Virus record (IMG/VR): IMGVR_UViG_3300008459_000008
Span: 32,001-96,000 of that record
Strand: one strand, 5' to 3'
DNA: 64,000 nt
From: a virus
Notes under the pieces: model-generated
What the model was told of the DNA's origin: nothing
The model's database searches: none
Seen by the model: the letters and a program-made list of their open reading frames with translations, nothing else
Position numbers and translations under genes: made by a program
In this document: piece by piece, positions 1 to 64,000 of the stretch
How the letters are laid out: each line of letters begins with the position of its first letter
How positions within the stretch are numbered: position 1 is the first letter of the stretch

Positions 1-3000
1 GTTTGACATCAATCAAACAAACTGATTCAGCAATTTCTACAATCTCCCAATCTAATATCTTCTGATCCGCAGTGAGGACATATTCATAGCTCTCACCGCC
101 ATTTATTGTTGCAAATGTACTAGACGAACTAAAAGTTGGATAGGAGACACTAGTATTTTCTACAAACACTATTGGGTTAAATGGCCCCATCGGATCTCCT
201 TTGCCTGGATCGTCAATCAGATCTTTTGTTCCTCTAATTTCGTAAGATTTTTTATTTGTATAGACTTGTCCATACCCATTATCACTTGTCACTTCGATAA
301 GTACAAAGGGATCAAGATTGGAGTCAACTGTAAAGCTGTAGGAGTGAGTTGCTGTTCTAAATTCGGTTAGTGTCTGAACTGGTAAATAATCAACTTTTTT
401 CCATTCGGTCATGATAATCCATCGAGCAAACGACTGATTGGTTAAAATATCAGTTACTGGTGATATTGAAAACGTACCATATATTGAGTAAGAAGATTGG
501 GTTCCTATATATTGGTAGATATCTCTGTAATAACTAGCATAATCACCTAGATTGTAATTATTTGTTGATGACCAATCTTGAACTTTATCGTATTTTCTTG
601 GATTTTTCAATCTATTATTATCTAAAACAGATTCATAAATCTGTTGAAAATATTGTACTTTGTCACCTTGGTTATAAAATTTAAATGGTTGCCACTCTTT
701 ATGAGTTTGATAAGTACGGATTTTTAATCTGAAACATTCAGATGCTAAACTTAAATCGGCGACCGAAAAATCTATGACACAGTTATATACTGTTGAACCA
801 CTGTTTATTGGCATTAAATAAGCCTCATTCAAATGAAAATCATACGGACTAAAATCTTGTTTGATCTTAATAATTCTAGTGTCATAATTTCTGTGTACTA
901 TTGTAGTATTACCAACAAAATCAGCTCTACCTGTGATATCCAAAATCCTATGGGTAAGTGGAATAACATTTTTTTGTAACCAAATTTTCAGACCTTGTAG
1001 TTTAATCAACACTTCATTTAAAGAATAAAAAAGTAAATTAGTACCTTCTTTATCTGTAATTCTAAATGTCAAATTGAATAAATTTGTATCCTCAAAATTT
1101 GGATTCGGAAGTGTGTGTTTTATAAAATCATTTGGTGTCCATCCTGGTACGGTGTTATCGAATATATCCGGAATTTCAACTTTGAATAGTTTCTTATAAT
1201 CTTTAGATTCAACATTAATATTTCTATAATATTCATATAATTCCAAATCATTATATCCAAAGTAATTTATTGCGTTTATTATAGCTTTGTAAGAACCTAT
1301 ATAAGAATAAATTACATCGCGAACCATTAGAAGTTCCTTTCTCTTCTTATTCAAAAATGTCCAATCAATTCCTTGTTCATTAATATCATATGTTTTGAAA
1401 ATGTAGGTGTCCTCTGGTGCGATTAGTTGTCCACTGTTACCCAATTCGACTTTAAATCTTATGTCTTCGATTTCTGTTTGTCCATAGACATCAAAACTTC
1501 CTATCTCTTTATCCAATATTTGGAATATCACACTTAGATAAGTATTTTTTCCCGATTTTGGATAATTTTCAATTACTGTAAATTCATTTACAAAATTTTG
1601 ATCAATAAATTGGCCTATGATAGTTTTGTTAAATACATATTTCAACTTCATAGTAATACCGTTATTCAGTGAGATATACTTGTTTCTAGTATTTGTAATA
1701 TCAGTGATGAAGACTTTAAGTATCTGACCAGGTTTTAAACCTCGATTCATTCCTTCATCATCACTTACAAAATTCAAATCCGAATTCAAATTGAGATTTA
1801 TAACTAGAAATCCATCTTGTCTCGTATAAAATTGTAGAATATCAAAATTTGATGGAGTTGTTGTTATTGTAAAAGATATACTTTGTCTCTGATATAACTT
1901 CAATACGGAATTATTTGTACCCTCGTTTGATGAATTATATCCTATAAAAACTTCCATAGGAGATGGATCTTGCTTGATATTAGTTTCTGAGTCAATATAG
2001 TCAATCCTCTTTACTATCTCTTCAAAAATAGTTTGTTGTACTATTGAATCGTATCTTTTTGTAATATCCTTGTTTGGAGAATTATTTAACCTAATATCTT
2101 TCAATGGTTTAATACCCAAATAAGAATATGAACCAGAGGTTGTTAGTTGGTCACCAGAAAAATCATATAAAAATATTTCTGGTGTTTGGTCATCCACCCA
2201 TCTCCAAACCAAGTCCATCGGTACATCACCCTCGAAATTATATCTTGGTCCCCTAATATATTCTCTTACCTTTAGCCAAGTATCTTTTCTTCTCTGATGA
2301 TTTGGATCAAGAGTTCCATATAAATTATCTTCGACTGGCACGGAATCAGTGGGACCCGGTGTCAAAAACGACCCCAACGTAACTTTCAATTCAATGACTG
2401 AACTTTGTTCGAAAACACCCGATATACTCGGCACAATTCCAAAAACACTATTCCTTGATGGGTTGTAAACTATTTTTTTAATATTACCTTGAAATCTCTC
2501 ACTCCATTTGAATTTTCCTTCTAGCGTATCAAGTACCTTTAATTCTGGACCGGATGCTTGGTATACATCACCGTCATATTGATTAACAATCATGGGTCCG
2601 GGTGTTAATGTACCAACACTAGTAATAAGTCCACCATTAACATTAATTGCAGCAAACTGACTAGTTTGGGAAACTACTATTTGTTCGAGTACATTATTAT
2701 AAACATAGTAATTGTCTGTCTGAGCTGTTAAAACTCCGAATGAATAAGAAAGACCGTTATTGATTTTCCTAATCCCATATGCGTCAAATATGTAGATTGA
2801 AGATTCAGATGGTTCATAGAAAAGAGGACCAACCAAACCTTCAAACGGGTAGGATATAACCACATTCCTAGTTGAACCTTCTACACGTTGAATACTATTA
2901 TCAACTAGAGAAAAATACATATCATTCTCACTCGGGTTGAAAGATATATCAGTGATTACGGATGAAAAATTCAATGTGTAATCCGAAGTTGATGTGAAAT

Positions 3001-5881
3001 TATTTTGTTTCCAAATATCAGATACGGTGTCATTGTTGTAAATCAAATAAAAATCTCCATTGATTGTATTGAAGTCAAACTTTTTCGGTATACTTGTGGA
3101 TGAGAACGTAAATGAGTTTTCAATCAAATTTAACCTTGGATCTACGATGTGTAGTCCATATTCTGATAAACAATAAATATACTCATTGACTGGGTTTATA
3201 CCTATTTGTACAGGACCTGTCAACCCTGGTAAATCTATTGTGCTGGTTACTATAGCAGTATTACCATCCATGACTGTTAATTTTTCACCCAAAATATATA
3301 AATTTTCGGTTATTGGTGTATAAATTATATCTTGCAGTTTGGTATTCCCATTGATTGTATATTCTTCACCGGTATAACTGTTTGTAGTTCCAAAATTGAT
3401 CAAAAATGAATTCTGATATTCTTCCCTAGTGAATTCTCCACCTAGATCAACAGATTGTGTAATAACAATACATCCTGTAGCACCAAATCCGTCACTAAAT
3501 CCAATTATTACATAAGGCGAAACATCGCATTTTGGGTCTATTGTAGACCAGAATGGTCCACGATAGTCAAGAATCATACTTTGTGGTTCAAGTGTAATCA
3601 GATTATATTCTTGATTATTCCAAGGATAAACTGTATTATTTATGCCCAAAACTTGGCCAGTAGCAAATTGTTCTGCTTCAAAAGACCAAGTTGCTAATTG
3701 AATAATTAATTGATCTGAAGATAAACTCAAACCAGCTGGATCATTATCTATAATTGATGAGTTTTCATTTCCTTCGGGTAAGAGTATCTCATTTGAAGTA
3801 ATCAATGCACCAAATTTTCCAAAGAATTTCGGTATTATGGTGTATAATTCTTCTTGTGGTAAACTTGATTTACCTACTTGTATTTTATATTCCAGTCTTT
3901 GAGATTGAGATCTAGTCCTAAATATAAGAATATTGTTTTTATTTAATACGATTATTCCATAATCAAGTAGTTCTTCTTGATATTCCTCTACCCAATTAGC
4001 AAGTGTTGTGTCGATATCAAAGGTAAATGGTTGTGATTGGATTGGTGTTGAAGAGATACCATAACTCCTATTATTGATAGTCAATGAAATATAGTTACTA
4101 ATATCTTTGAAAATAATCTCTGAGTGTTCGATATAAAAGTCAGCTGTTATACCAACCTCAACATCAAAATCAATTGGAACATTTGGATAGACTGTAGTCA
4201 AATTGATACTATTATAATAGATCGAATTTAAACCACCAGTGAAACCGACTTTAGCTTTATATCCTATAACAAATAACCTAAGATACCATTTTTCGTACCA
4301 TTTTCTGAGTGTCTTGTCAATAGTTCTTTCAAAATTTACAGTCGAAGATTCATAAACCCATTGAATTTCTTGTTGATAAACTTGTTTGTTGATTGTAATT
4401 TTTATTCCAAAATCATCTAGATCAGTAAAAACTATGTTATATTTGAAATTTTCACAAATATCAACATTCATCTCGGTCTTCAGTGGTTCTAAAATTTCAG
4501 TATTTCTTTCATAGATAGTCCTTCTGCTCGCGTAACTTTGAGTACCTGTCGATGATAGTTGGAAATCAACCTCACAATAGTTTGTCGGATAGATTAGATC
4601 TACGTTCAGAGCACTATTTTTATAATATAAGTCTAAGTCAAATAATTTGACTTCTTCTTTATACTTTTCTATTAATGATCCCAATGTCACTGCGGAACTT
4701 TGAGTAAATGATTGTGTGTAAGAAATTACATTACTCGATAAATGAACCTCAGCGTAAAAAAGTTCCTCACTTATTAATTGGCTTGTTAAAGGTAAATAAT
4801 TTGGCTTACCCCAATACTCGATATCATCTGGAGTTACTGATGATGTGGCACTCCAAGTATGTGATTGTACACACTCATAGATTAAATTATTCCAAATGAC
4901 TTGACTTTGAGTTGCATAGTAAATTAGATTACTATTACCAAGGAAATTTGGGATGTAGTCTACGGTTAGATAATTATAATTTACGGTAGATGTAGGTATG
5001 GTGAAAACACCACCTGGTCTAAGAACCCTTGGTATTGGACCCGTAAAATATAATTTATTACCATCTGCTTTCAGACCCCCACTATAAACATTTGGTGGTT
5101 CTGTTTTCAAGGTAATTTTTAAAGTGAATTCGTCACTTTGGGTGAATGAACTTCTTGGAAATTCGTATTTATAATAAACTCTGTCAAAAAGGTCTTTATT
5201 TTTGATTGTTACAATCCCATCATTTTTTTCAGTATTGACTAGGTTTAATTTCCTTTTGTTGTAAAATCGATCATAAAAATCCGGTTCTGACCATTCGGAA
5301 AAGTTTTCTTTGAAATCCTCGGTGATGTAATTGTAAATACCTATTGTATTTAAACCTGATATCGTTTGGTTTTCATATGTTGCTGTCAATCCAAGAATAA
5401 GTCCATAATCTTGTTCAAATGATAGATTATCAACATTTGACAAAATCATTATCGCATTTTTCTTGGTTTCGACAACTGTGTAAGTTTGTAGAGGATTTGT
5501 GAATTCAAATAATAGTTTATCAAATTTAATTTGGGAACCTTTTGGAAACTTAGATTCAAAGTTTACTCCAAAGATCCATTTAGAATAAAAGTTTGGATCT
5601 GTGTTTGTAGTTTCTATTTTGACTATCGATTGGGTAAAACTTGTACTACCTATGAATTGAAATCTATATTCATTAAAAAGTTGGAATTTTCTTAATTTTA
5701 GATTACCGGGATTCTCATATTCAAATGGTCTTATTCTTTCGAAAGTATATAATCCAATTGTTTTATAGGTATCATCACTATTTTCATCAAACAATAAATC
5801 ACCTTCCCACCTTTCTTTATCTAAATTATAAGTAAAATTGAGATTGTCTCCTTCTTTATTAAAAAATATGAGAGATTGCAT
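1..5881 (-). CDS. Giant (>1960 aa, truncated at window start) putative baseplate/tail structural protein with a beta-propeller-like region
   Basis: Not in the ORF track because its stop lies outside the window. ATG at 5881 (MQSLIFFNKEGDNLNF...). The same frame at ~1320-1230 reads YIGSYKAIINAINYFGYNDLELYEYY, typical of baseplate-wedge/tail-I-like proteins. Repeated blade-like motifs (IIYTPITENLY, IGINPVNEYIY, ISFNPSENDMY, IVYNPSRNSVF). AATATATA motif upstream. Frame was spot-checked, not translated end to end. Confidence 0.7.
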   Translation of the reverse strand, partial: MQSLIFFNKEGDNLNFTYNLDKERWEGDLLFDENSDDTYKTIGLYTFERIRPFEYENPGNLKLRKFQLFNEYRFQFIGSTSFTQSIVKIETTNTDPNFYSKWIFGVNFESKFPKGSQIKFDKLLFEFTNPLQTYTVVETKKNAIMILSNVDNLSFEQDYGLILGLTATYENQTISGLNTIGIYNYITEDFKENFSEWSEPDFYDRFYNKRKLNLVNTEKNDGIVTIKNKDLFDRVYYKYEFPRSSFTQSDEFTLKITLKTEPPNVYSGGLKADGNKLYFTGPIPRVLRPGGVFTIPTSTVNYNYLTVDYIPNFLGNSNLIYYATQSQVIWNNLIYECVQSHTWSATSSVTPDDIEYWGKPNYLPLTSQLISEELFYAEVHLSSNVISYTQSFTQSSAVTLGSLIEKYKEEVKLFDLDLYYKNSALNVDLIYPTNYCEVDFQLSSTGTQSYASRRTIYERNTEILEPLKTEMNVDICENFKYNIVFTDLDDFGIKITINKQVYQQEIQWVYESSTVNFERTIDKTLRKWYEKWYLRLFVIGYKAKVGFTGGLNSIYYNSINLTTVYPNVPIDFDVEVGITADFYIEHSEIIFKDISNYISLTINNRSYGISSTPIQSQPFTFDIDTTLANWVEEYQEELLDYGIIVLNKNNILIFRTRSQSQRLEYKIQVGKSSLPQEELYTIIPKFFGKFGALITSNEILLPEGNENSSIIDNDPAGLSLSSDQLIIQLATWSFEAEQFATGQVLGINNTVYPWNNQEYNLITLEPQSMILDYRGPFWSTIDPKCDVSPYVIIGFSDGFGATGCIVITQSVDLGGEFTREEYQNSFLINFGTTNSYTGEEYTINGNTKLQDIIYTPITENLYILGEKLTVMDGNTAIVTSTIDLPGLTGPVQIGINPVNEYIYCLSEYGLHIVDPRLNLIENSFTFSSTSIPKKFDFNTINGDFYLIYNNDTVSDIWKQNNFTSTSDYTLNFSSVITDISFNPSENDMYFSLVDNSIQRVEGSTRNVVISYPFEGLVGPLFYEPSESSIYIFDAYGIRKINNGLSYSFGVLTAQTDNYYVYNNVLEQIVVSQTSQFAAINVNGGLITSVGTLTPGPMIVNQYDGDVYQASGPELKVLDTLEGKFKWSERFQGNIKKIVYNPSRNSVFGIVPSISGVFEQSSVIELKVTLGSFLTPGPTDSVPVEDNLYGTLDPNHQRRKDTWLKVREYIRGPRYNFEGDVPMDLVWRWVDDQTPEIFLYDFSGDQLTTSGSYSYLGIKPLKDIRLNNSPNKDITKRYDSIVQQTIFEEIVKRIDYIDSETNIKQDPSPMEVFIGYNSSNEGTNNSVLKLYQRQSISFTITTTPSNFDILQFYTRQDGFLVINLNLNSDLNFVSDDEGMNRGLKPGQILKVFITDITNTRNKYISLNNGITMKLKYVFNKTIIGQFIDQNFVNEFTVIENYPKSGKNTYLSVIFQILDKEIGSFDVYGQTEIEDIRFKVELGNSGQLIAPEDTYIFKTYDINEQGIDWTFLNKKRKELLMVRDVIYSYIGSYKAIINAINYFGYNDLELYEYYRNINVESKDYKKLFKVEIPDIFDNTVPGWTPNDFIKHTLPNPNFEDTNLFNLTFRITDKEGTNLLFYSLNEVLIKLQGLKIWLQKNVIPLTHRILDITGRADFVGNTTIVHRNYDTRIIKIKQDFSPYDFHLNEAYLMPINSGSTVYNCVIDFSVADLSLASECFRLKIRTYQTHKEWQPFKFYNQGDKVQYFQQIYESVLDNNRLKNPRKYDKVQDWSSTNNYNLGDYASYYRDIYQYIGTQSSYSIYGTFSISPVTDILTNQSFARWIIMTEWKKVDYLPVQTLTEFRTATHSYSFTVDSNLDPFVLIEVTSDNGYGQVYTNKKSYEIRGTKDLIDDPGKGDPMGPFNPIVFVENTSVSYPTFSSSSTFATINGGESYEYVLTADQKILDWEIVEIAESVCLIDVK

Positions 5882-5971
5882 TAAAAATTTTCAACAGTTT
5901 TTTTATATATTAAAATAGATACTTTTAATCAAATAGTTTTGAATATATAAATCAACAAATAATCTGTGAAT

Positions 5972-6550
5972 ATGAAATACATCAAGTTATTCGACAATTA
6001 CAAACCAATAAGTGAAAATTTAAAATATCACATTGATAACAATTTACCCGTATTGGAAAATATTTTTAGACCTGGTTCTGATTCTTTCTTTAACTTAATT
6101 AAGGAAGCTAGAGAATTATATGATAATGGTAATATAGAACTAATAGGAATCGATAAACAATTATTCGAAACCACAGATTTGGGAAAATTTGGAGAATTTG
6201 ATGGAGTGATTGTTCCACTTGATCTACCTTTAGAGGTAATTGATGAGGTTAATGAAGCTGAATATCATGGGAAAAAAGTACCAATTGGTAAACCTATGAG
6301 AAGCTCAGGTCCAAAGAAATATAAAGTTTATGTTATTAACCCTAAGACAAAAAAAGTAAAAGTAGTAAATTTTGGAGACGCTAAAGGTGGTTTGAGTGCT
6401 AAAGTATCTGATTCTAAAGCTAGAAAAGCTTTTGCTGCTAGACATCAGTGTCATTTGAAGAAGGACCGCACAAAACCGGGTTACTGGGCTTGTAGGGCTA
6501 ATAGATATGCTAATCTTTGGGGCGGAAAAACCTATCCTGGATACTGGTAA
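5972..6550 (+). CDS. Phage protein with acidic N-half and basic C-terminal domain (DUF6321-like); candidate internal head protein
   Basis: C-terminal KKYKVYV...VVNFGD...ARKAFAARHQC...GYWAC motif; leader MKYIKLFDNY..SE; ATG at 5972 preferred to GTG at 5966. Confidence 0.6.
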   Translation: MKYIKLFDNYKPISENLKYHIDNNLPVLENIFRPGSDSFFNLIKEARELYDNGNIELIGIDKQLFETTDLGKFGEFDGVIVPLDLPLEVIDEVNEAEYHGKKVPIGKPMRSSGPKKYKVYVINPKTKKVKVVNFGDAKGGLSAKVSDSKARKAFAARHQCHLKKDRTKPGYWACRANRYANLWGGKTYPGYW

Positions 6551-6559
6551 TATATTCTT

Positions 6560-6829
6560 ATGTACTTACCCTTTGAAGAAGAAAATATGGGTGAAAATAC
6601 TTTCATCAGAGAATTTAAACAAAATACGGATTCCGGAGATTTTACTTGGCACCGTGACAGAGAAGATAGAATTGTCGAATCACTACACCCAACGGATTGG
6701 GAAATTCAAATTGACAATGAATTACCAAAATCTTTAAATGAAAAAGTTATTATACCAATCGGTGTTTGGCATAGAATTATAAAAGGAAATGGGGATTTAA
6801 AGATTAAATTGATAAAATTAAAAAAATAA
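6560..6829 (+). CDS. Small cupin-fold protein
   Basis: WHRDRE...IIPIGVWHRIIKG matches the two cupin His motifs. Confidence 0.6.
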   Translation: MYLPFEEENMGENTFIREFKQNTDSGDFTWHRDREDRIVESLHPTDWEIQIDNELPKSLNEKVIIPIGVWHRIIKGNGDLKIKLIKLKK

Positions 6830-6878
6830 ATTCTTATATATAGATATAGTAATAAATCTATAAAAAAGAATTTAAATT

Positions 6879-8618
6879 ATGAGAATAGATAATCCCCTAA
6901 TAGAGAAAATCAATGATGTGCCATTTACTTTGACCTCAAGCATAATTTCAGTAGGTCAAGGATCAACAAATTTTAATACTGGAATTGAAATAAATGCTTT
7001 TGGAACAAATGCGGCTAGTGGAAATACCGCTTCATATATTAACGCATTTGGTAATAATGCTGCATGTGGAAACACAGGAGATTATGTTGATGGGATAGGA
7101 TATCAAAGTGCATATGGTAACAGTGGTAGTAATGTAAGTGCTTTGGGTTACCAATCGGCAAAAAATAATATCGGTGATAACGTAATTGCAATAGGTGTAG
7201 GATCCTCTACAAACAATACTGGTAATTGTGTTAACTCAATAGGTCTTTGCTCAACAGTTAATAACACTGGTGATGGAGTAGTTGGGATTGGATTTGAATC
7301 AGCGTGTGAAAATACCGGCACCGGTGTAGTAGGGGTGGGGGATCGTTCATCAGTTTGTAATACCGGAAATTTAGTAGTAGGTATTGGTAATTTAGCGTCA
7401 ATGTGTAATAGTGGATATTACGTTGTTGGTGTGGGATATAGAGCAGCATGTGGTAATAGTGCAAGTTATGTTAGTGCTGTGGGTTTTGACGCAGCTTGTA
7501 ATAACCTTGGTGATAATGTTGTAGCTGTTGGATATCTTGCAGCTGCAGATAATATAGGAAGTTGTGTTGTTGGTGTGGGTATTGGAGCTGCCTGTTCTAA
7601 CTATGGTTGTAATATAGTCAGTATAGGTTATCAAGCTGGCATAACTCAATCTGGTAATTGTAACAATTTTATTGGTATGGACGCTGGTAACATCAATACA
7701 GGATCTTATGTGAATGCAATTGGATATAGAACTGGTTTAGGTAATACCGGAAGTATTGTAAATGCAATTGGATTTTGTTCAGCGTGGGGAAATTTAGGTG
7801 ATTGTGTGAATGCGTTTGGTTTATGCTCAACATCACTAAATTCTGGTAATTATGTCGATGCAATTGGGGTGTGTGCGGCTTATCAAAATACAGGAAATTG
7901 TGTTATTTCAATTGGATTGAATTCTGGATTTTGTAATTTAGGAAATTGTACAACTTTTGTTGGTCCAAACTCGGGATATTGTAACCTATGTGACAATGTT
8001 ATAGGGATTGGTGATAGCTCAGCCTATGGAAATAGTGGTAGCACTGTGACCTCGATCGGACTACAGGCTGCTTGGTATAACGAGGGTGATGGTGTGGTCG
8101 CTATGGGTGATCAAGCTGCTTATTGCAATACAGGAAGTTATATAGTTGGTGTTGGTTCTCAAGCTGGGTTTTGTAATAGTGGTTCTTTAGTCGGAGTCGG
8201 TCAAGGTGCGGGTGCTTGTAACAAGGGAAATCTGGTAGTTGCTCTTGGTATAAATGCTGCTGCTAATAATAATGGTGCCAATGTCCACTCTATGGGATAT
8301 CAAGCTGGTCTTGGAAACACAGGTAGTCATGTTACATCTATAGGATACAGATCAGGTTATCTAAACACAGGATCACATTCCATTTTCTTTGGATATTGTG
8401 CTGGCGGCACGAATTCAGGTAATCATATCATAGCAATGGGAGCAAGTGCTGGTATCGGCAACACACAAAGTAATAGATTTATTATTTCAAATTGTAACTT
8501 ACCTTCCTTTGTTGATTATGACACAGCATCTGCTTCTATTTATAGTTCAATGCCATCAGGCAATACATACTTATTCTTCAACGAATCTACTTGTGTAGTA
8601 CAAGCTGTTAGAAAATAA
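6879..8618 (+). CDS. Fibre/adhesin-like protein with ~35 14-residue Gly/Asn/Cys repeats (YadA-head-like beta-roll)
   Basis: Periodic N(T/S)GxxVx(A/G)IGxx(A/S)xx repeats through most of the 579 aa. Confidence 0.65.
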   Translation: MRIDNPLIEKINDVPFTLTSSIISVGQGSTNFNTGIEINAFGTNAASGNTASYINAFGNNAACGNTGDYVDGIGYQSAYGNSGSNVSALGYQSAKNNIGDNVIAIGVGSSTNNTGNCVNSIGLCSTVNNTGDGVVGIGFESACENTGTGVVGVGDRSSVCNTGNLVVGIGNLASMCNSGYYVVGVGYRAACGNSASYVSAVGFDAACNNLGDNVVAVGYLAAADNIGSCVVGVGIGAACSNYGCNIVSIGYQAGITQSGNCNNFIGMDAGNINTGSYVNAIGYRTGLGNTGSIVNAIGFCSAWGNLGDCVNAFGLCSTSLNSGNYVDAIGVCAAYQNTGNCVISIGLNSGFCNLGNCTTFVGPNSGYCNLCDNVIGIGDSSAYGNSGSTVTSIGLQAAWYNEGDGVVAMGDQAAYCNTGSYIVGVGSQAGFCNSGSLVGVGQGAGACNKGNLVVALGINAAANNNGANVHSMGYQAGLGNTGSHVTSIGYRSGYLNTGSHSIFFGYCAGGTNSGNHIIAMGASAGIGNTQSNRFIISNCNLPSFVDYDTASASIYSSMPSGNTYLFFNESTCVVQAVRK

Positions 8619-8627
8619 TAATTAAAT

Positions 8628-8837
8628 ATGAACCATTTACTAATTTTTGAAGATTTCCAAGAAGTTCTTATAGTGGAAAAAAATACTCCAACTAATTCCA
8701 AACTTTGGAATGCTTGTAAGGCTTGGGCTAAATCTAGATATGATGTTTGGCCTTCAGCTTATGCATGTGGGGCTGCTGCTAAAAGATATAAATCTAAGGG
8801 TGGTGGTTGGAAAAAGAAAAAATCCAAGAAGAAGTAA
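8628..8837 (+). CDS. Small basic phage protein (N-terminal half of DUF5872-like family)
   Basis: YDVWPSAYACG...YKSKGGGW motif; leader MNHLLIFEDFQE. Confidence 0.6.
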   Translation: MNHLLIFEDFQEVLIVEKNTPTNSKLWNACKAWAKSRYDVWPSAYACGAAAKRYKSKGGGWKKKKSKKK

Positions 8838-9139
8838 TGGATCATTTACTTTTATTTGAGGATTTTATCAACGAAGAGAAATCTTATAAAGGTTCTCACG
8901 GAGGACTAGACAAGTGGTTTAAAGAAAAGTGGGTTGATATTTCCAAAACAAATAAAGATGGTTCACACCCACCTTGTGGTAGATCCGATACTAATAAAGG
9001 TGGATATCCTAAATGTAGAAAAGTAAGAGTAGCTGCTAAAATGTCAAAGAAACAGAAAAAAGCATCAGTAGCTAGAAAAAGAAAAGCTGAGAGTGAAGGA
9101 TCAAAAGGTAGTAGTAGAAAACCAAACTATTCTAAATAA
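8837..9139 (+). CDS. Small basic phage protein (C-terminal half of DUF5872-like family)
   Basis: GLDKWFKEKWVDI...PCGR...YPKCR motif. ATG at 8837 overlaps the previous TAA. Leader MDHLLLFEDFINEE is near-identical to that of the previous gene. Confidence 0.6.
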   Translation: MDHLLLFEDFINEEKSYKGSHGGLDKWFKEKWVDISKTNKDGSHPPCGRSDTNKGGYPKCRKVRVAAKMSKKQKKASVARKRKAESEGSKGSSRKPNYSK

Positions 9140-10254
9140 CCCTCGTCATATACTCTAGCAATCTCATTAAACTCTTGTAAAACACCATTTTTAATCTTCT
9201 CACTTTCATATTTCTGATTATTAATGTATTGTCTGATCAAATCAGTATATTCAAGTTGAATTGATGGCACAACACCATTATTTAATTCATCATCAGTGAT
9301 GTCATCTATGATAGATTTTACTTCTTCATCATTTTTTTCCAAAACTAAATCATCTATGTAGTCGACGGAAGCAAAGTTTCCAGATTCCAACATCAATTCA
9401 AGTTTCCTCCTTAATTTCCTATTGTTAATTAAAAGGGAATTAGAAATAAAAAGATCTATGTAGTCTTTTGTTGAAACATTTTCAAGTGTTTCAATATCTT
9501 CTTGTGTTCTGATGTATATTTTTTTATACCTTGGGGAAACATTATTTGGTATAAAATTTTCTTCATCTGTCAATGTATCGAGAATAAATATTCCCTTTTG
9601 ATTATTTGTATCATTTCTGTCCATTTCAAAATTATTACCCACAAAAGTAAAGTTTTTAGAAACTTGTAGGATATGTATATGTCCAGAATAAACATTTTTG
9701 TATCCTGAAAATTCCTCAACATCAATTTTATCATTGTTCTTATGTGCAACAGATGTTAAGTGCATCTTAGCACCATTCAAATCAGAGTGACAAAATAGAT
9801 AATCAGCACTTTTGAATTTTTTCAAGACATTAATCTGTTCTTGTTTTTTTTCTACCCACGGTAACATCAAAATTGATTTTCCACAGAAGTCAATCTTTGT
9901 GGGTTCTTCATAAACAGTAATATTTGGAATATATTTGTATAGTTTAACAGTATTTACATCATTAGATGCTTTAGTATATAAATCATGATTTCCTATTAAA
10001 ATATGTATAGGACAAATCTTTGACAATTTTTCAAGTAAATCTTGAGCGTAGTTTAAAATGTTAATAGGCACAACAGAACGATTATCAAATAAATCACCAC
10101 AATGAACGATGATATCATTTTCACTCAGTTCTTTTTGGACAAGAGGTAGTAGAAACTTCTCGAAATATTCTTGATGGACTTTAAACCATTTATCCACTGA
10201 ATTTGGATAACCTAAACCAAGATGTGTATCACCTATAATTAAAATTTTAGACAT
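9127..10254 (-). CDS. Mre11/SbcD/T4 gp47-like recombination nuclease subunit
   Basis: Metallophosphoesterase motifs GDTHLG, GDLFD, GNHD, FCH, SGHIH; 375 aa. Confidence 0.85.
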   Translation of the reverse strand: MSKILIIGDTHLGLGYPNSVDKWFKVHQEYFEKFLLPLVQKELSENDIIVHCGDLFDNRSVVPINILNYAQDLLEKLSKICPIHILIGNHDLYTKASNDVNTVKLYKYIPNITVYEEPTKIDFCGKSILMLPWVEKKQEQINVLKKFKSADYLFCHSDLNGAKMHLTSVAHKNNDKIDVEEFSGYKNVYSGHIHILQVSKNFTFVGNNFEMDRNDTNNQKGIFILDTLTDEENFIPNNVSPRYKKIYIRTQEDIETLENVSTKDYIDLFISNSLLINNRKLRRKLELMLESGNFASVDYIDDLVLEKNDEEVKSIIDDITDDELNNGVVPSIQLEYTDLIRQYINNQKYESEKIKNGVLQEFNEIARVYDEGYLE

Positions 10255-10355
10255 ATAACAATTATATGTTGATATGATTAATTGTTATAAAAAACTAATT
10301 TTTACATTTTGTTTTTTGTGAAAACGATATATAAAAAAAAAGAAAAAATTAAGTA

Positions 10356-13300
10356 ATGAAAAACATTTTATTATACCTTAGTTGTTTGTTAATTACATCC
10401 AACTTATTTTCTCAAGTAAAGATGGATGTTTGGAATAAAAATCCAAACACATCTCGTACTATAGCAAAAATAAATCCATCCAAATTACCAGTGTCATTCG
10501 AATCGACTTTACCAGATGGTTCAACAGAAATTTATGATAAATGGAACGTCTCTGACATTGAAGTAGAAACATCAACAAAGAAAAAATATACTTTCAAACC
10601 AAATGCTTATAAAGCAAGAAAAAATTTAAGTATTTTGACATATACTGAAAATGGTTGGGAAGGTATGTATCAATCACCTGATGGTTCATCTTATTCAATG
10701 AATCCCACCAGTGTTACTAAAGATGATACAAGACCACAAGGAACTCTAGGTGGTTGTGAAACGATGATTCCGGCAAATATTACGATAAACAAAATACCAG
10801 AGAGAACTCCACAAACATCAAATTTATTAACAAATACTCAATATTATGACCCTGCTATAACAATAAATAAAAATTTAACAGTGTATGCAGAGGTGACAAA
10901 TGACTTACACGTTTCACTAGGAAATAATTTAACAACAACACAAAACTGGGTCACTAATTTGTTTCTTGCAGTTTCCAATATTTACGCTCAGGAAGGTCTG
11001 ACAGTCACATTGAATAAAATTTATGTCTGGCAGTCTGTTGATCCGTATGGTTATCAAACCACAACAACTTCGTCATGTATCCTAGGGGGTGGGTCCCTTT
11101 ATGGATCAGCATTCTGTACCGGTTTTACTGATAATATTAAAAATAATCTACCAGTCAATCCAAATAACACCACGACTAATGTGACATCTCATTTCAAACA
11201 TCTATTACATGGTAGAGGTTCTTTAGGTGGTATAGCTTGGTTAGGAGGCAACTCTGATGGATACAATCCTGATACTTGGAATGTAGTCGGAACGAATTTA
11301 TCAACCGCAGTGTCAGGTTTCACGAGCACGACAATCCCTTCACAAGCTACCACAGGTTATAACTGGCCAGTATATGTCACCGCACATGAGATGGGACACA
11401 ATTGTGGTTCCTCACACACACAGTTTTGTAGGTGGAGAAATGATCAAGGTGCCTATTTAGGTAGATTAGATAGCTGTTATAAAGGAGAAAATTACAATTC
11501 TACGGGATATTGTACTCAAGAAACTGTAGAACCTTGTCCTGCCAACTGTACTCAAACCACATATCTAACCACTAAACCAAATAATAATGGTACAATAATG
11601 AGTTACTGTCATTTGAATGGTTCTGTAAACTTGTCATCAAGATTTGGTAAATATCCAAGATTTGCTATGAGAAGTTCTGTGGATAGGACCCCATACATAC
11701 TCAATCCAATCTCAACTTTACCAGAAGTCGCGTCCGCAAATGTCACTTCTATAACATCTTTTACAGCTACTTGTGGAGGGAATGTGACATTTGGTGGTGG
11801 TTCAGGTGTAACCGCAAGAGGAGTATGTTGGGCCCCTTACCCAACAGAGCCTACAACCGCCAACTCTAAAACCCTCGATGGTACAGGAACTGGATCATTC
11901 ACTAGTGTTATGACTAATTTGACACCAGCGGTGACTCTTTATGTAAGAGCGTATGCAACTAATTCTGCCGGAACTTCATACGGAGGATTAAGACTTTTCA
12001 CACCAGGTCCGCCAGTACCACCAGTTTTGACAACAGTGCCTATCAATACCGTAGGACAAACAACAGCAAAATCAGGTGGTACAATTTCAAGCGGTGGTGG
12101 GGGAACTATTACTAGAAAAGGTGTTGTTTGGAGTATATTCCCCATACCTGATAATACTACTATAAACTCGGAGATTGGTAATACGAATGATGGTACTGGA
12201 ACTGCGAACTTTACAAGTTCAATAACAGGCCTTACTCTTGGTGTAACTTATTACGTGAGAGCATATGCAGAAAATGAGTATGGTGTCGGTTGGGGTAGTG
12301 AATTAACATTCACAACTAGTACTGCTACTACACCATCATTAACAACCAATTCAGTTACTACATTCACAAATACAACAGCAACTATGGGTGGTAATGTAAC
12401 TGCGTCCGGTGGAGCCTCAGTTTCAAGACGAGGTGTTTGTTATGCGACTACTCAAAATCCCACAATCGCTAATACTGTAGTAAATATAGGTACTGGTACT
12501 GGCACTTTTTCACAAAGTGTGACTGGATTGAGTCAAGGTGTAACCTATTATGTGAGAGCCTTTGCAGAAAACCAAGCTGGTCTTAATTATGGCACTCAAG
12601 TTAGTTTCAAAACATTGACTATCCCATCTGTGTCAACCACCGCAGCTACTAATTTAGCAACAACATCATTTACTACAGGTGGTAATGTAACATCTGCCGG
12701 TGGTGGCAGTCTTACTGTTACTGCTAGAGGTGTTTGTTATTCTACCTCAACTAGTCCGTCTCTGACTAATGGTACTGTGTTATCAATTGGAACCGGAACT
12801 GGCACATTCACAACAAACATCACTGCATTGACACAAGGCGTCACATACTATGTGAGAGCTTATGCAACTAATACTTATGGTACTGCTTATGGAAGTCAAA
12901 TCACTGTCAAGACACTGACTGTACCAACAGTCACTACTACGGCTTCAACAGCTCTGTCTAAGACAGGTTTCACAACTGGTGGTAATGTAACTTCAGCAGG
13001 AGGTGGTACCTTATCAGTCACTGAAAGGGGTATTGTTTATTCAACAACGGTACAAGATCCAACTACATCCAATACAAAGGTTTTAGCAGCAACACCAACA
13101 GGTACGGGATCTTATACAATAAGTTTGACGGGTTTAACACCTGGTACAATTTATTATGTTAGAGCTTATGCAATAAATTCAGTAGGTACTGGTTACGGTT
13201 CTCGTATAACAGTGACCACTCCAAGTGAACCAGTATTATCAACAACTTCGATAACATCTATATCAACTACAACAGCATCATCTGGTGGAACAATTACATC

Positions 13301-15092
13301 AAGTTCGGGATCAACAGTTACTGCTAGGGGGGTTTGTTATTCCACATCTCCAAATCCTACGACCGCAAACACAACCACAAGTAATGGGACTGGAACAGGT
13401 ACATTTACAAGTAGTCTAACTGGACTATCTCCTTCTACTACATATTATGTAAAGGCATACGCAATTAACACCACTGGTACGGGTTATGGTAATGAATTAT
13501 CATTTACTACGACATCTTCTGGATCTTTTCCATCACTAACAACTACTGCAGCAAGTGGTATATCTCAAACTACTGCATCTTCTGGTGGAAATGTGACTGC
13601 TGATGGTGGTTCAACGGTCACCGCAAGAGGAATTTGTTACGCAACCACACAAAATCCAACCCTATCAAATACGGTAGTAAATAGTGGTTCGGGTACTGGT
13701 GTTTTTACAAGTTCATTATCTGGATTGACACCAAACACTACTTATTATATCAGAGCCTTTGCTACAAATTCAAATGGAACAAATTTCGGAACACAAGTTT
13801 CTTTTACGACTTTATCCTCAATTACATTTCCCATTTTAACAACAAATACAGTGACATCCATAACTTCAACATCAGCAACTTCTGGTGGTAATATTACAAG
13901 TGATGGTGGTGCTACTGTCACTGCAAGGGGGGTTTGTTATGCCACAACACAAAATCCAACGACCTCAAATACAGTGATTACAAGTGGTTCAGGTACTGGA
14001 ACATTTTCAGTGTCGATCACTGGTCTTACAAGTGGTGTAACCTATTATGTTAGATCTTATGCTACTAATTCAGCGGGCACAAATTATGGAACCCAACAAT
14101 CTTTTACAACTTTGGTCTTTCCTTCATTATCTACTACTTCCGCGACTAGTGTCACTTCTACAACTGCGACAACCGGAGGTAATGTAACTTCAGATGGTGG
14201 GGCTACAGTAACCGCTAGAGGTGTGTGTTATGCAACAACACAAACCCCAACCCTTTCAAATTCATTCACATCAAATGGTACCGGTGTGGGATCATTTACC
14301 AGTAGTTTAACTGGTCTAACTCAGAATACTACTTACTATGTAAGAGCTTATGCGACTAATTCAGTTGGTACAAATTATGGTAGTCAAATCAGTTTTACGA
14401 CTACTACTGGTGAGACTTTACCTACTGTAACGACTACCGCAGTGACTTCTGTGACTTCGAACAGTGCCTCTTCAGGTGGAAATGTTACAAGTTCTGGTTC
14501 ACAATCTGTAACATCTAGAGGAGTAGTCTGGTCGACCTCAATAGATCCTACAGTGTCATTGACTACAAAAACTGTCAATGGTAGTGGAACAGGTACTTTC
14601 ACTAGTTCAATAACATCACTATCAGCTTCTACTACTTATTATGTAAGAGCTTATGCTACGAGTTCTGTTGGTACTGGTTATGGTAATAATGTTCAATTCA
14701 CAACATCATCATCACCTACAGCATCTTGCACAGTGACTACTTTTGCACCATACCAATTAAATGGTTTTTGGAGATTTAAATGGAATTTGAATTCGAATTG
14801 TAACAGCTACACTGTCACTGTAAGTAGATATAATTATACGAGTTCTTCTGTCCAACCTCCAGTTGGAGCAACACCTGTTGCTACAGGTGCTAGATTGACC
14901 AACTATGTTCCCACGACCAATGAAATTTCTCAAGGATTTATTGACCAACAAATGAATCCCCAACCTGCTACCACTGGATATTGGTACAGTTTTGATGTAA
15001 AATGTAATGCAACTTCTTGTAGTGGTTCAAACACTACTAGATCACCTTACTTCTATGTAGGTACTACTCCAGCATCGACAATCGGTAAATAA
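10356..15092 (+). CDS. Secreted-type M12B/reprolysin-like zinc metalloprotease with 10 FN3-like repeats (paralog 1)
   Basis: Signal peptide ending LFS|Q; HEMGHNCGSSH zinc motif; IMSY Met-turn; ten ~98-aa GGNVT..RGVC(W/Y)..YYVRAYATN repeats; Cys-containing C-terminal domain. Confidence 0.85.
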   Translation: MKNILLYLSCLLITSNLFSQVKMDVWNKNPNTSRTIAKINPSKLPVSFESTLPDGSTEIYDKWNVSDIEVETSTKKKYTFKPNAYKARKNLSILTYTENGWEGMYQSPDGSSYSMNPTSVTKDDTRPQGTLGGCETMIPANITINKIPERTPQTSNLLTNTQYYDPAITINKNLTVYAEVTNDLHVSLGNNLTTTQNWVTNLFLAVSNIYAQEGLTVTLNKIYVWQSVDPYGYQTTTTSSCILGGGSLYGSAFCTGFTDNIKNNLPVNPNNTTTNVTSHFKHLLHGRGSLGGIAWLGGNSDGYNPDTWNVVGTNLSTAVSGFTSTTIPSQATTGYNWPVYVTAHEMGHNCGSSHTQFCRWRNDQGAYLGRLDSCYKGENYNSTGYCTQETVEPCPANCTQTTYLTTKPNNNGTIMSYCHLNGSVNLSSRFGKYPRFAMRSSVDRTPYILNPISTLPEVASANVTSITSFTATCGGNVTFGGGSGVTARGVCWAPYPTEPTTANSKTLDGTGTGSFTSVMTNLTPAVTLYVRAYATNSAGTSYGGLRLFTPGPPVPPVLTTVPINTVGQTTAKSGGTISSGGGGTITRKGVVWSIFPIPDNTTINSEIGNTNDGTGTANFTSSITGLTLGVTYYVRAYAENEYGVGWGSELTFTTSTATTPSLTTNSVTTFTNTTATMGGNVTASGGASVSRRGVCYATTQNPTIANTVVNIGTGTGTFSQSVTGLSQGVTYYVRAFAENQAGLNYGTQVSFKTLTIPSVSTTAATNLATTSFTTGGNVTSAGGGSLTVTARGVCYSTSTSPSLTNGTVLSIGTGTGTFTTNITALTQGVTYYVRAYATNTYGTAYGSQITVKTLTVPTVTTTASTALSKTGFTTGGNVTSAGGGTLSVTERGIVYSTTVQDPTTSNTKVLAATPTGTGSYTISLTGLTPGTIYYVRAYAINSVGTGYGSRITVTTPSEPVLSTTSITSISTTTASSGGTITSSSGSTVTARGVCYSTSPNPTTANTTTSNGTGTGTFTSSLTGLSPSTTYYVKAYAINTTGTGYGNELSFTTTSSGSFPSLTTTAASGISQTTASSGGNVTADGGSTVTARGICYATTQNPTLSNTVVNSGSGTGVFTSSLSGLTPNTTYYIRAFATNSNGTNFGTQVSFTTLSSITFPILTTNTVTSITSTSATSGGNITSDGGATVTARGVCYATTQNPTTSNTVITSGSGTGTFSVSITGLTSGVTYYVRSYATNSAGTNYGTQQSFTTLVFPSLSTTSATSVTSTTATTGGNVTSDGGATVTARGVCYATTQTPTLSNSFTSNGTGVGSFTSSLTGLTQNTTYYVRAYATNSVGTNYGSQISFTTTTGETLPTVTTTAVTSVTSNSASSGGNVTSSGSQSVTSRGVVWSTSIDPTVSLTTKTVNGSGTGTFTSSITSLSASTTYYVRAYATSSVGTGYGNNVQFTTSSSPTASCTVTTFAPYQLNGFWRFKWNLNSNCNSYTVTVSRYNYTSSSVQPPVGATPVATGARLTNYVPTTNEISQGFIDQQMNPQPATTGYWYSFDVKCNATSCSGSNTTRSPYFYVGTTPASTIGK

Positions 15093-15148
15093 GGAATTAT
15101 CCTCAAATAAAATTTGAATATATACAAAAAAAACATATCAAATACAAA

Positions 15149-18100
15149 ATGAAAAAGTTTCTGTTCTTTCTAACAAGTTTGATTTTAACGTTGAATTCGT
15201 TTGGTCAAGTGAAATTGAACGTTTGGGACAAAAATCCAAATGTATCTAAAACAATCAATAATATAAAACCGAATAATTTACCAAAAACATTCGAGTCGTT
15301 GACACCGGATGGTGAAAAAACCATCTATGATAGATGGGAAGTTCCAGCTATAACAGTTGTGTCATCTAAAGGTAAGTCATACACAACAAAACCAGTGGCT
15401 TACAAATCAAGAAATGGATTTGGTGTCTTAACCTATTCCAAAAATGGGTGGCAGGGTTTACATTCTGGTAGGAGTGGTAAATTTTACTCAATGACACCTT
15501 CAAAGGTTAATGAGGACACATCGTCATTGAGATCAGTCGAAGAATATTGTGGAGGTGCAGGTTTACAACCAAGTAGCCAAAATATTGATCAAAAAAAAGA
15601 CACAAAAAAGACTCCGTCGGTCGGTAGATTAACTAATAGTGATTTTTATAATCCATTAGTACCAATCAATAAAACTTGTAGTGTTTATGCAGAAATTGCT
15701 TTTGATCTACATACTGCGTTGGGTGGAAATCTAGCTACAACTGAAGATTGGGTTACGAGACTTTTTCTAGGTATATCACAAATCTATTTGAATGAGGGTA
15801 TAACAATATACTTGAATAAAGTTTATGTTTGGGAAGCGTTAGACCCATATGGATATACCACACAAACAGGTACACAGGATGTAGTTAGAAGTAATGTACT
15901 CAATCTATTCGGTGGAAAAATTTTAAATAATCTTCCAACCAATCCAAATTCAAACTTTAAACATTTACTTACTAATGCTACTTATGGGGGAGTTGCTTAC
16001 TACGGACCATTCACACCATCAGATGGATACACTCCCGCAAGCGATTTATTCGGTCCGACCAGTAGAGTAGGTCTATCTAGTATGAGTAACAAACTAGAGA
16101 TAGCATCAACACCAACAGATTTAAGTGTTTACAACGATAGAAGATGGTGTTTACTTGTAGTTGCTCATGAGTTAGGTCATAATTTTGGTTCAAGACACAC
16201 ACAGTGGTGTGGTTGGAAAAGTGATGTTGGTACACTAATTGGTAGACTAGACTCTTGTACAAATGGTGAAACTTCAAATCCACTAGGACCTAATTGTGGA
16301 GCAACTAGCTACCCATCATATAAACCGACCATAATGAGTTATTGTCAGTTCCATCAGAATGCTCCTGCTTTTTCACAATTTTTATCCAATGGTTTTGGAA
16401 AGTATCCTAGATTTAGTATAAGGACTGGATTAGCCAATTCATCAGACATACCTTATACAAATGCTTCGATACCAACACTTACCACAACCCCAATAGTTAC
16501 CTATACCGCTACAACTGCTACATCGGGTGGTAACATCACAAGTGATGGTGGTGCTAATGTAACCTCGAGAGGGGTGTGTTGGTCAACATCACCAAACCCG
16601 ACAATATCGGGATCAAGAACTCTTGATGGTTCCTTTTCAGGGAGTTTTACTAGTAACATCACAGGTCTTTTAGGTGGAATAACTTATTACGTCAGAGCTT
16701 ATGCAACCAATCAAGCCGGAACTGCTTATGGTAATGAAGTTAGTTTCACTACATCAGTACCCCTTGTACCAACACTATCGTCAACAACCGCCGCAACATC
16801 TATCACCAATAACAGCGCAACATCAGGTGGTAATGTGAGTGCAAATGGTGGTGGTTCAATTACCGCTAGGGGTGTTTGTTGGTCAACTTCAACAACCCCA
16901 ACAATATCAAATTCGAGAACTAATGATGCTGTAGGTACAGGTACAGGCTCTTTCACAAGTAGTTTGACGGGTCTATCAGCTGGTACAACATACTATGTAA
17001 GATCTTACGCAACAAACAGTGCAGGAACGGGTTATGGACCACAGATAACATTCTCAACATTTTCCGCATCTTCAATACTTATAAACACTACTGCTCTTAC
17101 GGGATTAGCTCCCAAAAACGTGACGACGGGTGGAACAATTACTTCAGACGGAGGTTCTGCAGTGACAGCAAGAGGGGTGTGTTGGTCAACAACAAGCCCA
17201 CCAACTATATCGAATAGTAAGGTCAATACTGGAACAGGTACAGGAACGTATACAAGTACGGTTAGTGGATTATCTCCATCTACGACATATTATTTGAGGT
17301 CATTTGCTACAAACTCTAGTGGTACAACATATGGTAATGAACTCTCCTTTACAACCACATCTGTTCCAACATTCATTAATGGTACTCCTAGTTATGTCTC
17401 ACAAACATCTATAAAAACCAATTACACTATAAGTTTTCCAAATCAATCGTTTTCCAGCCATGCTTTGGGTGCTTCAACGACAAACCCACCGGATTCCTAT
17501 AATCTGAATTCATCATCTTATACTTTTAATTCTGTATCAGGAACATACCAATCACTTCTCGGTAGAAAATCGACTTCACAAGGTCTTCAACCTTCAACGA
17601 CATATTTTATTAGACCTATAGCAACAGACATATATGATAATTTCTATTACGGACCAATAACACAAGCTACTACGCTTGCTCCTTCTCTACCTGTCTGTAC
17701 TACGTATGTTGCAACTGAAGTTAGTACCCCGACTACAAATGCATCGACCGCTAAATTGAGTGGTAAAGTTACATCAATAGGTGGGGCTATCACAGAAAGA
17801 GGTTTTTGTTATTCTACAACACAAAATCCAACCACATCAAATAGTAAAGTTACTACAACAACTTGTTCATCGGATGATGATTGTTTATTATCATTTACAA
17901 ACACAGTGGCTAATTTTACTCCTGGTACTACCTACTATGTAAGATCCTACGCGATAAATCCAAGTGGTGTTGGTTATGGGAATCAAGTATCATTCACAAC
18001 ACCGATTTATGTCTATCAAGGACCACCAATAGTCGTTATTGACTCAATCAGAAACATCTCAACTGTTGGTGCTAAACTTTATGGTCGAGTGACAAACAGA

Positions 18101-21100
18101 GGGGGTTCTGATTGTGTATTGAGTAGTGGATGTAGAGGTGTAGTTATAAGTGCAGTCACAAATAGTCCATCGAGTGGATGTGGAGTAGATGCAAACTTTG
18201 ATCCTATATGTTGGTCATTTGTTGAAACTCCAAATGTTCAAAGTATAACAGGTGCTTTTGAAGTGGATTTCCAGGCAGGCAATCAATTGATGAAAGCAAA
18301 TACAACTTATTATGTTAGGGCATACGCCACTAATTTTTTCGCAAATAACCAAAACAATTACGGATACTCCGCAACAAGTACATTTAAAACATTATTAACT
18401 GGAACAACACCCCTACTTTATACCAACACTACTGTGAGTATCACAACCACGAGCGCAACAAGTGGTGGATTTATAACTTCACAGGGTGGTGCAAGTGTCA
18501 CTCAAAAGGGAGTAGTGTGGTCTACATCTCCAAATCCAACCACATCACTTTCTACAAAAACTTCTAATGGAACAGGCACTGCAGCTTATTCAAGTAATAT
18601 GACAGGTCTCACACCTAATACTTTATACTATGTAAGAGCATACGCTGTAAATAGTTTTGGAACATCTTATGGTCCTCAAGTACAATTCACTACAAATGCG
18701 AGTGCCGGACTAGCCACATTAACAACTACATCAGTCACAAATTTATCTACAACATCGGTGACATCAGGTGGTAACATTACAAACAGTGGTGGTACAAATG
18801 TTACTGCAAGAGGCGTATGTTACTCCACATCAACTAACCCAACAATAACTAACGGCACAGTTGTCGCGAGTGGTTCTGGTACAGGATCGTTCACAACAAA
18901 TATCACTGGATTGATTCAAGGTAATACTTATTTTTTAAGGGCTTTTGCTACAAATACTTCCGGTACAAGTTATGGTAATCAAGTACAAATCACTACACTA
19001 ACACTACCATCAATAACCACTACCGTCGCAAGTAATGTAACCAGCACAACAGTAATTACTGGTGGTAATGTAACATCGGATGGTGGTTCGACTATTACGG
19101 AAAGAGGTGTCTGTTATGAAACAACACAGAACCCAACTACAGGAAATTTTAAACTAGTATCAACTGGCACGACAGGTACGTTTACATCAAACATAACTGA
19201 CTTGACACCAGGCACAACTTACTATGTAAGGGCATACGCTATAAATTCTGTAGGAACTCAATACGGAACTCAAATAAGTTTTACTACCACCGCAGCACAA
19301 ACAGTACCCACTGTGACAACAACTAATCCAACATCTATCACAACTAACACGGTAAGTAGTGGTGGTACTGTTAGTTCGGATGGTAATTCCACGGTTTCAT
19401 CAAGAGGTGTTGTTTGGTCAACATCTTCGGGTCCAACAATCAATCTTACAACTAAAACGGTTAATGGTAGTGGAACTGGTAGTTTCACAAGTTCAGTTGG
19501 AGGTCTTTTACCGGGTGTACTTTACTACATAAGAGCTTATGCTACAAATTCAATTGGTACATCTTATGGTTCAGAATTCACATTCACCACTTTAACAACT
19601 ACACCCACATTATCTTCTACCATTACAGCATCAAATATAACTCAGACCTCAGCAATCTCAGGAGGAAACGTTACAAGTGATGGTGGGATAACAATTACTG
19701 AAAGGGGGGTATGTTGGTCAACATCAAGTAATCCGACTGTTAGTCTAAGTACAAAAACAATAGATGGATCTGGTGTTGGTAGTTTTGTTAGCGATCTCAC
19801 AGGATTATCTGCGAGTACTACTTATTATGTTAGAGCTTACGCTACTAATTCAAATGGTACTAGTTATGGAACACAAATATCATTTACTACTTTATCATCA
19901 ACTACGGTTCCTACTGTCACAACCACAACCGCCTCATCAATTACATTAACATCGGCCGTATCAGGTGGTAATGTGACTTCGGACGGAGGTACTGTTGTGA
20001 CTGTGAGGGGGGTAGTTTGGTCTACATCTCCTTCACCGACAGTATCTTTAACAACTAAAACTCAAGATGGTACAGGAATTGGTACGTTTACAAGCTCTAT
20101 GACCGGTTTAACCGCGTCAACAATTTACTATTATAGAGCATATGCGACTAACTCTCAAGGGACATCATATGGTAATCAACTATCATTTACCACCACTGCA
20201 AACTTACCTGTTGTGACAACAACAAACGTAAGTTCCGTCACACTCACAGGTGCTGTTTCTGGTGGTAACGTAACATCAACTGGTGGAGCAACAGTCACAG
20301 CAAGAGGGGTATGTTGGTCAACATCACCTAATCCTACAATATTGAACTCAAAGACAACTGATGGAAGTGGGACTGGTACATTTACAAGTACTATCTCTAA
20401 TTTATCACAAAATACAACCTATTATGTCAGAGCATACGCAACTAACTCATCTGGTACCGCATATGGGACAGAATTACAATTCATCACATCAAACACATCT
20501 TTACCAACTGTTAATACAACATCTGTCACATCTATAGATTTCACAAGTGCTATATCTGGAGGTAATGTGGTATCAGACGGTAATTCAACAGTGACATCGA
20601 GAGGTGTGGTGTGGTCTGAAACACAAAATCCAACCCTTAGTAATTCATTTACAGTAGATGATAATGGTACTGGTACATTTACAAGTAATCTCACAAATTT
20701 GACTGCCGGCGTCACATATTATGTAAGAGCGTATGCAACAAATTCCTTAGGTACATCATATGGAAACCAAGTATCATTCGCAACAATACCTGGTCAAGCA
20801 CCAGAGGTATCAACAAACATTATAAATAACGTCACATCCACTAATGCTGAAGTTGTTTATAGTATAAACTCAATAGGTGGTGGAACATTATCATTAAAAG
20901 GTATTTGTTATTCTACATCTCCGAACCCCACAACATCTAATCAGAAGGTAGAAGAAGTCTGTGCAATTGAGACCCCATGTGAGATCGGTCAATATACAAT
21001 TACTTTCATAAATCCATTGTCTCCAAATGTGACTTATTATGTAAGAGCCTACGCAACAAGTGAATTTGGAACCTCATATGGAGAAGAACTTTCCTTCACA

Positions 21101-22360
21101 ACATTGATTAATTTCCCAACACTCACAACCACATCTATATCTGAAATAACATCAACTACAGCTAGTAGTGGTGGTACTATAGTAGACGTGGGTGGTGGGT
21201 CTATAAGTGCGAAGGGAGTTTGTTGGTCAACTTCATCAAATCCTACACTTAATAATTCATTCACAACTGATGGAAGTGGTCCGAATTTCTTCTCTAGTCA
21301 AATTACAGGATTATTACCTGGTGTGTTATACTATGTAAGATCATACGCCACTAATCAAACTGGTACAAATTATGGAAATCAAGTTACGTTCACTACAATA
21401 TCAGTGTCTGTACCTACACTAACAACAAATAGCGTCACTTCAATTACTAACTCATCTGCTATATCCGGTGGAAATATCACATCAGATGGGGGGTCTACTA
21501 TAACAGCAAGGGGAGTTGTTTATTCCACATCACAAAATCCAACCTTATCAAATAATAGAACGTTTGACGGTTCGGGAATTGGTTCGTTTAGTTCTTCTAT
21601 AACTGGTTTATCACCTGGTGTTACCTATTATGTTAGATCATATGCGACCACATCGGGTGGTACAGGATACGGACAACAAAATATTTTTACAACTTCTGGT
21701 TCAATTCCAACTGTATCTACCACCACAATTACAAACATTAGCTCGTCAGGTGCGACGTCTGGTGGTAATGTAACATCGTCTGGCGGATCTTCAATCACTT
21801 CTAGAGGGGTTGTTTGGTCAACATCTCCAAATCCAACTGTATCTTTATCAACCAAGACATCAAATGGAACAGGAACAGGAATATTTACAAGTACAATAAT
21901 CGGATTATCCCCATCAACACTTTATTATGTTAGATCTTACGCTACAAACAGTACAGGTACTGCATATGGTACAGAGTTAACATTTACAACTTCATTGAGT
22001 GGTGGTGGAAGTTGTGCGATTGGTGGTCTAACAGTTACAAGAGTTAATAATGCTTGGAACTTTACATTTAACATAAATCCAAATTGTACAAGTTATACGG
22101 TGAACGTGTGTAGATATTCAAATACTAACCCAGCAATACCACCAACTGCAGGTCAAACACCAGTAGCATGTGCGGTTAGAAATAACATGACTAGTTATGT
22201 ACCAACTTCTTCGGAAATAAGCGCTGGTGTTATAACAAGAGTGATGAGTCCACCACCAGCCAATACCGGTGTGTGGTACAGTGTTGACGTAACTTGTAAT
22301 GGTACTTGTACAGGTACCAAAACTACTAGGTCTGCATATTTCTATAATCCAATCCCATAA
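15149..22360 (+). CDS. Secreted-type M12B-like metalloprotease with 18 FN3-like repeats (paralog 2)
   Basis: Signal peptide ending SFG|Q; HELGHNFGSRH; IMSY; 18 YYVRxYAxN-type repeats; shared C-terminal domain. Confidence 0.85.
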   Translation: MKKFLFFLTSLILTLNSFGQVKLNVWDKNPNVSKTINNIKPNNLPKTFESLTPDGEKTIYDRWEVPAITVVSSKGKSYTTKPVAYKSRNGFGVLTYSKNGWQGLHSGRSGKFYSMTPSKVNEDTSSLRSVEEYCGGAGLQPSSQNIDQKKDTKKTPSVGRLTNSDFYNPLVPINKTCSVYAEIAFDLHTALGGNLATTEDWVTRLFLGISQIYLNEGITIYLNKVYVWEALDPYGYTTQTGTQDVVRSNVLNLFGGKILNNLPTNPNSNFKHLLTNATYGGVAYYGPFTPSDGYTPASDLFGPTSRVGLSSMSNKLEIASTPTDLSVYNDRRWCLLVVAHELGHNFGSRHTQWCGWKSDVGTLIGRLDSCTNGETSNPLGPNCGATSYPSYKPTIMSYCQFHQNAPAFSQFLSNGFGKYPRFSIRTGLANSSDIPYTNASIPTLTTTPIVTYTATTATSGGNITSDGGANVTSRGVCWSTSPNPTISGSRTLDGSFSGSFTSNITGLLGGITYYVRAYATNQAGTAYGNEVSFTTSVPLVPTLSSTTAATSITNNSATSGGNVSANGGGSITARGVCWSTSTTPTISNSRTNDAVGTGTGSFTSSLTGLSAGTTYYVRSYATNSAGTGYGPQITFSTFSASSILINTTALTGLAPKNVTTGGTITSDGGSAVTARGVCWSTTSPPTISNSKVNTGTGTGTYTSTVSGLSPSTTYYLRSFATNSSGTTYGNELSFTTTSVPTFINGTPSYVSQTSIKTNYTISFPNQSFSSHALGASTTNPPDSYNLNSSSYTFNSVSGTYQSLLGRKSTSQGLQPSTTYFIRPIATDIYDNFYYGPITQATTLAPSLPVCTTYVATEVSTPTTNASTAKLSGKVTSIGGAITERGFCYSTTQNPTTSNSKVTTTTCSSDDDCLLSFTNTVANFTPGTTYYVRSYAINPSGVGYGNQVSFTTPIYVYQGPPIVVIDSIRNISTVGAKLYGRVTNRGGSDCVLSSGCRGVVISAVTNSPSSGCGVDANFDPICWSFVETPNVQSITGAFEVDFQAGNQLMKANTTYYVRAYATNFFANNQNNYGYSATSTFKTLLTGTTPLLYTNTTVSITTTSATSGGFITSQGGASVTQKGVVWSTSPNPTTSLSTKTSNGTGTAAYSSNMTGLTPNTLYYVRAYAVNSFGTSYGPQVQFTTNASAGLATLTTTSVTNLSTTSVTSGGNITNSGGTNVTARGVCYSTSTNPTITNGTVVASGSGTGSFTTNITGLIQGNTYFLRAFATNTSGTSYGNQVQITTLTLPSITTTVASNVTSTTVITGGNVTSDGGSTITERGVCYETTQNPTTGNFKLVSTGTTGTFTSNITDLTPGTTYYVRAYAINSVGTQYGTQISFTTTAAQTVPTVTTTNPTSITTNTVSSGGTVSSDGNSTVSSRGVVWSTSSGPTINLTTKTVNGSGTGSFTSSVGGLLPGVLYYIRAYATNSIGTSYGSEFTFTTLTTTPTLSSTITASNITQTSAISGGNVTSDGGITITERGVCWSTSSNPTVSLSTKTIDGSGVGSFVSDLTGLSASTTYYVRAYATNSNGTSYGTQISFTTLSSTTVPTVTTTTASSITLTSAVSGGNVTSDGGTVVTVRGVVWSTSPSPTVSLTTKTQDGTGIGTFTSSMTGLTASTIYYYRAYATNSQGTSYGNQLSFTTTANLPVVTTTNVSSVTLTGAVSGGNVTSTGGATVTARGVCWSTSPNPTILNSKTTDGSGTGTFTSTISNLSQNTTYYVRAYATNSSGTAYGTELQFITSNTSLPTVNTTSVTSIDFTSAISGGNVVSDGNSTVTSRGVVWSETQNPTLSNSFTVDDNGTGTFTSNLTNLTAGVTYYVRAYATNSLGTSYGNQVSFATIPGQAPEVSTNIINNVTSTNAEVVYSINSIGGGTLSLKGICYSTSPNPTTSNQKVEEVCAIETPCEIGQYTITFINPLSPNVTYYVRAYATSEFGTSYGEELSFTTLINFPTLTTTSISEITSTTASSGGTIVDVGGGSISAKGVCWSTSSNPTLNNSFTTDGSGPNFFSSQITGLLPGVLYYVRSYATNQTGTNYGNQVTFTTISVSVPTLTTNSVTSITNSSAISGGNITSDGGSTITARGVVYSTSQNPTLSNNRTFDGSGIGSFSSSITGLSPGVTYYVRSYATTSGGTGYGQQNIFTTSGSIPTVSTTTITNISSSGATSGGNVTSSGGSSITSRGVVWSTSPNPTVSLSTKTSNGTGTGIFTSTIIGLSPSTLYYVRSYATNSTGTAYGTELTFTTSLSGGGSCAIGGLTVTRVNNAWNFTFNINPNCTSYTVNVCRYSNTNPAIPPTAGQTPVACAVRNNMTSYVPTSSEISAGVITRVMSPPPANTGVWYSVDVTCNGTCTGTKTTRSAYFYNPIP

Positions 22361-22375
22361 AAAAACTAAAATTGA

Positions 22376-25300
22376 ATGAAAAAGTTTCTTCTACTAATTC
22401 TATTGACACTAACTTCCGTTCTGTCCTTTGGGCAGACGGAAGTTGATATTTGGAAAAAATCCAACAAAAAAATATTTTCTCAAAGAAAATTTACATTTCC
22501 AAAAACATTTGTTTCCAAATCACCATCAGGTAAACAATTGACTTACCAACGTGTGGAACATCCATATATCAAGATAGAAACATCTAGTGGTAAGAAATGG
22601 ACAAAGAAACCAATTATTTATCAATCTACTTCAGATTTTGGTGTAATAACATATGACGGTAAAAATTGGAGTGGTATACATACAGAGGATGGATACAATG
22701 TAAGTAACTTGACGAAAGAAAAGGTTACTAATGTCAAAATGGATGCTGAAAAATTCAGTTTTGGTGAAGGAGATGTTTTACTCGCGCCCACAAAATCAAA
22801 TAAAAAGATAGGAAGGTCAATCCAAAACAATCCAAATTTTTATGATCCTTACATCAGAATTAATAAAACTTGTGGAGTTTATGTGGAAGTAACAAATGAT
22901 TTATATAAATTTTGGGGTTCAGATACTGGTAGAGTAACACAGTATGTTACAACTATACTAACAAATGTTATAGCTCTATATGACAGAGAGGGTATAAATG
23001 TCACATTGAATAAAATTTTTGTTTGGGACACACCTGATCCTTATGGAAACCCATTCGATAATACACAGTATCTAAATCAATTTACAGATAACATCAACAA
23101 AAATATACCAACTACACCAGAATCTCATTTTAAACACTTATTACACAATAAGAATTTGGGTGGTATAGCTTGGATAAATGGTGAATCAGATGGATACATC
23201 ACATCTGCAAATCTTGATCCATACTATACCTGTGCGGTCACAGGAATTGGTTCAAATATAGTAGTTAATTCTAATGTCACTTATTCTTGGCCAGTAATGT
23301 GTTTCACACATGAAATGGGACACAATCTTGGTTCAAAACATACTCATTGGTGTGGATGGAAAAATGAATCCAATCAAGCCATAGGTAGAATTGACAGTTG
23401 TTACAGAGGAGAAAGCACAGATGGGCCAGATAATTGCACGTCATCTACTTATACAGTAGTTAAATCAAACAACAGAGGCTCTGTAATGAGTTATTGTCAT
23501 CTGAATGGTGCCATAAGTTTCACAACTGGATTTGGTAGATTACCAAGATATTCAATAAGATCTAATCTAAATGATGCACCAGAGGTGCCATTTGACACAC
23601 CACAAGTTCCAACAGTAACTATTGATACTGGTACTCAAAAAACAGCTACTTCTGTTTTAATGACTGGAAATATTGTAATGACTGGAGAAACTATAATTCA
23701 AGAAAGAGGTTTCGTGTGGACAAATTCACAAATCATAATGCCTACATTGAATTTGACAACTAAAATTGCGGTCGGCTCAGGTAGTGGAACATTTCAATCA
23801 CAAATTACAACATTAACTGCAGGAGGACGTTTTTGGTTTAGGGCATATGCGAAAAATGCTACTGGAGTTTACTATAGTGATACAGTAAGGGTACAATTGG
23901 TCTCAACGTCTGTACCAAGTCTGACGACAAATCCTGTAACTCTAATTACAAATATATCGGCTCAAACTGGTGGCACATACATATCGATTGGTAATATTTC
24001 AATTCAAGAAAGAGGTATAGTGTACAGCACTTCCAATCAACTTCCTACCGTAGATGACACTAAAGTGATCACACCATCACCAAATAACACAAACTTCGTT
24101 CAGAATTTGACGGGTCTAACTCCCAACACCACTTATTACATAAGGGCTTTTGCTAGAAATAGTCCGTCAATTTTTTCTTACGGAAATGTACAAACTTTTC
24201 AAACTTTACCAAATGAGTCGGTATCTTTTGGAGTACCTTTAGCTACCGTCAATAGTAGTACACAAATAACCCCTAGTGTTTTTATCACATCTACTGGTAA
24301 TGGTGGGGTCATATCTGAAAGAGGTTTCTACATAGGAACTACACCAAATCCTGAAAATAACATACTTAATAAAAGAGTTGCGGTTTTGGGACAAGCCACT
24401 ACTATGGCATTAGCTATAATAAATCTAACACCCAATACACTTTATTATATCAAAGGTTTTGCGACCACTCAATTTGGTACTTTTTATACACCCGAATTCA
24501 CATCCACTACACTTAGGAGTATACTAGTGATGGATGAAGTTAGTGGAATAGAAGCTACTAAAGCTACGTTCAAATATACTATTGGTCCAACTACATCTAT
24601 CATACCATCATCAGGTGTTTTGTTATCAACCAACATAACACCAACTAGAGCAAACAGTCAGTTCTTTTTTCAATCGACATATGTTGGACAAGGACAAGGC
24701 ACAATTGTTGGACAAGACCTACTTCCAAATACGACTTACTATGCTAGAGGGGTAATACCATTTACTTCTGGTGATTTCTTTTCAACTAATATACTACAGT
24801 TTCAAACTACGGGAGTTGTTGGTACTCCATCGGTTAGTACTTTGGGATCACCCACAAAAACAAAAAATTCGATTGTAGTTAGAGGTGAAGTTGTGTCAAC
24901 TGGATCATCACCTGTATTTAACAGGGGAATTTGTTATTCAACCGCACCAAATCCTACTATAAATAATTCAGTTATTGTATCAGGTCAGGGGATTGGTCAA
25001 TATATTGTAACTATAAACAATTTAGTACCTAGTACAATATATTATATTAGAGCGTATGCTACCAACAAGTCCGGCACTTCTTATGGTTCAGAAATTAATA
25101 TTTCAACCAGTGGTGATATCCCAACAATCATAACAAACTCAATCAACAACATTTCATTAACCACTGCTAATGGAGGTGGTGAAATAACTCTTTCGGGTGG
25201 ACGTGTTGTTACATCTAGGGGTGTAATTTGGTCAACCAATCCCAATCCAACAATAAATTTGTCTACAAAAACAGTAGATGGTAGCGGAATTGGCATATTC

Positions 25301-26392
25301 ACAAGTGCAATCACTGGATTGGTACAGAATACGAAATATTATGTCAGAGCTTATGCCATAAATGATAATGGGGTTGGATATGGTAATGAAATTAATTTCA
25401 CTACTTTGCCTAGTCCAACTACAGCAAATGTAATAACAAATATTGTCACAAATATTTTACCAACATCAGCGACATCCGGTGGTAATGTTACTTATGATGG
25501 TGGAACACCTGTGGTATCCAAGGGGATTTGTTGGTCGACTTCTCAGAACCCAACAATCGACCTTACCACAAAAACTATGGACGGTAGTGGATTGGGTCCC
25601 TTCGTTAGTCAGATATCCAACTTGACCCTCGGCAACACTTACTATGTAAGGGCTTACGCTGTTAATTCTACTGGAACTAGTTATGGTGTACAGTATTCAT
25701 TTACAACTTCGTTAGGCATCCCAATCGTTTTGACTAATCCGGTAAGTGGGATTACAATAACATCAGCGAGTGTTGGAGGGAATGTAACTTCTTCTGGAAA
25801 TGCACCTGTAACTCAGAGAGGAATTTGTTGGTCAATAAATCAGAACCCAACAACAAGTGATAATATAGTACCAAGTGGAAACGGAACTGGAGTTTTTTCC
25901 GGAAATATATTAGGACTATCCTCCTCCACAACATATTTTATCAGAGCTTATGCTACAAACTCTTTGGGAACTTCCTATGGATCACAGATTTCATTTACCA
26001 CTTCACCACAATCTGGAGGTACTTGTCAAATATCTGGACTAACATCCTATCTAAATCAAACGAACAAATGGGAATTTAATTACAATATAAATTTAAAATG
26101 TGCTACATATTCTGTAAATGTGTGTAGGTATAATTACACAGATCCTAATAGTCAACCACCTTCAAATTTACAACCAACAAGTTGTGGAGTAAGAAATAGC
26201 ATGAATGCTTATGTACCAACAATCCAAGAAACAAATAATGGGTACATCCAAAAAGAAATGATACCTCAACCGACGGCTTCGACAAAATCTGGTTTTGGTG
26301 GATATTGGTACAGCATAGATGTCAGATGTTCATCACAAAATTGTTTGGGATCAAATTTGACTAAATACTATTTTTATGTACCAGGTATGTAA
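22376..26392 (+). CDS. Secreted-type M12B-like metalloprotease with 8 FN3-like repeats (paralog 3)
   Basis: Signal peptide ending SFG|Q; HEMGHNLGSKH; VMSY; 8 repeats; shared C-terminal domain. Confidence 0.85.
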   Translation: MKKFLLLILLTLTSVLSFGQTEVDIWKKSNKKIFSQRKFTFPKTFVSKSPSGKQLTYQRVEHPYIKIETSSGKKWTKKPIIYQSTSDFGVITYDGKNWSGIHTEDGYNVSNLTKEKVTNVKMDAEKFSFGEGDVLLAPTKSNKKIGRSIQNNPNFYDPYIRINKTCGVYVEVTNDLYKFWGSDTGRVTQYVTTILTNVIALYDREGINVTLNKIFVWDTPDPYGNPFDNTQYLNQFTDNINKNIPTTPESHFKHLLHNKNLGGIAWINGESDGYITSANLDPYYTCAVTGIGSNIVVNSNVTYSWPVMCFTHEMGHNLGSKHTHWCGWKNESNQAIGRIDSCYRGESTDGPDNCTSSTYTVVKSNNRGSVMSYCHLNGAISFTTGFGRLPRYSIRSNLNDAPEVPFDTPQVPTVTIDTGTQKTATSVLMTGNIVMTGETIIQERGFVWTNSQIIMPTLNLTTKIAVGSGSGTFQSQITTLTAGGRFWFRAYAKNATGVYYSDTVRVQLVSTSVPSLTTNPVTLITNISAQTGGTYISIGNISIQERGIVYSTSNQLPTVDDTKVITPSPNNTNFVQNLTGLTPNTTYYIRAFARNSPSIFSYGNVQTFQTLPNESVSFGVPLATVNSSTQITPSVFITSTGNGGVISERGFYIGTTPNPENNILNKRVAVLGQATTMALAIINLTPNTLYYIKGFATTQFGTFYTPEFTSTTLRSILVMDEVSGIEATKATFKYTIGPTTSIIPSSGVLLSTNITPTRANSQFFFQSTYVGQGQGTIVGQDLLPNTTYYARGVIPFTSGDFFSTNILQFQTTGVVGTPSVSTLGSPTKTKNSIVVRGEVVSTGSSPVFNRGICYSTAPNPTINNSVIVSGQGIGQYIVTINNLVPSTIYYIRAYATNKSGTSYGSEINISTSGDIPTIITNSINNISLTTANGGGEITLSGGRVVTSRGVIWSTNPNPTINLSTKTVDGSGIGIFTSAITGLVQNTKYYVRAYAINDNGVGYGNEINFTTLPSPTTANVITNIVTNILPTSATSGGNVTYDGGTPVVSKGICWSTSQNPTIDLTTKTMDGSGLGPFVSQISNLTLGNTYYVRAYAVNSTGTSYGVQYSFTTSLGIPIVLTNPVSGITITSASVGGNVTSSGNAPVTQRGICWSINQNPTTSDNIVPSGNGTGVFSGNILGLSSSTTYFIRAYATNSLGTSYGSQISFTTSPQSGGTCQISGLTSYLNQTNKWEFNYNINLKCATYSVNVCRYNYTDPNSQPPSNLQPTSCGVRNSMNAYVPTIQETNNGYIQKEMIPQPTASTKSGFGGYWYSIDVRCSSQNCLGSNLTKYYFYVPGM

Positions 26393-26494
26393 TAAAAGTT
26401 ATTTTATCAAAAGAATATATAAATAGATTAATAGGAATAAAAACCGAAATAATATATAATTAAACAAAAAGATTTAAAAAAATATAAATAAGTT

Positions 26495-27118
26495 ATGGCA
26501 CTTCCACATTTTACCCAACTTCAAATGACCGGTTCACCTGGTGGACCTGGGTCTAGACCACAAGAACCAGTATATTTGAACCTGTTTGAGTGTACATTTG
26601 TCCTTCCAACAATTGTTGCAGCTCGTTATGGAACAGATGCTGGACCGGGTCTACTTTTACAACAAGCTACAAAAATAACTTTTGACGTAACTCCATCATT
26701 GGAATCAGTTGAACAGAAATTCAAATATTCTGGTAGAGCTTTTATGAAAACCCCAACAAAAACCACTACAGACTTAACTCTTGGATTCAATGTTAACGTT
26801 AATGATACTGGTAGTATGGAGACTTGGAACATTCTTAAATCATGGTATGATTTAGTCTGGAACTCTCAAAACGGATATTTGCACTACAAAGCAGATATTG
26901 TTGGAACTATCATCGTTAACCAACATGATAAAAAGGGGGTTGTTTTAAGGAGATTAACCTTTCAGAACTGTCAAATCAAATCAATTGGTAATCCAGCCTT
27001 AACTTGGGATGGTGGTGAAATTTGGAATTTTGAATCAGCATTTATAGCTGATTACTGGATTGATGAATACATCGATCAGAACTTCACAATTGTGCCGCCA
27101 CTTGTATCAGGATATTAA
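26495..27118 (+). CDS. Tail tube protein (T4 gp19-like)
   Basis: 207 aa with EPVYLNLFE, LTLGFNVN, LKSWYDLVWN, G..HYKADIVGTIIVNQHDKKG, FIADYW pattern of myophage tube proteins; two AATATATA motifs upstream. Confidence 0.7.
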   Translation: MALPHFTQLQMTGSPGGPGSRPQEPVYLNLFECTFVLPTIVAARYGTDAGPGLLLQQATKITFDVTPSLESVEQKFKYSGRAFMKTPTKTTTDLTLGFNVNVNDTGSMETWNILKSWYDLVWNSQNGYLHYKADIVGTIIVNQHDKKGVVLRRLTFQNCQIKSIGNPALTWDGGEIWNFESAFIADYWIDEYIDQNFTIVPPLVSGY

Positions 27119-27120
27119 TG

Positions 27121-27149
27121 AAAAAAGGACCTTAAAAAGGTCCTTTTTT
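27121..27149. terminator. Bidirectional rho-independent terminator
   Basis: AAAAAAGGACC-ttaaaaa-GGTCCTTTTTT between convergent genes. Confidence 0.75.
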
Positions 27150-27413
27150 ATTTAAATTGATTTCTTTTTTTCCCAATCTTTCCTCTTCTAATTGTTTTCT
27201 AGATTTTTCCTCCTCTTCAAATATTTCATTTACTATCTTAATATTTTCTTCAAACATCCAAAATGGCCACTCATCCATCGAGGGTTCATGTGTATTGAAA
27301 TTTTTTTGTAAAAGTAATTTATTTTTTAATAAATTGGTCAAATGCGTTGTGAACAACGAAAATAGCTGACGGTCCGTTGGGAAATGACATAGGAGTGTGG
27401 ATCTCAAGACCAC
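27132..27413 (-). CDS. Small baseplate hub assembly protein (T4 gp51-like); start uncertain
   Basis: NKLLLQKNF...MDEWPFWMFE...IVNEIFEEEEK; overlaps the end of the gp26-like gene in the +1 frame; no ATG before the conserved-looking core. Confidence 0.5.
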   Translation of the reverse strand: MVLRSTLLCHFPTDRQLFSLFTTHLTNLLKNKLLLQKNFNTHEPSMDEWPFWMFEENIKIVNEIFEEEEKSRKQLEEERLGKKEINLNKKGPF

Positions 27414-28263
27414 ACTGACAATATTTTATTAATTTTTCGATACCGAAAGTCATCATTTCTACTGCTGAATTCAAAAACTGAAAAGATACATCATCTATCT
27501 TTTGAAACTTCTCCAACTCAGACTTAATTTCTTCTTGAGTTATTGATGTTTTTCCAATCAATGTAAAAGGGATAATTTTGAGAAAAGAAAGATTAGGTTT
27601 TCTTTTTTGAATATTTTCACGAATGACATATTCGGTAAAAGCTTTTTGAATACCTATACTTGGAGGTATCAAGTAAAATATCCTATCATTTGTTAACTCG
27701 AACCTAAATGAAGATGTACGTGTGTCGAAATATTGTATCAACTTTTCATTGATGTCATATTTTTTGAAGTGATTACGTACTAATTCTATAGAATTTTCTT
27801 CACCACAAGAACACTTCGCATTAGTAGATAATATTGTCCCCTTCTGGAAAGTTAATTCTCTTATTAAAAAAATTAAGTAATACCTATCTGGATCCTTGAT
27901 TTCAAGATATGAACTGATTGTACCATCAATATGTTTCATTCGAACACAAGATGAAAGCATGTCATTCATTTTTTCTATAATATCATAATAATTATTATCA
28001 TCAACCATAGAATATGATTGAATTTCTTTTACTTGAGCAGATCTGACTTGAATTATTGTTCCTTTCGGGTAAAAATAACCACACGGAAATTCTTGTACAT
28101 CAAATGAAAAATAGTGTAAATCACTTGTTTTATTTGTGTTGAAATTATTTGTATATTGTGGGGATGGTGGGATATCTAGTTTTTCAACTTTTATATTGTT
28201 GTCAAGATTTTCTAAATGAATTCTAAGATAATCCTCTTCAGTCAAAACTTTTGAGTCAGACAT
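27319..28263 (-). CDS. Baseplate hub assembly protein (T4 gp26-like)
   Basis: FP.GYFYP..T.IQVRSAQVKEI, DRYYLIFLIRELTF, two CxCG motifs; next to the tail tube gene. Confidence 0.65.
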   Translation of the reverse strand: MSDSKVLTEEDYLRIHLENLDNNIKVEKLDIPPSPQYTNNFNTNKTSDLHYFSFDVQEFPCGYFYPKGTIIQVRSAQVKEIQSYSMVDDNNYYDIIEKMNDMLSSCVRMKHIDGTISSYLEIKDPDRYYLIFLIRELTFQKGTILSTNAKCSCGEENSIELVRNHFKKYDINEKLIQYFDTRTSSFRFELTNDRIFYLIPPSIGIQKAFTEYVIRENIQKRKPNLSFLKIIPFTLIGKTSITQEEIKSELEKFQKIDDVSFQFLNSAVEMMTFGIEKLIKYCQCGLEIHTPMSFPNGPSAIFVVHNAFDQFIKK

Positions 28264-28325
28264 ATGATATATTTACTTTTTTTTTATAGTAAATTATATA
28301 TCAATAGTTCATGGGCTTCGTGAAA

Positions 28326-29018
28326 TTAACCAATGACTGTTATCCTAGCGTCGGTAAAAGTAGTATGTGATGAAACCAGTATTTGATTTGAATTTAAGAT
28401 TTCAACATTCACAGTCACAAAATTATTAATTTGTCTTACGGAATATACTATATCTTGTGTGTTCAAATTATGTGAGACGGTATAACCAGTCGGTGTGCAA
28501 ACAAAAGTTTCTTTATACTTGGTGGGTACTGTAACATAATTATATTCACCAGTTCCCGAGTAAGTACCATCAGATACAGTAGAAATTGTACCATTTATAA
28601 AATAAGCCTTACCGTCATTAACAAATGAACCAGAAGCACCTACTGTCATATTACCCCATATCAAATATTCATAGTTTACAGGCACAGATATTGTTTCACC
28701 AGTGATGTTATATTTGACAGGTATGGCATTTGAACCGGTAAAAGATGTGAAAAATCCATACCAATTTGAAGTCATGCCAACAGACCAAGTCACACCATTA
28801 CCTTCAGGTTTCAAAGCATAATATACAGCTGTATTACTTGAGGTATTTGGTATAGATACAACCATACCAGCTCTTCTTTTTTCCAGTGGTAAATCATACA
28901 TCTCTTGTGTGTTTTCCAACCCACGCATTCCATCTATCCCCAACCTCGGGTCAATTACTGGATATTTATCCGTTTCATATACAGGAGTTATCAGTCCGGT
29001 TACAGGTATTTTATTCAT
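28326..29018 (-). CDS. Putative virion fibre/structural protein
   Basis: N-terminal domain shared with the 932-aa protein (RRAGMVV / RREWGML); C-terminal TVSHNLNTQD H-type fibre motif. Confidence 0.5.
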   Translation of the reverse strand: MNKIPVTGLITPVYETDKYPVIDPRLGIDGMRGLENTQEMYDLPLEKRRAGMVVSIPNTSSNTAVYYALKPEGNGVTWSVGMTSNWYGFFTSFTGSNAIPVKYNITGETISVPVNYEYLIWGNMTVGASGSFVNDGKAYFINGTISTVSDGTYSGTGEYNYVTVPTKYKETFVCTPTGYTVSHNLNTQDIVYSVRQINNFVTVNVEILNSNQILVSSHTTFTDARITVIG

Positions 29019-29019
29019 C

Positions 29020-30789
29020 TTAATTTGTAATATTTACACTTAATGTACCAGAAATTTGGTTCAATGTTCTATATATTTTATACGTAGTATTTTGACTGTA
29101 AGAGTTTGTAATACTCAACGTACCAAAATTGTTACCAAAACTATCCATAGATGTATAACTGTTTGTAGCTAAAACAACCGGTAATCCAAAATAACTAATT
29201 GACTTGAAATTATAATTAGAACTTTCCGGAAAAGCGATATATTTATATCCTTGAGAACCACCTATATTATAAGAACCAAGTGAGTATGTTACCAATTGAC
29301 TTGTCAAATTTGTCACACCACCAGCAGTCATAGTTGAATATGTAGATGATCCATAGTAAGATCTCCAAGTCCATTGGATCTCACCATACTTTCTTATAGT
29401 AGTATTATTTTTACGAAGTCCAGAGATTGAAAAAATTCTTTTATCTGGAACAATAGATGTTACTGACTGTGTATAAGAAAAAGTTCCCCCTAAATCAGTA
29501 TAATTATAAGTCAAATTTGCTGTCATCGGAGCAGGCCAAACATTAGTTGGACTAGATACTGGTGTCACGTCAGCTATAGTAACAGATGTGGCTCCAAAAT
29601 CAGTTCCTTTATCGTAAGTCCAAGAAAATGTTAGGGTACCAATCAATGTTCTACCCACATCAATAAATTTGTATTGATTGTCATTTGTTGAAGATATATT
29701 AGGATGAACAAAATTTAAAGAGGTAAAGTTTGCTAGTTTTTCCGGATAAAGTAAATCGGAAAACATATCCTGAAGACTAACATCATTAAATGATGAACCA
29801 CGATCAATTCCACCGACAGTGTTTATTGTTGGAGTTTCATCTTTGAAAAGTCCCGGTGTTTGATTTGGATTAGATTCAAAAAATAAAAAATATCCAGGAT
29901 TTATATCCACCGCCGGATTCCAAGTCAAATAGTATAAGGGACCCGCAGTCGAACCAGTACCACCTCTAATATCACCTGAGGACAATTCGTTAAGACCGGT
30001 CAGCCCATATTTGTATATACTATTTGTACCTAAATAATCTATATTCAACTTCACTGATGATGTATTACCAAAAGCAAAATCAATCAAATATAAATGATTT
30101 ACTGAATATGTAGATATAAATGGTGTAGAATTTGTTGCATAATAAGAAAGACTTGTATCTGGACCCGTAGCCGAAACTCTAATAATTTCCGGTCCTGTTG
30201 AATCCAAGGATGATAGTCTATTTCCAATATAATAATACCCAACTACTTTTGTAGGAGCTTGGTAACCACCAACTGTTACGTTATCTTGATAAAGAATTCC
30301 CGAATTATATTGGAACACCCATTCTCTAAGATCCCCTGGTGATATTTGAGTTGTGGGATAGGTTGTATAAACTTTGACTGCGTAATCTAGACCATAACTA
30401 TCTGGAACCAAATCCACAATATTATTACCCGCTGTAATATCTTTAAGAGTTCCCTCACCATATTTGAATGGTTGGTTTGTCTTTGGGTCCTTCAAATCAC
30501 CTTGTACAGACGGTGTGGATCCCCAAACTGTCTGATATGAAAGAAATTGTCCACTAGCAGCACTATCTTGTATACCAACTAAATCTGCAACTATCTGAAC
30601 AGCTACTTGGTTTTGTACTGCTAGAGCAGGATCATTGGTTGGAATCTTACTACTCCAAACATTCGTTGAAGGTACGTTGAATAAATATCCATAGAATTCG
30701 TTACCAACACCAAAATTCTTTTGTACCTGAGATTTTCCAAGTAGGTTTTTAAATGCTATTTGCGATTGTCTATCAGAACTTAAAGGCAT
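29020..30789 (-). CDS. Putative virion structural/fibre-associated protein
   Basis: Ser/Thr/Gly-rich and beta-rich; VGGIDRG..F..MFSDLLYP module shared with the 33642 gene. Confidence 0.5.
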   Translation of the reverse strand: MPLSSDRQSQIAFKNLLGKSQVQKNFGVGNEFYGYLFNVPSTNVWSSKIPTNDPALAVQNQVAVQIVADLVGIQDSAASGQFLSYQTVWGSTPSVQGDLKDPKTNQPFKYGEGTLKDITAGNNIVDLVPDSYGLDYAVKVYTTYPTTQISPGDLREWVFQYNSGILYQDNVTVGGYQAPTKVVGYYYIGNRLSSLDSTGPEIIRVSATGPDTSLSYYATNSTPFISTYSVNHLYLIDFAFGNTSSVKLNIDYLGTNSIYKYGLTGLNELSSGDIRGGTGSTAGPLYYLTWNPAVDINPGYFLFFESNPNQTPGLFKDETPTINTVGGIDRGSSFNDVSLQDMFSDLLYPEKLANFTSLNFVHPNISSTNDNQYKFIDVGRTLIGTLTFSWTYDKGTDFGATSVTIADVTPVSSPTNVWPAPMTANLTYNYTDLGGTFSYTQSVTSIVPDKRIFSISGLRKNNTTIRKYGEIQWTWRSYYGSSTYSTMTAGGVTNLTSQLVTYSLGSYNIGGSQGYKYIAFPESSNYNFKSISYFGLPVVLATNSYTSMDSFGNNFGTLSITNSYSQNTTYKIYRTLNQISGTLSVNITN

Positions 30790-30826
30790 CGTGTTTTATT
30801 TTGTTTGACTTAGTATATATATTTTT

Positions 30827-33625
30827 TTACACTGTCAGTCCAGTGCAAGTTATGTTCTGAATGTGTCCAGTCCAAGACGATGGAGCTGTAATTCTAAATA
30901 AAATATAACCTTCGGAATAACGTGTGCTCCTACCGGATCTGAAATCCACCTCAATTACTGATGGATTGACCAAACTCGGACTACCTCTGAATGCTCCACC
31001 ACCATTGAATTGTTGATTATCAAAGGCTGGTTTTGATAAATCTAACCATCCTGTAACAGCACCACCTATAAGTCCAGCTGGAGGATTAGCTCTGTTATTA
31101 CTTTTTGGTAATTTTACTTCACACCAACACTCATTACCCTCCAATGTTGTATTTACCGGTACAAAAGTAGTATCTGTAAGTGTAAAACTAAATCTCAAAA
31201 TAGCAAAAGTTGATGAAGCATCGACTTGAAAATATCTTGTAAATGTTCTATAATTTCCAAAAGATGTATCAGTTGTTCCAAATCCAACAGTTGTTGTATT
31301 ACAAAAATCATATCTTACCGCAAGGCCAACACCTTTGTTTGGATTTGTTTCTGTAGTACCAGGATCACTATAATTAAACTTAGGGTAAACCAATTGACCA
31401 TTCAATATTTGTAAAGCATTTGTATAGCCAGATGTTTGGTTCAAACTCGAAGCACTATTCCAAGCTAAGTTAGCTAATACACTTTGTATATTATCGGTAG
31501 AGAGATCATATTTACTTGATCCATTTCTTAATCTATAATTTTCAGAAAGAAAACTCTCTGTCAATAATGATGAGGTTTCTGGATAATTATCTACAAAAAC
31601 ATTTGTTATTGTAGTAGATCCACTTGGATCCACACCCTGGACAGTCCTTAATACAGAAGTGGAAAATGAAACTGACTCATTTAGTCTTCTTACATTGGCA
31701 TTCAGTGCATAATTCCAAGTGATTAAATGTGACGTACTAGGTGATGTAACACTTGGTATAACTTTATCATCAGGTGGTCCCATTACAGGGAGTGTAGTTG
31801 TAGTGGGTTTTGAATTTATACCATTGTTTCCACCAGGAACCACGCTGGAAGAACTCAATGCGCTAGAAGAAGAATTATATGTGTTTCTTACATGGTTTTG
31901 TAGAGTAATTACATAATTTAAACCAAAGTTTTTCCAATATTTAATACCTGATAAGGTTTTTGGATTACTTCCGACAACTGTATTGATTATTGGTAATGTA
32001 AACGTAGTTGCTGTTGTACTTGGATCTGCAACCCATGAATAACTAGCCAGTGTTAAAGTTTGTGATGGTAATATATGTGATAAATCCAAGTAATTAAACC
32101 CTTGACGCAAATTCCCATCATCTCTTTTGATCAAAAACGAACCGGTTCGGTGCCAGAAAAACTCAAAAGGTACTCCAGATGGAAACTTTGATGAAGTAGC
32201 AGCGGATATAATTAAACCACTTTGAGCACCACCTGATGTAGTATTAATAGCTGATTTATTTGCTAAACTTTCATTTGATATAGTAACACCATTTAGTTTC
32301 AATACTAAAGATCCTGTAATGCCATTCCCAAAAGCATTTGTAGCATAAGCAGGTGTTGGATCACCAGGTCCTTCTTGAACACCAAAATTTAGTGTCCCCA
32401 CATAATCCTTATAATAAGTATCACCAGTAGTAAGAGTTTGATTGAAAAAAGAATTTATTCCCTTTCTAAATCCACTTGGATTAAAATCCCCATTTATTCC
32501 AACGGTAGGTGAAGCTGATAGACCAGCGATTGAACTATCAAAAGATAATTTTCCACCCACAAAACTAGGACCACCCAAACTCCAAGAGTTTAAATCAGGT
32601 GCTGGTGGTGGTACAAGAGCTAATAAAATTTCATTAAATCTATCAATAGGCACACCTATCGGAGTACTGTAGGTAAAATCAGTAAATAAACCATCCTCAT
32701 ACGTACCATCCTCAGCGGGTCCTATTGTCAGTGAAACGCTTCCACCCCCACCAAGATTATGAATTAAAAAATTATCAATGTTCCAACTCATATGATATTG
32801 GACATTTGGGACTAAATCTTGAGCACCTAGATCAATTAATGAACCACCATTTAATTTTTTAATCGGATAGTATCCAAGACCGTCTATTTCCAATGTAGAT
32901 GAACCTGAATTTGTAAATCCAAAATTAGCATAATAAACACTATAGCTATATGCATCTAAGGCAACTAAGTCAGAAGAAGTTGTGAATGAATATGTCGTAC
33001 CATCTGTGGATGTTGGTTGAATATATCTTATCTGTGAGAGATATTCCTTTTGCCAAAATCCACCCTCACTCCAAGTGCCAGAAAATTTATAAATTGCATT
33101 AGCAATGTTATCCACCCTAATCGTAGCTCCATTTGTAGGTGTTGTATAGACCCAATCACCTGATCCTGATAATGCTGAAGAATTCCATTCAGCAACTCTG
33201 TAGGATTGTGTAGCAAATCCAGCGAAACTCGGTGATGTGATAAGGAACCTGTCACCATTGGTCATCCCAGTTGGAGGTGTATCCACAATTGATAAAGCTG
33301 ATGGTAACCATTCTCCACTCACAGATATAGATTGGGGAGATCCTGAGAAAACCACCCAGTTCAAATTGTCTGTAATAGAAGTACTCGATGAGTTATATAC
33401 TAGTTGATATGTTCCATTTTTAGTTGGATCTGTTGTGTTATTATAGACTGTACATAACATACCCCATTCCCTTCTTGCTTCGATTATTGCATCTCTTTTG
33501 TCAAGAGTATCATACATATGGTGACCACCTTGTATATCAATTGCAAGAGCCGATGGAATTGGGTCATTCAAATCATTGGGCCTAACTGGGTTTGTTATTA
33601 GAGTTGCATTTTGTGGTTGTGCCAT
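30827..33625 (-). CDS. Large putative virion structural/fibre protein (contains DUF2793-like segment)
   Basis: PPTGMTNGDRFLI...AEWN...WVYTTPTNG segment; beta-rich composition; in a structural cluster. Confidence 0.5.
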   Translation of the reverse strand: MAQPQNATLITNPVRPNDLNDPIPSALAIDIQGGHHMYDTLDKRDAIIEARREWGMLCTVYNNTTDPTKNGTYQLVYNSSSTSITDNLNWVVFSGSPQSISVSGEWLPSALSIVDTPPTGMTNGDRFLITSPSFAGFATQSYRVAEWNSSALSGSGDWVYTTPTNGATIRVDNIANAIYKFSGTWSEGGFWQKEYLSQIRYIQPTSTDGTTYSFTTSSDLVALDAYSYSVYYANFGFTNSGSSTLEIDGLGYYPIKKLNGGSLIDLGAQDLVPNVQYHMSWNIDNFLIHNLGGGGSVSLTIGPAEDGTYEDGLFTDFTYSTPIGVPIDRFNEILLALVPPPAPDLNSWSLGGPSFVGGKLSFDSSIAGLSASPTVGINGDFNPSGFRKGINSFFNQTLTTGDTYYKDYVGTLNFGVQEGPGDPTPAYATNAFGNGITGSLVLKLNGVTISNESLANKSAINTTSGGAQSGLIISAATSSKFPSGVPFEFFWHRTGSFLIKRDDGNLRQGFNYLDLSHILPSQTLTLASYSWVADPSTTATTFTLPIINTVVGSNPKTLSGIKYWKNFGLNYVITLQNHVRNTYNSSSSALSSSSVVPGGNNGINSKPTTTTLPVMGPPDDKVIPSVTSPSTSHLITWNYALNANVRRLNESVSFSTSVLRTVQGVDPSGSTTITNVFVDNYPETSSLLTESFLSENYRLRNGSSKYDLSTDNIQSVLANLAWNSASSLNQTSGYTNALQILNGQLVYPKFNYSDPGTTETNPNKGVGLAVRYDFCNTTTVGFGTTDTSFGNYRTFTRYFQVDASSTFAILRFSFTLTDTTFVPVNTTLEGNECWCEVKLPKSNNRANPPAGLIGGAVTGWLDLSKPAFDNQQFNGGGAFRGSPSLVNPSVIEVDFRSGRSTRYSEGYILFRITAPSSWTGHIQNITCTGLTV

Positions 33626-33641
33626 TTCTTATTATATTGAT

Positions 33642-34643
33642 TTAATAAAGATTCAATTCGGCTATAGGTGAAGCAGATGTTGAGAAAGTTACCCAAACAT
33701 CATAATCATGTTCATAACCATAAATATTTTTATATTTAAAATTCGATTGAATTTTTTGAGCTATAGTGACAATACCAGTCGCAGTTCTAAACACAGGATT
33801 TCCAAAACTACTAGGCCAAGCCCAACAAAGATATTGTCCTTCACCATCAATGTTTGGAAATGATAATTTAATACCTTGGGTAGTGTTACCAGTAAAAGTG
33901 AGTGATCGATGTAAACCATTTCCTAAAACATCAGCACCATCAAGTAACCTTATCTCAGCAGATGTTAGGTCTGACCTATTTAATCTCCTACCCCAATAAA
34001 CTCTATGTCCATAGGAAACAGAAATCTCTGCAGATGTAGCAGGTTTTCCCTTATCATCTGTACATTTGAAAGTGTAAGAGTTAGTAACATTCAATATTGG
34101 TTTAATCGTCGGTGTTTTTTCACTTCCACCACCAGCAGGAACCGGTACTGTATATAATATAGTAGATGGTAAAGGTGCTGTCCTAGTGATTGTTCCAGTA
34201 GGTTGGAAATCGTAAGTACCTTTAGTAGCAGTCCATTCCAATTGATATGATACCAATTCATCAAAACCAGTATCGTATGGATAGTCTATTGGTGTATTTG
34301 GTTGTTTGTAATCCAAAGTGACTTGAGATGGTACAAATTTGAGACTAGCGGATGGATCAAAAACATCATGAAACAATTTATTGAAAATTGTGAAAAGTGA
34401 CATACTAGCAAAATTCTGACCTTTTGGGACACCACCCACTTTTAAATTTGAAGGGGTGTCGGTATAAACAAACTCAGAAAAACTTGCACCTTGAATATCA
34501 TCATATAGAGTAAGGACTACATTCCGCATATCCTGAGCCGAAATTTCATTAAGTGTGTTATCTGGTAACACATCCATCATCTCGGATATACCTGAGAGTG
34601 TTACAGCATATGTAGCTGATCCATATAGTCCTAATTCTGCCAA
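33642..34643 (-). CDS. Putative virion structural protein
   Basis: Probable TTG start at 34643, about 20 nt after a TATATA motif; LPDNTLNEISAQDMRN N-terminal motif; modules shared with the 29020 gene. Confidence 0.5.
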   Translation of the reverse strand: MAELGLYGSATYAVTLSGISEMMDVLPDNTLNEISAQDMRNVVLTLYDDIQGASFSEFVYTDTPSNLKVGGVPKGQNFASMSLFTIFNKLFHDVFDPSASLKFVPSQVTLDYKQPNTPIDYPYDTGFDELVSYQLEWTATKGTYDFQPTGTITRTAPLPSTILYTVPVPAGGGSEKTPTIKPILNVTNSYTFKCTDDKGKPATSAEISVSYGHRVYWGRRLNRSDLTSAEIRLLDGADVLGNGLHRSLTFTGNTTQGIKLSFPNIDGEGQYLCWAWPSSFGNPVFRTATGIVTIAQKIQSNFKYKNIYGYEHDYDVWVTFSTSASPIAELNLY

Positions 34644-34718
34644 AACTTCAAATAATTTTAAGGTATATATAAAATTCCAAAGTCCCAAGAGTAATATGAT
34701 ATCATGATGTTACATGAC

Positions 34719-35441
34719 TTATACCTCCCAAATGTAATAACCTTTATAAATTTCCTTCATCTTTACATTTGATGCATTGCCAACATCTAACATCGAATTT
34801 GGAATTAATGTGGTGATCATTTTGATCAACAAACCATCATCCAATTTTGAATTTATATTTTCTTTTAATAAATCTGGTGAAACAATTGACTTAAGTAAAA
34901 AATCCATTTTTGTATCTAGAATTTGTCCATATAGTGAGTTTAATTCAACTTCTTTTTCCATAATCTCATCAGAAATCTTTTGTTGAATTTTATTTTTCAG
35001 TAATCCAATTTCTTCAATTGAAAAAATTATAGATTTTTTTATATTATCAAAATCCCTTATTTCATATAGGTGCAAATCTGGTTCTAAAATGTTGATGTGA
35101 CCAAGACTTGTATTGTAATAGTCTGATAAAACTTTTTCGTGATCAATTCCACTTGGAGTTAAAGATATAAGTGATTCATTGAGACCGTTAGAAAATTGTT
35201 CAAACTTGAAAATTTTATCTCGTTCCATATTTTTACGATGTTCAACAACGTCCTTCACTACAATTTGAATATTTTCTATATCACTAATTCCGATATTTTC
35301 CAAAAATCTACTCATATTTTTATTTATATAACGATATATTTCACTAGGAGTGACATTATAAGACTTAATATATTCATCGATATGTTTATTTATTTTACCA
35401 TAGTATTGATTGAGTTCCGATGAATTTGTAATTTTTCTCAT
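34719..35441 (-). CDS. Hypothetical phage protein
   Basis: ATG at 35441 directly after ATATATA; internal IFKFEQF..LNE leader-like motif. Confidence 0.55.
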   Translation of the reverse strand: MRKITNSSELNQYYGKINKHIDEYIKSYNVTPSEIYRYINKNMSRFLENIGISDIENIQIVVKDVVEHRKNMERDKIFKFEQFSNGLNESLISLTPSGIDHEKVLSDYYNTSLGHINILEPDLHLYEIRDFDNIKKSIIFSIEEIGLLKNKIQQKISDEIMEKEVELNSLYGQILDTKMDFLLKSIVSPDLLKENINSKLDDGLLIKMITTLIPNSMLDVGNASNVKMKEIYKGYYIWEV

Positions 35442-35524
35442 ACCGTATATATATTTTTTTTCAAAACTGACTAAACTTTGATTTTTAAATTTCATATATA
35501 AAAAGAAACAAAAAAAAATATACT

Positions 35525-35704
35525 ATGAAAAAATTATTCGTAATGTTTGCAGTATCAGCTCTTCTAGTATCTTGTGGTGAAGCTACAAAGTCTGGAGAAG
35601 CGTGTGATTCTACAAAAGCTTGTTGCAAAGACTCTACAAAATGTGACACTACCAAGGTTTGTACTGATACTACTGCAGTTGACACTTCAAAAGTAAGTCA
35701 TTAA
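35525..35704 (+). CDS. 59-aa lipoprotein with Cys-rich D-S/T-T repeats (missed by ORF track)
   Basis: MKKLFVMFAVSALLVS|CGEATKSGEACDSTKACCKDSTKCDTTKVCTDTTAVDTSKVSH: basic N-terminus, hydrophobic core, LVS-C lipobox; promoter upstream, terminator downstream. Confidence 0.8.
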   Translation: MKKLFVMFAVSALLVSCGEATKSGEACDSTKACCKDSTKCDTTKVCTDTTAVDTSKVSH

Positions 35705-35772
35705 AATTTTAAGTTTACTTGTTTTTCTTAAAACAAGTTGGTGGAACAATGACCAAATCGGTCGACCTCTTG

Positions 35773-35808
35773 AGCCAGACGCAAATTGTGTCTGGCTTTT
35801 ACTTTTTT
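35773..35808 (+). terminator. Rho-independent terminator
   Basis: AGCCAGACGC-aaatt-GTGTCTGGCT followed by TTTACTTTTTT. Confidence 0.75.
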
Positions 35809-35819
35809 ATATATACTGT

Positions 35820-36722
35820 ATGAATTTAAAAGAACTTAGAGCCTTTTATAACACAAAACCTGTTGAATTCGTAGTAAGAAGAAAACACGAATTGAATGAA
35901 GATAATTCATATGTACCAAGATTCAATCTAAGAGACACTACACAGATTGTTGGTGTACCAATCAATGAACCAATAAAGCCAACACAAGAACTTTTAGTAA
36001 AGGCTATAAAATATGGTATGATTTTTCTTATCAACTATAAAGGTGAAGAAGATACTCACTTTGCTGGTCATGAACGTGTAATATATCCAATGGTATTGGG
36101 TAGATCATCAAAGGGTAAATTTTTGATAAGAGGATATCACTTAAACGGTTGGTCAGTTTCTTCCAATAGACACGTAAATAAAATTTGGAGGATGTTTAGA
36201 TTTGACAGAATTCTATCGATGACATTTACTGGTTCATTTTATAGATTACCACCACAAGGTTATAACATGAATGATAAAGGTATGAGAGGTGGGATTATTG
36301 CTAAAGCTGACTTCAATGAAATTAGAAAAAATCAACAATCCCTTCTAAAAACACAAGAAATTCAAAATAAGGAAGAAATTACTCTAGCTGAAGAAAATAA
36401 AAGTATGGTTTCAATAAAAGTGAAACCAACAGAAACTAAGATTGATTTGAACAATCCACTAGATAACGCTTATGTTAATAATATGAAAGACATAGCTAAT
36501 ATTAGAATATCTTTTTTGAAGAGTTTATACGGAAATAGATATATTGCTGTTGTTGGTGCACTTGGTCAACCAGGCAACACTGTTAAAGTTATGACTGATA
36601 AAGGATCTAATCTTGGCATCTATAAGGTTTTAGATTCGATATCCGGTGACACTTTGAAAAAAATAAAACGTGTCAAAGGAAATACTATATTTGAAGTATT
36701 TTTATTTGATTCCAAAATTTAA
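35820..36722 (+). CDS. WYL-like domain protein
   Basis: INYKG...ERVIYPMVLG...LIRGYH...WRMFRFDRILSM matches the WYL core. Confidence 0.65.
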   Translation: MNLKELRAFYNTKPVEFVVRRKHELNEDNSYVPRFNLRDTTQIVGVPINEPIKPTQELLVKAIKYGMIFLINYKGEEDTHFAGHERVIYPMVLGRSSKGKFLIRGYHLNGWSVSSNRHVNKIWRMFRFDRILSMTFTGSFYRLPPQGYNMNDKGMRGGIIAKADFNEIRKNQQSLLKTQEIQNKEEITLAEENKSMVSIKVKPTETKIDLNNPLDNAYVNNMKDIANIRISFLKSLYGNRYIAVVGALGQPGNTVKVMTDKGSNLGIYKVLDSISGDTLKKIKRVKGNTIFEVFLFDSKI

Positions 36723-37670
36723 TATTTCCTCCACAATTTGATCTGTAGGATCTTTCCAATAAATATTTTTTTGTGTTCTAGGTAAATTAATAAGTGTATT
36801 TATATCTTGCATACTACCAACTTTTACACCTAACCCTTTCAAAGACTCAGCATTACAAATTTGTTCGTATTGGTTATTAATAGGTATTACTATCAATTCT
36901 TTATTCAAGAAAAGTGTTTCAGCACAAGTCTGAAAACCACCAGCAGTGATGACACCCATACAGTTTTTCAAGCTTTCATCAAACAAAGATTTATCTATTG
37001 GTTTCAGAAAACAATTGCCATATCTGATTGGTCTTTTGATGTCTGTAAAAATTTCAAATTTATATTGTATTGGTTTTAGAAACTTCAAAATGTTTGTACT
37101 GTTCCAATTTGACAAGTAAACAGTATAATGACCTCTATTTTCAACATTAAAATTATAAATATTGTCTCTCAAAATAGGAGTTTTAATAAAATTATCATAC
37201 TCTTCAAAGTGAATTCCTATAGGATGTTTTACAGGTGCCATCCATTTAAGTAAAAATTCCCCTAAAAAACTCCTGTCAGTTGGTCTCGGTGTGTTTTTTG
37301 ACAAAAAAGAATATTGATTACTAATTCCAACAGATACTTTATCTTGAAATTCAGCGGCCCAAGCACTTATTGGTTCAAAATCACTAATAATTAAATCATA
37401 TGATGAGATGTCCAACTTTACATCCCCCATCAACTGTAATAATCTCAATTCTTTGAAAGTTTTCCAATAATCAATTTGACCTTCACCATCATAATAAAAT
37501 GTAAGACCTTTGAAGTTGTATTTTATTGGAAATGGAAAATTCACTTTAGAATTATTTCCTGAAGTTATTATATCAACCCTACAACCAGATTTGGATAGTC
37601 TCTGTACAATTTTCGAAGATCTTGTAATATGTCCATTACCAGTAGATTGTACACCATATAAAATCTTCAT
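36702..37670 (-). CDS. GT-B glycosyltransferase (MJ1255/VC2487-like)
   Basis: KILYGVQSTGNGHITRS, DLIISDFEP, TAGGFQTCAE, QYEQICNA. Confidence 0.85.
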   Translation of the reverse strand: MKILYGVQSTGNGHITRSSKIVQRLSKSGCRVDIITSGNNSKVNFPFPIKYNFKGLTFYYDGEGQIDYWKTFKELRLLQLMGDVKLDISSYDLIISDFEPISAWAAEFQDKVSVGISNQYSFLSKNTPRPTDRSFLGEFLLKWMAPVKHPIGIHFEEYDNFIKTPILRDNIYNFNVENRGHYTVYLSNWNSTNILKFLKPIQYKFEIFTDIKRPIRYGNCFLKPIDKSLFDESLKNCMGVITAGGFQTCAETLFLNKELIVIPINNQYEQICNAESLKGLGVKVGSMQDINTLINLPRTQKNIYWKDPTDQIVEEILNFGIK

Positions 37671-38395
37671 TTTACAAACTTTAATTCGATATTACCATCC
37701 AAATCTTCGATGATATAAGAACAACTTTCACAAAAATCACCAGTGTTGTAATATTTACCCTCAATTATTTCTGGACTATGTGTGTGGCCTATCATAATTG
37801 AATCACATCCTTTTTCATTAATTGTTGCTTCTGATATTTTTTTATATTCTGATAAAAATTTTATGGCTGATTTAACCCTCGATTTCATATAGGCAGAAAA
37901 TGACCAATATTCCAATTTGAATAATCGTCTGAACCAGTTATAAACCTTATTGATTGAAATTGATAATTCATAAGAAACATCACCAAGCCAGTATAACCAA
38001 GGACTAATTCTCACAAAACCATCAAAACAATCACCATGTGTTAAAAAAATAACTTCTCCTTTCAAAGAAGTATACATGTATTCATTACAAATCAGTATCT
38101 TACCAAAGTGTACATCCTCTTCATCAATTACTGTTCTTATATAGAAATCGTGGTTACCTACTATATACACGACATTGCAATCTTTTCTTGATAATCTCAA
38201 AACCTTCTGTATAACCGTTGAATGATCTTGATTCCAGTAAAATTTACGTTTCAAATAAGTCATATCGATAAAATCACCTATGATAAATAAATTATCAAAA
38301 TCATATTCCTTTAAAATTTTTAATAATTTATCAGCTTGAGAATTTGGATTACCAAGATGAATATCACTAATGAAAAGTGTTTTAATTTTGTTCAT
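37667..38395 (-). CDS. LpxH2/PlcP-like metallophosphoesterase
   Basis: FISDIHLG, GDFID, YWNQDHSTVIQKVL, GNHD, HGDCFDG, LGDVSYE, YWSFSAYMKSRVKSA, GHTH; ATGA-coupled to the glycosyltransferase. Confidence 0.8.
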   Translation of the reverse strand: MNKIKTLFISDIHLGNPNSQADKLLKILKEYDFDNLFIIGDFIDMTYLKRKFYWNQDHSTVIQKVLRLSRKDCNVVYIVGNHDFYIRTVIDEEDVHFGKILICNEYMYTSLKGEVIFLTHGDCFDGFVRISPWLYWLGDVSYELSISINKVYNWFRRLFKLEYWSFSAYMKSRVKSAIKFLSEYKKISEATINEKGCDSIMIGHTHSPEIIEGKYYNTGDFCESCSYIIEDLDGNIELKFVK

Positions 38396-38439
38396 AACTT
38401 CGTCTATATACCTATATATAATTAGAAATTTGGAATTTT

Positions 38440-38934
38440 ATGAACGCTTATACCCAAGAGGAAATTGATAGGATTAATAAAGTCAAAGAAACTAATGATA
38501 AATTAGAAGAATATTTCCTTCAACGAAGAGAAGAATGGAATAATAATCTTTCACCACTTTTTGATGTTATAAAAATGAGTTTAACTACCGAAAATTCTCA
38601 GAAAATTTTGGAAGTTCAATCACTTGCATTAAGCTATAGACAAGCTTTGAACGAACAAATTTCATTCTTTTTAAATAAAAGAAGTAAAGAAGAAGTAAAA
38701 AATAAAAAAATCAGACAAGATAAGTTTGTTTTCTATGCAACCGGATTTGGATTGAAAACAAACACTGGTGAAAAATCAATTTTGATAGATGCTCACCTTG
38801 CAGAAAATGATAGAAATATATTACTAATCGAAAACCATATTGAGTTTTTGAGAAACAGTTCAAAAAATCTTGAAAGTCTTGGATATACTATCAAGAACAT
38901 TATTGAATTGATGAATTATTTAGGAGGACGATAA
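38440..38934 (+). CDS. UvsY-like recombination mediator
   Basis: Helical 164 aa with C-terminal IEFL...LESLGYTIKNIIELMNYLGG resembling the T4-like UvsY tail. Confidence 0.5.
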   Translation: MNAYTQEEIDRINKVKETNDKLEEYFLQRREEWNNNLSPLFDVIKMSLTTENSQKILEVQSLALSYRQALNEQISFFLNKRSKEEVKNKKIRQDKFVFYATGFGLKTNTGEKSILIDAHLAENDRNILLIENHIEFLRNSSKNLESLGYTIKNIIELMNYLGGR

Positions 38935-40062
38935 GTGTTCTAAGGCTTTTTCAACCAAATCTCTATAACCTTGATAATCATTATCATTGAGTATGTCATT
39001 TAACATAGCCTTCAACAACGTCCTTCTACTTTCAAAACCAGGATCATAAATGTCTCCACTGGTCGAGGTTAACTCTATACAATTCTTACCTGGTGCATTA
39101 TGCAATTTACCGTTTTTTTCATTCAATAAAGCTAATGTATCCACAAATGGATAAAAGGCAAAATTCCACTTAGTTAATTGAACATTTATGTGTGACAAAT
39201 AAACCTTGTCATTGTAATTGAAAAATAGTGATTCCAAACCATCTGAAACATTTTTATTTTTCATCACCCAACCTTTATCTTTTGCGTAATTTTTGAACTT
39301 TATCATATCACTGTCATTTGCACAATATATCCTATCCATAAAATATTCAGCAGGACATCCATCTACCTTTTTATCAAGTTTCCATATAAGAGCTCTACCT
39401 AAAACTTTATTATCTTGATTTACATAAGCTAATAATTGACATACTTCTGGATTCTCTTTATAAATTCCGAAGTATCTCTGACAAACTGTATACCTCATAC
39501 AAGAAGCACCCAACTGACCTTTATCAGGATAAGCATAATTCATAAAATCATAATAGTAAGGAATTTCATCACCACTTATCAATTTGAATTCATTAGAAAC
39601 TACAACAAATTCTGATTTGTATAAATTTACAAAATCTTCATAATCCTTCTGAGTTAATCCTTGAATATGATCTTCGACAAAAGACAAATCTAAATCTTCA
39701 ATTACATTGGGGTCACTTAGTAATGCTTGAGCAAATCTACCAATCCTAATTTGGCCTCTGCCTGAAACATCATAATATTTTGAATTATCTTCATCCCACT
39801 GCATGGGTGTTCTTTTAGCTCTTTGATCGGATAAAAATGAAACCATTTCTGGTTCATTTGTAACATCAATCCAGTTTTGTGGAAGGTCTTTTACAATATA
39901 ATATTCTTCACCAAAAAGAACATATAATATTTCAGCTACTTTACTTTTATCTCTTATCTTATTTAATCTTGATAAAAATTCAGGTGATGCATTCAAATCG
40001 TTTTCTAGTATCAAAGAAATGACTTGTTTTTCAAGAATAAACCCATCAAAATTATTTATCAT
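38920..40062 (-). CDS. Uncharacterised phage protein, SCM/RALxW/MDRIY family (paralog A)
   Basis: GQLGASCMRY, GRALIW, FMDRIY, YPFVDT; ATG at 40062 after ATATATA; leader MINNFDGFILE. Confidence 0.6.
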   Translation of the reverse strand: MINNFDGFILEKQVISLILENDLNASPEFLSRLNKIRDKSKVAEILYVLFGEEYYIVKDLPQNWIDVTNEPEMVSFLSDQRAKRTPMQWDEDNSKYYDVSGRGQIRIGRFAQALLSDPNVIEDLDLSFVEDHIQGLTQKDYEDFVNLYKSEFVVVSNEFKLISGDEIPYYYDFMNYAYPDKGQLGASCMRYTVCQRYFGIYKENPEVCQLLAYVNQDNKVLGRALIWKLDKKVDGCPAEYFMDRIYCANDSDMIKFKNYAKDKGWVMKNKNVSDGLESLFFNYNDKVYLSHINVQLTKWNFAFYPFVDTLALLNEKNGKLHNAPGKNCIELTSTSGDIYDPGFESRRTLLKAMLNDILNDNDYQGYRDLVEKALEHLSSS

Positions 40063-40078
40063 AAGTTTATATATATTT

Positions 40079-40109
40079 TTTGTTATATTGAATAATATTC
40101 TTACATTTG
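40079..40109 (+). promoter_or_regulatory. Bacteroidota-type housekeeping promoter
   Basis: TTTG (40079-82), 19-nt spacer, TACATTTG (40102-09). Confidence 0.6.
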
Positions 40110-40112
40110 TAT

Positions 40113-41042
40113 ATGGTAAAATCAATCTTTCTGATAGTTATATTATTTGTCACCACAAATTCAAATTGTCAAACTTTTATCCAACCCAACAGCCACTGGC
40201 ACCGTATGTGGGACTTCGTATCTTGTCCAGGTTTAGGGTATGATCACCACAGGTATGTAGGAGACACTCTATTCAACAATAATTCCTATTCCAAAATAGA
40301 AAATAAACAATATTCTGTATACTTGGACCAAATGAATGGGACACAAAATTATTATATTCATCAAAAAAAATCAACTTACTTGAGACAAAGCTTTGACACA
40401 ATTTTTATTTTTGATGAAGAGTATTCTGAGGATAGATTTGGGTGGTCTCAAAACCCAAGTGTTGGTGAATTATATTATCTTGGTAAGGTCAAAAATTTTA
40501 TCTCTCAAAACGATATTAAAGTTTATTCGAGGGTAGATTCTATTTCAACCGAAATCATACAAGGGCAGGAAACTAAATGGATTTATTCAACTACGAATTT
40601 AGATTCTTTAGGCAATCCAATAAATTATTATACCACAAAATTTAATTATATTATCAAATTAAACACTTTGATGGGTCCAATAACTGAATGGATAATTCCA
40701 AGTACAACTTCTCTTTCTTGTTTTGAGTCATCAATCACCACCAAGATAAATTATTCTGGTCTAGATTGTAATGCTGGACTTGATTTTGATTGTGAGACTA
40801 CAACTCATAGTCACGAAAATAAACTGAATGATATAAAAATATATCCAAATCCGATTATTGATTATTTTACAATCACGAATTGCAAAAATAAAATTATTAG
40901 TTTGAGAAACACTGATGGTAAACAATTATCTAAGACAACGATTATATCTGACAATCATAAGATAGATCTGAAATTTTATCCCAATGGAACGTATTTTATT
41001 TTTTTGGATGAAAAATTTTTACAAAGAATTGTAAAAATTTAA
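40113..41042 (+). CDS. Secreted protein with T9SS type A C-terminal sorting domain
   Basis: Signal peptide ending before Q; VGDT..N...YSK..YLRQ N-terminal region; C-terminal IKIYPNP..DYFTI..NTDGK..IDL..YPNGTYFI..RIVKI. Confidence 0.8.
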   Translation: MVKSIFLIVILFVTTNSNCQTFIQPNSHWHRMWDFVSCPGLGYDHHRYVGDTLFNNNSYSKIENKQYSVYLDQMNGTQNYYIHQKKSTYLRQSFDTIFIFDEEYSEDRFGWSQNPSVGELYYLGKVKNFISQNDIKVYSRVDSISTEIIQGQETKWIYSTTNLDSLGNPINYYTTKFNYIIKLNTLMGPITEWIIPSTTSLSCFESSITTKINYSGLDCNAGLDFDCETTTHSHENKLNDIKIYPNPIIDYFTITNCKNKIISLRNTDGKQLSKTTIISDNHKIDLKFYPNGTYFIFLDEKFLQRIVKI

Positions 41043-41067
41043 ACTTTGGTTATTCTACTTATTATAA
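41040..41067 (+). promoter_or_regulatory. TAAAC-N18-TATAA promoter-like motif upstream of the putative ncRNA
   Basis: The same bipartite motif recurs upstream of 7 other genes in the window. Confidence 0.55.
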
Positions 41068-41072
41068 CTCTT

Positions 41073-41226
41073 GTCGATTGAAGTAGTGTAATATAGTTCT
41101 CGGAAACTAACGGAATATAAAAAGCACAGACCGCCTGACCCTGGCAATAGATCTTACATCATGCTTGTAAGAACGGTAAAGTTGAGGTGAATGCCGTTAA
41201 TCCTCAGAATTCAATTGAGCCCCGAC
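41073..41226 (+). ncRNA. Putative structured non-coding RNA of unknown family, with H-type pseudoknot
   Basis: GC-richer intergenic stretch with paired ends (GTCG/CGAC, ATTGAA/TTCAAT), internal hairpins and the pseudoknot ACGGTA/TGCCGT + TGAGG/CCTCA; flanked by promoter motif and terminator. Confidence 0.6.
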
Positions 41227-41231
41227 CCTCT

Positions 41232-41263
41232 AAAAAAGTCCGAATTTTTTCGGACTTTTTTTT
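41232..41263 (+). terminator. Rho-independent terminator
   Basis: AAAAAAGTCCGAA-tttt-TTCGGACTTTTTTTT. Confidence 0.85.
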
Positions 41264-41291
41264 GTTTTAGTATAAAATTGTTATATCTTTG
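41261..41291 (+). promoter_or_regulatory. Bacteroidota-type housekeeping promoter
   Basis: TTTG (41261-64), 19-nt spacer, TATCTTTG (41284-91). Confidence 0.7.
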
Positions 41292-41313
41292 TAACACTAA
41301 ATCAAAATACAAT

Positions 41314-42189
41314 ATGTCAACATTCCTATTCTCTCGTGGTTATAAAAAGTATAACAAAGTAGATCTGTTCAAAAAAATTGATGCAGTTGAAATCTTTCGT
41401 GAAGGCAGCCAAATCATCACTAAATATTTCAATCGTGTAGTGAATAATACACCGGTTTCTGACCGTTATGAGGTATTTGACATTCGTTCCTTTATGAAAT
41501 CTAAAATTGAATTGTTGGAGGCAAATTTCAACATCAGTTTCTATAATTTCCGTATGAAAGGAGGTATCCAAGAACTCATTCTTCTCTCAGATGAAGTAGA
41601 AATCGCTGGTTCTAATTACTATAAAGCTTTCTTTATTCTTAATTCATCAGACAAATCTCGTCGTCTCAATATGAACCTCGGTCTTTATCAAGCTGATAAT
41701 GGTGTTTACCTTGTCAATTCCATTAAGAATTTTTCACTTACTACCAAACACCTCAAGGGTATTACCGATAAAGCTGAAGTTGCTTCCACACACATTGATG
41801 TTGAAACTTTTGACGAACAAATCCAATCCATCCGTTCATTGGTAGGGGAAAGAGTGATGATGTCCCAAGTTAGAAATATCATCATCGATAAAGACCAAAA
41901 GGTAAACCATAATAAGTTTGACGCACTTAAGAATGTGCTACGTTGGAACTATTCTAAAAGTTTTACTAAAGAACAAATTGGTATAATTTTAACACCTAGT
42001 GAGAAATTAACTATCAATACATCTAATGACTTCTCTATTGATGCTTTCACTGTGTTTCTAGCTTATATGAACGTGTTCCGAAACCAAGATTCGTATGTTG
42101 TTAGGAAAGAAACTGAGAAGATTTTGAAAATCACACAGTGCTTCATTCGTGAAGAAAAGTTAGCACAGCTTTTGGATATGTTGGATTAA
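41314..42189 (+). CDS. DUF932/DUF945-like early phage protein
   Basis: VSDRYEVFD, FILNSSDKS...LGLYQ, TTKHL pattern. True start is likely ATG 41314; the track start at 41191 runs through the RNA and terminator. Confidence 0.55.
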   Translation: MSTFLFSRGYKKYNKVDLFKKIDAVEIFREGSQIITKYFNRVVNNTPVSDRYEVFDIRSFMKSKIELLEANFNISFYNFRMKGGIQELILLSDEVEIAGSNYYKAFFILNSSDKSRRLNMNLGLYQADNGVYLVNSIKNFSLTTKHLKGITDKAEVASTHIDVETFDEQIQSIRSLVGERVMMSQVRNIIIDKDQKVNHNKFDALKNVLRWNYSKSFTKEQIGIILTPSEKLTINTSNDFSIDAFTVFLAYMNVFRNQDSYVVRKETEKILKITQCFIREEKLAQLLDMLD

Positions 42190-42202
42190 AATTGTACCTT
42201 TG
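42171..42202 (+). promoter_or_regulatory. Bacteroidota-type housekeeping promoter
   Basis: TTTG (42171-74), 20-nt spacer, TACCTTTG (42195-202). Confidence 0.65.
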
Positions 42203-42210
42203 TAAGACTT

Positions 42211-43458
42211 ATGGCATACACAAGAAAAACATCTGATATAATTACCTCACACGATTTGGATTATATCCTTCATCAAATGAAGGATAAATCTGAAGTTGCT
42301 AGACTACTTATTAAGCAAAGACACCCGATTGAAAATTTAGTTGATGATCACATTAATTATATTTCGATATCAAGTTCTGATTGTACTAAAATTTCTTACT
42401 TAACATCAGAGAGAATTGATGCCCTATTATCCAATGGTGAAGATCTTTGGACATCTAGTAAAAGATTTCATATCAAACCAGGTGCCTTTATTGGTAAAAT
42501 ATTTAAAAATATCCCACCACGCGAGGTAGAATTATTTTCTACTTTATTCAGAAATATTCAAACTAAAATAGAAATGGAATTCCGTGTGGTGAGTGGATCG
42601 TATATTTACCCCTACTATCATCATTCATCCTACCTAAATGAAAATGGTTCATTAGGTGCCTCTTGTATGAAGTATGACCAATGTCAAGACTACTTAGACT
42701 TATATACACTGAATTCCAATACGGTTAGTCTTTTAGTTCTGTTGAATAATAGAAATAAACTCATAGGCAGAGCCTTACTCTGGTCAATTGGAGACACTAA
42801 AATTATGGATAGAATTTATACAGTCAATGATGAAAACTATCAATACCACTTTAAAAAGTGGGCTGATGATAACGGTTATTGGTATAAAAAAGAACAAAGA
42901 TGGAATAACACACTTTATTTCGAGCAGAAGGGAAAAGTAGACTATAAAGAACTTGAAATACAACTTAAGAATTTTGATTTTGAATATTACCCATATATGG
43001 ATACTTTCAAATTTGTCGATTTGAAGAATGGTGTATTATACAACTATCAGCCAAATGGTGTAAAATTCAATACTATTTCCTCAGCAGAAGGTAAAGTTCA
43101 ATCAGATAGTATTTATTCAATGTGTGAAAAAACAAAAACTTTCCATTCAAGTGATTATATTAATTATGTACCAAATAGAGGAATAAGAGTTTGTGCTGAT
43201 TTGACTGTTTATTCGGATATCTATGACATTTATATTCTGAGAGAAGATGCTAGATATGATCAAGATTTGGGTGATTGGATTTATCAAGATGACGATTTAA
43301 ACAATGATATTTTAATTGAAAAGAAAAAATCTGAAGTTAAGTCAAACTCACGTTGGGTAGATTTATCAAACGTTCCAATTGAATATCATCTGATTTCGGA
43401 GGAAGACAACGAAGAGGTTCCTCCTCCACCACCACAAGAGGAATATTCACCCTTTTAA
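42211..43458 (+). CDS. Uncharacterised phage protein, SCM/RALxW/MDRIY family (paralog B)
   Basis: GSLGASCMKY, GRALLW, IMDRIY, YPYMDTF. Confidence 0.6.
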   Translation: MAYTRKTSDIITSHDLDYILHQMKDKSEVARLLIKQRHPIENLVDDHINYISISSSDCTKISYLTSERIDALLSNGEDLWTSSKRFHIKPGAFIGKIFKNIPPREVELFSTLFRNIQTKIEMEFRVVSGSYIYPYYHHSSYLNENGSLGASCMKYDQCQDYLDLYTLNSNTVSLLVLLNNRNKLIGRALLWSIGDTKIMDRIYTVNDENYQYHFKKWADDNGYWYKKEQRWNNTLYFEQKGKVDYKELEIQLKNFDFEYYPYMDTFKFVDLKNGVLYNYQPNGVKFNTISSAEGKVQSDSIYSMCEKTKTFHSSDYINYVPNRGIRVCADLTVYSDIYDIYILREDARYDQDLGDWIYQDDDLNNDILIEKKKSEVKSNSRWVDLSNVPIEYHLISEEDNEEVPPPPPQEEYSPF

Positions 43459-43489
43459 ACAAAATTAAAATCCCTCATATAAATTTGAT

Positions 43490-44218
43490 ATGAGGGATTT
43501 TGTTTTAAATAAGTTGGAAGTTTTCAATGATTCAAAATTCATATTTGATCCAAAGTGGCATAAATACACTTACGATGGTAAACAGTTTGAATCTGTAACT
43601 AAATTTATACAGAGATTTCATAAACCATTTGATCAAGATTATTGGTCAAAGAAGAAGGCTGAGAAAACAGGTGTTGAACAATCGGAAATTCTAGAACAGT
43701 GGAAAATAATAAATGAAAGGGCTAATTTCATAGGAACATCAACACATAATTGGATAGAAAACTATTTCAATAAAATACATCAAGATATACCAAGTGACTT
43801 AGATGTCGTTGATAGAATAAACAAATTCAATCTAATTTATGCTAAACATTTATACAAATTGGAACCAATTAAATTCGAACAGCGAGTATTTTCCGTAGAT
43901 TGGGGATTAGCTGGGACATTTGACGCATTGTTTGTTTATAAAGATAAATTAGTAATTTTAGATTGGAAAACCAATAAAAATTTTGCCACCTCAAATTCTT
44001 ATGGTGAGAAATTACTAGAACCATTTCAGGATTATGATAAATGTCATCTTAACGAATATTCAATCCAAATATCAATGTATAGTCTCATTCTAAGTAAAAT
44101 TGGATTAGATGTAAAGGTTGGATATATTCTATACATCGGACCAGAGGGAGATCCACAAATTCATAAATGTCATGATTTTAAGGATTTACTTGAAGAATAT
44201 CTCAAAAATCAAGCATAA
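43490..44218 (+). CDS. PD-(D/E)XK exonuclease-like protein
   Basis: HKY, SVT, GTSTHNWIE, EQRV, AGTFD, ILDWKT, YSIQISMY motifs. Confidence 0.8.
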   Translation: MRDFVLNKLEVFNDSKFIFDPKWHKYTYDGKQFESVTKFIQRFHKPFDQDYWSKKKAEKTGVEQSEILEQWKIINERANFIGTSTHNWIENYFNKIHQDIPSDLDVVDRINKFNLIYAKHLYKLEPIKFEQRVFSVDWGLAGTFDALFVYKDKLVILDWKTNKNFATSNSYGEKLLEPFQDYDKCHLNEYSIQISMYSLILSKIGLDVKVGYILYIGPEGDPQIHKCHDFKDLLEEYLKNQA

Positions 44219-45459
44219 ATTCCAGCGGCCCCCAAAACTTGAACCCAATCATTATTAGACCTCAATATATTAAATGTGAATGCGGTTACAGTTGTTGGTA
44301 ACGTAGTCGGTGGTGTCCCACCTATCCATCTGATTACTTTTGGTACACCATCTATCTCAAAACCTATTATTGTAAAATTCGTAATACCTTGATCTACAAA
44401 AACAGTAATATTTATAGCTCTTGAGTCGACAAGTGGTAAATTAATAATATTAAGGGTGAAATCATTAGATGGTGACGATACGTAAAACACTGAACCAAGA
44501 TTGAAATCAAAATTAACCGTAGCGTTTGTAACAAGGATTGAGTCAACCAAGACAGTTGTTATATTCTGTAATGTTGTATCACCTTGTAAAATTGCATAAT
44601 TTAACGTAGGGGTGTCGATACTAGGAGATTTTATTATTGGTTGATCGAGAGATCCGAATATTTTTACATCACCAAGTATAGAAAATGTTAATCCATCGTA
44701 AGTTAAATCATCTTGACCAATTAGTCCATTTTCGGTTCCATCGCTAAGTACAAATTTATTTTGACCAAAGTTATTTATAATGTAACTAGGACCAGTCGAA
44801 CCTTGAGGACCATCATTTCCAGCCGGACCAGAAGGACCAGTCACACCAGGACCAAAATTTACCTGTTTCCACTCACCACCAATTCTAACATTCAGAGTTG
44901 GTTGTCCCAAATTATTCGGATTCCAATTCACACCATCTGAAAAGGCTATACAACCATCATTATCAACAGGTTCGATGGTATTATATGGTAAAATAACACC
45001 ACCTTGGTAAAATTTATAATCAAATTCTACACCGGATTGTGTTCCACTTGTCCAATCAAATGATTTAAAAGACAAGGAACTTTTTTCAAGATCTTCCATA
45101 ATGAAAGATATTTGTGCTCTTTCATTATACACAACTTCTTCATTTTGGTATGGAGTTGCTGGGGCTGAAGATGGACCATCCCAATCCCAAGCTCTGAAGA
45201 GATAATTAGGACCCCCCTCATTTACGTGATTAGTAAATCTTATGGTATATGGACCATCTATATACAGGTGGTGACTATTGAATTTTACTTCTTTTGTAGT
45301 ATTCCATCTGTCCAAATTATCTATAACAAGAGGTTTGTTTTGTAATTGAACATAATCTCTGAGTTGGGATGTAGCGAGACCTTCTAGGTAAGTCAAATTA
45401 CCATCCATTTCCTCTATCGAAAGTTTACTACCTTTGAGTGTTCTTGTTATAAGTGGCAT
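44209..45459 (-). CDS. Putative tail fibre protein with short collagen-like segment
   Basis: N-terminal R..KGSKLSIEEMDGNLTYL attachment motif; Gly-X-Y run GVTGPSGPAGNDGPQGSTGPS; C-terminal IRWIGGTPPT fibre-tip-like domain. Confidence 0.65.
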   Translation of the reverse strand: MPLITRTLKGSKLSIEEMDGNLTYLEGLATSQLRDYVQLQNKPLVIDNLDRWNTTKEVKFNSHHLYIDGPYTIRFTNHVNEGGPNYLFRAWDWDGPSSAPATPYQNEEVVYNERAQISFIMEDLEKSSLSFKSFDWTSGTQSGVEFDYKFYQGGVILPYNTIEPVDNDGCIAFSDGVNWNPNNLGQPTLNVRIGGEWKQVNFGPGVTGPSGPAGNDGPQGSTGPSYIINNFGQNKFVLSDGTENGLIGQDDLTYDGLTFSILGDVKIFGSLDQPIIKSPSIDTPTLNYAILQGDTTLQNITTVLVDSILVTNATVNFDFNLGSVFYVSSPSNDFTLNIINLPLVDSRAINITVFVDQGITNFTIIGFEIDGVPKVIRWIGGTPPTTLPTTVTAFTFNILRSNNDWVQVLGAAGIYA

Positions 45460-45475
45460 CTATAAAACTTCTTTT

Positions 45476-46207
45476 TTATTCGAAATATTCATCAATATAG
45501 TTTGGTTCAGTGTAATTATTACTTGAATATTCAATAAAGTAATATTCACGTAGTATATCTATTGATGTTGAATATCTATCTATCAAACTTATATTTTGGT
45601 TATCTACTGTATGAAAAGATGCGGTTCCTGGATAAACTCCAACCCAATAATTCGAAAAAGTAGGAGTAATTCTATTTTCTTTACTCCAAGTATACTCTTT
45701 GACACATTGAAATAATTTATCACCATAGTAAACGATAGAATCTTTTTTGTATACCAAAGTCATAAGTGGACTTGAGATAAATTTAGGTATAGCAACTCTT
45801 AGATACTCGGGATAAAATGTAATTACATCAAGAATATCCGATGTGGTGGATGTGTTATATTGTTTGATATCACCTAAATATTTAGTTGATGTCAAATCAA
45901 AAAATTGGGTCCCAAGTGTATAAACACCTTTGGATAAAAATAAAGATTGTAAATTTTTATTAGCTTGTGATTCTGTGAAATTTGATATTTTTTTGAAAGT
46001 TGTTTTCTTTAGATCATCAATAGATTTGTAGGTTCTTGTGTCGATTTTGAATTTGGTGTACATCACATCTTGTAACATTCCAGATTTACCATATTCAATT
46101 ACCTCATCTATCAAATCATAATAATTTTGTAAGTAAGATTCTCCCTTACTCACAATTTTAATGATTCTTTCATATAATTTTTCAATATCTTTTCTATATT
46201 GATTCAC
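45476..46207 (-). CDS. Hypothetical protein
   Basis: 243-aa ORF co-oriented with the fibre gene; short YKKDSIVYYGDKLFQC..YW CBM5/12-like segment. Confidence 0.5.
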   Translation of the reverse strand: MNQYRKDIEKLYERIIKIVSKGESYLQNYYDLIDEVIEYGKSGMLQDVMYTKFKIDTRTYKSIDDLKKTTFKKISNFTESQANKNLQSLFLSKGVYTLGTQFFDLTSTKYLGDIKQYNTSTTSDILDVITFYPEYLRVAIPKFISSPLMTLVYKKDSIVYYGDKLFQCVKEYTWSKENRITPTFSNYWVGVYPGTASFHTVDNQNISLIDRYSTSIDILREYYFIEYSSNNYTEPNYIDEYFE

Positions 46208-46228
46208 AAAAACTAATTATTTTTTTGT

Positions 46229-46555
46229 TTATTTGGTCTCATCTGTCTCAACATCCCCTACTATCTCATCTTTTGTTTTTTTGATTGTAGGATTTCCATC
46301 TTTATCTAAAAAGAAATAGTTATTTCCTTCTATTTTTTCTATTGGTTTTATACCAATAACCTCAGAAGCTGGTTTTTTGTCTGGACTTGACTTTTCATCA
46401 TCACTTAATCCATTCCAATCTTCGATAGTTTTACCCTTTCTGAGATAAATTACTGTGTTACCAATTTCAAATTTTTTTTCTTGTTTTTTATCCTCAAAAA
46501 ATAAATTTTCGTTAGTTATAAATTCCAAATAACTTACTATCTTTTGAAATCTCAT
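46229..46555 (-). CDS. Hypothetical protein with capsid-targeting-like leader
   Basis: MRFQKIVSYLEFITNE; AATATATA upstream. Confidence 0.55.
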   Translation of the reverse strand: MRFQKIVSYLEFITNENLFFEDKKQEKKFEIGNTVIYLRKGKTIEDWNGLSDDEKSSPDKKPASEVIGIKPIEKIEGNNYFFLDKDGNPTIKKTKDEIVGDVETDETK

Positions 46556-46629
46556 AGAGATAAATTTTATTTTATATATTAAAAATCAATTTTATAAACT
46601 TGAAACAAACGTTTCCATATAAAACTATT

Positions 46630-47175
46630 ATGAATTGGAACGAATATAAAGAATTATCAGAAAAAACTCTATCTACTGAATTCCACTGCGGTAAACAAGT
46701 AGAAAATTTATTACATGGAGTTATTGGTGTACTAACTGAATTAGAAGAATTGATCGGTTGGAATGATGAAATCAATAAAAAAGAAGAAGTCGCGGATATT
46801 TTTTGGTATATCGCTCTTTTGGATAGAGAATTGGATTTAAATCTTGAAATAAAAAAGTTCGATAAAGGTATCTATCAATTGACAAATGAAACTTTGATAA
46901 TGCAATCATTTAAAACAACTTGTTTACTATTAGATTATCTTAAGAAGAAAATTTATTACAACAAACAAATATCAATTGAAGATTTTTCAACACAAACTTT
47001 AAACCTTTTTGAGACAGTCTGTCTTTTTTGTGAAGCTAATTCAATAGAAATAGAACATATTTTGGATACTAATATATCAAAATTAAAAGCCAGATACGGT
47101 GATAAATTTTCAACAGACAAAGCCATCAACAGGAATTTAGATTTAGAACGGACTATACTTGAACATAGTAAATAA
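46630..47175 (+). CDS. MazG-like nucleotide pyrophosphohydrolase
   Basis: LHGVIGVLTELEEL, EEVADIFWY, NISKLKARYGDKF; ATG at 46630. Confidence 0.8.
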   Translation: MNWNEYKELSEKTLSTEFHCGKQVENLLHGVIGVLTELEELIGWNDEINKKEEVADIFWYIALLDRELDLNLEIKKFDKGIYQLTNETLIMQSFKTTCLLLDYLKKKIYYNKQISIEDFSTQTLNLFETVCLFCEANSIEIEHILDTNISKLKARYGDKFSTDKAINRNLDLERTILEHSK

Positions 47176-47219
47176 ACATACTAAATTCATTAGACTATAA
47201 TAAAAAATAAAAACAATTA

Positions 47220-48380
47220 ATGAAAAAAACGTACAGATTAGCAATCTCACAGATTGTAAAAAATGAAGCCCACGTAATTGAAAGAATGTTGAATTCAATA
47301 AAAACTATCATAGATTGTGCTGTATTTGTTGACACAGGTTCTACCGATGGTACACAAGATGTCATTAAAAATTGGGGTGAGAAAAATAATATACCTGTCT
47401 TTGTATATGATAGACCATTCGATAATTTTGAAAATTCACGAAATTATGCAATGCAAATGGTTAAAGATAAATCGGATTATGCATTCTGGTTGGATGCTGA
47501 TGAAACAATAGATATAGATCCTAATTTCGATAAACACAAATTAGATAAAGACCTTTATATGTTTAATACTTATATCGGTAATATGAAATATACTAGGAAC
47601 GAATGTTGGAACACAAATAAAGCATTTAGATGGTACGGACCAGTACATGAATTTATTGTTTGTGATGATAGAGATATTACATCAGGTCTCATGGATGGTA
47701 TCACAGTGAGAGTTAAAATGGATGGTGGATCTTGGAAAGGCAATATTCCAGATAAGTATAAAAAGCACTCTATGATTTTAGAGGACTATATCGATAATAA
47801 AGATAGAAACGCTAGATGGGTATTCTACACAGCACAATCTTATCACGATTCTGCTACTATACCAGATAACAAATTTGAAAATGATGAGCGTCTTAGAAGG
47901 TCATTGAAATACTATAAAGAGAGAGTAAGCAGGACCGATGGATATGAGGAAGAAAGATTTTATTCACAATTCCGTATTGGTACAATAATGAGAGCTCTAG
48001 AAGAACCTTGGTACATTGTTCAACAAGAGTTATTGAAATCTTATAGTATGGACACATTAAGAGCAGAACCAATAAAAGTTATTGTTGACCATTACTTAAG
48101 TGTTGGTGAGTGGAATTTAGCCTATCTTTATTCAACCTTTGCTATTAACAGTTTACACGGTAAAAATCCATACCCAACTAGACTACTTTTCGTTGATGAG
48201 TCTCTATACGTTTGGAGGTTCTTAGAAGTCCACGCAGCTGCTTGTTTTTATACAAATCGTAAAGATGAAGGTAAGAAAGCGTATCAAGAACTTCTTGAAA
48301 AAATCAAAACACATCCTCAATATTTCACTCAAGAGGATATCAATAAAATTCAACAAAATGCACCTTTTTTCGCTAACTAA
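47220..48380 (+). CDS. GT2 glycosyltransferase with TPR-like C-terminus
   Basis: IVKNEAHVIERML, VDTGSTDGT, SRNYA, WLDADE, GPVHE, FYTAQSY. Confidence 0.85.
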   Translation: MKKTYRLAISQIVKNEAHVIERMLNSIKTIIDCAVFVDTGSTDGTQDVIKNWGEKNNIPVFVYDRPFDNFENSRNYAMQMVKDKSDYAFWLDADETIDIDPNFDKHKLDKDLYMFNTYIGNMKYTRNECWNTNKAFRWYGPVHEFIVCDDRDITSGLMDGITVRVKMDGGSWKGNIPDKYKKHSMILEDYIDNKDRNARWVFYTAQSYHDSATIPDNKFENDERLRRSLKYYKERVSRTDGYEEERFYSQFRIGTIMRALEEPWYIVQQELLKSYSMDTLRAEPIKVIVDHYLSVGEWNLAYLYSTFAINSLHGKNPYPTRLLFVDESLYVWRFLEVHAAACFYTNRKDEGKKAYQELLEKIKTHPQYFTQEDINKIQQNAPFFAN

Positions 48381-48382
48381 TC

Positions 48383-48934
48383 ATGTCGAAATTGGTGAGT
48401 TTGATTGGAGCACCTGCTAGTGGTAAGTCAACTTTAGCTAGTTCGGTTCACACCGAACTTAAAAAAATGGGGAAGAACTCCATATTCATAAGTGAAGTAG
48501 CAACAGACTACATTGCAGAATATGGAGTTCCCAATACCCCGCAAGACCAAATAGTCATATTTTATAAACAATGGAATCGTGAGAAGATGTTCATAGGTTC
48601 CAAAGACTACATTATTTGTGATTCTTCTGGTATACTCAATTACTTTTATTTCAGGGGTTTATTTGACCATAAGTTATCTAATAAGGATATTGCTATTATA
48701 AACCATTTACAAAAAGAAATTCTCAAAACCATTAATCAGTGGGATTTTCTTTTTTACATACCACCAATTCTTGATAATGTTGAAGATGGTATAAGATATC
48801 AAGATAAAAATCAAATATTATCACTTGATAGAAAAATTAAATCTTATTTAGAGCTTGAAAATATACATCATTACGATTTGAGTGATGTATCATTACAAAA
48901 AAGGACTGATTATATAATTGATAGAATAGTTTAG
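48383..48934 (+). CDS. NadR/AAA_28-like P-loop kinase
   Basis: GAPASGKST, SEVA, IICDS, DGIRYQ. Confidence 0.7.
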   Translation: MSKLVSLIGAPASGKSTLASSVHTELKKMGKNSIFISEVATDYIAEYGVPNTPQDQIVIFYKQWNREKMFIGSKDYIICDSSGILNYFYFRGLFDHKLSNKDIAIINHLQKEILKTINQWDFLFYIPPILDNVEDGIRYQDKNQILSLDRKIKSYLELENIHHYDLSDVSLQKRTDYIIDRIV

Positions 48935-48935
48935 A

Positions 48936-49532
48936 TTATTTACTCAACAACCTTACTAAATCTTCAGTGATTTTAGAAATCATTTTTCTACCATCAACCT
49001 CAATCATGGGTATATTCTTAATCCAAGAATATTTATCATTACCATCTACTTGAATATTTTCAATTAATCTGATAACATCTTTATTATTCTTATACTTTGT
49101 TATGTAATAAGATTTTAAATCTGATACAAATTGACCAAGATCTACACCTTTTTTGTAATTATACTTAACCATTTGTAATTCATTCTCTTGTTTTTCAATC
49201 ATCAAATACCAGATTGAAGACTTAGAAACTTTAACATTTTCTAGAAAATTATAAGCTTTAGACGCCTTAATTCCTTTAGGTAGTTTTGCTATTTTACCAA
49301 TAAATTCGACACTTGATTCCAAAATATTTAGAGGATTATCTACCAATTCACCTTTTTCCGGTTTCATGTAATCCGTGCTCATACCGTTCTGAACTCTGTT
49401 CGGTTTCTCAGTGGGTAAATTTGGAACGTACGGTGGTTCACTTTGAGGCATCACTGGTAGTTGCGCATCATCCTCTTTTTTGAGTTTCGACTTTTTAGAA
49501 AGTTCAGAAAATTTTTCAAACGATTTTAGCAT
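48936..49532 (-). CDS. Hypothetical protein with capsid-targeting-like leader
   Basis: MLKSFEKFSE; AATATATA upstream. Confidence 0.55.
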   Translation of the reverse strand: MLKSFEKFSELSKKSKLKKEDDAQLPVMPQSEPPYVPNLPTEKPNRVQNGMSTDYMKPEKGELVDNPLNILESSVEFIGKIAKLPKGIKASKAYNFLENVKVSKSSIWYLMIEKQENELQMVKYNYKKGVDLGQFVSDLKSYYITKYKNNKDVIRLIENIQVDGNDKYSWIKNIPMIEVDGRKMISKITEDLVRLLSK

Positions 49533-49579
49533 TTATTGAAATATTTTTTTTATATATTAATTTTAGATAATCAAATTAT

Positions 49580-49834
49580 TTAGTTTTTGTGTTTGTAGTA
49601 ATATTTGTCTACGTTATAATTTTTAAAATTTTTAATTATATTAACATTGTCAAATAATATGGCTACAAGCCTTTGCAATTTGGATAAGAAATGAAACATT
49701 CTATCATTTTCAAATAATTTGGGACTTAGAGTTCTATTCAATATGTCTTTTTCATAATCCACAAACTTATTATCATCATCGTGACGATGTTTTAATTGGT
49801 AGAGTTCATCTAAGTGTTGTTCTTTATAATACAT
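49580..49834 (-). CDS. Small hypothetical protein, probably baseplate-associated
   Basis: Starts 4 nt after the gp6-like gene on the same strand. Confidence 0.5.
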   Translation of the reverse strand: MYYKEQHLDELYQLKHRHDDDNKFVDYEKDILNRTLSPKLFENDRMFHFLSKLQRLVAILFDNVNIIKNFKNYNVDKYYYKHKN

Positions 49835-49838
49835 ATAA

Positions 49839-51563
49839 TCAAATAGTTTGTCTATACTTTACGTCTATAGTACCTTTCTTTATTATATTTATTGATTTGA
49901 GACTACCATCATCAATGTGGTTGGAAAAATAAGTGTTATTTCTATCATACCAACCTCCTCTGATCACAGGTATCTCGTTAGGTTCAAAGACTATATCCCC
50001 CAATAATGGGTCCAAACCAGTATAAATCATAGGATTATAATCAAGATCTACATTCACAGTTTCGGTTCCAGAAAAAGTATTGTTATTATTGCTAGCTCTA
50101 TTCTGTTGTTGAAGTAGGGCTTGTTTATGAAAATCTTCATTTTTTTTCGAAATAAAACTTATTTCTACAGAATGGATTTCTTTAATTGTGGATATTTGAC
50201 TGACCAAATCACTTTTTGGTATACGGTCCAATCTATTGAAATTCAAAAAATACTCTGATACTTTGTCATATATTTGTGATGTTACAGCATCATCCATAGC
50301 ATCAGTATAAGTCATAATGAATACATTCATTATATAAAGTGAAATTTTAGGTGAGGTGATAACATATCTTTTTGTCAATTGTATATTTCCAGCAATCCTC
50401 AAATATTGATCTATTTTGGATTTTTCATCATCATCTAACTCAAAAGCACCGAGGTCAACACTGAAGTAGTCTGCATTTGTACTTTTAAATAATTTGATAT
50501 TTGGTGTTGCGACAATATAAATTACTCCACCATCATCTGTATAAGCATTCACATGAGAAAATACACCCAACCTCTTGATTTGATAAGCATATTGTTGTGG
50601 AAGTCCTATCACAAAATTATTACTCACTATTGGTAGTATATTCTTTGTGAAATCTAATTTTTCTCTATCAGCTCCAAAATTGATATCTGATACTATTGTG
50701 AGGTCAAAAACTCTTGTTGGATCAATTGTATTACCTTGACCATCTTGAGGTAGGTCATTGAATGTCCAATCATTCGGTGTTCTACGAAATATTGAACCAC
50801 TAGAACCATCACTAGTCAAGTAATTGATTTCGATTGGTGCACCAAGTGTTGGTACCGCTCCAAATCCACTATTCCCAAAAATAACATCTATACCACCATT
50901 AAATCCAGTTCTGACAACACAGGCTTGTTCATCCGGTAAAAGATCATATAGATGTTTTTTTACAGTCCAAAATTCACCATTCACAGTGACTTCATAGTTA
51001 AAGTTTTCAACATCTCTTTGATTGTTTCTAAGGTTTACTTGGAAAGTTTGGTTTTCATTACCATCACTTGTAAATGTTGTTTTCTCCCATTTTCCTTGAA
51101 TGATGGGTATAAAAAATTGTGTTGAAGAATTAATCTTGAAGGTTTGTACATCTGTTCCAAAATTCAAACTATATTCCAAACCATTTGTTTTATTTTTCAA
51201 AGCAGCCTTATTAAAAAAAGTAATTCTTCCACCAGGTATATCACTTTCAACATCAGATGATGTCTTTACAGTGAATTTAATAGTACCGGTCGCACTTATG
51301 TTTCTACTCGGTAAATGCCCCACATAAATTGCAGCATTTCTAATTACTCTAGCATTTGCAGAATTAGCCTCAGATAAATCGAATTGTCTTATCGAATTCT
51401 TTAAGTATAATATTGATAATTGATATAAATTTTCTACCACCAATAGAATTTGTCCATATGGACTAGCAGCGGAAAATAAAATACCAGCTTTTGAATATTC
51501 TTGTTTTAAATAAAGCTCGATTTCAGCTTTTACTTTATCAAAACTTATTTCGGTTAAGTTCAT
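49839..51563 (-). CDS. Baseplate wedge protein (T4 gp6/baseplate J-like)
   Basis: TEISFDKVK..YL, A..VGH.P.R.ISATG, IIQG, FTSDG.ENQTF, DVIFGNSGFG..P..GA.I.INYLTSDG.SG, GADRE. Confidence 0.8.
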   Translation of the reverse strand: MNLTEISFDKVKAEIELYLKQEYSKAGILFSAASPYGQILLVVENLYQLSILYLKNSIRQFDLSEANSANARVIRNAAIYVGHLPSRNISATGTIKFTVKTSSDVESDIPGGRITFFNKAALKNKTNGLEYSLNFGTDVQTFKINSSTQFFIPIIQGKWEKTTFTSDGNENQTFQVNLRNNQRDVENFNYEVTVNGEFWTVKKHLYDLLPDEQACVVRTGFNGGIDVIFGNSGFGAVPTLGAPIEINYLTSDGSSGSIFRRTPNDWTFNDLPQDGQGNTIDPTRVFDLTIVSDINFGADREKLDFTKNILPIVSNNFVIGLPQQYAYQIKRLGVFSHVNAYTDDGGVIYIVATPNIKLFKSTNADYFSVDLGAFELDDDEKSKIDQYLRIAGNIQLTKRYVITSPKISLYIMNVFIMTYTDAMDDAVTSQIYDKVSEYFLNFNRLDRIPKSDLVSQISTIKEIHSVEISFISKKNEDFHKQALLQQQNRASNNNNTFSGTETVNVDLDYNPMIYTGLDPLLGDIVFEPNEIPVIRGGWYDRNNTYFSNHIDDGSLKSINIIKKGTIDVKYRQTI

Positions 51564-51658
51564 TTTGTAAAATAATTTGTATTTTATATATTAATTATAT
51601 AATTATCTGTAATGTTTTTATGGGTTTATATTTATATATACTAAAATTGGTAATATTA

Positions 51659-52384
51659 ATGAATTTTGAACACATTTTTGGTTTACTCGCCGATCATAGT
51701 TTACAAGGTATAATTTTTGCTCTTGGTGCGATAATTTTTTGGATAATTGACTCGACATTTGGTCTTCCTAAAATTTTAAGTAGGATTTTTTACTCTATAA
51801 TTGAGGTAGTTATCAAAAGAAAAGTCACTGATGATGGAATTGAACCACATATGAAACACATAAGTGAATCTGACATCAATAACCACGATATATTTAACTA
51901 CCTTAATTTTTGGATCTATTCAAAAATACCAACACTAGAATTTTCTTCTGAATTCAGAACTGTTGTTTTTAGAAAATATTTGACTATATACCTAAAAAAA
52001 CATAAAGAGTGTTTCAGAAAATTTATCGAAGATAAAAGATTTACTGAAATGGATGATACTCAATTGTGGAACTGCTTACTTTCATTGATTAATGAAATAA
52101 TTTTTGATTATGAAACTGAGATGACTGCCAGTGGAATACCTAGAATTATCATAGAAAAAATGAAAGCTAGAAACAATGATAGGATATCACTAACGATAGA
52201 TCTAATAGAGGGTATATGTAACAGTTCTTTTTATAACTCAGAAAAAAATTATCTTAAAGTATATTCTATACTGAATATTTATTTAGCCATTTTAGAAAAT
52301 ACAATAGCAGGTTCAGTAAAAGTTTGTGATTCAATAAATGGACAATTAAAAGGTATGTCTATGGATGGTAAAACAGAGAATTAA
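51659..52384 (+). CDS. Protein with N-terminal transmembrane segment (holin-like position/topology, unproven)
   Basis: ATG 51659 after TATATA; GIIFALGAIIFWII hydrophobic stretch. Confidence 0.45.
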   Translation: MNFEHIFGLLADHSLQGIIFALGAIIFWIIDSTFGLPKILSRIFYSIIEVVIKRKVTDDGIEPHMKHISESDINNHDIFNYLNFWIYSKIPTLEFSSEFRTVVFRKYLTIYLKKHKECFRKFIEDKRFTEMDDTQLWNCLLSLINEIIFDYETEMTASGIPRIIIEKMKARNNDRISLTIDLIEGICNSSFYNSEKNYLKVYSILNIYLAILENTIAGSVKVCDSINGQLKGMSMDGKTEN

Positions 52385-52914
52385 TACATCAAATCGTAAA
52401 CCATTTGAGGTTCAAACTCATGGTCAGTTAAACAAAGATCATAATCACAAAATTCATTGAAATCTTTTTCATCAGATTCCACTCTCCTTATTATTGAATC
52501 ATTATAATCCCTTCTCTCAGATAACCTTTGTGTTCTGATTTCTTTATCTATATTGAGATAAACTACAAAACACTTATTTCTATCCTCCATACTTATCTGT
52601 TTTAATTCTTCAGTTGTCATTATAAAAACTTGGTTATTATCCCAATTTTCTTTTGTTATTCCATAATACCAATTGACTCCGTTTATTACAAAACATTCCG
52701 ATGTTTTAATTTTACCTTGTTGATGTAACAAACTATAAAGATTATGATCTATAAAATCATAATCCTCACCATCAATTTCATTAGTTCTTTTTGGTCTGGT
52801 GGTAAATTTTGGTACATATTTTAGACCAAAATTTGTCAATTCTCGTCTGAGATAATCTTTACCACTCCCAGATTTTCCCAAAATTATAATTTTTTCTTGT
52901 TTTTCACTCATCAA
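52381..52914 (-). CDS. gmk: Guanylate kinase
   Basis: GKSGSGKD, TTRPKRTNEIDGEDYDF, WYYG. Confidence 0.85.
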   Translation of the reverse strand: MMSEKQEKIIILGKSGSGKDYLRRELTNFGLKYVPKFTTRPKRTNEIDGEDYDFIDHNLYSLLHQQGKIKTSECFVINGVNWYYGITKENWDNNQVFIMTTEELKQISMEDRNKCFVVYLNIDKEIRTQRLSERRDYNDSIIRRVESDEKDFNEFCDYDLCLTDHEFEPQMVYDLMY

Positions 52915-52935
52915 ATATTTATATTGATAAGTTTA

Positions 52936-53493
52936 TTATTGTTTAACTTTGGTGACTTGTGATAATTTTTCTTTATCAAACTGATCGAAACTCATCACCT
53001 TAGACTTTTGTACACTACCTTGATTGGAAGTATAATCTTGTTTCTGTGAGAAAATATTTTTTAAACCCCTCAAAATTTTATTTTTTCTCCTTTTATTTGT
53101 ACCTCTCCTATCAGATAGGGGCGCTGGCAATTTTTGAAAAACTTTTTTCTTACCACCAGGATTATAAGGGACACTTATATCACCTGATCCAACTGTACCA
53201 CCACCAGCGGTAAAAGAAGAACCACTTGTTGAACCTGCATATGCCGAAGGTTGAGCAGAAACCACTGAACCCATACCACCAATCGATGCATTTGCGTATC
53301 CTACACCACCCCCACCAACACCAATACTAGCAGCAGCCGCTGCGCCACCTGGTCCATCTTCCAGTATAGAATTAACATAAAATTCTTCCTCTAAGAGTAT
53401 AAGTTCGGATAATTTATCCACGTTCAATCCCTCATTCAATAGAGTACCACGTAATTCAAATAGATCTTCCAAACTCATTTTATTTTTATTCAT
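52936..53493 (-). CDS. Hypothetical Gly-rich protein, candidate internal head protein
   Basis: Acidic N-terminus with xLE sites, Gly/Ala/Ser tract, basic tail, C-terminal VMSFDQF. Confidence 0.5.
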   Translation of the reverse strand: MNKNKMSLEDLFELRGTLLNEGLNVDKLSELILLEEEFYVNSILEDGPGGAAAAASIGVGGGGVGYANASIGGMGSVVSAQPSAYAGSTSGSSFTAGGGTVGSGDISVPYNPGGKKKVFQKLPAPLSDRRGTNKRRKNKILRGLKNIFSQKQDYTSNQGSVQKSKVMSFDQFDKEKLSQVTKVKQ

Positions 53494-53546
53494 ACAATAT
53501 ATATCTTTTTTTTAGGACGAAAAATATCTATTCGATATATAATTCA

Positions 53547-54146
53547 ATGGACTTTTTCTTGAAATTAGAATTCAATCGTTTGATAAAAGAATTAGATTTT
53601 ATTGATTCGGATCTGGTTTATAAATCAACCTTGTTGAAGGTAGCTGATGAACACTTCATCAAAAATGTAAATGATGTCCTAGAAACTTTTCCCCAACTTA
53701 AACAGATAGTAGATGATAGGACAAATCAAAGATACAATTTGATTAATGATGATCCTATTATCATCACACCAATAGACGAGGTAGATGAGACCGAAATTGT
53801 CTTTGAGACAAAAGACCAAAGATTAAAAACATTATATAGACAAATAGCCAGATCTACACACCCAGATGTGGCATCTCAATCAAATCTACAAGAAGTTTAT
53901 CTGGAAGCTCAGAAGGCTTATGATTCCAACGACCTAGTTCAAATAATGTCAATTTGTGAAAAACTAAAAATAGATTATGAGATCACAAATGAAGAATTTC
54001 AACTTATTAAAGATGAAATAAACACAAAAAAACAACGTATAAAATTCTTAGAATCAACATATACATGGAAATGGTATCAAGTTTCCAGTACCGAGGAAAA
54101 AAATAAAATTATTTTGAACTATTTAGAGACTCAAGTATCTAAATAA
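53547..54146 (+). CDS. J-domain co-chaperone-like protein
   Basis: LKTLYRQIARSTHPD...EAQKAY. Confidence 0.7.
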   Translation: MDFFLKLEFNRLIKELDFIDSDLVYKSTLLKVADEHFIKNVNDVLETFPQLKQIVDDRTNQRYNLINDDPIIITPIDEVDETEIVFETKDQRLKTLYRQIARSTHPDVASQSNLQEVYLEAQKAYDSNDLVQIMSICEKLKIDYEITNEEFQLIKDEINTKKQRIKFLESTYTWKWYQVSSTEEKNKIILNYLETQVSK

Positions 54147-54771
54147 TATTAATCGTTACTTTACGATCATTCAATAAATTTTGAAAATCATCCTTCCTGA
54201 AGTATTTCTGATAAACATCAGTTTCACTTTCTTGATTTTGTAAAAACCATTCGTTTCCATTCGTAGTAGAGTAAATGTAATTTTGTCCACCATCCTCTAC
54301 TTCAATTACCTTTGATGATAATTTATCATAGAATTTTTTAATATCACCATTTACTTTGAACATCCTAAGAGTTTCCCATTTTGAAAGACTATCATTCCAA
54401 GATTGAAACAGAATAAAATCCGGATTTTCTAATTCACTAGAATCAACTTTATGGATCAACATAAATCTACAAGGTTTATTAAGAAATGTTTCAAAATCTT
54501 CACTATTAGTAACATTTGATTTTCTAAAACCCATACTAGATAGTCTTTGAATAAAATCCGAATTTGAAGTTAAGGTATCTAAATTCAATTTGTCTTGGAA
54601 TTCTTTTTTTGATAAATCAAATATATTGAAGAAGTTTACCTCCTCTGCTCCAATAGATTTCATTATACTATCATAAAATAAACCCAAAGATTCATTGATG
54701 TCTATCTCAATTAATCTAATGTCAATTTGTATGGATTCTTGGAATGATCTATATTGTTTAACGAATTTCAT
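54139..54771 (-). CDS. Hypothetical protein with capsid-targeting-like leader
   Basis: MKFVKQYRSFQES. Confidence 0.55.
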   Translation of the reverse strand: MKFVKQYRSFQESIQIDIRLIEIDINESLGLFYDSIMKSIGAEEVNFFNIFDLSKKEFQDKLNLDTLTSNSDFIQRLSSMGFRKSNVTNSEDFETFLNKPCRFMLIHKVDSSELENPDFILFQSWNDSLSKWETLRMFKVNGDIKKFYDKLSSKVIEVEDGGQNYIYSTTNGNEWFLQNQESETDVYQKYFRKDDFQNLLNDRKVTINII

Positions 54772-54830
54772 CTTGAACTATAAAATACTAACAGAATTTT
54801 AATATATATTAAAAATAGAAAACATTTTGA

Positions 54831-56261
54831 ATGAAGTGGTTACGTCCATATGAAATATTTTTAGAGCAACAAAATCAATTTTTACCACAAAGTCAAATTG
54901 AAATCAAATCACCCATCAAATACAATCCAAAAAATTTGATTGGAGAAATTTGTGTCGGAATGTTATTATTGAATAATAATTTTTTGGATGATTTATTAGA
55001 TAGGGGTCTCAAAGCTAGATATTCTGAAAACTCACAAGTTTTTTTGAATGATTTGAAAACCATGTTAATCAATAAAAACAGATTACAACTTGGAAAATTT
55101 GATGGTGGGACCTGTGTTCAAGACGATGATACATCAAAATTTACTAACATTTTTGATAATATTGATTTTGAAATAGAAAAAGATTGGAATGTATTAATTG
55201 ACTCAAGGATTACATCAAGAAACATTTGTGATAAAATACTACAAGAGGAAAAACTGACACCAGAAATGGTAAAGTGTGTATATTGGGTTGGTATCACTGA
55301 TGATAAATTGTATCCAGAAGACCTTGTAATTGAGCTTCAAAATGGTAAACAACTTGGCATAGTACTTAATAAAGGGTTATCTACACAAAAAACCTCTTCA
55401 TTCAATACCTTTGGGGATGAAATTTTAGGAGTTGATTTGGACCAACTGTACAAAGAAGAGTATAGTAGTAAATGGGATAAATTAATTCAGAATTGGGTTA
55501 AAATTACATATGAAAATGCAAATAAAAATATTCAAATTCATATTGAAAAATTTATAGATCCACAAAGAATAGATAGTTTGGGGTACTTCGAATATTTCGA
55601 TTTAAAACACAAAGACATCAGGTTTAAAAACATTGGTGAACACATCAAAGAATTCAACAAAAACATATTAACATTTTCCGATTTACTGAATGAAGTTTGG
55701 AAGAATAAGGAAACTTGTTTTATAGATCCCAAAAGAGTTCAAAAGGACTGGATGGAGAAAAAAATATTTATTTTAAATTCCAGAATTTTGGAGCATTTAT
55801 TTACCGAATCGTTATTAAAAAATTATTCTGGTCAAATTACCAAACAGGAGGACGGTCTAAAGAAAACTGATGGTGACATCAAAATGAGAATTATGAAAGT
55901 AATAGTTCAAAAAATGGGGTGTCTTGAAAGACCATTATATTTTTTCTCCAATAAAGGTAATAATATGGATTTTATACCAAGTAGAGATTTGTTCCGTAGG
56001 ACATATGATGATTTCGAAGTTTTATTTAATTATCATGTTAAGATGGTTGTTGATAATTCTGAAGATGATGATGTAAATGATTTCAAGATAAACGTTTTTG
56101 TAAATCTTGATGGGAAAAAATTACTAGACCTAATAATCTCAATTGATTTTACTGGAGGTGAAATGTCTAGTAGATTATCATCAAAGTTTAAATTCATTCC
56201 CGTGGCAGATTTTAATTTGATTTTAACCAATAAAATGAGGGAAACAATAAATGAGGATTAA
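54831..56261 (+). CDS. Hypothetical protein, possibly degenerate restriction-endonuclease-like fold
   Basis: Leader MKWLRPYEIFLE; YWVG...PEDLVIE...LGIVLNK segment. Confidence 0.45.
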   Translation: MKWLRPYEIFLEQQNQFLPQSQIEIKSPIKYNPKNLIGEICVGMLLLNNNFLDDLLDRGLKARYSENSQVFLNDLKTMLINKNRLQLGKFDGGTCVQDDDTSKFTNIFDNIDFEIEKDWNVLIDSRITSRNICDKILQEEKLTPEMVKCVYWVGITDDKLYPEDLVIELQNGKQLGIVLNKGLSTQKTSSFNTFGDEILGVDLDQLYKEEYSSKWDKLIQNWVKITYENANKNIQIHIEKFIDPQRIDSLGYFEYFDLKHKDIRFKNIGEHIKEFNKNILTFSDLLNEVWKNKETCFIDPKRVQKDWMEKKIFILNSRILEHLFTESLLKNYSGQITKQEDGLKKTDGDIKMRIMKVIVQKMGCLERPLYFFSNKGNNMDFIPSRDLFRRTYDDFEVLFNYHVKMVVDNSEDDDVNDFKINVFVNLDGKKLLDLIISIDFTGGEMSSRLSSKFKFIPVADFNLILTNKMRETINED

Positions 56262-56562
56262 AAAATTCAACGAGATGTTGAAAGATAGATTTGATTATGA
56301 TAAGATAATCAAATTAATGAAGACATATGGTTGGGGATTGGGTGTGGTGACTTCAATTGATGAATTTGAAGAAAATACGGAGTATTTTTTAAATCCTCAA
56401 AATGAGGATGATTATATTGAACAATTTCACATTTTTTTGACTGACAAATCATCGAATAGATTAAGAGGACAATTCAGAAATGATCATAGTCTAAGGTTGG
56501 GTAAATGGAAATTGGGTATCCAAGTAGATAAACCCACATCTATTTACAATAAATTAACTTGA
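56251..56562 (+). CDS. Hypothetical protein
   Basis: Leader MRIKKFNE; overlaps the upstream gene. Confidence 0.55.
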   Translation: MRIKKFNEMLKDRFDYDKIIKLMKTYGWGLGVVTSIDEFEENTEYFLNPQNEDDYIEQFHIFLTDKSSNRLRGQFRNDHSLRLGKWKLGIQVDKPTSIYNKLT

Positions 56563-58005
56563 ACCAGCAGCTCCTTGTATTGCTTGGGATACGGCATTAA
56601 CATATTTCAAAATATAATTTTGTTTGTAAAACTCCACACCCTCTTCAGTTATATTTTGAATGATCGTTCCATCAGGTAATTCAATATCATAAATAAAACC
56701 ATCATCAGATTCAGTTTCCACCTCAACTTCAACTTGTGGTAGTTTTTCGAATTGGTCAGCTATGGATTCAAAATCGAAACTTTCAAAATCCAAATCTTCT
56801 CCTAGTCCTAATAGTGATGCTTTCGCTAGGTCAGTTGCATCTTGTGATGGTTTCCTTCTGTAAGCCACAACCCTATTTGATGGTCCTCCCTCAAACCCAA
56901 CTATGAATGTATCCAATAAACCTTGTATCTCATCAACATCTTCTTCTTCGAAAGCATAACAAGGATATTCTCTTTCAGAATTTGATGGGTAGAAATCGCC
57001 TCTTAAACTACCAGGAAAAAAAGGTTGTGGTATTTCAATTCCAACTATACTTATTTTACCTTTCATTTGAGGATGTAATAACCAAGTCTTATATAAGTGA
57101 CCCAATTTCTTTAATTGTTTTGTAGCTTTTCTAAAAATGCCTGGCTTCCTTTTATTCAAAAAATCTTGTATCCATTTTAACAATTTTAAGATCAATTCGT
57201 TGAATTTTTTGATAGGTATGAAAAAAGCACGTAAACCAACTATGATAGGATTAAAAATAGTAGAAATAACTTTTAATTTTTCTTTTGCAATAAAAGTTGG
57301 CATTATATCAAATATTCTAAAATAAGGATTTAAATCTTGTATTGATTTGATTATGTTCAAATAACATTCTATAATTTTCATCGTTTGTGTGATGGCATTG
57401 GCCACGTTCCAAGGTGGGGCTACAATAATTTGTATAATACCAGCTATGCCTGAAGCTGTGGTCACAATTGCGGTAATTAATCTTTTAACAATATCAATAA
57501 AACCTGTAAAAATAGCTAATAATGAATCTTTAATTGCTTTTAATTGTTCTCTGGCATATTTTTTCCACTCTTCAATTTTTTGATCGTATATCTTTTTATA
57601 TTCTTTAATTTTTCGCCTACGCTCCTCTCTTCTTTTAGCTCTTCTTTTGTCCCGTTCTTCCCTTCTTTTTTGTTTTTCAGCTTCAGATATAGCCTCTTGT
57701 TGTTCTTTTGGTAAAGCTTTGAATTCTTCTTTTTCTCTTCTCTTTTTTTCCTTCTCTTCATCTTTTGCCTCTATCTCCTTTTCAGAATCAAATATTAAAT
57801 CTGCTTGGTCTTTTGTGATCTCTGGATTTTTTTGTCTTAACATTTGTTTAGCAGCGTCTTTCAAACTAGGAAAAAAACTTGCTGTGCCTCCTTTTAAATC
57901 AATTGGCAATGGGGGTATAGCATCGAAATTTATACCCGATGTAGCTAGATCTTGTCTGAGACCTTCTAATTGTTTTTGAAATTTATCATAGGTTACTGAT
58001 GCCAT
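56554..58005 (-). CDS. Hypothetical helical protein with charged coiled coil and long amphipathic/hydrophobic region
   Basis: E/K/R-rich helix followed by LLAIFTGF..IVTTASGIAGIIQIIVAPPW; AATATATA upstream. Confidence 0.55.
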   Translation of the reverse strand: MASVTYDKFQKQLEGLRQDLATSGINFDAIPPLPIDLKGGTASFFPSLKDAAKQMLRQKNPEITKDQADLIFDSEKEIEAKDEEKEKKRREKEEFKALPKEQQEAISEAEKQKRREERDKRRAKRREERRRKIKEYKKIYDQKIEEWKKYAREQLKAIKDSLLAIFTGFIDIVKRLITAIVTTASGIAGIIQIIVAPPWNVANAITQTMKIIECYLNIIKSIQDLNPYFRIFDIMPTFIAKEKLKVISTIFNPIIVGLRAFFIPIKKFNELILKLLKWIQDFLNKRKPGIFRKATKQLKKLGHLYKTWLLHPQMKGKISIVGIEIPQPFFPGSLRGDFYPSNSEREYPCYAFEEEDVDEIQGLLDTFIVGFEGGPSNRVVAYRRKPSQDATDLAKASLLGLGEDLDFESFDFESIADQFEKLPQVEVEVETESDDGFIYDIELPDGTIIQNITEEGVEFYKQNYILKYVNAVSQAIQGAAGSS

Positions 58006-58082
58006 GATTTATATATTATAAATTACTTATTTCTCAATAACTTTTGAAATAGGTCTAATATAATAAAAAAACAAAATGGATT

Positions 58083-58325
58083 ATGGGAAAAAAAGCAAAA
58101 GAACACAGAAAAAAAGTCGCTAAACGAAATAGGATAATTCAACAAGAACGTAAAAGATTTGAAAAACAATCACAAGAATTGTTCAACCAAATTTATAATG
58201 AACAAATGGGTTCTACAAAACCACTAGAAAGTTCATTCAACTTTCCAAATATGAATGGACCCCTTATTGTTCCTCAAACAGAACCAATCATCAACTCGAC
58301 AATACTGAACGGCCCGCAAATATAA
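58083..58325 (+). CDS. Small basic hypothetical protein
   Basis: MGKKAKEHRKKVAKRN; ATAAC-N17-TATAA upstream. Confidence 0.6.
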   Translation: MGKKAKEHRKKVAKRNRIIQQERKRFEKQSQELFNQIYNEQMGSTKPLESSFNFPNMNGPLIVPQTEPIINSTILNGPQI

Positions 58326-58543
58326 ATCCAAGTACCCAAAATAATAAGTTGGGTTTTGATTTATTTGTTATTACAGAATTTATTTTTGATTCTATAATTT
58401 TTCTAATAAAAAAACAATATTCGTGATCATTTTTTTTCAGAACTAATAGTTTGTTCATCTCTAAAATAGAATTAATATCTTTCCTTTCCATATTCATTTT
58501 TAAATTAAAACTATTTCTATATATAATTTTTTTTTCAATTTTT

Positions 58544-59623
58544 ATGATCAAGCAAAATAAAATCAATATCAACATAAATAAAGACGACCAGAATATAAAT
58601 GATTTTCTATTAGTTTGGTCTGAAATTGGATTCAGACCGTCCAAAATTGTAATTTACAAAAATTTTGAAGCGAATAATTTTTTGAATTATATAAATCCAA
58701 TCATAATTGAAAAAGCTATTCAAAAAGATATAATACCATTCGATGCTGTTGATATGGTAAATGAAAGGAATTTTTGTAAGATAGGAGATAATATTTGGAT
58801 TAGTTTTGCTACTTATGATGTTTTGAATGAAGAATCTTTCATAGGAGAAGTTGTATTCTATTATGATTTGAAATCTGATGTGGAAGTACAATCACATATA
58901 GAATTAATCTGTGAGTTTGAGGTAAAGGATGATTTAAAAAACAACCCTACTTCAAATCTTTATACTGTTTTTGTAGGACAATCTGGTTTTGAATTGGAAC
59001 CGGTATCCATAGATAATGATAAATATGAAAATTACGATTTATTCTATAATGATCAAGTTTTAAAAAAAGTAGATAAATTATCAAAAAAAATAACAAAATC
59101 AAAGAAAGGACTATCAGTAATTTTTGGTGAAAGAGGAACTGGCAAAACATCTCTAATTAAATATATTTGTAATAAAATCACGTCCAAAGATTTTATATTC
59201 ATACCTACTACTTTATTTGATTCAAGTATTAATAATTCAGAATTTAGAAATTTTATAAAAAAATATAAAAATTCAGTAATAGTTTTAGATGATTGTGAGA
59301 TATATTTCAGTGATCTTTATTCGAAATCTAATATATTTACAAACAACCTCTTACAATTAGTCGATGGTTTGGATTCTGACGAATTATGTTTGAATTTAAT
59401 TCTTGTTTTGAATTGTGATAATGAAAACGATATAGACTCACATTTGATGGAATCAAATAATTTGTTAGATGTAATTCACATAGATTACTTGAAAAAGGAA
59501 AAAATATCTGAGTTATCAAAACATTTGGAAAAGAAAACAAAATTCAAATCTCCAACCAAATTGATAGATGTTCTCAAAAATAAACCCACATCTGGAAATA
59601 ATTCTGATTTAGGATTTAATTGA
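58544..59623 (+). CDS. AAA+ ATPase
   Basis: Walker A GERGTGKT, Walker B VIVLDDCE, NLLQLVDG; start likely ATG 58544. Confidence 0.8.
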   Translation: MIKQNKINININKDDQNINDFLLVWSEIGFRPSKIVIYKNFEANNFLNYINPIIIEKAIQKDIIPFDAVDMVNERNFCKIGDNIWISFATYDVLNEESFIGEVVFYYDLKSDVEVQSHIELICEFEVKDDLKNNPTSNLYTVFVGQSGFELEPVSIDNDKYENYDLFYNDQVLKKVDKLSKKITKSKKGLSVIFGERGTGKTSLIKYICNKITSKDFIFIPTTLFDSSINNSEFRNFIKKYKNSVIVLDDCEIYFSDLYSKSNIFTNNLLQLVDGLDSDELCLNLILVLNCDNENDIDSHLMESNNLLDVIHIDYLKKEKISELSKHLEKKTKFKSPTKLIDVLKNKPTSGNNSDLGFN

Positions 59624-59624
59624 A

Positions 59625-59957
59625 ATGAAAAATTGGACCAACGACGACTTTTTAGAATATTTAATGACTTCTGATTATGAGGATAATCTATCACCAGAAG
59701 ATTACAAAACTCTGTTATCAAAATTTAGAACTTTTTACCGTATTGTGTCTTCAAGATCAACTAATATAGAAATAGAAAAAAAGAAATTCAATTTTGAGAT
59801 CGAACAATTAAATACAAAATATACACAAGATTTACAACATCTAAATGACCAAATTCAACTGATTACAATCAAATATCAATCTCTGGTTACTAGAAAACTT
59901 TCTTTCAAAGAAAGATTGTTAGGTAAAATATCATTGAATAAAAATGAAGAAATTTAA
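59625..59957 (+). CDS. Hypothetical coiled-coil protein
   Basis: Ends RKLSFKERLLGK; starts 1 nt after the ATPase stop. Confidence 0.55.
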   Translation: MKNWTNDDFLEYLMTSDYEDNLSPEDYKTLLSKFRTFYRIVSSRSTNIEIEKKKFNFEIEQLNTKYTQDLQHLNDQIQLITIKYQSLVTRKLSFKERLLGKISLNKNEEI

Positions 59958-60031
59958 CCAAAATTCTCCAAAATTTCAAAAAAAGGGGGGAATGGTGGGT
60001 TCGATATATAATTAAAAATAAATTTCTGATC

Positions 60032-60262
60032 ATGGAAAAAGAAAATATGGATTACTCTGATAAGTACGATTACTTATTAAAAGTATTGACCGAAGTGATT
60101 GAAATTGATGGAAAAAAAACAACTCTCAAAGATGATTTTGATAAGTTTTTTATAAAGTCAAATAAAACTGCTGGCGTAAGAATTAGGAAAGTTATGCAAA
60201 TCCTCAGAAGATCGGCAGAGGAAATCCGAAATGATGTACAGAACTACAAAAGAAATTTCTGA
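60032..60262 (+). CDS. Histone H1-like (Hc1 family) DNA-binding protein
   Basis: DFDKFFIKSNKTAGVRIRKVMQ.L......IRNDVQ matches the Hc1-type NKxAGxRxRK motif. Confidence 0.7.
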   Translation: MEKENMDYSDKYDYLLKVLTEVIEIDGKKTTLKDDFDKFFIKSNKTAGVRIRKVMQILRRSAEEIRNDVQNYKRNF

Positions 60263-60267
60263 AAATT

Positions 60268-60298
60268 AAAACTTCACTTTTAGTGGAGTTTTTTTTTA
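60268..60298 (+). terminator. Rho-independent terminator
   Basis: AAAACTTCACT-ttt-AGTGGAGTTTT followed by a T run. Confidence 0.7.
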
Positions 60299-60327
60299 TA
60301 TATACAACAAATACTTTTATATGAAAA

Positions 60328-60948
60328 ATGAACAAATTTAGTAAAATTTCGGGTCAGAAAGTTAGTGATTTACCCAAATTGATTAAATCACCTGAAGAGA
60401 TGGAAATCGAACAATTAAAATTTGGTCTACTCAAATTAATGGATAGTTGTTTGACTATTAGGTCATATGGATCAGCTAGAAGAAATATTCTGGAAGATAC
60501 AGTGAAAATAGCAGGTAAAGAAATGTTTATTGAGGCTCTGATTGATTTTATGGCTGATAAATCATACAAAGAACAAATTGTACTTTTGGAATCAATGAAA
60601 TCTGACACAAAAGATTGGAAATCGATTGATAATAAAATCAATGAAGTAAACGAAAAAATTCAAAATGTTAGAAATTTGACTGTAAATAAAAATCAAGTAA
60701 AGAAAATCAAAATGTTTTTGGAAACATATGGTGAAGATGAAAGGTTTGAAACACTATTGGAAAACTATGTTGCAAAATTAGATGATGGTAAAATGGCTTA
60801 TTCAAGCTCTTTACTAGTGAGAGAAATGATGAGAAATACTAAATTTTCTATTTACCCTAAAAAACAACTTGAAAATATTGCTAGGCAATACTTGATTAGG
60901 GCTACTCAACTTGGATATAACCCAAATGGAACAGACATTAACATTTGA
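60328..60948 (+). CDS. Hypothetical protein
   Basis: 206-aa ORF after a TATATA motif. Confidence 0.55.
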   Translation: MNKFSKISGQKVSDLPKLIKSPEEMEIEQLKFGLLKLMDSCLTIRSYGSARRNILEDTVKIAGKEMFIEALIDFMADKSYKEQIVLLESMKSDTKDWKSIDNKINEVNEKIQNVRNLTVNKNQVKKIKMFLETYGEDERFETLLENYVAKLDDGKMAYSSSLLVREMMRNTKFSIYPKKQLENIARQYLIRATQLGYNPNGTDINI

Positions 60949-61669
60949 AGAAACCCTAATTAGTAGAATATCAAAGATGACTATCTTTGATCAATTTGCT
61001 CAAACTATTTTTGTAGACCACAATCATGGAGTAATTGAGGTTGAAAATTCATTCAGAGAAATGAATACAATCAAATTTATCAGAACTGAAATTGCATATG
61101 AATTAAAAGGTCATAGAGTAATATCGAAGAAAATGAAATTTAATGACATCGTAATTTCAGACTTGATGGAGGGGTCAACAATATCAGTTGATAAATCAAT
61201 TTGTAAATGTGTTTCTTCGGATTTGAACAAATTGTTCATTCAAGAATTAAATCGTTTTGAAAAAACAGAACAACATAAATTTAGATTATTTGACCAAAAT
61301 TTTATTCAAAAGATTTTTATACCTAATAAAAATGTAGATTTAATTCAAAAATTTTTAGAGGTTAGTAATGGTATGAGTTGGGCAATAATACCATATAAGT
61401 TGTCGAATATTTTTTACCAATCAGAAAAATTGGAATTGAATAAGGACGAAAATGAAAAATTGATTTATCATCTAGGAAAAATAGAAAACACCAATATCTA
61501 TATCAACCCAGATGATCAATCCGGAAAAATTTTCTTTGGTAATTTTGATTCTATGATAATTTTGGCAAAAAATGATATGAATATCTTTGACAACGATCAA
61601 GGAAGAAATTATAATTTCGAGTATTTATTCATTGAACAGTCACCGATAAAGTCGTTAGATGTCATTTAA
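60926..61669 (+). CDS. Hypothetical protein
   Basis: ATG 60926 overlaps the upstream gene end. Confidence 0.55.
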   Translation: MEQTLTFEETLISRISKMTIFDQFAQTIFVDHNHGVIEVENSFREMNTIKFIRTEIAYELKGHRVISKKMKFNDIVISDLMEGSTISVDKSICKCVSSDLNKLFIQELNRFEKTEQHKFRLFDQNFIQKIFIPNKNVDLIQKFLEVSNGMSWAIIPYKLSNIFYQSEKLELNKDENEKLIYHLGKIENTNIYINPDDQSGKIFFGNFDSMIILAKNDMNIFDNDQGRNYNFEYLFIEQSPIKSLDVI

Positions 61670-62536
61670 TAGTTCATCCAAAGCAGAATTTCTTAGATTA
61701 CTGACTGTTTCGAATATCCTATAAGGATACGATCTTGTAAACCCTAAGTCATTTTCAATCTGAACATTTAACCTACCAGAGCTAATTTCTTTTGATTTAA
61801 CAGTATAGACCTTGTTGTGGGTTAATCCACTATAATAATCTGTTGTCTCTATCAATTTAACAGATTCTCCTTCTTCAATCGTTTTCATTTTCCTTTCAAT
61901 TTCATACTGAATGAATTTGGTGATATTTTCAACATTAATTTTTCTGAAGTCATAATCTTGTTTTGATAAAGATGTAAACATAAATCCCACCAAATCATTA
62001 GTTAATTCTATTTCTTTTCTAACACTATTATCAATTGGATAAAGTGGCGTACGATAATAATCTGAAATTCTTGAACTATCTTCTATTTCAATTTCATTCT
62101 GAATACAAAAATTAGCAATTATAGCAGCAGAATTAACAAAATTGTCATTGTATCTCACACCACCTCTTCGGCGTCTATTACCGGAGTATAAATCCCATCT
62201 TTGGGAATTGATAAATTTTTCAAATGAGACTTTACCTTTGGATTTCAAAATTTTCTTGACCGACTCATCTGTCGCATTTTTTATGAGAACTTCTTTAAAG
62301 TCCTTCAACTTAATTTTTTTGTTATAAAAAACTTGTTGATTGATTTTTTCTGTGTGTCTGATGAAATCTATGAAAATAAGATAACTTATTAATCCATAAT
62401 TTCTTCCTTCGGAATACATCTGACGTAATTTATCATTATCAGTTTCTTTAGAATAGTCATCAAGTATTTTGAATTCCTTTTTCAAGGTTTCCAATTTATC
62501 GATATTATTCTGAATTATCTCCGAGGTCAGTTTCAT
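61655..62536 (-). CDS. Hypothetical early protein with C-terminal SH3-like segment
   Basis: TATATTTG (-7 element) at 62549-62542 just upstream; C-terminal GESVKLI..LTHNKVYTV..IENDLG..YPYRIF. Confidence 0.55.
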   Translation of the reverse strand: MKLTSEIIQNNIDKLETLKKEFKILDDYSKETDNDKLRQMYSEGRNYGLISYLIFIDFIRHTEKINQQVFYNKKIKLKDFKEVLIKNATDESVKKILKSKGKVSFEKFINSQRWDLYSGNRRRRGGVRYNDNFVNSAAIIANFCIQNEIEIEDSSRISDYYRTPLYPIDNSVRKEIELTNDLVGFMFTSLSKQDYDFRKINVENITKFIQYEIERKMKTIEEGESVKLIETTDYYSGLTHNKVYTVKSKEISSGRLNVQIENDLGFTRSYPYRIFETVSNLRNSALDELLNDI

Positions 62537-62600
62537 AAGTACAAATATAATAAAAACTTCTAAAATAATATATACAATATTATAAATAAAATTTTAAATT

Positions 62601-62939
62601 ATGCAAAAATTTACTAGAATTGATGAAGCGAAACGATTTATGCCAGATCCGAGTTTATTAAAACGATATGCTTCATTCATAATGCCTCTTTATATAAATG
62701 GTAATCTAAAATTGGACGAAGCTTTGTTAGATGAATATCTTGAAATGTTCAAAAAAACAAATAAATACCAAACTTCAAACGTCGTTTGTGATGCGGAAAT
62801 CGAGGCAGTAAAAAACATTCTAGAAAATCCAACCACAATAAATGGTTTTAACCAATTGAAAAAAGAAATTGAAGATGGTTGTCCCAAACTTCAATTATTT
62901 TTGAAAAAATTTGTCCAAAATAAGGATACATTCAAATGA
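62601..62939 (+). CDS. Hypothetical protein
   Basis: Leader MQKFTRIDEA; AATATATA upstream. Confidence 0.55.
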   Translation: MQKFTRIDEAKRFMPDPSLLKRYASFIMPLYINGNLKLDEALLDEYLEMFKKTNKYQTSNVVCDAEIEAVKNILENPTTINGFNQLKKEIEDGCPKLQLFLKKFVQNKDTFK

Positions 62940-64000
62940 GAAAATACTCTGAAAAGTTTTTAAATGATACTGAGTTTTTAAAATTTGCTCGTATAGGATT
63001 TGAATTTGAATTCTATATGAAAGATTTATCTTTTTATAAAACTCTGGAATTGCTAAATCAATATTTATCACCAGTTAAAGTTTGGGGGTTTAGGAAATAT
63101 CACTCAGATATGACACCAGATTCGAAAAATTTCAAAATTGAACCAGATTTATCAGGTGGTGCTAACATGGTTGAATTAGTAACTGGTCCACTTGATTATT
63201 TTGAGGCTAAATTTCATCTCAATAAACTTCTGAAATTCATTCAGACCTATGGATACACTAATGATAAATGCTCAATCCATTTTAACGTTTCTTTTAATCA
63301 AGAATCCGATAAAAATTTGAATGATTTGAATGTATTAAAGTTGATTTTGACTATGGATGAGGATGAAATTTATTATGTATATCCAATGAGGAAAAATAAT
63401 GTATATGCTAAAAGTGTCAAAAACATTATTCCTTACAAAGATTATGATTTCAATAATGTTCCTATAGAAATTATCAAAAACAATTTGATGTTGCCAGATG
63501 ACAAGTATTATGGTATAAATTTTCTCCATGTTAATAATCCAAGAGAAACACAAAGACTAGAATTTAGATATATCGGTGGTAAGGACTATGAGAAAAACAT
63601 AGGGGATATAAGTTATTTTTTAGATTTGTTTATCAAAAATGTTTACAATTCAATCGATGCTGGTTTTAATACTGAGGATATCGAAAAAATCGAAACATAC
63701 TTAGAAGATAATATTACTAATTTTAAGAATTTTTCAAAGTATGATAATTTCCTAATAGAATTTCCAACAATTACTCTACAAGTTGACCAAACCTATGATT
63801 ATAACACCATAAATGCTTATTATGATAGAATGTATACAAAACTATTTGAAATAGTTCACTGTATAGACTCTTTAGGAGATTGTATAATAAATTTCGTTAC
63901 CGAAACACAAAGATTTGAATTAATTGATGCTCAGTTCAAAGCAATTAAAAATATAAAAGGTATAGATTTTATTAATTGTACTACCACAGAGGCCATTTTT
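62936..64000 (+). CDS. Putative amidoligase (COOH-NH2 ligase family), truncated at window end
   Basis: Not in the ORF track. ATGA overlap at 62936. IGFEFEF, IEPDLSGG..MVELVTGP, GYTNDKCSIHFNVSF, KYYGINF, LEFRYIGG motifs. Confidence 0.75.
   Translation, partial: MRKYSEKFLNDTEFLKFARIGFEFEFYMKDLSFYKTLELLNQYLSPVKVWGFRKYHSDMTPDSKNFKIEPDLSGGANMVELVTGPLDYFEAKFHLNKLLKFIQTYGYTNDKCSIHFNVSFNQESDKNLNDLNVLKLILTMDEDEIYYVYPMRKNNVYAKSVKNIIPYKDYDFNNVPIEIIKNNLMLPDDKYYGINFLHVNNPRETQRLEFRYIGGKDYEKNIGDISYFLDLFIKNVYNSIDAGFNTEDIEKIETYLEDNITNFKNFSKYDNFLIEFPTITLQVDQTYDYNTINAYYDRMYTKLFEIVHCIDSLGDCIINFVTETQRFELIDAQFKAIKNIKGIDFINCTTTEAIF

Follow-up and report, generated by a model that had tools for sequence, protein, structure and literature searches.

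A conserved tandem array of three stalked zinc proteases, predicted to be exported, in a giant phage of Bacteroidota

The locus described here is carried by an IMG/VR virus contig of 106,239 bp (CheckV completeness 42%) from an uncultured freshwater giant tailed phage, whose host is a T9SS-bearing member of the Bacteroidota. All coordinates refer to the window, i.e. the whole 64,000-nucleotide stretch analysed (positions 32,001 to 96,000 of the record). ORF calls and domain searches delineated three adjoining plus-strand genes occupying 16 kb and coding for proteins of 1578 (gene 1, 10356..15092), 2403 (gene 2, 15149..22360) and 1338 aa (gene 3, 22376..26392). They displayed one common architecture, composed from N- to C-terminus of a Sec signal peptide, a prodomain, a reprolysin-like zinc protease, a chain of FN3-like repeats and a Cys-rich end domain. 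The left neighbour is a divergently transcribed SbcD/gp47-like nuclease gene without promoter-like motif (9127..10254, minus strand; phrog_100, 1.5e-58; Metallophos) and the right one is the tail tube gene (26495..27118, plus strand; phrog_45). A preliminary description had reported three adjacent paralogues of a single architecture between these two genes; ORFs, Pfam matches and alignment confirmed the former point, and the two PHROG assignments the latter. No inhibitor-like neighbour gene was seen near the array.

Promoter-like motifs were located 23 nt upstream of gene 1 (GATATATA, 10326..10333, plus strand) and 25 nt upstream of gene 2 (AATATATA, 15117..15124, plus strand), the second form being also that of the tail tube gene (26451-26458, plus strand). 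Gene 3 has no such motif of its own and starts 15 nt past the gene 2 stop; the three genes form a conserved operon. Throughout the 106-kb record, 41 of the 48 RATATATA matches occurred 0-60 nt upstream of a same-strand start, among others at tail tube and baseplate genes, and the motif was absent from nuclease and replication genes. The earlier observation that the first two array genes carry the motif of the structural genes was thus correct. Yet, the promoter argument drawn from it is weaker than originally stated since some 40% of all genes of the record have the motif ahead of them, and for the same reason the 'late' expression of the array is inferred.

Signal peptides were assigned by inspection and alignment. 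In each protein, residues 1-19 comprise a basic n-region and a hydrophobic core ending in FS or FG, directly followed by an invariant Gln20, in agreement with the cleavage before Gln that had been proposed. Likewise, cleavable-looking Sec signal peptides with this Q-rule Gln were found on all members of the family, including those that are not proteases. The prodomain (residues ~20-167 in gene 1, and following the signal peptide in genes 2 and 3) is conserved across the three proteins and, at about 145 aa, is not short as previously described. Genes 1 and 2 code for a lone cysteine in it, Cys134, which gene 3 lacks; in gene 3, a cysteine switch is not evident. Other Cys residues are conserved in the catalytic and end domains, a pattern that fits an oxidising compartment and suggests folding outside the cytoplasm. 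A crude scan of the record revealed at least four further ORFs with a signal-peptide-like N-terminus and a Gln near the predicted cleavage site. One of them (40107-41042) ends in a true T9SS tag (PF18962, 34 bits for a cut-off of 27).

The catalytic domains (residues ~168-449, ~171-435 and ~160-405 in genes 1 to 3) retained an intact HExxHxxGxxH zinc site, as first noticed: HEMGHNCGSSH in gene 1 (nt 11385-11417), HELGHNFGSRH in gene 2 (nt 16166-16198) and HEMGHNLGSKH in gene 3 (nt 23309-23341). A Met-turn, MSYC, follows 45-60 residues past the third His (nt 11598-11609, 16334-16345 and 23486-23497, respectively); M371-S372-Y373-C374 is invariant in alignment A4, the position being assigned by alignment and not by structure. 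The three His and the catalytic Glu were kept in all 73 end-domain-bearing family members, while the Gly was replaced in eight of them. Matches above the gathering cut-offs were obtained with Reprolysin_5 (41.6 and 57.4 bits, cut-off 27), Reprolysin_3 (30.7-39.2 bits, cut-off 22.4) and, for gene 3, PF01421 (23.4 bits, cut-off 20.8). Adamalysins and ADAMs were the best matches in a PDB profile search (E 8.9e-10 to 1e-6). The classical adamalysin signature has an Asp directly after the third His (HExxHxxGxxHD). At this position, phage-clade proteins displayed Thr (61 proteins) or Ser (4), and 80 bacterial relatives displayed Thr. The proteins are therefore better named 'M12B-like', i.e. members of a bacterial subfamily and not canonical adamalysins: the initial assignment to M12B-like metzincins is upheld by zinc site, Met-turn and profile scores, but not by the diagnostic Asp. 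Since the AF2 model of the N-terminal half (residues 1-430) reached a pLDDT of only 44, catalytic fold and latency mechanism are deduced solely from sequence profiles.

Trees and searches grouped the catalytic domain with secreted proteases of Cytophagales and Chitinophagales, and the nearest bacterial relatives were proteases of Bacteroidota, most of which carry a canonical T9SS tag at their end. By these comparisons, the phage domain descends from T9SS-secreted M12 proteases of the host phylum. In place of the tag, the phage proteins have the FN3-like chain (10, 18 or 8 units) followed by a Cys-rich, FN3-like end domain specific to the family.

A repeat HMM recovered 10 units of about 98 aa in gene 1 (residues 459-1456, nt 11730-14723) and eight in gene 3 (residues 413-1214, nt 23612-26017). 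For gene 2 (residues 445-2286, nt 16481-22006) it recovered 17 plus one divergent unit, or 18 at a looser threshold, three of the 18 being annotated as divergent. The 10/18/8 organization reported initially was thereby recovered. These repeats matched Pfam fn3 at 35-44.7 bits (cut-off 25) as well as phrog_6977, labelled minor tail protein, and no repeats of this type were found outside the phage clade. A one-to-one correspondence was observed with the repeats of the orthologues from a second phage (L099/L100, see below), so that the length of the stalk does not vary between orthologues of a given gene. With the textbook value of about 3.5 nm for one FN3 unit, the stalks would set the reach of the enzymes to nominal values of ~28, 35 and 63 nm.

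The shared terminal domain that had been noted corresponds to the last 115-120 aa or so (gene 1, residues 1457-1578, nt 14724-15089; gene 2, residues 2287-2403, nt 22007-22357; gene 3, residues 1216-1338, nt 26021-26389); it is Cys-rich and 44-51% identical among the three proteins. Structure prediction yielded an FN3-type beta-sandwich (pLDDT 90.8), whose alignments with FN3 domains had Z scores from 9.4 to 8.0 and rmsd values of 2.5-3.6 over 85-101 residues (best alignment Z 9.4, rmsd 3.4 over 95 residues). A recognisable T9SS tag was considered and rejected: neither type A (PF18962/TIGR04183) nor type B (TIGR04131) tags were matched on the array proteins in Pfam or NCBIfam, and hhalign gave a probability of 0.1% when the profile of the end domain was compared with 12 type A tags. 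This absence is meaningful because the same phage carries the canonical tag at 40107-41042. Of 401 Cytophagales genomes sampled, 5 contained the end domain, each as one copy, which is why it is not a general sorting tag. It also occurred in many phage proteins, including signal-bearing ones that are not proteases. This distribution suggests that it behaves as a shared targeting module would.

Several observations established that the array is phage-borne, as originally claimed. The second, diverged phage displayed the same three genes with the same lengths and neighbours (gene 2, 2397 aa and 59% identity; gene 3, 1336 aa and 72%; tail tube, 93%) and also kept the genes downstream of the tail tube. 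Four runs from four freshwater metagenome studies covered all 30 bins of the region, one metagenome contig spanned the nuclease/gene 1 junction, and the protease family recurred on unrelated phage backbones in IMG/VR. The region was found in no RNA run. An assembly artefact or a piece of host DNA might be suspected from the G+C content of 0.35-0.405 in the array, slightly above the 0.25-0.35 of most of the window, and from the fact that the closest named relatives are bacterial. Gene order in an independently assembled phage, metagenome coverage, phage-type motifs ahead of genes 1 and 2 and prodomain patterns found in none of 185,579 species genomes make such an origin almost inconceivable; the chimeric insert against which the preliminary description had cautioned was not seen. 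Nor were comparable arrays encountered on bacterial chromosomes, where only single stalk-less copies were recorded, in the five Cytophagales genomes mentioned above.

On the tree, the three paralogues each grouped with orthologues of their own within a single clade of 30 (SH-aLRT 97), and the triplication is old. pN was far below pS in every domain, and all parts are under purifying selection. Gene 2 evolved unevenly, with 49% identity for its catalytic domain versus 76% for its end domain. Neither the protease N-terminal region nor the end domain matched any of 50,697 deposited phage genomes or any PHROG family, and comparable phage protease arrays were not found in the literature searched, in line with the earlier statement that no such phage system had been described. 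The phage-encoded exported protease system proposed at that time is thus retained as far as putative zymogens of export-type zinc proteases, borne on stalks with three set lengths, are concerned, export itself being predicted from the signal peptides. Superinfection exclusion, breakdown of S-layer or biofilm and deterrence of grazers, the roles suggested in the preliminary description, are speculative.

The closest counterparts are M12 metallopeptidases secreted by the T9SS of Bacteroidota (Reprolysin_3/_5 plus Por_Secre_tail, e.g. P0117, 'M12 family metallo-peptidase [Chitinophagaceae bacterium]'). They share Sec signal, prodomain and a catalytic domain 30-40% identical, and some are as large (2447-2488 aa; L021, L022 and L029). 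The phage proteins distinguish themselves by the lack of a T9SS tag, an unrelated Cys-rich FN3-like end domain, stalk repeats restricted to the phage clade and a conserved tandem trio. With adamalysins, ADAMs and snake-venom metalloproteinases (MEROPS M12B) they have in common the zinc consensus, the Met-turn, the predicted zymogen organization and the presumed character of a disulfide-rich extracellular enzyme, but they are devoid of disintegrin and Cys-rich ADAM modules. Among phage enzymes, PghP of Bacillus phage phiNIT1 is a host-derived, non-virion hydrolase that is released by lysis at the end of infection and strips other cells of a surface barrier (PMC6966330, PMC4497714). PghP (and LevP), like the array proteins, are phage-encoded hydrolases related to host enzymes; yet PghP is small, belongs to a Gram-positive system, cuts a capsule polymer and has no stalk, whereas the array enzymes are giant, stalked, present in three versions and predicted to be Sec-exported. 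Tailspike and tail-fibre depolymerases also act on host surface polymers, and multi-host phages may encode several depolymerases each (PMC6966330). These enzymes are, however, polysaccharide-cutting parts of the virion, signal-less and built as trimeric beta-helices, in contrast to signal-bearing metalloproteases of beads-on-a-string type. Adaptation to the host route of Sec, signal peptidase I and glutaminyl cyclase is shared with Q-rule proteins of P. gingivalis phages and with envelope proteins of huge phages (PMC10367356, PMC5837995; bioRxiv 10.64898/2026.10.24.761521). Those comprise small proteins without assigned function, as well as sortase substrates, PspA and outer membrane proteins, and no M12 protease arrays were described among them. 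In Listeria monocytogenes, a phage-derived metzincin paired with a TIMP-like lipoprotein is reported to be secreted and to affect the envelope of the host; it differs from the array in being a stalk-less, inhibitor-paired product of a Gram-positive cryptic prophage remnant (PMC8235301).

The array probably serves to cleave surface proteins of host cells. A more precise scenario, to which we would give about an even chance, is that of conserved, Sec-exported, latent zinc proteases that are made late, released by lysis and only then attack host surface proteins. The proteases would be produced late in infection, cross the inner membrane by Sec and be cut by signal peptidase I before Gln20. In the periplasm disulfides would form and the prodomain would hold the enzyme latent. 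Lacking a recognisable outer-membrane export tag, the proteins would wait there until lysis frees them together with the progeny, this waiting being an assumption because the periplasm leaves little room for a long, rigid stalk. Outside the cell, the end domain would dock on a cell-surface ligand and the protease would clip surface proteins of neighbouring or lysed host cells, and the system would thus do to proteins what burst-released depolymerases of the PghP kind do to capsule.

An alternative to this lysis-release scenario, which seems unlikely, is that the proteases act on the infected cell. The end domain would then be an unrecognised outer-membrane export or anchor signal, and a three-layer protease brush displayed before lysis would destroy the receptors of the phage itself or the fibres of incoming rival phages, leading to superinfection exclusion or keeping progeny from adsorbing to debris. 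An N-terminal enzyme, a spacer and, at the C-terminus, a beta-sandwich are indeed the layout of T9SS surface-anchored proteases, whose tags are reported to be Ig-like sandwiches too (PMC11285876), although the fold modelled for the end domain is a generic one. Conserved stalk lengths and the existence of envelope-exported phage proteins with Q-rule signals (PMC10367356) would also be in keeping with such a brush. Yet, the end domain displayed neither sequence likeness to type A tags nor a match to either tag family, the same phage uses the canonical tag on another protein, and one copy per bacterial genome is not what is expected from a secretion signal. Moreover, known exclusion functions such as T5 Llp and T4 Imm are made early, whereas the array genes share their motif with tail genes.

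That same motif, together with a position directly upstream of the tail tube on the same strand, close to further motif-bearing genes, and repeats resembling a 'minor tail protein' family (phrog_6977), could hint at a link with the virion. The proteins could join the particle through their end domain, perhaps after lysis, as enzyme-tipped fibres or whiskers of three lengths cutting through a proteinaceous coat; fixed stalk lengths would suit a structural ruler, and a terminal module common to several neighbouring giant proteins recalls the docking modules of multi-fibre phages. We regard this as quite unlikely. Tailed phages assemble in the cytoplasm, while all family members bear cleavable-looking Sec signal peptides with the Q-rule Gln and a Cys pattern suggestive of extracytoplasmic folding, and neither protease nor end domains matched known virion protein families in PHROGs. 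Very unlikely in our opinion is a nutritional role, in which auxiliary proteases would digest environmental protein and feed the infected cell during the long infection by a giant phage. Descent from host secreted proteases and the listing of peptidases among common auxiliary functions of huge phages (bioRxiv 10.64898/2026.10.24.761521) speak for it, but without an outer-membrane route outside food would be out of reach before lysis. The tail-gene-type motif, the conservation of three stalk lengths and the rapid divergence seen in the catalytic domain of gene 2 fit conflict or recognition better than they fit bulk digestion.

A broader proposal, possible but doubtful at this stage, would see in the end domain a targeting module spread by phages, and in stalked proteases of graded lengths the first protein-directed system for unmasking or destroying receptors in Bacteroidota phages. 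Different exported heads (an M12 protease or a head of about 700 aa) would be brought to one defined site, either on the envelope or on virions after their release. For hosts coated with T9SS-anchored proteins, this would be the equivalent of capsule depolymerases.

To our knowledge, phage depolymerases are almost only known as polysaccharide-cutting virion parts. Bacteroidota cells, on the other hand, are coated with T9SS-anchored proteins and gliding adhesins, and the phage described here devotes 16 kb of a 106-kb fragment to three predicted exported proteases. It further provides a new end domain that bacterial genomes, where it occurs, carry just once, a conserved trait in the length of the stalk and, within one phage, a natural contrast between a canonical T9SS-tagged protein and untagged enzymes predicted to be exported. 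Should surface proteins indeed be stripped, such enzymes might become tools against Flavobacterium and Cytophaga biofilms. Since the array is conserved and under selection and its family occurs on unrelated phage backbones, it points to proteolysis at the surface as something that regularly accompanies infection in this phylum.

The three tandem genes on the plus strand, gene 1 (10356-15092, 1578 aa), gene 2 (15149-22360, 2403 aa) and gene 3 (22376-26392, 1338 aa), encoded giant adjacent paralogues of one architecture, as announced in the preliminary description. Pairwise identity was 38-45% across the N-terminal ~430 residues. Residues 1-19 of each protein formed a canonical-looking signal peptide followed by an invariant Gln20, a glutamine in this position being the Q-rule pattern of Bacteroidetes (PMC5837995). 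The prodomain, previously called short, amounted to about 145 aa in each protein, which does not suit that term. The catalytic domain of each displayed HExxHxxGxxH, then an MSYC Met-turn 45-60 residues downstream, and Pfam Reprolysin_3/_5 scores exceeded the curated cut-offs, so that the intact reprolysin-type zinc site was confirmed. Profile comparison with PDB sequences matched adamalysins, ADAMs and snake-venom metalloproteinases at E 1e-9 to 1e-6, with a weaker match to fragilysin; phmmer with the gene 3 protein gave no match among PDB sequences. The third zinc-site His is followed by Thr, not by the Asp of adamalysins, in the phage proteins as well as in bacterial relatives, and the enzymes are therefore named M12B-like. 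For the N-terminal 430 residues AF2 gave a poor model (pLDDT 44), which was left out of the fold search. The FN3-like stalks also stood as described: they comprise 10 (gene 1), 18 (gene 2) and 8 (gene 3) units, each about 98 aa long, which matched Pfam fn3 and, within the NCBIfam model of the Bacteroides BT0360 arabinanase, residues 35-131. Ser, Thr and Asn together made up 33-40% of the three proteases (10356-26392), in which the Bacteroidota O-glycosylation motif D-(S/T)-(A/I/L/V/M/T) occurred 0, 1 and 1 times; this scarcity may reflect avoidance.

The array is real and phage-borne. The source record is a linear IMG/VR virus sequence of 106,239 bp with a CheckV completeness of 42%, from which a full genome of roughly 250 kb is deduced. 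The array lies between an SbcD/gp47-like nuclease gene (9127-10254, minus strand) on its left and the tail tube gene (26495-27118, plus strand); several nuclease genes are among the surrounding phage genes, and a baseplate wedge gene is found at 49839-51563 (minus strand). An independently assembled related phage, represented by contigs L099 (20.7 kb) and L100 (53 kb), carried the three genes in this order, with the tail tube gene next and the same genes following it. Gene 1, of which L099 has only the 3' part, was 81% identical, gene 2 59%, gene 3 72%, the tail tube 93% and the remaining genes 62-77%, and protein lengths were close to those found here (2397 versus 2403 aa for gene 2, 1336 versus 1338 aa for gene 3). 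Twenty public DNA runs, drawn from 15 studies and in most cases labelled as freshwater or lake-water metagenomes, contained part or all of 9100-19099; no RNA run was among the 21 public runs listed for this segment. Contigs of four runs from four studies covered every bin of 8500-28000, as short pieces broken at repeats, none reaching across the whole array and with joints that look like repeat cross-matches; one metagenome contig spanned the junction between the nuclease gene and gene 1. Together with the promoter-like motif described below, synteny, runs and contig cover bore out the earlier claim that the array is carried by a phage.

The motif RATATATA occurred 48 times in the 106-kb record. 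At 41 of these sites a start codon followed 0-60 nt further on along the same strand, although windows of this kind represent only 2.8% of positions; the motif is apparently a positional promoter-like element. Sites in the window include 5942, 26451, 28295 (minus), 30816 (minus), 51585 (minus) and 54801. It preceded genes 1 and 2, the tail tube and baseplate wedge genes, in agreement with the preliminary description of a motif common to the first two protease genes and structural genes, as well as an ORF of about 2235-2236 aa; it was absent before the SbcD-like nuclease, exonucleases, glycosyltransferase and ATPase. Its presence before genes 1 and 2 indicates that they belong to the phage, since the motif is the phage's own. 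The motif-bearing genes fit a late or structural class, which we can only infer since the motif precedes about 40% of all genes. RATATATA does not resemble the -7/-33 promoter of the Bacteroidota host type; it brings to mind the T4 late TATAAATA. The ORF of about 2235-2236 aa (2-5881, minus strand) reaches upstream of the window (G000:C1:31171-37881 in record coordinates) and had no Pfam or PHROG match.

In genes 2 and 3, comparison of the two phages gave pN values well under pS for all four parts (prodomain, catalytic domain, stalk and end domain). The catalytic domain was the best-conserved part of gene 3 (89% identity), whereas in gene 2 (15659-16453) it was the fastest-changing one (49% identity, dN/dS 0.38), a contrast possibly due to a changing substrate preference of one paralogue. 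The slowest-changing part of gene 2 was its end domain (22007-22357; 76% identity, dN/dS 0.08). Stalk repeats matched one-to-one by position between the two phages and were only 35-52% identical within one protein, indicating that the arrays are old and were not homogenised, and that stalk length is a maintained trait. A quick, unrooted tree built from 98 catalytic domains placed the three paralogues inside one clade (SH-aLRT 97) of 30 stalked, end-domain-bearing metagenomic proteins with 2 to 18 repeats. Each paralogue had its own orthologues, so the triplication is older than the split of these phages. The repeat type of this clade was not seen in bacterial relatives.

About 20 clusters (50% identity) have the whole N-terminus in common, and more than 3000 match the catalytic domain alone, many of them bearing PF18962, the type A tag of type IX secretion (T9SS). 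Gene contexts of metagenomic relatives were examined on L099/L100 and on IMG/VR loci. A single-protein query of IMG/VR contigs gave no match; an alignment-based query recovered the family, which occurred on 11 loci with unrelated backbones, one with a family A DNA polymerase and a helicase, another with a head maturation protease and a primase. Minimal forms (536-548 aa) were stalk-less and kept the end domain. No conserved inhibitor-like or partner gene adjoining the protease was seen in the unrelated phages. An AT-rich phage contig (L014:93-13450, from the 91-kb record IMGVR_UViG_3300008459_000012) encoded a separate set of three adjacent end-domain proteins: proteases of 2491 and 1149 aa and, between them, an 835-aa protein without protease domain or Pfam match. 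Relatives of the 835-aa and 1149-aa proteins were found on the same contigs, about 240 kb long, and the whole trio and its relatives carried SFGQ-type signal peptides. No PHROG covered the protease or the end domain. The prodomain patterns matched none of 185,579 species-representative genomes; in the same genomes the zinc-site pattern recovered 114 relatives, nearly all labelled Bacteroidota; canonical T9SS tags terminated most such ORFs among the matches listed. Two loci labelled as Citrobacter (L057) and Azovibrio (L039) MAGs contained T9SS-tagged M12 proteases near-identical to those of Terrimonas/Bacteroides-labelled contigs and are probably mis-binned Bacteroidota DNA. Three further IMG/VR loci (L015, L017 and L018, one on a 464-kb contig) encoded M12 proteases with a different C-terminal module, which in L015 and L018 contains IDGNLNTRF and by eye recalls a carbohydrate-binding module.

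The terminal domain attributed to all three proteases was indeed recovered as a Cys-rich final segment of ~115 aa. Its AlphaFold model was confident (pLDDT 90.8, alignment of 11 sequences) and matched FN3 domains at Z 8-9.4; Foldseek against PDB returned only generic Ig/FN3-like rows (all E >0.01), and a protein atlas search gave no usable lead (scores 0.77 and 0.75). It matched none of the T9SS families in Pfam and NCBIfam, and in profile-profile comparison it did not resemble type A tags (probability 0.1%). The end domain occurred in 5 of 401 sampled Cytophagales genomes, one copy in each, and in two of the 79 loci retained from the zinc-site scan, each of which encoded one such protein (654-656 aa) without a stalk, in one case amid housekeeping genes. 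The idea of a general host sorting signal was rejected, since this single copy per bacterial genome argues against it. Its association with different "heads" in phages points to a shared role and argues for a common targeting or docking module of phage proteins.

The phage also encodes a 311-aa protein (40107-41042, plus strand) with a Q-rule signal peptide, a PF18962 match of 34 bits (cut-off 27) and a C-terminal region running from KIYPNP to a final RIVKI; judged by these features, it is likely a T9SS cargo. This canonical tag implies that the host is a T9SS-bearing Bacteroidota and that the phage uses such a tag when needed; the untagged proteases were evidently built for another purpose than the canonical T9SS route. 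At least seven export-signal proteins are encoded by the phage. Outside the window, Q-rule-type signal peptides were recorded in three minus-strand products without Pfam match, at G000:C1:100353-102605 (749 aa), 103605-104078 (156 aa) and 13442-13948 (167 aa).

M12-like proteases, FN3 spacers and phage enzymes against host surfaces are of already known kinds; likewise, phage proteins exported with Q-rule signals (PMC10367356) and envelope proteins of huge phages (bioRxiv 10.64898/2026.10.24.761521) were known before. No description was found in the literature searched of a conserved tandem group of signal-bearing proteases on stalks, of the end domain, or of the recurrence of this protease family across many unrelated uncultured phage contigs. 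Since the 50,697 deposited phage genomes did not match the family either, the preliminary remark that no described phage system like this was known holds for both sources.

Several functions may be considered for the proteases. Display on the infected cell, leading to exclusion or receptor destruction, seems rather unlikely; attachment to virions is less probable still, and a nutritional role is the most doubtful of the three. The preferred reading, release at lysis of exported latent proteases, has its nearest functional precedent in PghP of phage phiNIT1, a host-derived enzyme that is synthesised at the end of infection, is absent from the virion and, released with the burst, removes a surface barrier (PMC6966330, PMC4497714). 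The proteases would similarly be synthesised late, exported by Sec with cleavage before Gln20, and held latent in the periplasm, where their disulfides would form. Freed with the burst, they would dock through the end domain and cut host surface proteins, the stalk setting their reach.

Follow-up and report, generated by a model that had tools for sequence, protein, structure and literature searches.

Introduction

Huge phages are known for the translation-related genes and tRNAs that they carry; to our knowledge, almost nothing is known of their other non-coding RNAs. The pRNA of phi29 is a phage-encoded structured RNA that acts as RNA, with conserved loops held on covarying stems, and we know of it only from phi29-like podoviruses with protein-primed genomes. 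Phage T4 encodes the stand-alone RNAs rnaC and rnaD (species 1 and 2 RNAs) of 119–139 nt and unassigned function, which lie in a tRNA cluster in a stretch with the canonical T-arm GGTTCGAATCC. A four-way junction closed by 5'/3' pairing is shared by tRNAs and tRNA-like RNAs (the tRNA-like domains of YrlA/bacterial Y RNA and of tmRNA, mascRNA, viral tRNA-like structures). Riboswitches such as SAM-I also build on a four-way junction; they add unpaired bases that do not vary and a loop-to-junction pseudoknot, and an intrinsic terminator comes right after the aptamer.

In this work we analyzed a stretch of 64,000 nt of phage DNA (IMG/VR record IMGVR_UViG_3300008459_000008, positions 32,001 to 96,000; hereafter the window) and found a structured RNA gene of ~145 nt at positions 41074–41218 of the plus strand, followed on its 3' side by a terminator. 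Gene and terminator together would give a non-coding RNA of ~150–190 nt with predicted transcript ends. Like pRNA, the molecule is phage-encoded and falls in the range of ~120–170 nt, but it has no match to the Rfam pRNA family, and intermolecular loop–loop covariation is not visible here because the loops are invariant. The window phage carries T4-like genes (UvsY-like, gp47/SbcD-like, baseplate wedge and tail tube), and its RNA recalls rnaC and rnaD as a stand-alone RNA; unlike them, it has no tRNA genes nearby (ARAGORN). Kinship with the T4 RNAs was rejected, as they reach at most 3.4 bits to the covariance model.

Results

Location and distribution of the RNA gene

The RNA had been predicted from the letters of the window, and the sequence and coordinates of that original prediction check out. 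It had placed the RNA in the largest intergenic gap of the window; on a map of ORFs of at least 100 aa the gap, 271 nt long, ranks sixth, and the top three measure 445, 370, and 328 nt. A GC-richer stretch within the gap, also predicted, was observed (GC 0.37–0.41 over the element, 0.24–0.33 in the flanks). A small ORF within the RNA (ATG at 41161) was rejected, being not conserved and stopping after 3 codons in homolog L025.

Pattern scans of viral and metagenome sequences, followed by covariance-model searches, yielded 22 matches from lake metagenomes and IMG/VR, 17 of them distinct; a looser pattern for viral contigs that did not require the P7 block returned the same 7 contigs. Two nearly complete genomes, G001 (464.6 kb, 98% complete) and G005 (476 kb, 97% complete), hold a single copy each. 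An exact-pattern scan of 185,579 bacterial and archaeal species genomes found no homolog, its sole match being a chance one to the P4 hairpin only, and blastn against 50,697 phage records did not find a homolog either. The covariance model had no match in four more distant megaphages (LR756502, LR745206, LR756504, LR756500), a search whose first-look filters may miss weak relatives. As far as these searches reach, the RNA is specific to a clade of freshwater Bacteroidota phages of ~465–476 kb.

Comparative support for a four-way junction

Comparison of the homologs provides strong evidence for the proposed structure. Under this fold 94.5% of the cells are paired across the 17 sequences, compared with 29–49% for slid controls. 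The covariation score is 0.295 (0.141 when shuffled, 0.04–0.08 for slid controls), a value reached by none of 500 shuffles, and the number of pairs changed on both sides, 11, was matched by one shuffle in 500; these shuffle statistics overstate independence, since the 17 sequences group into about 6 clades. RNAalifold, run on an unfitted MAFFT alignment, found P2, P3, P5, P4, and P7 independently. The single-sequence fold is modest (z = –2.26). The homolog comparison that had been proposed as a check on the RNA turned up compensatory changes, in three helices. G-U pairs in P5 (8 of the 17 sequences at one pair) are compatible with the plus strand only, the strand on which the terminator also lies.

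The alignment gives good support to a compact four-way junction of P1, P2, P5, and P7, in which P1 would close the ends, P2 would carry the hairpin P3, P5 would carry a large invariant internal loop and the hairpin P4, and P7 would form a hairpin of its own (all features on the plus strand). The strands of P1, UCGAUUGAA at 41074–41082 and UUCAAUUGA at 41210–41218, pair in the MFE fold as well and take in the previously proposed ATTGAA/TTCAAT pairing. A P1-like helix adjoins the core in 15 of 17 homologs (RNAduplex) with differing sequences (GUCAAUUAG/CUAAUUAGAC, AAAAGU/ACUUUU, AUCUUG/CAAGAU), and the unpaired bases between P1 and the junction number 1–3 and 2–4. The proposed outer GTCG/CGAC pairing (41073–76/41223–26) did not hold, being paired in only 35% of the cells.

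The 5' half of P2 (41084–41091) consists of U-R, the strand GUGU (41086–89), and AA, all invariant columns in the 17 sequences; its 3' half (41123–41128) consists of an A, the strand GCAC (41124–27), and the single A before P5, both A residues being invariant. P2 is 100% paired, never varies, and is also drawn by RNAalifold. Covariation and RNAalifold both support P3 (41095–41108; AGUU, loop CUCGGA, AACU), which is 97% paired and has two pairs in which both bases are replaced (UA to CG).

P5, a long-range helix around P4, is formed by 41129–41134 and 41173–41178; in the window sequence ACCG at 41130–33 pairs with CGGU at 41174–77. It is 88% paired, and four of its six pairs are changed on both sides, with variants as different as CAUCAUU/AAUGAUG in L040 and CACUAC/GUAGUG in L025. 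The highly conserved internal loop at 41135–41151 (ending CCCUGGC-AA-UAGA) retains the motifs CYCUGGY and UAGA in all 17 sequences; RNAalifold places within it a 3-bp CUG/UAG mini-stem whose invariance precludes a covariation test. P4 (41152–41172), with a 7-bp stem and the 7-nt loop UCAUGCU (41159–65), corresponds to the TCTTACA/TGTAAGA pairing of the original prediction. It is 97.5% paired over the 17 sequences; each of the three outer pairs, which vary, has both of its bases changed in 5–7 sequences, and the loop with the three pairs that close it is invariant in 17/17. The predicted TGAGG/CCTCA pairing likewise recurs as P7 (41183–41206; UGAGG at 41183–87, a 14-nt loop, CCUCA at 41202–06), seen by covariation analysis and RNAalifold. 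P7 is 100% paired and mostly invariant: four pairs do not change, and the fifth varies only from U-A to U-G.

The pseudoknot first proposed fared differently. It had been drawn as an H-type pseudoknot whose first stem was ACGGTA/TGCCGT (41173–78/41192–97); this stem is paired in 70% of the cells, shows no pair in which both partners change, and is missing from every divergent clade, and its 5' strand covaries with 41129–34 instead. In a GCC/GGC mini-hairpin, also drawn, no pair changes on both sides, and the bases of its 5' strand covary with a different partner, as part of P5. Both elements are wrong, because their bases belong to P5, and by this comparison about half of the drawn secondary structure is in error. 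A candidate pseudoknot compatible with P5, as that first stem is not, pairs AACGG at 41109–41113 with CCGUU at 41194–41198 in the P7 loop. It is paired in 85% of the cells, with one consistent one-sided change (C to U, G-U kept) and a U-G variant in L022/L033, and is a plausible, weakly supported loop-to-junction tertiary pairing.

Across all 17 sequences 59 of the 129 core columns are invariant. The RNA of the window is 66–72% identical to those of the divergent clades, and the neighbouring protein c1 is 47–61% identical to its homologs in the same clades.

Promoter, terminator, and neighbouring genes

The two-box promoter-like motif TAAAC-N18-TATAA is present at 41040–41067 as predicted (AAACTT at 41041–46, a 16-nt spacer, and TATAAC at ~41062–67), and from its position the RNA 5' end is predicted at ~41072–41074. 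Its boxes are conserved in main-clade relatives: in 11 main-clade sequences AAACTY and TAWAAY keep a constant distance, and the spacer between them varies freely in sequence. In the whole window AAAC-N17–19-TATAA occurs 16 times against 8.4 expected, in several cases just upstream of ORF starts. The strong intrinsic terminator expected at 41232–41263 was found, with a 13-bp stem, a 4-nt loop, and a U-run; every homolog has a terminator, and the stem sequences are unrelated between clades. The next gene, with its ATG at 41314, has a Bacteroidota-type promoter outside the RNA (TTTG-N19-TATCTTTG, 41261–41291), which bears out the earlier reading of a separate promoter for this gene; the form TTTG-N19-TAnnTTTG is conserved in main-clade relatives.

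In the window phage the RNA would start at its own two-box promoter and stop at its own terminator. The proposal that it is transcribed independently fits the promoter-like boxes and the terminator in the clade of the window and does not extend to every relative. Four of the divergent clades have a same-strand ORF upstream that ends inside or beside the P1 5' strand, so that the RNA directly follows this ORF, in a 3'-UTR position. L025, L024, and L031 show no promoter boxes; an AAAC-N-TATAAA-like motif is kept in L022/L033, and a promoter footprint also in L040.

The genes that flank the RNA vary between clades, and we concluded that it is not tied to any neighbouring gene. In G005, 47 kb separates it from the c1 homolog, which is on the opposite strand. 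Linkage to a downstream 291-aa gene, which is DUF932-like by ESM Atlas only and has no match in Pfam, PHROG or PDB, was rejected, the distance being 3–4 kb in two clades and 47 kb in G005. Linkage to the flanking 380/415-aa paralogs was also rejected, because these belong to a family of 5–6 copies.

Comparison with known RNA families

At gathering thresholds, Rfam 15 gave 0 matches over the entire window; at E<=10 all matches were chance ones, far under the threshold and either driven by a terminator or confined to a hairpin, and none came from the tRNA clan. ARAGORN found nothing at default settings and made only inconsistent, low-score calls when relaxed. A retron msr-msd or DGR template RNA was rejected in view of the lack of an RVT_1 match in G000, G001, and G005; a DGR is further disfavoured by the lack of a second copy of the RNA stretch in the genome. 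A Y RNA was rejected as well, since a TROVE (Ro60-like) gene was seen in G005 alone, at a great distance from the RNA, and G001 lacks one. The Rfam search that had been suggested earlier matched no family. The element is conserved, structured, and unannotated, and phage-specific in our searches, so the proposal of a new phage RNA class stands in these respects, although half of the structure drawn for it did not. The RNA is new only in the sense that no known RNA family includes it; what it does could still turn out to be of a familiar kind.

Likeness to the tRNA core

The invariant bases and the junction geometry resemble an expanded tRNA cloverleaf. U-R, which is invariant, precedes the 4-bp P2 (G-C, U-A, G-C, U-G); AA follows the P2 5' strand and an invariant A precedes its 3' strand; exactly one A separates P2 from P5; the connector of 4–5 nt between P5 and P7 ends in an invariant U; the 5-bp P7 is closed by G-C; and a CGG in the P2 domain is complementary to a CCG in the P7 loop, so that the second-arm region may pair with the fourth-arm loop in the manner of the D-loop and T-loop of the tRNA elbow. 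The bases positionally equivalent to U8, R9, G10-C25, A14, R15, A21, R26, Y48, and G53-C61 are invariant in the 17 sequences, a mapping made after the fact, with P1 set 1–4 unpaired bases off the junction. The resemblance was read from alignments and noticed post hoc.

The differences from tRNA are also clear. All three loops are much enlarged: a hairpin is inserted in the "D loop", the "anticodon arm" gains a further helix and an internal loop of 17 nt, and the "T loop" (the P7 loop) has 14–15 nt in place of the 7-nt UUCRANN loop of tRNA, with no UUCRA motif or other T-loop sequence. P1 does not abut the junction, unpaired bases lying between the two. A conserved 3' CCA is lacking, as is an anticodon-type loop with U33 and purine 37 (P4 has C in place of U at the second loop position), and neither ARAGORN nor the Rfam tRNA-clan models detect the RNA.

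Discussion

The stretch at 41074–41218 is almost certainly a genuine structured RNA gene under selection, given the covariation and conservation described above. Its 59 invariant positions are strong conservation in a setting where the neighbouring protein drifted to about 50–60% identity. The RNA combines this with a well-supported multi-helix fold, one copy per genome, and no described family, and RNAs of such a signature have mostly proved to be ribozymes, riboswitches or ribonucleoprotein cores. A chance fold in an intergenic spacer, or an element acting as DNA such as an origin or a protein-binding site, could call on the modest single-sequence z of only –2.26; the compensatory changes in three helices, the strand-specific G-U pairs, a terminator kept as a feature and not as a sequence, and a core far more conserved than the flanking proteins all speak against it. 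The covariation statistics and RNAalifold effectively refute this reading, which we regard as scarcely credible.

The RNA may well act in trans and through its shape: it would serve, by its three-dimensional form, as a specific binding partner (decoy or scaffold) of a protein or small ligand. Antisense regulation or a switch of the next gene is less likely than such an action in trans. As a base-pairing sRNA it would use the invariant P4 loop UCAUGCU (whose complement, AGCAUGA, contains a start codon) or another invariant strand against a host mRNA or other RNA, and it is indeed laid out like an sRNA gene, with promoter-like boxes and a terminator of its own, and exposes an invariant 7-nt loop on a covarying stem. 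A seed-type regulator, however, would not need 59 invariant positions or a rigid multi-helix fold, and the three phage genomes searched, G000, G001, and G005, hold no conserved complementary site: AAGCATGAT, to which the invariant loop is complementary, turns up only at the RNA gene itself and at one other site in G001. We consider such a regulator unlikely. A riboswitch or protein-dependent attenuator, in which the junction is the sensor and the terminator gates read-through downstream, has in its favour an aptamer-like architecture, in which a junction goes with a tertiary contact and with many unpaired bases that do not vary, the terminator that follows P1 in every clade after a linker of ~0 to 25 nt, downstream genes on the same strand, and, in L027 and in the window, a linker in which a portion of the invariant loop recurs (CCUGACCCU/CCCGACCCU). 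But, unlike SAM-I-type riboswitches, the RNA has one copy per ~470-kb genome, no recurrent class of downstream gene, no similar riboswitch in Rfam, and no alternative terminator/antiterminator pairing; pairing of the RNA body with either terminator arm was neither significant nor consistently placed (z –1.7 to +1.3), and in the main clade a conserved separate promoter stands between the terminator and the next gene. These observations make a cis-acting switch improbable.

Self-cleaving ribozymes are commonly phage-associated, and a catalytic RNA that processes its transcript, for example by cutting itself out of the upstream message, would fit a compact, pseudoknotted molecule with highly conserved junction bases which in four clades comes directly after a stop codon. 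It resembles no Rfam ribozyme family, though, is bigger and more conserved than most small self-cleavers, and in the main clade is predicted to open its own transcript, where cleavage has little use; this reading appears very unlikely. A 6S-like RNA that mimics an open promoter is similar in size and in its 5'/3' closing stem, but the comparative structure is a covariation-supported four-way junction and not a long rod with a central bubble, and neither 6S nor 6S-Flavo in Rfam matches, so that we hardly credit this possibility at all. Because the RNA abuts the upstream ORF in four clades, it might also act in cis at the 3' end of a message.

Within the preferred reading of a trans-acting RNA recognized by its shape, tRNA mimicry is the leading sub-hypothesis because the junction geometry and the invariant bases resemble an expanded tRNA cloverleaf. 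By this analogy, that the RNA is a tRNA mimic specifically is a tentative and somewhat doubtful proposal; such mimicry would target a tRNA-recognising host or phage factor. L025 encodes a phage GluRS (9039–10529). Equally tentative is the suggestion that the RNA founds a megaphage class of over-sized, tRNA-shaped decoy or ligand-binding RNAs, made early in infection and titrating a host factor; a new class of riboswitch or ribozyme would be equally compatible with the evidence.

This work leaves a small (~150 nt) RNA that is open to testing and supplies its boundaries, a structure that corrects the one first drawn, and a covariance model, and tRNA-shape mimicry is a specific hypothesis open to ordinary biochemistry. 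If the decoy proposal is true, the titrated host factor might be a tRNA-targeting defence nuclease, a tRNA-processing or tRNA-modifying enzyme or a signalling nucleotide, and these phages would practise an RNA-based counter-defence via molecular mimicry.

Homologs and Distribution of the RNA Family

We consider it nearly certain that a selected, structured RNA gene of ~145 nt lies at 41074-41218 (+), in an intergenic region where a new, independently transcribed RNA with a pseudoknot had been predicted from the nucleotide sequence. The RNA is real and its family so far undescribed; about half of the structure first drawn for it is wrong. The sequence of the locus, with its TAAAC-N18-TATAA motif, agrees with the original prediction, as do the GC-richer stretch (0.37-0.41 locally vs 0.24-0.33) and the strong terminator (41232-41261, 13 pairs). 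The gap, described as the largest in the window, ranks only sixth in a simple map of ORFs of at least 100 aa. The Rfam search that had been suggested was blank at gathering thresholds, and relaxing the cut-off to E<=10 added only noise from terminators or hairpins; ARAGORN found no tRNA or tmRNA.

The first two relatives were reached via the downstream 291-aa protein and carry an 83%-identical intergenic region with visible compensatory changes. A first covariance model found diverged copies in two other contigs, 3-4 kb away from the 291-aa gene. A search pattern built on two invariant blocks of the RNA matched 22 contigs, 7 of them viral and 15 from metagenomes, and the covariance model confirmed all except one (L030). 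The collection, also suggested at the outset together with a covariation check, amounts to 17 distinct homologs in ~6 clades, with compensatory changes in helices P3, P4, and P5. Exactly one copy is present in each of two near-complete phage genomes. Across 185,579 species genomes of bacteria and archaea the two-block pattern hit only once, by chance, and the covariance model drew a blank both in the T4 rnaC/rnaD region and in four megaphages that are more distantly related.

The source IMG/VR record is 106 kb (42% complete by CheckV; the window is bases 32001-96000), and the window encodes a T4-type myovirus gene set (UvsY-like, SbcD/gp47-like, exonuclease, tail tube, and baseplate wedge proteins). 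Since the two near-complete relatives measure 464.6 kb (G001) and 476 kb (G005) and the nearest named records are freshwater megaphages of >630 kb (PMC9723777), the element belongs to a huge phage. A type IX sorting domain encoded upstream of the element and TTTG-N19-TAnnTTTG promoters point to a Bacteroidota host. At 10356-26392 (+) three giant ORFs of 1578, 2403, and 1338 aa follow one another in tandem; scans of the 1578-aa and 1338-aa ones show each to be a reprolysin-like (M12) metalloprotease with fibronectin-III repeats in runs.

Secondary Structure

The single-sequence fold exceeds shuffled sequences only moderately (z = -2.26 for the + strand, -0.95 for the - strand), and the case for structure rests on homolog comparison; the + strand was assigned because of G-U pairs and the terminator. 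Segmentation of the 17 sequences on invariant blocks exposed a long-range helix missed by the original prediction, P5 (41129-34/41173-78, + strand as for all helices), in which four pairs show double changes. In the covariance-model-realigned alignment of the 17 homologs, 94.5% of cells are paired under the new four-way junction model vs 76% under the original one in the same test. Eleven pairs are changed on both sides, a number reached by 1/500 shuffles; the alignment scores 0.295 for covariation vs 0.141 when shuffled, and slid controls are 29-49% paired with scores of 0.04-0.08. An unfitted MAFFT alignment gives the same picture, and RNAalifold run on it independently yields P2, P3, P5, P4, and P7.

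Double changes are also found in two pairs of P3 (41095-98/41105-08) and three of P4 (41152-58/41166-72), the latter being the TCTTACA/TGTAAGA pairing as first proposed. P2 (41086-89/41124-27) and P7 (41183-87/41202-06) are paired throughout and show next to no variation, which leaves covariation nothing to test. For P1 (41074-82/41210-18), which the aligners failed to bring into register, RNAduplex places a helix of quite different sequences next to the core in 15/17 homologs. The proposed outer GTCG/CGAC pairing is paired in only 35%, and the GCC/GGC mini-hairpin takes bases that belong to P5. Stem 2 of the proposed H-type pseudoknot survives as P7; stem 1 (70% paired, no double change) does not, its 5' strand belonging to P5. 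An alternative pseudoknot between AACGG (41109-13) and CCGUU in the P7 loop (41194-98) is 85% paired and compatible with every nested helix; we grade it only as probable because it shows little covariation. Invariant positions make up 59/129 core columns, including the P4 loop UCAUGCU, the internal loop CYCUGGY..UAGA, and the blocks UR-GUGU-AA, A-GCAC-A, and GUUGAGGU..CCUC.

Genomic Context and Transcription Signals

In the main clade (the window and its near relatives) the RNA is flanked by a 380-aa gene, transcribed divergently, and by the 291-aa gene (41314-42189, +), which is served, as predicted, by its own conserved, host-type promoter after the terminator. A listed ORF at 41191-42189 is an artefact, its frame being lengthened by an in-frame ATG within the RNA; the gene actually starts at 41314. 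The 291-aa protein has ~350 metagenomic homologs and falls among DUF932-like viral clusters in the ESM Atlas (0.97), with no match in Pfam, PHROG, or PDB. The protein of 311 aa encoded just upstream of the element at 40107-41042 (+) bears a C-terminal sorting domain for type IX secretion (Por_Secre_tail). This cargo gene is an insertion specific to the window's genome that retained the promoter-like boxes; every other main-clade relative has the RNA immediately after the divergent 380-aa gene. The flanking genes 38920-40125 (-) and 42211-43458 (+) are paralogs without a Pfam or PHROG match. No neighboring gene is a consistent partner, since the flanks differ from clade to clade, the RNA and the 291-aa homolog are separated by 47 kb on opposite strands in G005, and each near-complete genome carries 5-6 members of the 380/415-aa flanking family.

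The main-clade boxes AAACTY and TAWAAY stand 16 nt apart with a variable spacer, P1 beginning 5-6 nt past the second; by their sequence they read as a promoter footprint that is not of host type. A similar AAAC-N-TATAAA-like motif is retained in contigs L022 and L033, and the boxes are not visible in L025, L024, and L031. A terminator of differing sequence directly follows the element in every clade. In four divergent clades a same-strand upstream ORF (the 627-aa SPFH protein, or ORFs of 171, 126, and 101 aa) terminates inside or just before P1, a predicted 3'-UTR position for the RNA. The SPFH/Band-7 protein gene (L025 11562-13445, -) ends inside the first helix, and a phage glutamyl/glutaminyl-tRNA synthetase (L025 9039-10529, -) is encoded 0.9 kb downstream of the RNA in that one clade.

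The phages code for their own sigma-70-family proteins. These sigma-70 region-2 proteins (G001:C1:161122-161325 and 459114-459290; G005:C1:209692-209898; frames of 208-267 aa) are candidates to recognize the AAACTY-N16-TATAAT boxes that precede the RNA and are not of host type. AAAC-N17-19-TATAA has 16 matches in the window vs 8.4 expected. Several ORF starts have a match 5-29 nt ahead of them (26462-26487, 43457-43482, 47174-47200, 52919-52944 (-), 22320-22347), and the motif may represent a class of phage promoter or an AT-rich signal close to starts.

Possible Modes of Action

That the conserved structure arose by chance is hardly credible. Control of the downstream gene as a riboswitch or attenuator is improbable: no significant or consistently placed pairing was found between the RNA body and either terminator arm, the RNA occurs once per genome, and the genes downstream of it vary. 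A base-pairing sRNA is perhaps a little easier to accommodate, yet still unlikely, as a search of three phage genomes for the 9-nt complement of the invariant loop turned up no conserved site. A ribozyme seems very improbable, and a 6S-like RNA, which the comparative structure does not support, scarcely conceivable. Several other candidates were rejected: a retron or DGR (no reverse transcriptase, no repeat), a coding role (the short ORF that starts within the P4 loop lacks conservation), and a Y-RNA, the Ro60-like gene being present only in G005 and far from the RNA. That gene (G005:C1:96977-97714, +; TROVE/Ro60-like, 484-aa frame) is absent from the 464.6-kb G001.

We give about an even chance to a role in trans that depends on shape, in which the RNA would bind a ligand or serve a protein as decoy or scaffold. 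Read as a cloverleaf, the junction matches the tRNA core in spacing and in several invariant bases: P1 is followed by an invariant U-R, the 4-bp P2 (G-C, U-A, G-C, U-G), and AA; an invariant A precedes the P2 3' strand and a single A precedes P5; and a 4-5-nt connector with an invariant final U leads to the 5-bp P7 closed by G-C. A CGG of the P2 domain and a CCG of the P7 loop are complementary, comparable to the D-loop/T-loop elbow. However, each of the three loops is much enlarged, no T-loop motif, CCA, or U33 is present, unpaired bases set P1 apart, and every tRNA tool or model applied failed to detect the RNA; for these reasons we do not file it as a member of a tRNA-like family. Within the trans-acting reading, tRNA mimicry is a tentative proposal that we regard as possible, and the resemblance to the tRNA core is the most specific testable idea on how this phage RNA might work.
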